From the sequence record SRR31156797_1554: a DNA stretch of 33,359 nucleotides, one strand, 5' to 3'. Below the pieces are notes generated by a model, which worked only from the letters and a program-made list of their open reading frames with translations, was not told the DNA's origin and ran no database searches. Numbering within the stretch: the stretch's first letter is position 1; the number at the start of each line of letters is the position of its first letter. Position numbers and translations under genes: made by a program. Shown one piece after another: positions 1 to 33,359 of the stretch.

Positions 1-45
1 CTGCGATGTGAGCGCAGGAACGTTGTTATAGATTACTAATGCCAT
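1..45 (-). CDS. fliC: Flagellin, N-terminal 15 codons (gene runs off the left edge)
   Basis: Reverse complement reads GGAGG (53-57), then ATG at 45: MALVIYNNVPALTSQ, a typical flagellin N-terminus. Neighbours are flaG and maf. Not in the ORF track. Confidence 0.85.
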   Translation of the reverse strand, partial: MALVIYNNVPALTSQ

Positions 46-78
46 TTGAATACCTCCGTGTACTGTCCTCTAATTATT

Positions 79-90
79 GGCGTCCTTGCC
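79..90 (-). promoter_or_regulatory. Putative CsrA-binding hairpin in the flagellin 5' UTR
   Basis: GGC-AAGGAC-GCC puts CAAGGA in a hairpin loop about 20 nt upstream of the SD, which itself contains ACGGA. Same arrangement as CsrA sites in flagellin leaders such as B. subtilis hag. Confidence 0.65.
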
Positions 91-131
91 TTAGAGTATT
101 CTTTAGTTTTTTTATATGGCTTGTGGGTTTT

Positions 132-152
132 TACAGAGTTAGTGGCTCTGTA
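132..152. repeat. Hairpin 1 with CCACTAA/TTAGTGG loop
   Basis: TACAGAG-TTAGTGG-CTCTGTA, perfect 7-bp stem. Confidence 0.6.
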
Positions 153-227
153 CTATTTAAAATCCTATCCATGATTTCTTTAATTATAAACACTCCTTTG
201 TCCTGCCCACCTCCGTGGTCTGAAACG

Positions 228-265
228 AAAAAAGACCGGTGCTCCCTGTTAGGATTCACCGGCCC
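228..265 (-). terminator. Intrinsic terminator-like hairpin between flaG and flagellin
   Basis: Minus strand GCCGGTG...CACCGGT stem with an inner TCCT/AGGG helix, followed by C and T6. Confidence 0.6.
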
Positions 266-314
266 GATTATTTCAGTACCTGATACTTATTTTAATTTTT
301 TGTCAAAACTGTCT

Positions 315-331
315 GCATGTTAGTGGCATGC
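315..331. repeat. Hairpin 2 with CCACTAA/TTAGTGG loop
   Basis: GCATG-TTAGTGG-CATGC, perfect 5-bp stem. Same loop as 132-152 but a different stem sequence. Confidence 0.55.
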
Positions 332-353
332 TTTCAATTCTTTCAGTGCTTGC

Positions 354-713
354 TTATGACGTGCTGTCATAAAGCAGGCCTACCATCTCTTTGATGTTTT
401 GGGAAAGCTTTACAGCTTCCTCATTAGGTATCTGCCTTATTACACTCTTATCTTCTGAGTCGATAATCTTTACTACAACCTCTTTAGTCTCATCAGAAAC
501 AGTAAACTCACGTTTAACATTAAGAGACTTAAGAGCTGTGTTAAGCTCATCAACTGAAGCTTCAAGCTTTTCAACAGGAACCTTCTCATCCGTAGGCTGC
601 TCTTTTGCCATTTCGCCCTTAACAGGAGCATCAACCTTACGCGCCTCAGTCGCCTGAGACATACTCTGGCTTTTGCTCTCCGTTACGGGAGTTACGCTGG
701 TTGTTTCAAACAT
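354..713 (-). CDS. flaG: Flagellar protein FlaG
   Basis: C-terminal VVVKIID..DKSVIRQIPNEE..KL....EMVGLLYD is the FlaG signature. Start moved to ATG 713 (AAGGAG SD upstream). Confidence 0.9.
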   Translation of the reverse strand: MFETTSVTPVTESKSQSMSQATEARKVDAPVKGEMAKEQPTDEKVPVEKLEASVDELNTALKSLNVKREFTVSDETKEVVVKIIDSEDKSVIRQIPNEEAVKLSQNIKEMVGLLYDSTS

Positions 714-801
714 TATGCCGCTCCTTTGTTTTAAGCAATTTAGCTTTTTACAAGCTCTTCCGTCTGCATCGACAATATAGGCGACACTTCCGGTAATCAT
801 G

Positions 802-828
802 TTATCGTCCTCTAGGGATGATACTTGA
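802..828 (-). promoter_or_regulatory. Sigma28 (FliA)-type promoter of flaG
   Basis: TCAA-N15-GACGATAA versus consensus TAAA-N15-GCCGATAA, upstream of a late flagellar gene. Confidence 0.7.
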
Positions 829-865
829 GATAAAGTTTACATTTTTTTTATTTTTTATATATGGA

Positions 866-894
866 TTGACTTAACCCCTTTTAAACAATATTAT
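866..894 (+). promoter_or_regulatory. Sigma70-type promoter of maf
   Basis: TTGACT-N17-TATTAT, 26 nt upstream of the ATG. Confidence 0.6.
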
Positions 895-920
895 TTTTAA
901 AAGTGTCTAAGGAGTGTCAT

Positions 921-2795
921 ATGTCCTTCAGAAGCAAAAATCTCAAAGCGATCAAAGAGAGATATCCACACCTTCATAAAAAAATAGCCAACTTAAAACC
1001 TTCCGGACGATATAGACTCATCCAAACTCCTGGGCAGCCCAATGTGATCAATCTTATTGACACTAAAGATAATCAGATATTCTATGACAGGCGTAACCCG
1101 ATCGACTCAGTGATTAAGAATATTCAGGACAGGAATATTAAAGTCCCTAATCTGAATATCTTCCTCGGCTCAGGACTTTTCTATAACCAGTACGCCTTTT
1201 ATAAGGTTCACAAATATGACAACCATACAAACATTATAATAGAAAGAGATTTAGACCTGTTTGTAACATCACTAGACTTCGTAGACATTACAGACATCGT
1301 AAAAAATCCTGCGTTCCACCTTGTTATCGACGAGGACTATACCGCTGTCCTCACATTTATAAACAACGCTCTGCACAGATCAAACGCAAAGCTTTACGTT
1401 AAAGCGATCAACTTCATCGAAGACTATAAGTCTTACGTTAATAATAAGGACTACTACCTCTCTTGTGTAAAAGCCGCAAAAGAAGCTATATCAGAGGTTC
1501 TAACATTCTTCGGAAATGATCCACTAGACTCACTCATAGGTATCAACCACACATTTATAAACATACGTGAGATAATTGACCACCCTGGCGTAATGGACAT
1601 AAAAGACCTTTTCAAAGGTAAGCCGGGGGTCGTAATAGCAACAGGACCATCACTTATGAAAAACGTCCACCTGCTAGACGGGATAAAAGACAAGGCTGTC
1701 TTCTGCTCTGTTGACGCCTCTGTGAAGGTTCTCCAGAAGCATAATCTTAAGCCACACCTGGTAACCTGCCTTGAGCGTGTTATCGAAACCTCTAAGCTTT
1801 TTCAGGGGTTAAAAGAGGATGAGGTGGAAGATGTTTTCCTGGCCGGGACACCGGTCATACACCCGCTAACATATAAAAACTGGCCTGGCGACAGGTTTGT
1901 AGTATATAGAAACTTTGCTACTTTTAAGTGGCTCAACATAGAGAAAGGGATGCTTGAGATAGGACCTTCCTCAGGTAATATGGCGTTTAAGCTTCTCGAA
2001 TATCTCGGATGTGACCCAATTATCCTCGTCGGGCAAGACCTAGCATATGGCGACGACGACCTCACCCACGCAGAAGGTACAACATATGGTACAAAGCAGA
2101 CTGGTGTAGCTTTCCAAAACCAGCTCGAAGTACCGGGTAACTACAGACCTTCTGTCAAAACTACAAAAGTATGGAACTCATTCCTCAACTACTATCATAA
2201 AGATGTTACCGCCTCACCAGCAAAGGTTATCAACGCCACAGAGGGCGGTGCAAAGATTATGGGCGCAGAGATAATGTCACTTAAGGAAGCTATTGATAAA
2301 CATATCAAAGAGCCTTTTGAAGTTGTAAAGCCTATCAGAGAGAACCTGAACCACCCTACAGCTGAGACTATCAAAGAACTCGATAGTAAAACATTAAGCA
2401 TTGTAGAGGATGGATTGAAATTCTGCATTGAAACTCAGGAGAAGTTTAAAACCGGCTTCGAAGCTTGCAACCAGTTCGCTGCTACAGTTTACAAAGACTA
2501 TAACGAAACAGGGAACTACGACGAGGTCGAAGGCAACAGGCTTCTCGATCAGGCAAATGAGGTTATGCAGGTGGTAAACACTCAGGAGTTCTACACCATC
2601 CTCATGCACTATGTTCAGTCTTACCTCATCAGGACAGGGATAGAGATTAACGCTGTGAAGGCGAAAGCGAAAACAATCGCAGAAGAGCATATAGGTATAG
2701 CCGCACTATCCAAAGATTTCTTCGGAGTTATGATCGGGCTTAATGAAAAGATGATTAAATTACTCGAAGACCTCAAGTCCAGCCTTGAAAAGTAA
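921..2795 (+). CDS. Motility-associated factor (Maf, DUF115/MAF_flag10) flagellin glycosyltransferase
   Basis: Motifs VVIATGPSL, IILVGQDLAY, VINATEGGAKI; about 624 aa; AAGGAG SD before ATG 921; beside flagellin. Confidence 0.85.
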   Translation: MSFRSKNLKAIKERYPHLHKKIANLKPSGRYRLIQTPGQPNVINLIDTKDNQIFYDRRNPIDSVIKNIQDRNIKVPNLNIFLGSGLFYNQYAFYKVHKYDNHTNIIIERDLDLFVTSLDFVDITDIVKNPAFHLVIDEDYTAVLTFINNALHRSNAKLYVKAINFIEDYKSYVNNKDYYLSCVKAAKEAISEVLTFFGNDPLDSLIGINHTFINIREIIDHPGVMDIKDLFKGKPGVVIATGPSLMKNVHLLDGIKDKAVFCSVDASVKVLQKHNLKPHLVTCLERVIETSKLFQGLKEDEVEDVFLAGTPVIHPLTYKNWPGDRFVVYRNFATFKWLNIEKGMLEIGPSSGNMAFKLLEYLGCDPIILVGQDLAYGDDDLTHAEGTTYGTKQTGVAFQNQLEVPGNYRPSVKTTKVWNSFLNYYHKDVTASPAKVINATEGGAKIMGAEIMSLKEAIDKHIKEPFEVVKPIRENLNHPTAETIKELDSKTLSIVEDGLKFCIETQEKFKTGFEACNQFAATVYKDYNETGNYDEVEGNRLLDQANEVMQVVNTQEFYTILMHYVQSYLIRTGIEINAVKAKAKTIAEEHIGIAALSKDFFGVMIGLNEKMIKLLEDLKSSLEK

Positions 2796-2860
2796 CACTA
2801 GACTGTGATCGTTTAATAACTGCCTAACTTGACGGCTTCCGATGGTCGCCTGGTAAGATT

Positions 2861-4045
2861 TTAAAGTTTAATAATATTAGTATTCTCGCCTGTAAGTGAG
2901 ACGCCGCCGTTGTCTGAAACAACGTAAGTGTTTTCGATACCCACAAGACCTGTGCCTGGCACCCCACGTTTAGGCTCAACAGCCATAACCATACCCTCCT
3001 CAAGCGGAAGGTCAAAACCTTTTGCGAATACCGGATACTCATCGATAACCAAACCGACACCATGACCTAAGAATTTCACCCGTTCCTCACGGATACCCAT
3101 GAAATACTCCTGAAAGTCCTCATCATACGCAGACATAACATCATCATAAACCTTAGAAGGTATTGCACCGGGACGCATAAGGTTAACCGTGGCATTAAGT
3201 ATCTCAACACACGCTTCCTGATATTTGTAAGCCTCGTCAGGCAGTTCACCAAAAGCGTAAACCTGAGTTTTGTCAGTGTGATACCCTTCCATTCCGCAGC
3301 CCACATCGACAAAAACAAGCTCATCCATTTTAAGCTTACGGTCGTCATTACCTAAAAGGGGAACAGCAGGGTTCATCCCTTTGACACCGCCCGGCCCGTC
3401 GAAAGTGTTGAAATACATTGAGTTTTCACCGAAACATATCTGCCCCTGAAAAAGCTCAGTATTAAACATGCCGATTCTGGTGACACCGTGGTGACCTCTG
3501 TCCATCATATACTTGAAAATTTCTGTCCCAAGCTCCTTTTCGCTCATCCCCTCTTTCAGGATTGTCGGTACAAAGTTCTCAAGGGTTTCACGATGAAGCC
3601 TTCCGCATGAGCGCATAATATCAAGCTCATACTTAGTCTTAACAGATCTGGTGGCTGCTATTGCATGGTCACACGAGATGGTCTCTTCGAAATTGAGATA
3701 TTTATTGATACGTTCGAAATGTGCGAGAGGGACAAATTCCTTCTCCATATATACAGCCCTGCCGAGATAACCTACGACAGGAGCTATGTCTCTGAAACTC
3801 TTTATTTTTACTATCTTATCAAAATTAGATTCGAGCTCTGCTCTCTGGTAGCTTCGGCGGACAAAGAAGATGGCATCGCTATCTTTAGGCACAATGAGCA
3901 CACCGTTCTGCTGGGTTCCTGTGAAGTAGTAAATATTCACTTTATTTACTATCAGAGCAACATTCCAGCCCGGGTTAAGCTGATCCATTTTCTTTCTGAA
4001 AGCAGACATTCTGCTTCCGAGTTCGCCTTTAGGTACAAGGTTCAA
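2861..4045 (-). CDS. M24 family Xaa-Pro peptidase
   Basis: Creatinase-like N-domain plus pita-bread metal-ligand motifs FVDVG, YHTD, GHGVG, VEPK, GIEN. TTG start overlaps the upstream TGA, with a GGAGG SD. Confidence 0.85.
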
Positions 4046-5028
4046 AGCAGCTCCTCCAGAGATATCTTCTTAGTTGCAAGTAGGTTACGCATCTTGCTAA
4101 GCACACGCTTCTCTATCTGGCGCACACGCTCACGGGTTATGCCGAGGTCGTTACCGATAGACTCAAGAGTCTCCGGATCATTACCCGAAAGCCCGTAGCG
4201 TCTTATTATAATAGTCTTTTCGTTATCAGACAGGAAGGTGAGCCATTTGAAAATGATCTCCTTCTTGCTGGTGTTTTCTATCTTAAGATAAGGGTCGAGG
4301 TATTTTTCATCATCTGCGATAAATTCGTGCAACGTACTGCTCTCATCTCCGCCCACAGGCATGTCGAGTGAAGTGTCCTGCTTTATCGCATCAAAAACCT
4401 TTTTAAGTGTCGAAAGAGGCATCTTAGTAGCTGTTGAAAGCTCGTGGATTGTCGGTTCCCGCCCGAGCTTCTGATTAAGTTCGTTCTGAGTTTTCATAAC
4501 TTTGCTGATGTTCTCAGACATATGAACAGGTATCCGCACCATACGGCACTGGTTGATGATAGCACGCTCAATAGCCTGACGTATCCACCATGTCGCATAT
4601 GTGCTGAACTTAAAGCCCTTAGTATAATCGAATTTCTCAACAGCTTTCAGAAGCCCGATATTCCCCTCTTCAACAAGGTCAACAAGGTTCATCCCACGGT
4701 TGATATATTTTTTAGCAATCGAAACAACAAGCCGTAAATTGCACTTGATCATTGTTTCTTTAGAGTCGTTACAGCCCTTCTCTATCCCTTGGGAAAGTGT
4801 CGCCTCTTCCTCACGAGTGAGAACAGGATATTTGGATATCTCGTTAAGATATATCTTAAACACTTCAAGGTCTTCCGAAGAATACTCATACTTCGGCTCT
4901 TTCTCTATTTCGCAAGGTTCAATCTTCGGCTCAGGTTCGTTTTTCAAATCCTCAATCTGAGGCTCTTCTTCAGTCAGTTCAGTCGGCTCTTCTACTTCTG
5001 TTTCTTCAACTGTTTCTGGATCACTCAT
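4042..5028 (-). CDS. rpoS: Group 1/2 sigma70-family factor, RpoS-like
   Basis: Regions 1.2 (YLNEI), 2 ([27 protein letters not shown]), 3 and 4 ([15 protein letters not shown]). Short acidic N-terminus, no RpoD region 1.1, pcm upstream. The family is certain; the rpoS name rests on synteny. Confidence 0.7.
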
Positions 5029-5483
5029 ATTCTCTCCAGCACTTCTTTAAGTTTAATAAAAAACAATTCCCTGTCATCATAGCTTGTTTCATGTTCGATA
5101 GGAGACTTAAAGCTTATAACTTCTCTGCCTAATTTCTTCGCTATAGCTATCTCAGAAGCAGTCCCGAGGCTTCCTCCCACAGAGACACACACATCTCCGC
5201 TTGAGGCAACGAGAACATTTCTCCCATGTCCGAGTCCGGTAGGGATAACAGCATCACAATATTCGTTTGCAGTGGATTTATCATAGGACGGAATCATCCC
5301 GATAGTTAGCCCTCCTGCATCCTTAGCACCATGTAATGCGTGCTCCATCACTCCGGCAAGACCTCCTGTCAGAACCATAAAACCTTTAGACGCTGCCAAC
5401 TGACCCACTAGATAGGCTACCTCAGAGATAACACTTTCACATTCTGCGGCTCCGGCTACGGCTATAATTTTCACAGGTACCAA
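5025..5483 (-). CDS. TIGR00725-like / LOG-family Rossmann-fold protein
   Basis: [26 protein letters not shown] motifs. Start uncertain (TTG 5483 or GTG 5474). Confidence 0.8.
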
Positions 5484-5721
5484 TATAACCCGATTATAAA
5501 AAAAAATAAAGTTAATAAAATATTAGACATTAGTGGTTTCTGTGCAAAGTGAGGATGTAAAAAACGTTATAAGGCTAATAAGAGTAGACATTAACCAACT
5601 TGTTAGGTGATATTTAATTCACTAAAATATAAGAGTTCATAAATGATATCAAGTGAATGAAATAAGATGAAAATCGAGACGGTGCAAATCATCAATATAC
5701 TTTGTAGATCACCTATTGCTT

Positions 5722-7235
<1,514 letters not shown>

Positions 7236-7301
7236 TTATAAGGTGCTAAGATTTTACAGGTTATCGGTAATTTTGCAAGAATATTAAGATTTAGAGTGAT
7301 A

Positions 7302-7829
7302 TCAGGATGCAGGTTTTACAGGAGGCTCTACAGCTAAGAAGTCGTCCATAGTTTCAGACATAGACTTAATATTAGATATGCACTCGTCCACAGAATCGTT
7401 GAGATAATTGATATCCAGCTCACCAAATTGATAGGCGTCACGTATATCCTCGACTATGAAAGCTATGGCACTGAGCGGCTGCCGGCACTGATGCGCGACA
7501 CATGAAGCGGCGTTCGGAACCTGCGCACAGATAGCAGGCTCATGTTCGTAGAGAGAGACCATATATCCATCAGCAACCTTTACTGGCTCGCACTTAAATT
7601 TAAGATAATTACCGGCAAATTTACCGAGTGAAAGCTCAAAGCTCTCAGCGTTATCCGCCTGTATCTTTTCGATAAGCTCATCCATATTATCGTGATGTAC
7701 AACATCAGCAAGTTCGCGGTCAACGATATCCAGTGATATTACACATGAGAAAGTCTCAACGCTGGTCACCCTGAACTCGTTATTAAGTTTGATATTCATA
7801 CACGCTTTCGCAGACAAGACATACCCCAA
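7302..7829 (-). CDS. Small protein with C-terminal HisKA (DHp) helices but no ATPase domain
   Basis: AHQCRQPLSAI...SETMDDF resembles the HQWRQPL-type H-box; the ORF stops about 11 aa later. Start may be ATG 7799. Confidence 0.6.
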   Translation of the reverse strand: MGYVLSAKACMNIKLNNEFRVTSVETFSCVISLDIVDRELADVVHHDNMDELIEKIQADNAESFELSLGKFAGNYLKFKCEPVKVADGYMVSLYEHEPAICAQVPNAASCVAHQCRQPLSAIAFIVEDIRDAYQFGELDINYLNDSVDECISNIKSMSETMDDFLAVEPPVKPAS

Positions 7830-7889
7830 TAAAAATAATGATGATTAAATACTAACACATTATTTTTACTTTTTAAGTTTAGTTGAAGA

Positions 7890-8855
7890 TTATCTCGATT
7901 TTATTTCGATATGCTTTGCGAGGATAGTGACAGCCAAGGCATATTTTATGCTTGGGTTATATCGTGTAACTACATAGAAGTTCTTGAAGATTATCCAATA
8001 TTCAGCACCCTCATCACCCTCAAGTTTTACAAGTGCGCCTTTACGGTTAGGATTTACCCACATTCCTGGGATTGCACCATCTTTCCTCAGTTGCCTCACT
8101 GTAAATTTCGGTCTGATACCCTGATCGAGATATTTCCTCCACCTTGTCCCATTTGTGCGGACCTTCACTGCAAGCGGCTCACCCCGAACCCAGCCGTGCT
8201 TATTAAGGTAGTTTGCGATGCTCCCGATAGAGTCTGCCCCTGATTTAAATATATTTATACGCCCGTCACCGGAGAACTCACGACCGAACTTCAGTATATT
8301 CGAAGGCATAAACTGAGGCATACCGACAGCGCCGGCGTATGAGCTTTTAAGGTTAAAAGGATCAAGCTTATTCCTGTATGCGTATATCATCAGCGAGGCT
8401 AGCTCTTTTTTAAAAAATTCAGCCCTGCGTGGATAGTAAAAAGCTAAAGTGAAGAGAGCATCCATCGCCCTGTGGCTTAGTGCATATGTGCCGTAGTCAG
8501 TCTCAACCCCAAGAATAGCTACAATTACATCAGGATTAACACCGTAAATGCGTTTAGCTTTGCGCAAGGTCTTCGGATAGCGTTTTTTGAAGTCCACACC
8601 TTTGCGGATCTTCTTATCGTATATAAAATGCGGTTTATAGTCCTTCCACGGTTTAGCCTCTGCTTGTCTGTCCATAAGGCGGATAGAATCTTCGGTCTTC
8701 CTTGCTCTCTTCAGCCATTTAATAACGGCACGTTCAGATATCCGCCCCTGCTTAGCTACCTTATGGGCGTACTTCTCCATCTCCGGAGTGAGCTCACCCG
8801 AAAAAGCAGGAAATGTCAGTAATAGAACAAGAATCGCAAGTATTAATTTATTCAT
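7890..8855 (-). CDS. mltB: Lytic murein transglycosylase B-like (SLT_2)
   Basis: Signal peptide, GVETDYG (catalytic Glu), SSYAGAVGMPQFMPS, YNPS..YA. Confidence 0.9.
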   Translation of the reverse strand: MNKLILAILVLLLTFPAFSGELTPEMEKYAHKVAKQGRISERAVIKWLKRARKTEDSIRLMDRQAEAKPWKDYKPHFIYDKKIRKGVDFKKRYPKTLRKAKRIYGVNPDVIVAILGVETDYGTYALSHRAMDALFTLAFYYPRRAEFFKKELASLMIYAYRNKLDPFNLKSSYAGAVGMPQFMPSNILKFGREFSGDGRINIFKSGADSIGSIANYLNKHGWVRGEPLAVKVRTNGTRWRKYLDQGIRPKFTVRQLRKDGAIPGMWVNPNRKGALVKLEGDEGAEYWIIFKNFYVVTRYNPSIKYALAVTILAKHIEIKSR

Positions 8856-8964
8856 AAGATGTATCTGGTCTTTTTAAGTTGTTTAAAGTATAATCACATA
8901 TCGGTTATATAGTTGTAATATAAACATTTAAAATATAAAAGATTTTTCTAAGGGAGACTTACTA

Positions 8965-9606
8965 ATGATAGTTGCACCATCAGTTTTAAGCGCAGATTTT
9001 TCCATACTGGCAGAAGAGATAAAAGCTATCGACGAAGGCGGGGCAGACTGGATTCACCTTGATATTATGGACGGCATGTTTGTGCCGAATATCACCTTCG
9101 GCGCACCCGTGATTAAGACGCTTCGTAAGACTACTGAAAAAACTTTCGATGCGCACCTTATGATATGTGACCCTGACAGATACATTCAGGGGTTTGCTGA
9201 TGCTGGCTGTGATTTTATCACTGTCCACGAAGAGGCGTGCACACACCTACACCGCACAATATCACTCATAAAAGAGTGCGGATGCAAGGCTGGCGTTTCT
9301 CTCAACCCTGCTACATCACTTGAAACAGTGCGCGAAATACTTCCATATGTTGACATGGTGCTAATCATGTCTGTAAACCCTGGGTTCGGCGGGCAGAAAT
9401 TTATCCCAACAAGTTATGACAAAATAAGACGCCTCCGCAAAATGGCTGACGAGCTCAATCCGGAGCTTATCATTCAGGTGGACGGTGGCGTAAACAATAA
9501 GAACATCAAAGACCTGAAAGATGCAGGCTGTAATTGTGTCGTAGCGGGGAGCTTCGTCTTCGGAAATGAGAATTACGGAGAAGCTATCAAATCTCTGAAA
9601 ATTTAA
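8965..9606 (+). CDS. rpe: Ribulose-phosphate 3-epimerase
   Basis: APSVLSADF, HLDIMDG, MSVNPGFGGQ, VDGG. Confidence 0.97.
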   Translation: MIVAPSVLSADFSILAEEIKAIDEGGADWIHLDIMDGMFVPNITFGAPVIKTLRKTTEKTFDAHLMICDPDRYIQGFADAGCDFITVHEEACTHLHRTISLIKECGCKAGVSLNPATSLETVREILPYVDMVLIMSVNPGFGGQKFIPTSYDKIRRLRKMADELNPELIIQVDGGVNNKNIKDLKDAGCNCVVAGSFVFGNENYGEAIKSLKI

Positions 9607-9615
9607 TGTAGATTC

Positions 9616-9644
9616 CTTACAACGCCCGCAGCGTGTGGTATATT
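9616..9644 (+). promoter_or_regulatory. Possible internal sigma70 promoter for the receiver gene
   Basis: CTTACA-N17-TATATT with extended -10 TGn. Confidence 0.4.
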
Positions 9645-9668
9645 TATAGTATCAGCGGAGGTGTTGAT

Positions 9669-10028
9669 ATGGCTGTAAACATTTTAGTAGTAGATGACGA
9701 GCCGGATATCAGGCTCCTTTATCGTTCAGAACTGGAAGATCAGGGCTTTAAAATACACGAAGCCTCTAACTCAGAGGAGTGCTATAAGCAGCTTGCGGAT
9801 AAGAAGATTGACCTTGTCCTCCTCGACATTAAGCTCAAGGGCGAAAGCGGGATAGACATTCTTCAGAGCATTTCCGGTAAAGATAAGAAAGCGAAAGTTG
9901 TACTGGCGACAGCTTACAGTGCTTATCAGGACGACTTCCAGACTTGGCTGGCAGACGGCTACTGGGTGAAAACTCAGGAGATTGAAACACTGACAGAAGA
10001 AATTAACAAAGTTCTCGCAAAAAATTAA
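9669..10028 (+). CDS. Single-domain response regulator (receiver)
   Basis: VVDDE, LLDIKL (phosphoacceptor Asp), ATAY, VK. GGAGG SD before ATG 9669. Confidence 0.9.
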   Translation: MAVNILVVDDEPDIRLLYRSELEDQGFKIHEASNSEECYKQLADKKIDLVLLDIKLKGESGIDILQSISGKDKKAKVVLATAYSAYQDDFQTWLADGYWVKTQEIETLTEEINKVLAKN

Positions 10029-10103
10029 TACGGGGGCTTAGCTGTCCGTGCTAAATTTATATTATGCCTCAGTTTAACCTGCGGTGTGATTTTATAAGTA
10101 ATC

Positions 10104-10145
10104 AAAAATGCATCTGACCGGGAAACCTGTGCAGATGTATTTTTT
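10104..10145 (+). terminator. Long hairpin with GAAA tetraloop and T-tract (terminator/attenuator-like)
   Basis: AAAAATGCATCTG...GG-GAAA-CC...CAGATGTATTTTT. Confidence 0.55.
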
Positions 10146-10199
10146 GTCTAAAGAGATAATTAGCCGGGCAATAAATTTATTAATACGGAGTTAAGCTAT

Positions 10200-12692
10200 A
10201 TGAAAGCAGTTGTAATGGCAGGGGGATTCGGAACTAGGATTCAGCCGCTCACTTCAAGCATGCCGAAACCTATGATTCCAGTTATGAATAAACCTATGAT
10301 GGAGTACATTATCGACTCTCTGAAAGATGCAGGGATTGTCGAAATTGTTATCCTCCTTTACTTTAAGCCGGAAATAATCAAAAGCTATTTCGGTGACGGA
10401 AGCGAAAAAGGGATCAAAATACATTACGTGCTCCCTGATGACGACTATGGTACAGCGGGCGCAGTCAAGAAAGCGCAGCAGTACCTTGACGAGCGTTTTA
10501 TCATCGTATCCGGTGACCTTATATCCGACTTCTCATTTCAGGAGATCCTCGGCTTTCACGATGTTAAAGACTCAAAAGCAACACTCACTCTCACATCTGT
10601 GCCAGACCCTCTTCAGTTTGGTGTGGTTATCACAGATAAAGAGCAGAAGATCGTGCGCTTCCTCGAAAAACCGGGCTGGGGCGAAGTTTTCAGTGACACA
10701 ATCAACACAGGAATTTACGTCTTTGAGCCGGAGATACTCGATTATATCCCGGAAGACAGCAACTTCGACTTCTCAAAAGACCTCTTCCCGAAGCTTATGG
10801 CGAGCGGCATAGACCTCTTCGGTTATAACGCTAAAGGCTACTGGAGAGACGTTGGTAACCCTGATTCATACAGGGCGGCACTCCTCGACATACTTAACGA
10901 AGATGTAACACTCCCTCTCCTCGGCGAAAAAGTCGAATCTGAAGGTGTGACAATATATAAAGGCAATAACGTAAAGATCGACGAATCAGCAAAACTCGAA
11001 GGGCTTGTTGTCCTCGGAGACGGCTGCATCGTTGAGAAAGAAGCAACTATAAAGAACTCTGTCCTTTCCGATAACTGCAAAGTGGGCGAAAAATCCAACC
11101 TCGAAAACTCTATCCTATGGAAAGAGGTAATGGTTGGCAAAAACTCAGATATAACAAGTGCTGTTCTCTGCGACAGGGTAAATATAGGCTCCTCAGTGAA
11201 AGCTGAGCACGGTGTAATCATCGCAGACGATACTGAAGTTGGTCAGCAGGTTATATTTGAGAAAGACATTATGGTATGGCCTGAGAAGCAGATCGAAGAG
11301 GGTTCCATAGTAAGCTCAAACCTGATATGGGGCGACAAGTGGAAAAAATCTATCTTCGAGGGCGGGAAAGTATCAGCGAGAACAAACGTTGAACTCTCCC
11401 CTGATCTTGCTGCCAAGCTTGGTGCGGCACTCGGTTCACAGCTTCCGGCTGGTTGCAGAGTGCTGATGTCGAGAGACTACGACAAGGCATCCCGAATGCT
11501 TAAGCGTACTTTCCTCGGAGGGCTTCTCTCAACAGGTGTTAACGTAACCGAGCTTCATATGACACCGCTCCCTGTTATGAGGCATAAGTTAAGCATGTTC
11601 GGCGAAGTGGCAGGAGTTTACCTCCGCCAGTGCCAGAACGACCCTACTAACACTGAGATTCTCTTTTACGATGAGTCTGGTATGCCTATCGACTCAGGAC
11701 TTGAGAAGAATGTTGAGCGTATCTTCTTCCGTGAGAATTTCCGCAGAGCGACCCACGATGATATAGGCGAAATCTACGACCAGAATATGGCCGGTGAAAT
11801 GTATAAAGAGAGTGTAGTCAAAAATATCGACATACCTCTCATCAAAGCACGCAGACAGAAGATCGTTGTCGACCTTCTTAACGGTACAACTAACGGTGTC
11901 TACCCTGACCTGCTTAACAAAATAGGCGTAGAGGCAGTTGTCCTCAACGCATACAGAGACGAGAGCAAACTCTCCAGAACTATGCATCAGATAGAGCAGT
12001 CTTTTAATGAAGTTTGCGAAATCGTAAAGGTGACAGAATCTAAGCTAGGTTTTGTTGTCTATCCGCACGGAGAGAGGCTAGGCATAATAACTGAGGCTGG
12101 CGAAACACTTAAGGAAGACATGGTGCTCATGTTCATCCTTAAACTCATCGATATCTCCGTTAAATCAAAGGTAAAAGTTTACCTCCCTGCATTCGCTCCG
12201 ACAGTGCTCGACGATCAGCTTATGAATGTTGAGATCGTTCGTGGCAAAACTGCCGGCATTAAAGCTGATTACCTGCGTAATTTCTATTTCACTGGTGATC
12301 TCTCTCGCAACTACTCCTTTATGGAGAACAGCTCAAACGCTGACGCTATGTACTCGTCAATCAAGATTCTTGAAATGCTCGCAAGGCAGAACGTAGAACT
12401 AAGCGATGTACTCAAAACCATACCTTCATACCAGTACAGCCACACCGTGATCAACTGTCCGCTGGAGATGAAAGGTTTCCTTATGAGAAAGATGAGCGAA
12501 GACGCAATGGATAAAGAGGCGTCATTCCTCGATGGTATAAAGATCATATTCCCGAACAAAGGCTGGGTACACATGGTTCCGGACCAGTATACAGCGAATA
12601 TTCACCTCTATGTGGAGGCGGTCAACGCCAAAGACTACAAAAAGATCCACACAGAGTATAAGGATAAGATCAACAACTGGCTGCAGGAGTAG
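10200..12692 (+). CDS. Sugar-1-phosphate nucleotidyltransferase (mannose-1-P guanylyltransferase-like) + left-handed beta-helix + degenerate phosphohexomutase fusion
   Basis: AGGFGTR...PKP, SGD, FLEKP, YWRDVG; hexapeptide repeats; C-terminal PGM/PMM-like region. Confidence 0.85.
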   Translation: MKAVVMAGGFGTRIQPLTSSMPKPMIPVMNKPMMEYIIDSLKDAGIVEIVILLYFKPEIIKSYFGDGSEKGIKIHYVLPDDDYGTAGAVKKAQQYLDERFIIVSGDLISDFSFQEILGFHDVKDSKATLTLTSVPDPLQFGVVITDKEQKIVRFLEKPGWGEVFSDTINTGIYVFEPEILDYIPEDSNFDFSKDLFPKLMASGIDLFGYNAKGYWRDVGNPDSYRAALLDILNEDVTLPLLGEKVESEGVTIYKGNNVKIDESAKLEGLVVLGDGCIVEKEATIKNSVLSDNCKVGEKSNLENSILWKEVMVGKNSDITSAVLCDRVNIGSSVKAEHGVIIADDTEVGQQVIFEKDIMVWPEKQIEEGSIVSSNLIWGDKWKKSIFEGGKVSARTNVELSPDLAAKLGAALGSQLPAGCRVLMSRDYDKASRMLKRTFLGGLLSTGVNVTELHMTPLPVMRHKLSMFGEVAGVYLRQCQNDPTNTEILFYDESGMPIDSGLEKNVERIFFRENFRRATHDDIGEIYDQNMAGEMYKESVVKNIDIPLIKARRQKIVVDLLNGTTNGVYPDLLNKIGVEAVVLNAYRDESKLSRTMHQIEQSFNEVCEIVKVTESKLGFVVYPHGERLGIITEAGETLKEDMVLMFILKLIDISVKSKVKVYLPAFAPTVLDDQLMNVEIVRGKTAGIKADYLRNFYFTGDLSRNYSFMENSSNADAMYSSIKILEMLARQNVELSDVLKTIPSYQYSHTVINCPLEMKGFLMRKMSEDAMDKEASFLDGIKIIFPNKGWVHMVPDQYTANIHLYVEAVNAKDYKKIHTEYKDKINNWLQE

Positions 12693-12697
12693 CAACT

Positions 12698-14782
12698 ATG
12701 AAAAAGCTGAGGCTCTGCTTTCTATGGCATATGCACCAGCCATACTACAAAGACGATCTTGACGGCTCATATCACATGCCGTGGGTATATCTCCACGGGC
12801 TGAAGGATTATTATGAGCTGCCTTATTATCATAATATATACAGCAGACTCAAGGGTACATATAACCTTGTCCCATCTCTGCTTGTCCAGCTTAAAGACTA
12901 TGAGAAGACCAGCGTTGACGATGTCTACATTAAGCTCATGCTAAAAGACTCCGCTACACTGACAAGAGAGGAGAAGGATATCCTTATCCCTCAGCTTTTC
13001 ATGGCTAACTATAAAAATATGGTCAAACCCCTTCGGAGATACAAAGAACTGTATGACCGTAAAGGGGACATAGATGTTTTCCAGACATCAAATTTAAACT
13101 ATTCAGCAGAAGAGCTTACCGACATGCAGGTGCTCTACCTGATTAGCTGGTGCGGTGTTTTCACACGTAACAGAGTCGATATAGTTAACCGCCTTATCGC
13201 TAAAGGACGTCACTTCAGCCACGATGAAAAGGTAAACCTTATCAATGCGCTGGCGGATTTCACTGCGGAGATAGTTCCTCTTTATAAAGATTTACAGGAC
13301 AAAGGGAAGATAGAGGTCACTGCGACCCCGTTCTATCACCCTATCCTGCCGCTCCTTTTAGACCCGAGAAGTGCAAAAGAGGCACTCCCTCAGATAAGCA
13401 TGGCGAGTATCAACACTGATTTCTCTGCTGATGCTGATTATCACGTGCAGTCCGCAATAGACTACTATGAAGAGGAATTTGGCAGGAAACCGACAGGTAT
13501 GTGGCCTGCTGAAGGGAGCATATCAGAGAAGGCTGCGGCACTTTTTGCATCCAAAGGTGTCAGGTGGATAGCGAGCGACGAAGATGTTCTCGCAAGTTCC
13601 ATCGGGCTTGACCTCCGCAGTCAAGAGAACCGCAAAATCTTATATCAGAAGCACACTTTCAGCTCCACAGAGGGCGATATTAATATATTCTTCCGTGACA
13701 AAGAGGTCTCTGACCTGCTCGGGTTCACCTATTCCGGCTGGGACGCTGAAAAGGCTGTAGACGACTTCATGGAAAAGATGTCTGACATCTACGACTCTTG
13801 CGAGTTTTCCCCGATAGTACCTGTGATACTTGACGGCGAGAATGCGTGGGAATTCTATCCTGAAAATGCGAGCCAGTTCTTCACACTGCTTTATAACAGG
13901 CTTGAATCCTGCAACTGGATTGAAACACTGACTATGAACGAAGCTTGCGACAGCGACACGCCGGAGCACAAACCAGCTAAAATACGTGCGGGTTCATGGA
14001 TTTACGCTAACTTCACCACATGGATGGGGCACGAGGAGAAGAACGAAGGCTGGCGGCTTCTGGCTGATGCGCATAAACGTTTTCAGAAGAAGAGAGACGA
14101 GCTTGACAAGGTTGAACAGATACAGAAAGAGTTATATATTGCAGAGGGTTCCGACTGGTTCTGGTGGTACGGTGATGATCACTTTTCACTTCAGTCTGAC
14201 ACTTTTGACAAGCTCTTCCGTGGGCATCTTGCAAACATCTATGAGCTGATGGGCGAGAAAGTCCCTACGGACGTAACAAAGCCTATCAAAAAGACTCATA
14301 AAACCGGACTTCTGAAAAAGCCAGCGACAATGTTTACCCCTGTAATAGACGGTCAGGTTTCGAGCTTTTACGAGTGGATAGGTGCTGGCAGGTTCGACCT
14401 GAAATTTGACGCTGGTGCTATGACTGCATCCGGCAACACACTTGAGATTCTCTATTTCGGTTTTGACAGAGACAACCTGTACCTCCGTATAGACGGCAGC
14501 TTCGGAACTGTTTTAAACATGGACTATGTTCTTGAGGTTGAAGTCACCACTGACTCCACCCAGACATTCGGCTTTCATTTTGATACAGATGGCGAGCTAG
14601 CCCACTGTACCGGTTCGATTTTTGAAGCAAAAATAGCTCTCAGCGAGCTAGGCGAAAATGTTGAAAATGCGGATATCATATTCCGCTTAAAGAAGGGGCG
14701 CACCGTTGTTGAGGTCGCTCCGCTATATAACACTGTCCAGATAGACTTTTCGAGAGATTTTGAAAAGGATTGGATAGTCTAG
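12698..14782 (+). CDS. GH57 amylopullulanase-like glycoside hydrolase
   Basis: LWHMHQP, GMWPAEG (nucleophile), LDGENAWE (acid/base), AEGSDWFWW. Confidence 0.9.
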   Translation: MKKLRLCFLWHMHQPYYKDDLDGSYHMPWVYLHGLKDYYELPYYHNIYSRLKGTYNLVPSLLVQLKDYEKTSVDDVYIKLMLKDSATLTREEKDILIPQLFMANYKNMVKPLRRYKELYDRKGDIDVFQTSNLNYSAEELTDMQVLYLISWCGVFTRNRVDIVNRLIAKGRHFSHDEKVNLINALADFTAEIVPLYKDLQDKGKIEVTATPFYHPILPLLLDPRSAKEALPQISMASINTDFSADADYHVQSAIDYYEEEFGRKPTGMWPAEGSISEKAAALFASKGVRWIASDEDVLASSIGLDLRSQENRKILYQKHTFSSTEGDINIFFRDKEVSDLLGFTYSGWDAEKAVDDFMEKMSDIYDSCEFSPIVPVILDGENAWEFYPENASQFFTLLYNRLESCNWIETLTMNEACDSDTPEHKPAKIRAGSWIYANFTTWMGHEEKNEGWRLLADAHKRFQKKRDELDKVEQIQKELYIAEGSDWFWWYGDDHFSLQSDTFDKLFRGHLANIYELMGEKVPTDVTKPIKKTHKTGLLKKPATMFTPVIDGQVSSFYEWIGAGRFDLKFDAGAMTASGNTLEILYFGFDRDNLYLRIDGSFGTVLNMDYVLEVEVTTDSTQTFGFHFDTDGELAHCTGSIFEAKIALSELGENVENADIIFRLKKGRTVVEVAPLYNTVQIDFSRDFEKDWIV

Positions 14783-14829
14783 CTTCTGTCATTGCGAGGG
14801 GGCAAAGACGACGCGGCAATCTTAGAAGC
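14782..14829. repeat. Half copy of a GTCATT-type REP/CIR-like palindromic repeat
   Basis: GTCATTGCGAG...GACGCGGCAATCT (ATTGC/GCAAT stem) enclosed by GCTTCT/AGAAGC. Confidence 0.6.
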
Positions 14830-14855
14830 AACCAAAACATTAAGGAACAAAATTA

Positions 14856-16895
14856 ATGAGCAAATTACCAGTACATTTAGGAATACATTGCCACCAGCCG
14901 GTGGGTAACTTCTATCATGTGATCGACCACGCAGTCGAGAAAAGTTACCTCCCTTACTTCGAAGTGGCACTATCTAAACCTGATTTTAAATTCAGCATCC
15001 ACTACAGCGGTTGGCTGATGGAATACATCAGAGATAACCACTCTAAACTGTTCAGCATGATGAAGCAGGCGGCGAAATCCGGCCAAGGCGAGTTCTTCTC
15101 CGGCGGATACTACGAGCCTGTGCTCGCATCCATCCCGTCAATAGACAGACGGGAACAGATCAAAAAACTGAACGGCTTCATCGAGGATAACTTCAAGGTC
15201 AGCCCGAAAGGTTTATGGCTGACAGAGCGGGTTTGGGACAGTTCAATAATCCCAGACTGCGCTGAATGCGGGATAGAGTATGTTATCGTTGACGACTATC
15301 ACTTCGTTGCGGCGGGCTTTTACGAATCTATGCTTCACTCGCACTTTAAAACAGAGCAGGACGGATGCGAGATGCTCATCTTCCCTATCTCAGAAAAGCT
15401 GAGATACCTCACACCTTTCAAACAGGCTGATGAGGTAGCTGATTACCTTAAAGAAGTGGCTGACAATGGAGGCAAATCTATCACTATTTTTGACGATGGT
15501 GAAAAGTTTGGGCTCTGGCCGGAGACTTATGAGTGGGTTTATGAAAAGGGTTGGTTATCTGATTTCATAGACGCAGTTGTTGAATCTGATCATTCAGAAT
15601 TTGCACTTTTTAAAGACACTGTAAAAGAGCAGAAACCAGCGCAGATAGCTTACCTGCCAACTGTTTCATACTTTGAAATGGGTGAATGGTCACTCTTTTC
15701 TGAGCGTACGGAAAAGATGGAAAAGCTTGTTGAAGAGATGGAAGAGAAATACGACGATGACACTACAAAGGTTTTTGTTAAAGGCGGAATCTGGAAGAAT
15801 TTCCTTGTGAAATATCCTGAATCTAACCGCATACATAAAAGGACAACGTCACTCAGTAAGAAGGCGAACGCATCTGGCGATGCAGAGCTTTTAGATGCGC
15901 TATATAAAGCTCAGTGCAACGATGTGCTATGGCACGGGATTTTTGGCGGTCTATATCTGCCAAACCTGCGTAACAACGCATACAGATTCATCATCGAGGC
16001 TGAAAAGAGGCTTGAGCTGGTGACAGGCATTAAGACCCCTTCTGTTGAGGTTGGAGATTTCGACTTTGATGGTTATGACGAAGCTTACCTCAGGGGTGAG
16101 ACGTCTAACTTCATGTTTACATCAAGAGATTGCGGTCAGGTCGTTGCCATCGAGGATAAGGATAACCTTTTCAACTTTCAGAACACTCTGACAAGAAGGA
16201 AAGAGGCATACCACGAAAAACTCTTTGAAGTGGAAGAGACAGAGCCTGCGGAGCCATCAGACGGTGAAATTATCGGAACAATCCACGACTCACAAACGAA
16301 AGTAGATGAAGAATATAAGAAATATCTCTGCTTCGACTGGCACAATAAAAACAGCTTCATAGATCACTTTGTACCGCAATTCGACAAAGAGGCTTTTGAA
16401 AATGTAACCTTCTCTGAGGTTGGTGATTTTGCTAATCAACCTGCGGAGATGAAAACAGGTAAAAGCAGCGTAACATTCGATCGTGACGGCGGTATCTACC
16501 TAGACGGTAATAAACATGAGACCTCTATCAGAAAAAGCTTCAAAGCTTTGAAAAACGGACTCGGCTTTGAGATAAAGATCAGCACTGATACAGATATATG
16601 CTATGTAATGGAGCTCAATCTCCACTTTAACAACATGGCTGAAACAACTATAAATAACGTTCTCGCTGAAGAGTACGACGGCTCACAATCAAAAACTTTT
16701 GTAATAAAAGATAAACACACACCAAAAGGTGTTAAAATTGAATTTGATGTGCCGACAGAGCTACATGCATACATAGTAAAAACTCTCTCCCAATCTGAGA
16801 GCGGTGCAGACCTGACTGACCAGGGGATATGCATCCTTGTACCTGTCAGGCTAAACGGTGATAAAATTATAAAAGGCAAACTGGGGCTGGTGTAA
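14856..16895 (+). CDS. GH57 4-alpha-glucanotransferase/alpha-amylase (DUF1925/DUF1926)
   Basis: HCHQP, GLWLTERVW, FDDGEKFG, AQCNDVLWHG.FGGLYLP, NTLTRR.EAYH. Confidence 0.9.
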   Translation: MSKLPVHLGIHCHQPVGNFYHVIDHAVEKSYLPYFEVALSKPDFKFSIHYSGWLMEYIRDNHSKLFSMMKQAAKSGQGEFFSGGYYEPVLASIPSIDRREQIKKLNGFIEDNFKVSPKGLWLTERVWDSSIIPDCAECGIEYVIVDDYHFVAAGFYESMLHSHFKTEQDGCEMLIFPISEKLRYLTPFKQADEVADYLKEVADNGGKSITIFDDGEKFGLWPETYEWVYEKGWLSDFIDAVVESDHSEFALFKDTVKEQKPAQIAYLPTVSYFEMGEWSLFSERTEKMEKLVEEMEEKYDDDTTKVFVKGGIWKNFLVKYPESNRIHKRTTSLSKKANASGDAELLDALYKAQCNDVLWHGIFGGLYLPNLRNNAYRFIIEAEKRLELVTGIKTPSVEVGDFDFDGYDEAYLRGETSNFMFTSRDCGQVVAIEDKDNLFNFQNTLTRRKEAYHEKLFEVEETEPAEPSDGEIIGTIHDSQTKVDEEYKKYLCFDWHNKNSFIDHFVPQFDKEAFENVTFSEVGDFANQPAEMKTGKSSVTFDRDGGIYLDGNKHETSIRKSFKALKNGLGFEIKISTDTDICYVMELNLHFNNMAETTINNVLAEEYDGSQSKTFVIKDKHTPKGVKIEFDVPTELHAYIVKTLSQSESGADLTDQGICILVPVRLNGDKIIKGKLGLV

Positions 16896-17915
16896 ATGTC
16901 AGAACTTAGATACGACCCTGTAAAACAACTCTGGTCGGTTATAGCCGACGAGAGGAGCAGAAAACCTGACGACTATCTGGTGAAAAGGCTGGAATTCAGA
17001 GCGGACGAAGTATCGGTCTGCCCATTTTGCAAAGGGAACGAAAAAACCGCCGGAAATGAAATTTTTTCCATCAAAAAAGACGGTAAATGGCAGACAAGAG
17101 TTGTACCTAACAGCTATCCGGCTTTCCGCATAGAAGGTGAACTTAAACGTACAGCACAAGGCATTTACGACACTGTTAACGCAGTTGGTGCGCACGAGGT
17201 TGTGATAGAGACACCTGATCACAGCACTAATCCGGGCAACTATACAGAAGAGACTCTGTTTAATCTTTTCAGTACATTTAAAGAGCGTGTGAACGACCTT
17301 AAAAAAGATACCCGTTTCCGCTATATTATGCCCTTTAAAAACTATGGGCTTCTCGCCGGAGCTACGATGGAGCATGCTCATTCGCAGATCATCGCTCTCC
17401 CTGTCACACCAAATGTTATCAGGACAAAGCTTGCGGCATGCCTTTACCACTATCGTAAAAAGGAACGCTGCCTCTTTTGTGATATACTAGATCAGGAGCG
17501 GAGTGAAAATGTACGCATTATATATGAAAATCAGGACTTTGTAGCGCTCTGCCCTTATGCATCTACTCAGCCTTTTGAGATATGCATATACCCAAAACGG
17601 CACAATCATTGCTTTGCTAATATAGATGAGGGTGAGCTGTCAGGACTGGCGGATATCACCAGAGAGATTTTCAGCAGACTTTACAAATGTTTAGAGAATC
17701 CTCCATTTAACATGGTGATTCAAACTTCACCACCGGTGGTTAAAAGACCATCACAGCCCGGTTACTGGACGAGCATCAAAGAGGATTTTCACTGGCACAT
17801 AGAGATTACGCCTAGGCTGACCGGAATAGCTGGATTCGAATCCGGAACCGGCTTTTACATTAACCCTGTTGCACCGGAAAGTGCGGCCGAGTTCCTGAGA
17901 GGTGCCGGCAAATGA
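16896..17915 (+). CDS. GalT-like HIT-superfamily nucleotidyltransferase
   Basis: SELRYDP, CPFC zinc site, HEVVIETP, HAHSQ (HxHxQ), HWHIEI.PR...AGFE. Confidence 0.88.
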   Translation: MSELRYDPVKQLWSVIADERSRKPDDYLVKRLEFRADEVSVCPFCKGNEKTAGNEIFSIKKDGKWQTRVVPNSYPAFRIEGELKRTAQGIYDTVNAVGAHEVVIETPDHSTNPGNYTEETLFNLFSTFKERVNDLKKDTRFRYIMPFKNYGLLAGATMEHAHSQIIALPVTPNVIRTKLAACLYHYRKKERCLFCDILDQERSENVRIIYENQDFVALCPYASTQPFEICIYPKRHNHCFANIDEGELSGLADITREIFSRLYKCLENPPFNMVIQTSPPVVKRPSQPGYWTSIKEDFHWHIEITPRLTGIAGFESGTGFYINPVAPESAAEFLRGAGK

Positions 17916-19339
17916 AAACTGTAATGGTCACCAGCGAGGTAACACCCTACTCCAGAACAGGGATCTTAGGCGATGCTGTAGCGGGTCTTTCAAAAGGGCT
18001 AGCTCATAAAGGAGTAGATGTTTGTGTGATATCACCCCTTTACCTCTGCATAGGTGTTAGCGAGAACGACCGCCAGCAGAAAGATACTCTCACAGTTTCT
18101 GCAGCTGGTATCGACTATAGTTTTGCAGTTTATTCTGAAAACAAAGACGGCATAAACTACGTCTTCCTTTATAACGAAGAGATGTTCGGCAGAAGATATA
18201 TATACGGAGCGGGAGATTTCGACTTTTCTGACAATGACATAAGATTCGGGATTTTCTCTCTCGCCTCACTGGAATACATGAAAAATATGGCAGTCCAGCC
18301 GGACATAATACACTGCCATGAATGGTGCACCGGGCTTGTCCCTGTTTACCGTAACCTCTTTTACGATGAGATCGGAGCGAAGATAATATTTACTGCTCAT
18401 AACATCTCATTTCAGGGGATTTTTGAAAAGTACAGCATTCAGGCACTCGGGCTTCCCTGGAGTATCTACAACATCGAAGAGCTTGAATACTACGAAGGGA
18501 TAAGCTTCCTTAAGGGCGGTATGGTACACGCTGACTATGTCACAGTGCCAAGCCCTACATACGCTGAGGAGATTAAAACCGAGGAGTTCTCCCAAGGATT
18601 CGGGCTTCTGATGGCTGACCTTTCACATAAGCTCGAAGGGATCATGGGAGGCATAGACTATGACAGGTTTAACCCTCTTGACGACAGCTACATAAAAGAG
18701 ATGTACTGCCACGAAAACATTGATGCAAAAGCGGGAAATAAGAAAGTTTTCCTTGCGGAATCTAAGCTGAAGGATGATAATCTCCCACTCTTTCTCGTAG
18801 AGACAAAATTCAACGAGCGCAAAGGGCTGGAGCTCATTATAGAATCAGCGGAAGAGCTATCAAAACTAGATGCTAACTTCGCTTTCATAGGATACGGTGA
18901 GTCGTACCTATGTTCTAAGTTTAAAGAGATAGGCAGTAAATATGAGAACATGTACACCTTTATAGGGTCTTGCGAAAACATGATACATAAGGCTTACTCA
19001 GCGGCTGATTTTGTCCTTCGCCCGTCACTATCTGAACCGGGAGGGAACAGCCACCTTAAAGGTATGCGCTACGGAGCTCTCCCTGTTGTGAGCAAAACCG
19101 GCGGACACATAGACACAGTAGTAGATCTCGAAGAGGGCGGATACGGCTTCTTTATTAATGAATACAGCAGACAGGAACTGCAAAATCAGATCCTGCGTGC
19201 ATTGGCTTTTTTCGGTAACAAACCTATATTAGCTAAGTGCATTAAGAAAGTGATGCAGATTGACTTTTCCTGGAGTACAGCATCTCTTAAGTATATTGAA
19301 CTTTACAGGAGGTTGCTCGGAGGCAGCTATGAACCTTAA
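17912..19339 (+). CDS. glgA: Glycogen/starch synthase (GT5), divergent
   Basis: GT5 layout: PDIIHCH, TAHN..FQG, LKGG, SPTYAEEI, PS..EP, YGALPVV..TGG..DTV, DFSW...A.KY. Confidence 0.82.
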   Translation: MKTVMVTSEVTPYSRTGILGDAVAGLSKGLAHKGVDVCVISPLYLCIGVSENDRQQKDTLTVSAAGIDYSFAVYSENKDGINYVFLYNEEMFGRRYIYGAGDFDFSDNDIRFGIFSLASLEYMKNMAVQPDIIHCHEWCTGLVPVYRNLFYDEIGAKIIFTAHNISFQGIFEKYSIQALGLPWSIYNIEELEYYEGISFLKGGMVHADYVTVPSPTYAEEIKTEEFSQGFGLLMADLSHKLEGIMGGIDYDRFNPLDDSYIKEMYCHENIDAKAGNKKVFLAESKLKDDNLPLFLVETKFNERKGLELIIESAEELSKLDANFAFIGYGESYLCSKFKEIGSKYENMYTFIGSCENMIHKAYSAADFVLRPSLSEPGGNSHLKGMRYGALPVVSKTGGHIDTVVDLEEGGYGFFINEYSRQELQNQILRALAFFGNKPILAKCIKKVMQIDFSWSTASLKYIELYRRLLGGSYEP

Positions 19340-20087
19340 AAAAATGACCAAAGTCGAACTTTACGAACTTGCGAAGAAGTTTAATGTAAAAAACAGAAGC
19401 AAGATGACTAAGCCTCAGCTTGTGGCGGCACTTACTGACTATGTCAAAGTTGTCGCTCCTGAGAAGACACCGCAGGCGGACAGTGAAATTGTGACCAGCC
19501 ATATGCCTGAAGAACCGGCAAAACCTGAACCTGCGAAAAAACCTGAATTCCCTATTCCAGACAGATACAACCTCGACACTGTTGTTCTGCTCCCTGTTAA
19601 CCCTAAAAAGGAGTATGTCTATTGGGAAGTTTCTGACAAGACTGTGGAAGATTACTGCGCAAGATTTAACATCAACCAGCCTATCTTCATCCTCAAGGTC
19701 TTTCAGAACGATGGGGATAATACTGAAGAACTTGCCAGTGTGCGTGTTTCGAAATACGGCAACTGGTACTTCGACCTATACTGCCCTGAGATGAACCTCT
19801 GGGCTGAGCTCGGCATACTCGACAGCAGAGGAAACTATTACCCTATAACCTCTTCTAAAAAGATCAAAATGCCAAGCGACAAGGTGAGCAAAGAGATAGA
19901 TAACGAAACATGGATGACCGTTGGAGAGAAGATCGAGCAGATTTTCGAGCTTTCCGGTGTTTCTGATGTTCAGAAGGAAGAGCTGCTCTCCAGTGCGAGA
20001 CTGCACACTGAGCTTTTCAAAAAACTCCACGAGCAGGAGGGAGGATTATCCTCTTCTTCCATGCTTAAAGCTGAAGGGGATAAATAA
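19329..20087 (+). CDS. DUF4912 protein with Rho-N-like N-terminal helical domain
   Basis: MTKVELYELAKK....RSKMTKPQL; P..Y....VVLLPVNP...YVYWEV; WY; Ser-rich tail. GGAGG SD before ATG 19329. Confidence 0.8.
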   Translation: MNLKKMTKVELYELAKKFNVKNRSKMTKPQLVAALTDYVKVVAPEKTPQADSEIVTSHMPEEPAKPEPAKKPEFPIPDRYNLDTVVLLPVNPKKEYVYWEVSDKTVEDYCARFNINQPIFILKVFQNDGDNTEELASVRVSKYGNWYFDLYCPEMNLWAELGILDSRGNYYPITSSKKIKMPSDKVSKEIDNETWMTVGEKIEQIFELSGVSDVQKEELLSSARLHTELFKKLHEQEGGLSSSSMLKAEGDK

Positions 20088-21664
20088 TGTCAAACGGTTA
20101 TTGGATGCTGGTGCTCCATTCGCACCTCCCATTTGTTAAGCATCCTGAATATGAATATTTCCTAGAGGAACACTGGTTTTACGAAGCCATTTCCGAAACA
20201 TATATACCTATGCTCCAGTACATGAAAAAGATGCAGGACGAAGGGATTAACTTTCGCTTCGCTACATCTGTAACCCCTCCTCTCGCTGAGATGATGAGTG
20301 ATGGTCTACTCATGGAGCGCTACGAAAAACATATAGAGAAGATGCTCGAGCTTGCTGACAAAGAGATCGAAAGAACCAAAGGCACATGCTTTGAGCATCT
20401 AGCACACATGTATAAAGATAAATTTATCGGTCTGAAAGAGTTCTATTACGGTTTCCTTAACAGGAGCCTGATCAACGGCTATAAGCACTTTCAGAATGCC
20501 GGATACATAGATATAATGACCTGCGGTTTTACTCACGGCTTCCTCCCTCTGCTCAGCAATACTGAAAACGCTGTCAGGGCACAGGTTGAAATGGCTGTAA
20601 AGAGCCACGAACAGAAGTTCGGACAAAAACCCAGAGGTATATGGCTGCCTGAGTGCGCATATTTCGAAGGGCTTGACGATGTACTCGCTGAATACGGCAT
20701 AAGATACTTCTTTGTCGATACCCACGGTGTGCTCTATGCAAAACCTAGACCTAGATATGGCGTTTACGCACCTGTATTTACCAAGAGCGGTGTTGCGGCT
20801 TTCGGACGTGATTATTACTCTTCTAAACAGGTATGGAGCTCTAAAGAGGGCTATCCGGGCGACATCAACTATAGAGATTTCTATCGTGATATAGGCTACG
20901 ACCTGAACCACGATTATATAAAACCTTATATCAGTCCGGATGGAGAGCGGGTTTTCACCGGATTCAAATATCATAGAATCACTGGTGATAGCGAGTATAA
21001 AGAGTTTTATGACCACAGAGTCGCATCAGAGAAGACTGTCGGTCATGCTAAACATTTTGTTGTTGAGCGTGAGAAGCAGCTCGCTGAGATTGCGGAGCTT
21101 ATCGACAGGAAACCTGTTGTGGTTTCACCTTATGATGCAGAGCTTTACGGGCACTGGTGGTATGAGGGACCTGAGTTCCTATATAACGTTTTCAAAGAGA
21201 TGGATAAATCTCAGTCAATAAAATCTGTAACCCCGACGGAATACCTTAATGAATACCAGACTAATCAGGTGGTGGCTGTTAACCCTTCATCATGGGGTGA
21301 CAAGGGGTATTACGACGTATGGCTGAATACTGGGAATGACTGGATCTACCGTCACCTCCACTTTATGTCTGACAAGATTGTGGATATGGCTAAGTTCCAT
21401 CACGACACGACTAACGACTTTAAACGAAGATGCCTGAACCAGATGGCACGTGAGCTCTTCCTCGCTCAATCGAGCGACTGGGCTTTCCTCGTGACCACCG
21501 GAACGGCAATAGATTACGCTGTTCAACGTACCAAAGAGCACATCCATAATTTTATGCGATTGCGTGACCTTGTGGACGGCGATAATGAGGATTTCCACTA
21601 TCTAAAGATGATCGAAGGTAAAAACAGTATCTTCCCTGATATGGATTTCAGAATTTACTGCTAA
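20087..21664 (+). CDS. GH57 1,4-alpha-glucan branching enzyme (DUF1957)
   Basis: HSHLP, GIWLPECAY, PYDAELYGHWWYEG, AQSSDWAF. Confidence 0.92.
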   Translation: MSNGYWMLVLHSHLPFVKHPEYEYFLEEHWFYEAISETYIPMLQYMKKMQDEGINFRFATSVTPPLAEMMSDGLLMERYEKHIEKMLELADKEIERTKGTCFEHLAHMYKDKFIGLKEFYYGFLNRSLINGYKHFQNAGYIDIMTCGFTHGFLPLLSNTENAVRAQVEMAVKSHEQKFGQKPRGIWLPECAYFEGLDDVLAEYGIRYFFVDTHGVLYAKPRPRYGVYAPVFTKSGVAAFGRDYYSSKQVWSSKEGYPGDINYRDFYRDIGYDLNHDYIKPYISPDGERVFTGFKYHRITGDSEYKEFYDHRVASEKTVGHAKHFVVEREKQLAEIAELIDRKPVVVSPYDAELYGHWWYEGPEFLYNVFKEMDKSQSIKSVTPTEYLNEYQTNQVVAVNPSSWGDKGYYDVWLNTGNDWIYRHLHFMSDKIVDMAKFHHDTTNDFKRRCLNQMARELFLAQSSDWAFLVTTGTAIDYAVQRTKEHIHNFMRLRDLVDGDNEDFHYLKMIEGKNSIFPDMDFRIYC

Positions 21665-21667
21665 ATG

Positions 21668-21710
21668 TTGCATAAGTAAAATCAAAATGATATATTGATA
21701 AAAATTATTA
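21668..21710 (+). promoter_or_regulatory. Ferritin sigma70 promoter with overlapping Fur/PerR-like box
   Basis: TTGCAT-N17-TATATT (extended TGn). TGATAAAAATTATTA at 21696-21710 has 2 mismatches to the 7-1-7 TGATAATnATTATCA. Confidence 0.6.
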
Positions 21711-21724
21711 TTTGGGAGAATCTG

Positions 21725-22231
21725 ATGATGACGGAAAAAATGACAAAAGCACTTAATGCACAGCTTAATTTTGAATATTACTCAGCTTATGTTTACCTCG
21801 CTATGTCTGCGCACGCCGACAACGTAGGTCTTAAAGGTATATCTAATTGGTTCGATGCTCAGTATCAGGAAGAGATGATGCACGCCACTAAATTTCTCCA
21901 CTACATAATGGAGAGAGCTGAGGTGGAGCTTGAGGCTATAGAAAAACCAAGGAAAGAGTATAAAGACGTCCTTGAGATGTTTGAGGTAACACTTGAGCAT
22001 GAGCAGGAAGTTACAGCCAGAATAAATGACCTAGCGACACTCGCCGCAGAAGAGAAAGACCACGCCACAAGCAACTTTCTTCAGTGGTTTATAAACGAGC
22101 AGGTCGAAGAGGAAGCGACTGTTAACGAAATCCTTGACGATATCAAGCTAGCCGGCGCAACAGGACCTGGACTCTTTATGATCAACAGAGAGCTCGGCTC
22201 AAGAACTTTTACTGCTGATCCACAAGCGTAA
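21725..22231 (+). CDS. ftnA: Non-heme ferritin
   Basis: Ferroxidase ligands NFEYYS, EEMMH, HEQEV, QWFINEQVEEE. GGAG SD before ATG 21725. Confidence 0.93.
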   Translation: MMTEKMTKALNAQLNFEYYSAYVYLAMSAHADNVGLKGISNWFDAQYQEEMMHATKFLHYIMERAEVELEAIEKPRKEYKDVLEMFEVTLEHEQEVTARINDLATLAAEEKDHATSNFLQWFINEQVEEEATVNEILDDIKLAGATGPGLFMINRELGSRTFTADPQA

Positions 22232-22257
22232 ATATAATAAACTTATCCAACAAAGAT

Positions 22258-22283
22258 AAGCCCCTCAGTTGAGGGGCTTTTTT
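22258..22283 (+). terminator. Intrinsic terminator after ferritin (possibly bidirectional)
   Basis: AAGCCCCTCA-GT-TGAGGGGCTT followed by TTTT. Confidence 0.9.
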
Positions 22284-22465
22284 GGTATTTGCAATACATG
22301 CATATCACAATACAGTGAAAGCATCTTTAACTGCCTATTTTTGCGAGTCACGTTGTGACTCTGATATAAGGCAATACAATTATAAATATACAGCGGTCGA
22401 CCAACGGAAGACCTGAAACGACTAAGCACAAACAGTCCAGCCAATTTGTGATACGCCACTAATTG

Positions 22466-22915
22466 CTAATTAGGGCAGTGGCATGTAAGGACCGGGCAGG
22501 AAGCGGCACGTACAACTTTTTCAGCGGTCGAGCCGAAGATAACATGCTCAAGCCCTGTACGCCCGTGGGTTCCAAGCACAATAAGATCGACACTGTTTTC
22601 ATCAGCGTATTTAATGATCTCATCATCTGCGATCCCTTTCACCATAGCTGTGGAATACTCAATGCCGTCGAGAGCGTTTGTCCCGTCGATAAACTCTTCC
22701 ATCTTAGCCTTTGCGCCATCTTCCATATCTTTCGAAAGATTCTTCACAGTGAGCTGAGGGAGATAAAATGATACCATCTGTGACTCATCAAGGAGCACGT
22801 GAAGCATCACAAGCTCAGCGTCGAACTTCTTAGCCATCTCTGCAGCATAATGCAGTGCGCACGCAGAAGGGTCGGAAAAATCTGTGGGATATAATATTTT
22901 TGTAACTTTAACCAT
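22466..22915 (-). CDS. Universal stress protein (UspA family)
   Basis: ILYPTDFS, DLIVLGTHGRTG.....FGSTAEKVVR.ASCPVL. Confidence 0.95.
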   Translation of the reverse strand: MVKVTKILYPTDFSDPSACALHYAAEMAKKFDAELVMLHVLLDESQMVSFYLPQLTVKNLSKDMEDGAKAKMEEFIDGTNALDGIEYSTAMVKGIADDEIIKYADENSVDLIVLGTHGRTGLEHVIFGSTAEKVVRAASCPVLTCHCPN

Positions 22916-22958
22916 ATGAAGCCCCCTATTAAGGAAGAAATTAATTACTTATAATTAA

Positions 22959-23327
22959 TTATATACGGTTTTCGAGAACTTTTCTGCAAAGATCGAGGAG
23001 TTTATTTACATCGTAAGGTTTATAGACCACATCGATTGCACCCATCTGGTAAGCGCTTAGCATATTTTCGATGTTGTCATAGCCAGTGAGGACGATAACA
23101 GGGATCTCACGTCCGAGGCTGCTTAGTGAATAGAGGAACTGGATACCATCAGAGACAGGCATAACAAGATCGGTAACAATGAGGTGATAGTCATTATCTT
23201 TCACTTTATCCAGTGCGAAAAGTCCATTACTCACTGAGTCGACCACGTACCCTTCGGATACGAAAAGTTCTTTCAGTGCAGACTGTTCCATCTCGTTGTC
23301 TTCCGCTAATAAAACTCTGTAAGCCAT
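22959..23327 (-). CDS. Single-domain response regulator
   Basis: LAEDN, VTDLVMP, LTG, KP. Confidence 0.9.
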   Translation of the reverse strand: MAYRVLLAEDNEMEQSALKELFVSEGYVVDSVSNGLFALDKVKDNDYHLIVTDLVMPVSDGIQFLYSLSSLGREIPVIVLTGYDNIENMLSAYQMGAIDVVYKPYDVNKLLDLCRKVLENRI

Positions 23328-23330
23328 TTT

Positions 23331-24170
23331 TTATCCAAATAATTGTATGTAGTTATCTTCTAATTGTACAGCAAGATCGTACAAATTAATACCTTTTATA
23401 CCGGAAATCTCTAACGCATTGTAAACAACGTGAGCCGGCTCATTACCTCTCCCTCTGAATGGTTCCGGAGTAAGGTAGGGGCAATCTGTCTCTATAAAAA
23501 GCCTGTCAGCAGGAACATATTTAACCGTATCACGAAGCTCGTCCGCCTTATTATAAGTTACCGGACCAGCGTATGATATATAAAACCCATTATCAAGTGC
23601 CCATTTCTGCAGGTCTCTGTCGCCGCTAAAGCAGTGGATAACGCCATTCTTTTCACGCCCTTTCACCACAGAAGCCATAACATCTATGCAGTCTTTCGCC
23701 GCATCACGGTTGTGTATTACAACCGGCTTATTCAGCCCGACAGCGAGATCGAGAAATATAGCAAACACCTCTTTCTGTTTGTCGTGCGGTGAGTGATTAC
23801 GAAAGTAATCTAAACCTATCTCACCAACAGCGATCGCTTTCGGATCTGATAATATCTCTTCGAACTTAGCAAGCTGCGAGATATCAAACCCCTCAGCATC
23901 ATGTGGGTGTACACCAGCAGAGCAAAACAAATTATCCGCCTTATTAGCTGTCGCCTGCGCTTTAAGCGAATCCTCAAGATCGATACCGATTGTCACAACC
24001 CTGTGGACACCATTCTCTTTCGCTCTATCAAGCACTTCCCCTAACTCACCCACGAGCGGGTCGAAGTGTATATGTGCATGAGTATCAGTAAACACCGCAC
24101 CTGCATCAGTAGCTTCTTTCAGCTCATCAAGGAATTCACGGTGTTTAAGACTACCCTTCTTCTTTATCAT
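23331..24170 (-). CDS. tatD: TatD family hydrolase/nuclease
   Basis: DTHAH, GVHPH, GEIGLDY, HCF, ETDCPY. Confidence 0.93.
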   Translation of the reverse strand: MIKKKGSLKHREFLDELKEATDAGAVFTDTHAHIHFDPLVGELGEVLDRAKENGVHRVVTIGIDLEDSLKAQATANKADNLFCSAGVHPHDAEGFDISQLAKFEEILSDPKAIAVGEIGLDYFRNHSPHDKQKEVFAIFLDLAVGLNKPVVIHNRDAAKDCIDVMASVVKGREKNGVIHCFSGDRDLQKWALDNGFYISYAGPVTYNKADELRDTVKYVPADRLFIETDCPYLTPEPFRGRGNEPAHVVYNALEISGIKGINLYDLAVQLEDNYIQLFG

Positions 24171-26101
24171 TTAATGTCAGTACCCGGCTCAACACCCTCC
24201 GGCAGTTCGAGCACCTTGTGCTGTTTGCCGTCTGATGTAGCTGAAAGTATCATACCTTCTGAGAGTGTCCCCATAAGCTTCGCCGGCTTAAGGTTAGCGA
24301 CAAGCACAACTGTCTTGCCAACCATCTCTTCCGGCTGATAGCTCTTAGCTATGCCTGAAACAACCTGACGTTTCTCATAGCCGAGGTCGAGCTGCATCTT
24401 AAGGAGCTTATCTGATTTCTTAATCTTCTCACATTCGAGAACCTTTGCCGCTTTCAGCACCATCTTCTCAAAGTGAGGGAAATCTATACTTTCGACAACA
24501 GGCTGACCTTCATCGTCCTGCTTCTTAGAGTCTGTTTCACTTTTGAGCTCTTCAAGCATAACCTTTTCGTCTATACGAGGGAAAAGCTGCTGAGCCTCGC
24601 CAAGTTTATGACCAGAGCCGAGAGTTCTCATCTTTCTGAGGTCTTCGACACTACCTTTCGCAAGGTCTGCCTCTGTGCCTAGCTGCTCACGCATTTTCAC
24701 AGCAGTATCAGGCATGAAAGGGTAAAGCAGAAGTGACACAAGTCTCATACCGTCTAGGACAGTGTAGAGGACAGAACCGAGCCTCTCCTTCTTCGCCTCA
24801 TCTTTTGCAAGTGCCCAAGGCGCTGTCTCGTCTATATATTTATTAAGTGCGCTCACAAGCTCCCACATAGTGGTAAGAGCTTTATTGAATGCCATGTTTG
24901 TAATGTGCTCATCCGCCTCTTTGAAGACACGCTCTATAGTCTCTTCAACAACCTTATCCTCAGGACCAGCCTCGCTATACGCAGGGACAACGCCGTCAAA
25001 ATATCTGTTAACCATGCCCATAGTACGGTTAAGCAGATTGCCCAAGTCGTTGGCAAGGTCGCCGTTAATTCTGTGTATCAGAGCTTTGAAAGAGAAATCA
25101 CCGTCAAGCCCGAAAGGAACCTCACGCATTAGGAAATACCTTATAGCATCAACGCCGAATTTATCTACCAGCCACGCCGGATCTATAGCGTTACCGAGTG
25201 ATTTAGACATCTTCTGCCCCTCAACAGTCCACCAGCCGTGTGCGAAAACAGACTTAGGGAGCGGAATGCCCGCACTCATAAGCATTGTAGGCCAGTAAAC
25301 AGTGTGGAACCTGAGAATATCTTTACCGACAACATGGTAGTCAGCAGGCCAGTATGTGTCAAAATCTTCGCCGTCAACACCGTAGCCGAGAGCGGAGATA
25401 TAGTTTGTAAGTGCATCAATCCAAACGTAAATAATGTGCTCAGGTTCGTCAGGGACTTTGATGCCCCAGTCGAATGTAACACGGGAAACAGAGAGGTCAC
25501 GAAGCCCCTCTTTTATGAATGATATGATCTCATTTCGCCTTGATTCAGGGCGGATAAAATCTTTGTTATCCTGAATGTGTTTAAGGAGCTGGTCGCCGTA
25601 TTTACTCATTTTAAAGAAGTATGTAGGCTCTTTCAGCATAGCTGTTTCACGACCGCAGGACGGGCAGCAGTTACCTTCCAAAAGCTGTGTTTCAGTGAGG
25701 TAAGTCTCGCAAGGAGTACAGTACCACCCCTCGTAATGACCGAGGTAAATATCTCCGTTTTCACGCATTTTGTTAAAGATTTTGCTTACTGCTTTTTTAT
25801 GCAGCTCATCTGTAGTACGGATGAATTTATCGTTAGAGATATTTAATATCTCCCAAAGACCAGCGAATCTCTGAACCACCTCGTCAGCGAGCTCTTTCGG
25901 TGTAATACCACGCTTTTCCGCTGACTGCTCGATCTTCTGACCGTGCTCATCAGTACCAGTAAGGAAGCATACGTCAAAACCGCAAAGCCTCTTATATCTG
26001 CTGATAGCGTCACATGCAACAGTGGTGTATGCGTGCCCTATGTGCGGTACGTCATTCACGTAATATATTGGTGTGGTGACATAAAAAGTTTTGCCTGTCA
26101 T
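24167..26101 (-). CDS. metG: Methionyl-tRNA synthetase with C-terminal tRNA-binding domain
   Basis: HIGH, KMSKS, zinc knuckle, C-terminal OB domain (NLKPAKLMG). Confidence 0.98.
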   Translation of the reverse strand: MTGKTFYVTTPIYYVNDVPHIGHAYTTVACDAISRYKRLCGFDVCFLTGTDEHGQKIEQSAEKRGITPKELADEVVQRFAGLWEILNISNDKFIRTTDELHKKAVSKIFNKMRENGDIYLGHYEGWYCTPCETYLTETQLLEGNCCPSCGRETAMLKEPTYFFKMSKYGDQLLKHIQDNKDFIRPESRRNEIISFIKEGLRDLSVSRVTFDWGIKVPDEPEHIIYVWIDALTNYISALGYGVDGEDFDTYWPADYHVVGKDILRFHTVYWPTMLMSAGIPLPKSVFAHGWWTVEGQKMSKSLGNAIDPAWLVDKFGVDAIRYFLMREVPFGLDGDFSFKALIHRINGDLANDLGNLLNRTMGMVNRYFDGVVPAYSEAGPEDKVVEETIERVFKEADEHITNMAFNKALTTMWELVSALNKYIDETAPWALAKDEAKKERLGSVLYTVLDGMRLVSLLLYPFMPDTAVKMREQLGTEADLAKGSVEDLRKMRTLGSGHKLGEAQQLFPRIDEKVMLEELKSETDSKKQDDEGQPVVESIDFPHFEKMVLKAAKVLECEKIKKSDKLLKMQLDLGYEKRQVVSGIAKSYQPEEMVGKTVVLVANLKPAKLMGTLSEGMILSATSDGKQHKVLELPEGVEPGTDIK

Positions 26102-26841
26102 ATCTCGCCTCCGGAATTATCTACAAGGTCTTCAAGCTTGACCGTTTCATCGTCTGTATATTGCTCTTTCGGACAACCGCCGCAAGGAAGTTCGCCGTCA
26201 GCGTAAACGTCTTTTTCATACATAAGGCAGCACATAAGTCTGCCGCAAACACCTGATATCTTAGTAGGATTCAGGATAAGATTCTGATCTTTAGCCATTT
26301 TAATAGAGATGTTATCAAACTTGCGAAGGAATGTCGAACAACAGAATTCCTTACCGCAAAGCCCGAAACCGCCTATCATCTTAGTAGCGTCTCTGACGCC
26401 AACCTGGCGCATCTCAATACGTGTGCGGAAAACTCTGGCTAAATCACGCACAAGCGCACGGAAGTCTATACGTCCGTCAGCAGTGAAGAAGAATGTGAGC
26501 TTGCTTCTGTCGAGTGTGTACTCAGCCTTAAGAAGCTTCATGTCGAGCTTATGCTCAAGCACGAATTCCTTACATTTATCAAAAGCTTCCGGCTCATCTT
26601 CAGTATTCTTCTTTTTATTGGCAACATCTTCCTCTGTCGCCAGCCTGATAAGTTTTTTCATCTCCGCCTTCGGATCGACCTGAATCTCTCTGTCAGCGTA
26701 GATAACGTTCGCAATATCCTCACCTTTCTCAGTTTCGACAATAACTTTATCGCCGAATTTTGACTCCACTCTATTAGATAGGAAGTCATATATCTTGCCC
26801 GCAGGCTTAAAAGCTACTCCTGTAGCATTAACTTTTTTCAC
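26098..26841 (-). CDS. ricT: PSP1/RicT (YaaT) family Fe-S protein
   Basis: FTADGRIDFRALV, CGKEFCC, SGVCGRLMCCL; holB-metG synteny. Confidence 0.9.
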   Translation of the reverse strand: MKKVNATGVAFKPAGKIYDFLSNRVESKFGDKVIVETEKGEDIANVIYADREIQVDPKAEMKKLIRLATEEDVANKKKNTEDEPEAFDKCKEFVLEHKLDMKLLKAEYTLDRSKLTFFFTADGRIDFRALVRDLARVFRTRIEMRQVGVRDATKMIGGFGLCGKEFCCSTFLRKFDNISIKMAKDQNLILNPTKISGVCGRLMCCLMYEKDVYADGELPCGGCPKEQYTDDETVKLEDLVDNSGGEI

Positions 26842-27694
26842 AAAGTACCTCAGTTGTTTTTATGTACAGATCAAGCCTGAACATGTCTAAACTGACATTA
26901 TAGTCAAGACGTCTCAAAATTTCCAGCAAATAGTTAGAAAAGTCGAGTAGTATTTCATCGCCAGTTTCTTTATATCTTTCAGTCATATATGCAAACATTG
27001 AACCACAATAGGCTCTTATCTTCTCTTTTGTGTCGAGCCCGTTAATCTCTTCATAGAGCGCATTTTTATCTTTTTCCGGAGAGAAGCGCCCTGTCTCGTC
27101 CATATTCTCAAGGAGAAACTGCCCGTAACTAACCGAGCCTGATGCCTGCTCCGCTATCTCAGATGCGGAGGCTATATCAGCTCCGTCAGAGATGAGAACC
27201 TGCTCCACCTCATCATTTGTAAGTGATGAAAAACGGATATTAATACACCTCGAACGTATGGTTGGGAGCACCTGTTCATATTTATCTGTGATAAGGAAAA
27301 AGTGAGTATCAGACGGTGGTTCCTCTAGGGTTTTAAGGAGTGCGTTTGCAGCTTCCTTCGTAAATGTATGCGCATTGTCGATGACATAGACTTTTTTCTT
27401 CCCCGATAGCGGAGACATGAAAGCGTCACCTGCAATCTGTCTTGTCACTTCGATCTTAACAGGAGACTCATCTATCACATGTATGTCTGGATGGTTCCCT
27501 TTCAGTCTGCACTGGCGGCATTCGCACGGCTCCAGATAAGACTCTTCAGCGCATATAACCGCCTTTGCAAGCTCAAGTGCGAATAGCTTTTTACCGCTCC
27601 CTTCACGCCCGCTGAAGATATAAGCATGATGAAGCTTGTCACCCTGCATAATATTCCTGAAAATGTCTTTCTCTTTATCGTGCCCTACTATCAT
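26828..27694 (-). CDS. holB: DNA polymerase III delta' subunit
   Basis: HHAYIFSG..GSGK, C..C..C zinc motif, HPD, ANALLKTLEEP, TIRSRC. Confidence 0.92.
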   Translation of the reverse strand: MIVGHDKEKDIFRNIMQGDKLHHAYIFSGREGSGKKLFALELAKAVICAEESYLEPCECRQCRLKGNHPDIHVIDESPVKIEVTRQIAGDAFMSPLSGKKKVYVIDNAHTFTKEAANALLKTLEEPPSDTHFFLITDKYEQVLPTIRSRCINIRFSSLTNDEVEQVLISDGADIASASEIAEQASGSVSYGQFLLENMDETGRFSPEKDKNALYEEINGLDTKEKIRAYCGSMFAYMTERYKETGDEILLDFSNYLLEILRRLDYNVSLDMFRLDLYIKTTEVLCEKS

Positions 27695-28326
27695 ACAAAA
27701 TTATCCAGTATATGCATCACATCATTGAGAACAGCCTGTGGAGACTGCATACCGTTGATGCGCCACACATTTTCAAACTTACCAGCATACCAGTCAAATC
27801 CACTAGCTACCTTCTTGAAAAAGTCCACACCGAGGGATTCAAACTTACCCTCTTCATCAACTTTATTATCACGTTTAAGCCTACCCAAAGCACGCTCCAG
27901 CGCAGTTTCAGGGTCTATTTCTATTATGAAAGTGATGTCCGGCATACGCTTTATGCTCTGACCAGCGAGATAATCCAAAAGGTCTTTATCAAGTCCTCGC
28001 CCGAAAATCTGATAGGCGTAAGTTGACGACACAAACCTGTCAGATATCACGTCACAACCGTCAGCGAGAGCCGGCAGAACAAGCTTTGTCTGGTGCTCCA
28101 GCCTGTCTGCGCAATAAAGCATCAGCTCTGATTCTGGCTCAAGGTTATATTCTTTACTTATAAGCAGTTGGCGCATAAGAAGCCCGGCATCAGTACCGCC
28201 AGGTTCCCTTGTTAGCTTAACTTTACGCCCCATATTCTGTAATTTTTCAGCCATCCCTCTGGAGAGTGTCGATTTACCACACCCGTCTATCCCGTCGATA
28301 GCTATGAAAAGGTTATAATCTTTCAA
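27691..28326 (-). CDS. tmk: Thymidylate kinase
   Basis: GIDGCGKST, TREPGG, SDRF. Probable TTG start at 28326 overlapping the upstream TGA. Confidence 0.95.
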   Translation of the reverse strand: MKDYNLFIAIDGIDGCGKSTLSRGMAEKLQNMGRKVKLTREPGGTDAGLLMRQLLISKEYNLEPESELMLYCADRLEHQTKLVLPALADGCDVISDRFVSSTYAYQIFGRGLDKDLLDYLAGQSIKRMPDITFIIEIDPETALERALGRLKRDNKVDEEGKFESLGVDFFKKVASGFDWYAGKFENVWRINGMQSPQAVLNDVMHILDNFV

Positions 28327-29249
28327 CGTGCACAATCCTTATCGCTGCCCTGAAGCTTTTCTATGCAGTGCTCCATAGCACTGAGGATAACCTGTAAATT
28401 CTCCACAGCACCCTTCGGACTGCCGGGAACATTCACAATCATCGTGCCGCCTCTAGCACCGACCACAGCACGGCTTATCATAGCCCTGTCAGTGATTTTT
28501 AAGCTTTCGGCACGCATAGCCTCCTCAAAGCCAGGCATACGTTTATCTATGACATTAAGTGTCGCATCCGGTGCGATATCCCTAGGTGAAACACCTGTTG
28601 AACCGTTAGTGATCACCACATCCACCTTTTGCAAATCTGCGTAATACTTAAGAGAATTCTCAAGCTGTTCCTGCTCGTCAGCGATAATCTCTGTGCGGGT
28701 AAAAGCGACATTGATATTCTCCTCAAGAAGCTTAACAACAGCAGGCCCCGTCTCATCAACACGCTCGCCCCTGCTCCCCTTATCGCTCATGGTGATAACA
28801 GCGACCGAAAGTCCATCTTTAGGCGTAATTGTCATCTCATCACCGACTTTCACTTCGCCCTCGCCACGTACAACTGCAAATATACCCTCTCGAGGCATAA
28901 CACAATCACCTGCGGCGTAAAAAATCTTACATCTCTGATGGCAGGTTTTACCGAGCTGGCTTATCACAAGCTCAACACCGTTAACAGTGACAACATCGCC
29001 GATGCGAACAGACATAAGGTCCACTCCCTCGGTTGTAATGTTTTCAGCGAAATCGCCGCTCTTCACTTCGAGACCTTTATCTTTAATCTTCTGAATGCTC
29101 TCAACAGCGAGCAGGCTCACCTGTCTGTGCCATTTTCCGCCGTGGGCATCGCCCTCTATTCCGAAATTATCTAACAGCTTTACTGACTCTACAGATGTCT
29201 TCTGAACACCTTTCGTCTCGCTTATATTTAGGCTCTGAATCTTTCCCAT
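28323..29249 (-). CDS. MOSC domain + MogA/MoaB molybdopterin-binding fusion
   Basis: GIEGDAH...WHRQVS, FAEN, CHQRC, CVMPREG, then ITMSD, GSTGVSPRD..PDAT, PGSPKG. GAGG SD before ATG 29249. Confidence 0.88.
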   Translation of the reverse strand: MGKIQSLNISETKGVQKTSVESVKLLDNFGIEGDAHGGKWHRQVSLLAVESIQKIKDKGLEVKSGDFAENITTEGVDLMSVRIGDVVTVNGVELVISQLGKTCHQRCKIFYAAGDCVMPREGIFAVVRGEGEVKVGDEMTITPKDGLSVAVITMSDKGSRGERVDETGPAVVKLLEENINVAFTRTEIIADEQEQLENSLKYYADLQKVDVVITNGSTGVSPRDIAPDATLNVIDKRMPGFEEAMRAESLKITDRAMISRAVVGARGGTMIVNVPGSPKGAVENLQVILSAMEHCIEKLQGSDKDCAR

Positions 29250-29310
29250 AATAAACTTCCTCAATTTGATTGAATAATATAATACTATCTTAGTAGTCTT
29301 TTGTCTTGAA

Positions 29311-29339
29311 AAAATAGAAGAAATAGCAAACATTGTCAA
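29311..29339 (-). promoter_or_regulatory. Sigma70-type promoter of the MOSC-mogA/tmk operon
   Basis: TTGACA-N17-TATTTT on the minus strand. Confidence 0.5.
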
Positions 29340-29371
29340 TATAACCAAAATTCGTTTAAAGGAGCATAGAA

Positions 29372-29575
29372 ATGGCAGAGAAAATTTTTAACGTAGACGG
29401 AATGTCTTGCGGACATTGTACTAAAGCAGTAAAAGGCGCAGTGGAAAATCTGGAAGGCGTTATAGCGTGCGAAGTCAACCTTGACGAAGGCACTGCCAAG
29501 GTCACATTCTCAGAAGATATGATCGAAAGTGACATTGTAGAAGCAATCGAAGACGAAGGATTTAAGGTTTCATGA
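29372..29575 (+). CDS. copZ: CopZ-like heavy-metal (HMA) chaperone
   Basis: GMSCGHC motif, 67 aa, AAGGAG SD. Confidence 0.88.
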   Translation: MAEKIFNVDGMSCGHCTKAVKGAVENLEGVIACEVNLDEGTAKVTFSEDMIESDIVEAIEDEGFKVS

Positions 29576-30519
29576 AAATATACGAAAACAACGTTCAGTC
29601 CATAGGGAACACCCCGCTTATAAGACTGAATAACATCCAAGGGAAGTACGAAAACAATTTATTTGCAAAGATTGAAGGGCGTAATCCGGCATACTCAGTT
29701 AAATGCCGAATTGCCGCAGGCATAATCAACGATGCTATCGAAGCTGGTAAGTTAAATGAAGGGATGACAGTCATCGAGGCTACCAGCGGGAATACAGGGA
29801 TAGGGCTCGCATACGTTGGTGCGGCTCTTGGCTATAAAGTTGCCCTCATCATGCCTGACACCATGAGTGTTGAGCGCAGAATGATGATGAAAGCGTTCGG
29901 AGCGGAGCTAATCCTCACCGAAGGGAAGAAAGGCATGGCTGGGGCTGTTGCGCTTGCTGACCAGATGATCAATGACGAGCCGGAGAAGTATTTCCTCGCT
30001 AATCAGTTCAGAAACCCTTCTAACCCGAAGATACACGTCAAAACTACCGGTCCTGAGATTTATAACGATCTCGATGGTAAGGTTGATGTTTTTGTAGCCG
30101 GCGTGGGCACAGGCGGTACTATTACTGGTGTAAGCAGATATCTTAAAAATGATAAAGGCTTAAACCTCACGTCTGTGGCGGTTGAACCGCTCAAAAGTCC
30201 TATTATAACTCAGTACATGGCATCAAAGGATTTACAGCCGTCACCACACGGCATACAGGGGATAGGAGCGGGCTTTATACCTGATATATTAGATGTTTCT
30301 ATCATCGACCGTATCGAAAGGGTAGAAGATGAAGACGCAAGAAGCTATGCGAGAATGCTAGCAGAGAAAGAAGGTATCATATGCGGTATCTCTTCCGGAG
30401 CGGCACTCAAAGGCGCACTTCAGGCTATTGAATCTCTTGAGTTAAAAGGTAAAAATATAGTGATTATCCTCCCTGATTCAGGCGAAAGATATCTATCACT
30501 TGGGCTCTACGATAGTTAA
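29572..30519 (+). CDS. cysK: Cysteine synthase A
   Basis: NPAYSVKCR (PLP Lys), TSGNTG, GVGTGGT, IQGIGAGFIP, PDSGERYLS. Confidence 0.95.
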   Translation: MKIYENNVQSIGNTPLIRLNNIQGKYENNLFAKIEGRNPAYSVKCRIAAGIINDAIEAGKLNEGMTVIEATSGNTGIGLAYVGAALGYKVALIMPDTMSVERRMMMKAFGAELILTEGKKGMAGAVALADQMINDEPEKYFLANQFRNPSNPKIHVKTTGPEIYNDLDGKVDVFVAGVGTGGTITGVSRYLKNDKGLNLTSVAVEPLKSPIITQYMASKDLQPSPHGIQGIGAGFIPDILDVSIIDRIERVEDEDARSYARMLAEKEGIICGISSGAALKGALQAIESLELKGKNIVIILPDSGERYLSLGLYDS

Positions 30520-30529
30520 TAAATCATTT

Positions 30530-30637
30530 GTCATTCTGAGGAGAATCAAAAAGATTTGACGTGAGAATCTCAGCCATATTAACAACAACACATAAGGCTT
30601 AGACCCTCACGTCGGACGGAGTCCTCCTCAGGGTGAC
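30530..30637. repeat. Full GTCA-type REP/CIR-like composite palindrome (MITE-like)
   Basis: Outer IR GTCATTCTGAGGAG / CTCCTCAGGGTGAC; inner IR GACGTGAGAATCT / AGACCCTCACGTC; side hairpins AATC-A5-GATT and GGAC-GGA-GTCC. Confidence 0.75.
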
Positions 30638-30654
30638 GTTTGCCACTTTCCCTG

Positions 30655-30682
30655 TTGACTTATATTCTCAATACTCCATAAT
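30655..30682 (+). promoter_or_regulatory. Possible sigma70 promoter of ebfC-recR-rng
   Basis: TTGACT-N16-CATAAT. Confidence 0.45.
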
Positions 30683-30760
30683 ATATAGTTCGCACACAAG
30701 ACGATATCAATACGGGTTCGCCCGATATTATAAAAGAATATTAATGAATTGGAGAATTTT

Positions 30761-31075
30761 ATGAACATTCAGCAAATGATGAAACAGGCTCAGAAAATGC
30801 AGAAAAAGATGGAAGAAGTTCAGGAAGAGGCAGCTAAAGAGGTTGTCGAGGCTACTTCCGGCGGTGGAATGGTAACTGTAACTGTCAACGGAAAACAGGA
30901 AATCATCGGTCTCACTATAGAGAAAGATGTTGTAGACCCTGAGGACGTAGACATGCTTCAGGACCTTGTACTGGCTGCTGTCAACGAAGGACTTAAAAAG
31001 TCTCAGGAAGTTGTTCAGGAGAAGATGTCCGCAGTAACAGGCGGCATGGGACTGAACATTCCGGGTATGTTCTAA
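30761..31075 (+). CDS. ybaB: YbaB/EbfC nucleoid-associated protein
   Basis: [38 protein letters not shown]; recR adjacent. Confidence 0.95.
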
Positions 31076-31089
31076 ACCACTAATCACTT

Positions 31090-31683
31090 ATGAAAAACAG
31101 GATCTTTGAGCGTTGCGTAGGCGAACTCTCAAGACTCCCCGGTATAGGCAGAAAAACCGCCGCAAGGCTCGCTCTGCACATACTGAAAGCTGACGGCGAA
31201 CAGGTGAAAGCCCTAGCTGAAAGCCTCACGGAGCTTAAGGAGAAAACCGTCTTCTGCAAGATATGCGGAAATATGTCCGAAACAGAAATCTGCCACATAT
31301 GCACAGACGACTATCGTAATAAGGGTCAGATATGTGTTGTGGAGGAAGCTAAGGATATCTTTATCATCGAGGCGACAGGCTTTTATCGTGGACTTTACCA
31401 CGTGCTTGGCGGGCGTATATCCCCCCTCGACGGCATAGGACCGGAAGAGCTCACCATCGACTCACTCCTAGAGCGTGCAAAAACAGAAGACATAACAGAG
31501 ATTATACTCGCCACCAACCCTGATATAGAGGGCGAGACAACAGCTATATACCTCTCAAAACTCCTGAAAAAGAACGACCTGAAAGTAACAAAAATAGCCA
31601 GCGGTGTCCCTATAGGCACTAATCTGGAATACACTGACGAAATCACACTGCTCAAAGCTATGGAGCAAAGAAAAGATTTCTAA
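31090..31683 (+). CDS. recR: Recombination mediator RecR
   Basis: LPGIGRKTA.RLA HhH, C4 zinc finger, YHVLGG.ISPLDG, EGETTA (Toprim). Confidence 0.97.
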   Translation: MKNRIFERCVGELSRLPGIGRKTAARLALHILKADGEQVKALAESLTELKEKTVFCKICGNMSETEICHICTDDYRNKGQICVVEEAKDIFIIEATGFYRGLYHVLGGRISPLDGIGPEELTIDSLLERAKTEDITEIILATNPDIEGETTAIYLSKLLKKNDLKVTKIASGVPIGTNLEYTDEITLLKAMEQRKDF

Positions 31684-31763
31684 ACTGACAGCAGGCGAGA
31701 ACTTATATCCCGCTTTGCACCACAGCGGGTGATCTAACCTATCACCCCTAAGGCAATAGAAAG

Positions 31764-33284
31764 ATGTCAAAAGAGATTATAGTCAATTCGACTTTAAATG
31801 AAGTTCGGGTAGCCATCCTAGAGAACGGCAATCCGGCAGAAATATATGTAGAACGTGCCCACAGTAAAAATGTTGCGGGGAATATCTATAAAGGGCGAGT
31901 GATAAAAGTCCTCCCAGGAATCCAGTCAGCATTTGTTGACGTAGGCTTGCCAAAGGCAGCCTTCCTCCCTGCTGCGGATGTTTATGTTGAAAACGGTGAG
32001 CGTGTCAGCTTCCTGGAAAACAACATAGACGGCGAACGGGAAATGGCGGATATCGAAATGAACGGTGACGAACCGAAAGATATCCCACCCATCGAGGATA
32101 TGCTCAAAGAAGGACAGGATATCATCGTTCAGGTGGCTAAAGAAGCCATAGGGCAAAAGGGTGCAAGATTAACAACTCACCTCACAGTTCCGGGGCGATA
32201 CATCGTCCTTATGCCTGGCTACGAACACGTCGGCGTATCACGCAAAATCGAAAATGACGAAGAACGTGACAGACTTCGTGACGTTTTGAAAAAAATAAAA
32301 TCACCAAACATGGGACTCATCGCCAGAACAGTTTCGCAAGGTCATGACGAAGAAGAACTCAGGGCTGATTTCGACTATCTGTCAAGACTTTGGGGTAAAA
32401 TCCGTGATAAAATGACAAGCAAATCCCCATGCCTGATATACGAGGATCACGGGCTTGTATTCCGCATACTTCGTGACGCTGCAACAGCAGAAGTTAGCAG
32501 AATAGTCATTGATAATAAAGCTGATTTTTTAAAGATAAAATCCTTCCTCAGAGAATTCCTACCCGACATGAACATGGAAGTTTCCCTGTTCACAAACGAC
32601 ATACCTATTTTCGACTATTATAACATCGAGATAGAGATCGGGCGTATCCTCGACAAGAAGGTCTGGTTGAAATCAGGCGGATATATCATTATCGATCAGG
32701 CGGAAGCGCTCACTGTTATCGATGTAAATACAGGTAAATTCGTAGGAAAGCGTAACTTCGAAGACACAATTCTCAAAACCAACCTTGAGGCGTCGAAAGA
32801 GATCGCATGGCAGTTAAAACTTAGAAATATCGGCGGAATAATCATCGTCGATTACATAGATATGGCGAAGGAAGAGAACCAGCAAAAAGTTCTGAAAGCG
32901 CTTGAAAATGAGATGAAATCAGACCGTGCAAAAGCATCTGTTGTAAACATCTCACCGCTCGGATTGGTCGAGATCACACGTAAGCGTGTGCAGGAATCAC
33001 TCAGCCGTGTGCTCAGCGAACCTTGCCCGTACTGCGAGGGGCGTGGACTGGTCAAAAGCAAGCTGACTATATGTTATGATATACTCAGGGAAGTTCGCAG
33101 GATTGCACCATTTGTACGCAACAAAAAAATAGTTATCGAGGCACATCCGGACGTTGTTGACCTTATACTCGACGACGAGAAAGAATCACTCGATGAGATA
33201 GAGCTTATGATGTGTGTGGACGTTGAGGTTAACCCTAACCATAACATGCACATCCACGACTACGAAGTAACCCCGCTCGACTAG
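31764..33284 (+). CDS. rng: Rne/Rng family ribonuclease (RNase G-sized)
   Basis: S1 domain (GNIYKGRV), VIDVNTG, GGIIIVDYID, CPYC zinc link; 506 aa with no scaffold tail. Confidence 0.92.
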   Translation: MSKEIIVNSTLNEVRVAILENGNPAEIYVERAHSKNVAGNIYKGRVIKVLPGIQSAFVDVGLPKAAFLPAADVYVENGERVSFLENNIDGEREMADIEMNGDEPKDIPPIEDMLKEGQDIIVQVAKEAIGQKGARLTTHLTVPGRYIVLMPGYEHVGVSRKIENDEERDRLRDVLKKIKSPNMGLIARTVSQGHDEEELRADFDYLSRLWGKIRDKMTSKSPCLIYEDHGLVFRILRDAATAEVSRIVIDNKADFLKIKSFLREFLPDMNMEVSLFTNDIPIFDYYNIEIEIGRILDKKVWLKSGGYIIIDQAEALTVIDVNTGKFVGKRNFEDTILKTNLEASKEIAWQLKLRNIGGIIIVDYIDMAKEENQQKVLKALENEMKSDRAKASVVNISPLGLVEITRKRVQESLSRVLSEPCPYCEGRGLVKSKLTICYDILREVRRIAPFVRNKKIVIEAHPDVVDLILDDEKESLDEIELMMCVDVEVNPNHNMHIHDYEVTPLD

Positions 33285-33359
33285 GTCGGTAGCACCAACA
33301 GGCGAATCGGGAGAGGATGTTTTGTGCCACCTATTTTGTCGGCTCATTTCATTCACCGG

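Follow-up and report, generated by a model that had tools for sequence, protein, structure and literature searches.

Can a bacterium build, branch and take apart a storage glucan with hardly any of the enzymes of the textbook glycogen pathway? The question is raised by seven co-oriented genes, g1 to g7, within a 33,359-nucleotide stretch of DNA (sequence record SRR31156797_1554, hereafter the window). Their ORFs abut or overlap between positions 10200 and 21664, the successive gaps from g1 to g7 being +5, +73, 0, −4, −11 and −1 nt, and this region is probably transcribed as a single unit with approximate ends. The −11 nt at the g5/g6 junction is counted from a revised start of g6 (ATG 19329, with GGAGG in front) rather than from 19260. 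The Pfam and NCBIfam domains, namely NTP_transferase, LbH and PGM/PMM I and II in g1, GH57 in g2, GH57, AmyA-A_glucT_m and AmyA-gluTrfs_C in g3, GalP_UDP_transf/DUF4931/HIT in g4, Glyco_transf_5 in g5, Rho_N and DUF4912 in g6, and GH57 and BE_C in g7, agree with the seven-gene block of the original prediction, made from the letters and translations of the window. Gene content likewise supports its view that GH57 enzymes and GlgA form the core of an alpha-glucan (glycogen-type) cluster. The cluster is a real, widely conserved bacterial set of genes for the synthesis and remodelling of a glycogen-like storage sugar, the enzymes being unusual ones.

Table 1. Positions and assignments of the cluster genes and of the elements just upstream.
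Feature	Position	Strand	Assignment	Basis
REC gene	9669..10028	+	Single-domain response regulator (REC only), probable regulatory member	Pfam Response_reg, 74 bits
Leader	10029..10199	+	Intergenic leader, 171 nt, long hairpin then U-run (about 10103-10146)	RNA fold
g1	10200..12692	+	Sugar-1-phosphate nucleotidyltransferase (residues 1-~370, with LbH) and catalytically dead phosphohexomutase-like domain (~385-830)	Pfam, NCBIfam
g2	12698..14782	+	Cytoplasmic GH57 amylopullulanase type (AaApu-like catalytic domain 1-~517 and ~180-aa C-terminal extension)	Structure-relative match, motifs
g3	14856..16895	+	GH57 4-alpha-glucanotransferase (disproportionating enzyme)	Full-length structure match, three Pfam domains
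g4	16896..17915	+	GalT-like HIT-superfamily nucleotidyltransferase, ADP-glucose-phosphorylase type	Structure-relative scores
g5	17912..19339	+	GlgA, GT5 glycogen/starch synthase, ADP-glucose type	TIGR02095
g6	19329..20087	+	Rho_N (SAP-like), linker, DUF4912 beta-sandwich and C-terminal helices; predicted g7 partner	Pfam, AF2
g7	20087..21664	+	GH57 glycogen-branching-enzyme homologue, loop-less class (T. maritima AmyC/GBE type)	2b5d match, BE_C

The classical bacterial glycogen operon, as reviewed in PMC11046441, carries GlgC, GlgA, the GH13 enzymes GlgB and GlgX, and the GT35 enzyme GlgP. The present cluster shares with it an ADP-glucose-type GlgA of family GT5 and a logic in which glucose is activated, polymerised, branched and debranched. 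In contrast to that operon, no GlgC, GH13, GH77 or GT35 gene was found among the 32 window ORFs scanned for families (10 plus 22, 3 of the latter matching no family), so that the predicted absence of GlgC, GH13 and GlgP genes holds within the window. Here GH57 proteins would carry out branching, debranching and disproportionation alike, a ManC/UGPase-like nucleotidyltransferase with a dead mutase fused to it would activate the sugar, and the cluster further contains a DUF4912 protein, a REC gene and an enzyme resembling ADP-glucose phosphorylase.

GlgA is the most orthodox member: g5 reaches 403.9 bits on TIGR02095 (glgA; cut-off 328.45), aligns over its full length with the glycogen synthase structures of E. 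coli (235 bits) and Agrobacterium (212 bits), and carries the N-terminal motif SRTGILGD. Being of the ADP-glucose type by family score, it would lengthen the alpha-1,4 chains. Against TIGR02091 (glgC; cut-off 424.9) the nucleotidyltransferase domain of g1 reaches 151.3 bits, and against an E. coli-type GlgC structure 69 bits. Its top solved relatives are 8x7s (UTP-glucose-1-phosphate uridylyltransferase, 191.1 bits) and 7whr, and the top NCBIfam match of g1 is mannose-1-phosphate guanylyltransferase, at 261.3 bits and under the cut-off of 440. This resemblance to ManC and UTP-glucose enzymes counts against our main reading, given that g5 scores as an ADP-glucose enzyme. The g1 fusion would nevertheless replace GlgC and probably supplies NDP-glucose, because in sister clusters a genuine GlgC holds the position of g1, often behind the same REC gene. 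Compared with the P. horikoshii mutase 1wqa, the C-terminal domain has lost four of the four phosphohexomutase catalytic loops (TASHNP becomes RQCQND, DGDADR YPHGER, GEENGG GDLSRN and RASGTEP VPDQYTA), which bears out the label of pseudo-mutase given to it previously. These loops are degenerate in all seven fusion proteins compared, with the nucleotidyltransferase motifs kept. With its catalytic loops gone and motifs of its own kept, the mutase-like domain would most likely be a sugar-phosphate-sensing or assembly module.

The three GH57 proteins all retain the catalytic Glu and Asp, as predicted. The top solved relative of g2 is the GH57 amylopullulanase of Aquifex aeolicus, AaApu (9jlq/8zyi and others, 361.9 bits), with which it shares the catalytic dyad (WPAE272GS and D379GENAW) and five of the five conserved regions of PMC12106739 (HMHQP 11-15, GKIEV 203-207, WPAEGS 269-274, DGENAW 379-384 and AEGSDW 482-487). 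No leader precedes the catalytic domain, which starts at residue 1. At 694 residues against 477 in AaApu, g2 differs by its C-terminal addition, which falls in no assigned family and gave only weak Atlas leads to Glucodextran_C clusters. The g3 protein matches the Thermococcus litoralis 4-alpha-glucanotransferase 1k1w over its full length (461.5 bits, residues 5-660), has the same three domains (GH57, middle and C-terminal) and carries the motifs WLTERVW (121-127, with E124) and DDGEKFG (213-219, with D213-D214). The archaeal enzyme is discussed for maltodextrin use in PMC11046441, whereas the g3 gene lies within a GlgA cluster. From their family functions, g2 and g3 would serve in debranching and disproportionation when the polymer is remodelled or mobilised.

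The third GH57 protein, g7, aligns with 2b5d at 544.4 bits and free of gaps in the loop region, whereas its alignment with the P. horikoshii GBE has gaps at the flexible loop and at the beta5-beta6 strands. It shares with 2b5d and with the loop-less class of PMC9291813 the HxHLP motif (HSHLP 11-15), the region III Cys (C190), ELF/YGHW (ELYGHW 352-357) and the BE_C domain (Pfam, 111.8 bits), with the catalytic residues in place (WLPE189CAY and D350AELYGHW). The name of GH57 branching enzyme thus stands as far as the fingerprints and BE_C are concerned, but calls for a qualification, since the class lacking the loop and beta5-beta6 was reported as nearly inactive in vitro on its own (PMC9291813). 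The published assays concern the enzymes alone, whereas the g7 gene overlaps, by 1 nt, the gene of a DUF4912 protein that is predicted to bind g7, a link absent from the original prediction.

Pfam recognises DUF4912 (82.1 bits) and Rho_N (31.1 bits) in this protein, g6. Its AF2 model has a mean pLDDT of 69.4, reaching 85-92 in the beta-sandwich (84-175), and the top PDB fold matches of the model are FN3 domains (E about 3e-4). The predicted g6-g7 complex scored 0.91 in three of three runs, the best of three controls scoring 0.00; this score is the model's own confidence, and 51 of 78 solved complexes attained the same mark, as did 2 of 108 mismatched pairs and, in calibration, 7 of 44 neighbouring gene pairs drawn blindly. 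Contact agreement between the runs is at least 63%, with a partner pLDDT of at least 67. The model probably did not draw this result from a known complex, as a sequence-profile search found no solved homologue of DUF4912. On g7, the predicted interface includes residues 193-194, which follow PECAY, and 212-227, at THGVLYAKPRPRYGVY; these places match the beta-strand and loop sites in Table 2 of PMC9291813. On g6, it includes P77, Y80 and S176, which belong to the small number of positions conserved at 90% or more in 45 diverse DUF4912 proteins. The g6 protein is therefore predicted to sit on g7 at the spots where the loop-less class has neither loop nor strands, and the two may form a two-protein enzyme in which g6 covers both missing sites. 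Such a small DUF4912 protein is a possible missing partner of the poorly understood loop-less branching enzyme. No DUF4912-GH57 fusion was seen among the 16 long DUF4912 proteins examined. Among the three other loci with a GH57 branching enzyme, a weakly DUF4912-like ORF (E 0.028, 4350 ORFs) adjoins the branching-enzyme gene in L019 only; no such ORF separates the genes of L072, and the 239-residue neighbour in L022 shows no similarity to DUF4912. The DUF4912 link to GH57 branching enzymes outside Deferribacterales rests on little.

The solved relatives of g4 place it closest to Arabidopsis thaliana At5g18200 (1z84/2h39), with 216.6 bits over residues 3-335, compared with 110.8 for the archaeal GalT 6k5z and 60.3 for E. 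coli GalT, and it falls under both GalT equivalog cut-offs (87.6 vs 102.1 and 112.4 vs 448). At5g18200 is an ADP-glucose phosphorylase, according to a preprint (10.64898/2026.09.13.751320). Both proteins have the HxHxQ motif and the Cys-x-x-Cys zinc site, and C42, C45, H100, H160, H162 and Q164 of g4 are invariant in 18 sequences. They differ in that g4 is bacterial and set within glycogen clusters, and its substrate is assigned from sequence. To our knowledge, what the plant enzyme does physiologically is not settled either. The original prediction described the GalT-like enzyme as one normally annotated in an unrelated pathway, which does not fit this kinship. It also held that g1 and g4 together provide the sugar nucleotide; this survives for g1, at the GlgC position, but at 7 of 80 related loci the counterpart of g4 has a genuine GlgC as neighbour, and g4 would thus be an addition to the nucleotide-sugar supply, no simple GlgC substitute. 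As an enzyme of this type, g4 would interconvert ADP-glucose plus Pi and glucose-1-phosphate plus ADP. The ADP-glucose phosphorylase reaction is reversible and near equilibrium, and phosphate in cells is usually high, so that g4 would run mainly towards glucose-1-phosphate. It could thereby act as a phosphate-sensitive valve on ADP-glucose and, with GlgA in reverse, offer a phosphorolytic exit from the polymer that dispenses with GlgP.

The neighbourhood of GalT-like genes was compared at 80 loci from many phyla, within the fetched flanks. At least one alpha-glucan gene is present in 40 of them and glgA in 28, on the same strand and adjacent (within 300 nt) in 22; with glgA at 28 of 80 loci, the arrangement is far beyond chance. 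The GH57 amylopullulanase occurs in 16 loci, the 4-alpha-glucanotransferase in 9 and the branching enzyme in 3, while the nucleotidyltransferase-pseudomutase fusion occurs in 6 and a genuine GlgC in 7 (six above the TIGR02091 cut-off, the seventh above that of NF002023). Two parallels are L022 (GlgC, amylopullulanase, 4-alpha-glucanotransferase, GalT-like, two other genes, GH57 branching enzyme) and L019 (GlgC, small protein, GH57 branching enzyme, amylopullulanase, 4-alpha-glucanotransferase, GalT-like, GlgA), whose sets match that of the window with GlgC in the fusion's place. As had been expected, similar clusters exist elsewhere, in mostly anaerobic lineages that include Geobacter/Desulfuromonadales, Nitrospirota, Aquificota and Auribacterota. 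In the remaining 40 loci the fetched flanks contain no alpha-glucan gene; the contigs are short at some of these, yet at many the flanks measure a full 10 kb each, so the GalT-like family is not always positionally tied to glycogen genes.

Taken as a conserved cytoplasmic storage cluster of a Deferribacterales bacterium, with a REC-only gene just upstream, and working as proposed above, the locus is in our view reasonably well explained, and this is the reading that we favour. There is an unlikely alternative that still carries real weight, in which the cluster only remodels or fine-tunes a glycogen made chiefly by a canonical glgC, GH13 glgB/glgX or glgP encoded elsewhere. Our gene survey was confined to the window, loop-less GH57 GBE homologues branch weakly alone (PMC9291813), and PMC9291813 and PMC6629080 describe GH13 and GH57 branching enzymes together in many bacteria. 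Against this, the cluster owns both a GlgA and a nucleotidyltransferase, and none of GH13, GT35 and GH77 is a family recurrent in at least 4 of the 80 loci; the clustering took ORFs of at least 80 aa at 60% alignment coverage and gave 23 recurrent families, whose Pfam scan omitted only the GalT-like one and an antisense ORF that overlaps it. A rather doubtful alternative has g4 running synthetically, in line with the original prediction, and making ADP-glucose from ADP and glucose-1-phosphate with no ATP spent and feeding GlgA alone or alongside the nucleotidyltransferase. The reversibility of the reaction, the adjacency and overlap of g4 with glgA and the lack of a GlgC in the window speak for it; yet a second supplier is not needed where GlgC shares the cluster or, as here, a nucleotidyltransferase is present, and Pi typically far exceeds glucose-1-phosphate, an equilibrium such as that of the plant enzyme keeping ADP-glucose very low by our own estimate.

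That the cluster is catabolic, consuming imported maltodextrin or starch and building no store, seems very improbable. Two of its three GH57 enzymes, the amylopullulanase and the 4-alpha-glucanotransferase, are classical starch degraders in Thermococcales (PMC11046441), but GlgA and the nucleotidyltransferase are anabolic, g2 is leaderless with its catalytic domain at the very start, and the family scan of window ORFs found no transporter or binding-protein gene in or beside the cluster. We give hardly any credence to a product other than glycogen, such as the methylglucose lipopolysaccharide of mycobacteria, to whose synthesis a GH57 branching-enzyme homologue is assigned (noted in PMC9291813). 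Loop-less GH57 GBE homologues have been proposed for pathways yet to be identified (PMC9291813), and the likeness of g1 to mannose-1-phosphate guanylyltransferases would agree with such a product. However, the same scan found no methyltransferase, acyltransferase or glucosyl-glycerate gene in the cluster, and the GT5 GlgA, the 4-alpha-glucanotransferase and the amylopullulanase all work on plain alpha-1,4/1,6 glucan.

The favoured storage cluster probably extends in pattern to the REC gene just upstream, which was absent from the original prediction. Its ORF is listed from GTG 9633, the likely start being ATG 9669. REC homologues (60-114 bits) are found in 26 of the 80 loci; they lie directly 5' of the nucleotidyltransferase-pseudomutase gene in L002, L003, L005, L008 and L011 and 5' of GlgC in L009 and L010, or, where glucan genes are lacking, immediately 3' of the GalT-like gene. 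No Rfam family scored above threshold anywhere in the window. The RNA fold of positions 10025-10205 has −54.4 kcal/mol and a z-score of −4.81, none of 200 shuffles being as stable. Co-transcription of the REC gene is doubtful here because this terminator-like hairpin separates it from g1; the hairpin might terminate the REC transcript or attenuate transcription into g1.

Bacterial glycogen metabolism is taught as the GlgC-GlgA-GlgB/GlgX/GlgP route or as the GlgE route. Compared with the classical GlgC-GlgA-GlgB pathway, the cluster under study retains a GT5 GlgA, whereas the window carries neither GlgC nor a GH13 branching or debranching enzyme nor a GT35 phosphorylase. Pfam and NCBIfam scans gave the seven genes, g1 to g7, the domain content that the original prediction had described, and its claim that GlgC, GH13 enzymes and GlgP are missing was borne out for the 33-kb window: a scan of 32 window ORFs detected no GlgC, GH13, GH77 or GT35. 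Every enzyme family of the cluster is already known; beyond family membership, the functions discussed here are those that we infer from these comparisons. The homologue lists point to the Deferribacterales, with a best match at 92% identity, followed by Denitrovibrio (~80%), Seleniivibrio (69%) and Geovibrio (63%).

The seven ORFs are closely packed, with successive gaps of +5, +73, 0, −4, −11 and −1 nt, and the GC content is even over the cluster region (0.42–0.47). The gap of −11 nt is obtained with a revised start of g6: the TTG listed by the ORF caller at 19260 lies inside glgA, while the ATG at 19329 is preceded by GGAGG and opens the conserved N-terminus MNLKKMTK. A consensus scan for promoters and terminators gave counts that do not rise above those of shuffles (25 versus 22.2 and 12 versus 11.2), and it detected no convincing plus-strand terminator inside the cluster; its sole convincing terminator, strong and bidirectional, follows a ferritin gene located directly behind g7. 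Co-transcription of ferritin with the glycogen genes is possible. A weak promoter-like site was seen ahead of the ferritin gene. At the other end, the gap between g1 and the upstream gene for a single-domain response regulator (REC) folds into a hairpin of −54.4 kcal/mol (z −4.81, with 0 of 200 shuffles equally stable). REC is separated from the next gene by 1–50 nt in sister loci versus 171 nt in the window, and Rfam gave zero matches across the whole window, this gap included. The hairpin may act as a terminator or as a leader with a regulatory role.

Coordinates of the cluster and of neighboring features in the window
Feature	Position	Strand	Remark
FlaG, Maf-like flagellin glycosylation gene; SLOG/LDcluster4 gene, sigma-70-family gene	354–2795, 4042–5483		SLOG/LDcluster4 gene overlaps sigma-70-family gene by 4 nt
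Ribulose-phosphate 3-epimerase gene	8965–9606		
REC gene	9633–10028		Single-domain response regulator
REC-g1 gap hairpin	10025–10205 (folded)		171-nt gap; long hairpin, then U-run
g1	10200–12692	+	Nucleotidyltransferase fused to pseudo-mutase
g2	12698–14782	+	GH57 amylopullulanase type
g3	14856–16895	+	GH57 4-α-glucanotransferase type
g4	16896–17915	+	GalT-like
g5	17912–19339	+	GlgA
N-terminal nucleotide-sugar motif of GlgA	17953–17976	+	SRTGILGD, residues 14–21
g6	19329–20087	+	Rho_N + DUF4912
g7	20087–21664	+	GH57 branching-enzyme homologue
Weak promoter-like site	21654–21682		Ahead of ferritin gene
Ferritin gene	21695–22231	+	Same strand as g7; starts 30 nt behind g7, ends at terminator
Terminator	22258–22279		Strong, bidirectional

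Three of the products can be assigned to known types. The g2 protein matches the GH57 amylopullulanase of Aquifex aeolicus (AaApu) at 361.9 bits and carries all five of its conserved regions (HMHQP, GKIEV, WPAEGS, DGENAW, and AEGSDW), including the Glu/Asp dyad; PMC12106739 names these five regions, with Glu as the nucleophile and Asp as the acid-base. It is therefore classed with the AaApu-type amylopullulanases, and a dual α-1,4/1,6 activity is putative. The catalytic domain occupies the very start of g2, and a C-terminal extension of ~180 residues is not assigned to a family. The g3 protein aligns over its full length with the 4-α-glucanotransferase of T. litoralis (1k1w, 461.5 bits), comprises PF03065 (166 bits), PF09094 (90.7 bits) and PF09095 (205.6 bits), and displays the catalytic motifs WLTERVW and DDGEKFG, as expected from an enzyme of the T. 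litoralis type. The g5 protein passes the GlgA model TIGR02095 (403.9 bits versus a cut-off of 328.45) and matches bacterial glycogen synthase structures from end to end, with 235 bits for that of E. coli GlgA, which identifies it by family as a GT5 glycogen synthase. At its N-terminal nucleotide-sugar motif, SRTGILGD stands in place of the KTGGL of the E. coli enzyme, and this substitution may bear on donor preference.

The conservation of the neighborhood was analyzed around the GalT-like gene, using an alignment of 18 GalT-like proteins as query against one genome per species. Among the 600 pattern matches listed, 570 encode a relative; 80 loci were kept with flanks of up to 10 kb on each side, and the window proteins were searched against all of their ORFs of at least 80 residues. 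The loci come from Desulfuromonadales/Geobacter, Acidobacteriota, Nitrospirota, Aquificota, Verrucomicrobiota, Myxococcota, WOR-3, Auribacterota and others, with no Deferribacterales locus among the matches listed. Neighborhood conservation, which the original prediction had put forward as a check, found support: among these matches, at least one α-glucan gene lies near the GalT-like gene in 40 of the 80 loci from these many lineages. The other 40 have none and are largely Acidobacteriota and Desulfobulbales-type, many with full flanks. In the same set, glgA is the most frequent glucan neighbor (28 of 80), adjacent on the same strand within 300 nt in 22, followed by GH57 genes of the amylopullulanase type (16), the 4-α-glucanotransferase type (9) and the branching-enzyme (BE) type (3). 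A nucleotidyltransferase of ~415 residues occurs in seven loci, the nucleotidyltransferase-pseudomutase fusion in six, and a homologue of the window REC protein in 26. The seven ~415-residue proteins are genuine GlgC, six of them passing TIGR02091 and the seventh NF002023; an eighth candidate, in locus L041, is MurU-like and was left out of the count.

Of the functional clues, gene position is the strongest. Geobacter-type loci read kinase, REC, nucleotidyltransferase-pseudomutase, amylopullulanase, GalT-like; locus L019 reads GlgC, a 158-residue ORF, GH57-BE, amylopullulanase, 4-α-glucanotransferase, GalT-like, GlgA; and locus L022, from a Nitrospirae cluster, reads GlgC, amylopullulanase, 4-α-glucanotransferase, GalT-like, two other genes, GH57-BE. 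The search with the window GlgA gave no match in L022. The gene that follows the GalT-like gene there (10927–12447 of that locus), in the position of glgA in the window, encodes a product of 506 residues that matches class-II aldolase weakly (43.2 bits). Independent clustering of neighboring ORFs yielded 23 families present in at least four loci, of which 21 were scanned; the two set aside are the GalT-like family and that of an antisense ORF overlapping the GalT-like gene. Among the matches listed, a GAF-HisKA kinase, present in 14 loci, was the main addition, the others being lineage-specific housekeeping neighbors; GH13, GT35 and GH77 were absent from the 21 recurrent families of the 80 loci.

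The N-terminal half of g1 has the features of a sugar-1-phosphate nucleotidyltransferase, with PF00483 at 182.4 bits, a left-handed β-helix (LbH) at 89 bits and a G-rich loop, GGFGTRIQPLT at residues 8–18, that fits GGxGTRxxPLT and is kept in all seven fusion proteins compared. It falls short of the GlgC model TIGR02091 (151.3 bits, below the cut-off of 424.9), and its closest solved structures are 8x7s, a UTP-glucose-1-phosphate uridylyltransferase (191.1 bits), and 7whr, against ~69 bits for GlgC structures. No second nucleotidyltransferase was found among the other scanned window ORFs. At the level of the fold, the C-terminal half still matches the archaeal phospho-sugar mutase 1wqa (124 bits) from one end to the other, and it reaches 192.7 bits on TIGR03990, versus a cut-off of 439. 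An active bifunctional mutase/nucleotidyltransferase is ruled out by the replacement of all four catalytic elements, namely the phosphoserine loop, the DxDxDR metal loop, the sugar loop and the phosphate loop, in g1 and in its six homologues from other phyla. The six homologues have common motifs of their own instead, e.g., RQ and LPDQ; the domain is thus an ancient pseudo-enzyme that has been maintained, rather than one that decayed recently. In the cluster, the same slot is held by either the fusion protein or GlgC, frequently downstream of the same REC gene, and the two were never seen together in one of the 80 loci, among the matches listed. The shared slot supports the original prediction insofar as it made the ManC-like g1 protein a supplier of some sugar nucleotide.

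The same prediction had cast the GalT-like enzyme as a further source of sugar nucleotide. Here the neighborhoods point the other way: a genuine GlgC accompanies the GalT-like gene in 7 of the 80 loci, among the matches listed, and the latter is therefore no stand-in for GlgC. An ordinary Leloir GalT is ruled out since g4 misses both curated cut-offs (TIGR00209, 87.6 bits versus 102.1; NF008724, 112.4 bits versus 448) and its conserved neighbors in the 80 loci are glgA and GH57 genes, not galK or galE. Its best structural match is the Arabidopsis protein At5g18200 (1z84, 216.6 bits), ahead of archaeal GalT (110.8 bits) and E. coli GalT (55–60.3 bits), and 1z84/2h39 is described as an ADP-glucose phosphorylase with bound ADP-glucose (2026 preprint 10.64898/2026.09.13.751320). 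The HxHxQ motif (His160-Ala-His162-Ser-Gln164) and the zinc-site residues Cys42, Cys45, and His100 are invariant in 18 sequences. By these sequence features g4 belongs with the At5g18200-type ADP-glucose phosphorylases, in the GalT branch of the HIT superfamily, the reaction being putative. The plant enzyme, in the work of McCoy and colleagues from 2006, reportedly catalyzes ADP-glucose + Pi = glucose-1-phosphate + ADP near equilibrium, with a Km for ADP-glucose said to be low micromolar. As phosphate in cells is usually far above glucose-1-phosphate, g4 more likely runs mainly in the phosphorolytic direction. It would then act as a valve that sends ADP-glucose back to glucose-1-phosphate while ADP is kept and, coupled to GlgA in reverse, could lead from glycogen to glucose-1-phosphate without GlgP.

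The g7 protein carries the fingerprints that PMC9291813 gives for GH57 glycogen-branching enzymes (GBE), i.e., HxHLP in region I, a Cys in region III and ELF(Y)GHW in region IV, here as HSHLP at residues 11–15, WLPE189C190AY and D350-A-ELYGHW, with the catalytic Glu and Asp present. According to the same paper, a "true" branching enzyme also possesses a flexible loop of 17–22 residues over the cleft and a β5-β6 insertion after PECAY. By its alignments g7 has neither: it matches T. maritima AmyC/GBE (544.4 bits) free of gaps over the loop region 208–230, whereas, relative to P. horikoshii GBE, the segment after PECAY is missing and a gap of ~10 residues falls at 217–224. It is thus placed in the loop-less class, which makes up 2296 of 2497 sequences (92% of the family) in PMC9291813, where assayed members displayed branching activities of ~10 mU/mg. 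The weak activity and the physiological role of the class are described in print as puzzling, and the authors of PMC9291813 suggest that its members perhaps do not function in glycogen branching.

The preceding gene, g6, scores 82.1 bits on PF16258 (DUF4912), versus a gathering score of 29.4. The domain family is large, as judged from the 3439 representative clusters found by profile search at E up to 0.001; a word-based search returned 55 relatives of g6, mostly from Deferribacterales. In the AF2 model of g6, two Rho_N helices at the N-terminus are joined by a disordered linker to a β-sandwich modeled with confidence (residues 84–175), which C-terminal helices follow; a fold search with this model retrieved generic FN3-like sandwiches alone, giving no functional lead. 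Because g6 and g7 overlap by one base, their products were submitted together to complex prediction. The pair scored 0.91 in each of three runs (best control, 0.00), passing a mark that 51 of 78 solved complexes attain, compared with 2 of 108 mismatched pairs. Against the idea, 7 of 44 blindly drawn neighboring pairs passed as well in the calibration of the tool. The runs share at least 63% of contacts, with a partner pLDDT of at least 67. Sequence-profile search found no solved DUF4912 structure, so the prediction is unlikely to derive from a known one. These models support, and do not show, that g6 binds g7.

The predicted interface on g7 comprises residues 193–194, directly after PECAY (188–192), together with 212–213, 215–221, and 223–227; in the T. 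maritima enzyme, the counterpart of the sites at 212–227 is SHAFW-FADEQPRY-GVYR, and for the positions equivalent to both regions Table 2 of PMC9291813 lists a β-strand deletion and loop swaps. It also takes in 399–426, a stretch with conserved tryptophans. On g6, it includes Pro77, Tyr80, and Ser176, three of the only five in-domain residues conserved in at least 90% of 45 diverse DUF4912 members (mean identity 21%), the other two being Trp99 and Glu100. Genomic evidence for the pairing is mixed. Nine "longest contig" lengths, the smallest 15,926 bp, recur in the lists of homologues for g4, g6, and g7 and, with equal length taken as the same contig, indirectly support that these genes travel together in Deferribacterales. 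Six of 16 long DUF4912 proteins match Glucodextran_B weakly, with the gathering score attained in two cases, a faint hint from sequence of a link to glucan enzymes. Against the pairing, none of the 16 is a DUF4912-GH57 fusion, and of the three further loci with a GH57-BE among the matches listed, a single one has a weakly DUF4912-like neighbor: the DUF4912 profile gave one weak match, in L019, over 4350 ORFs of the 80 loci, and a 239-residue neighbor in L022 lacks similarity. A plasmid search gave no match for g6 and two distant, uninformative actinobacterial GH57 matches for g7. Tandem arrays of DUF4912 were also observed, one of 10 repeats in a 1471-residue protein and one of 5 repeats that follow a periplasmic-binding-protein-like domain (proteins P0357 and P0377), so use of the domain extends beyond the small Rho_N + DUF4912 format.

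We advance, tentatively and as a somewhat doubtful whole, the joint proposal that the loop-less GH57 "branching enzymes" lack a subunit, namely DUF4912, and that the glgA-adjacent GalT-like protein is a bacterial ADP-glucose phosphorylase. If so, DUF4912 would take over in trans the part that the flexible loop and β5-β6 play in cis in the small number of "true" enzymes, and the GalT-like enzyme would connect ADP-glucose with glucose-1-phosphate under the control of phosphate and at a saving of ATP, a link that, with GlgA, could replace glycogen phosphorylase. A DUF4912 protein that switches on the nearly inactive loop-less class would bear on a stated question of the GH57 literature, as well as on starch modification with thermostable GH57 enzymes. 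The cluster represents a third glycogen gene set, found repeatedly in many phyla that are mostly uncultured or anaerobic, and poses the questions of a dead-mutase-fused nucleotidyltransferase replacing the allosteric GlgC and of a bacterial ADP-glucose phosphorylase tied to glycogen. The full-text literature searched yielded no account of this gene set, of a pseudomutase-fused nucleotidyltransferase in the place of GlgC, of a bacterial gene resembling ADP-glucose phosphorylase and linked to glgA, or of what DUF4912 does; two matches to the name DUF4912 were unrelated, and those to "ADP-glucose phosphorylase" were mostly plant papers using the term loosely. A survey of branching-enzyme gene occurrence by Suzuki and Suzuki in 2016 (Cell Mol Life Sci 73:2643) may describe related clusters and may bear on the gene set. 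The involvement of GH57 branching enzymes in glycogen metabolism is established (PMC11046441; PMC9291813). Pipeline annotation based on modules may overlook clusters of the present type, for instance in the study PMC10344455, which scored starch and glycogen pathways as absent in Flexistipes sinusarabici strain DSM4947 by pathway modules; a MAG attributed to this species encodes a g7 homologue at 62% identity (protein P0220).

The REC gene is associated with the GalT-like gene as much as with the glycogen genes, since a REC-only homologue (74–97 bits) directly follows the former in nine loci (L021, L023, L035, L037, L043, L056, L074, L076, and L079), Desulfobulbales-type and other deltaproteobacterial, ~10 kb into the locus and with no glucan gene nearby. 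A GAF-HisKA-HATPase histidine kinase lies near the GalT-like gene in 14 of the 80 loci, among the matches listed; in L002, where the position was looked at, its gene (3145–4770 of that locus) is directly upstream of REC. The window carries the ribulose-phosphate 3-epimerase gene at this place. Further upstream, the flagellar (FlaG and Maf-like), SLOG/LDcluster4 and sigma-70-family genes appear unrelated to the glycogen cluster.
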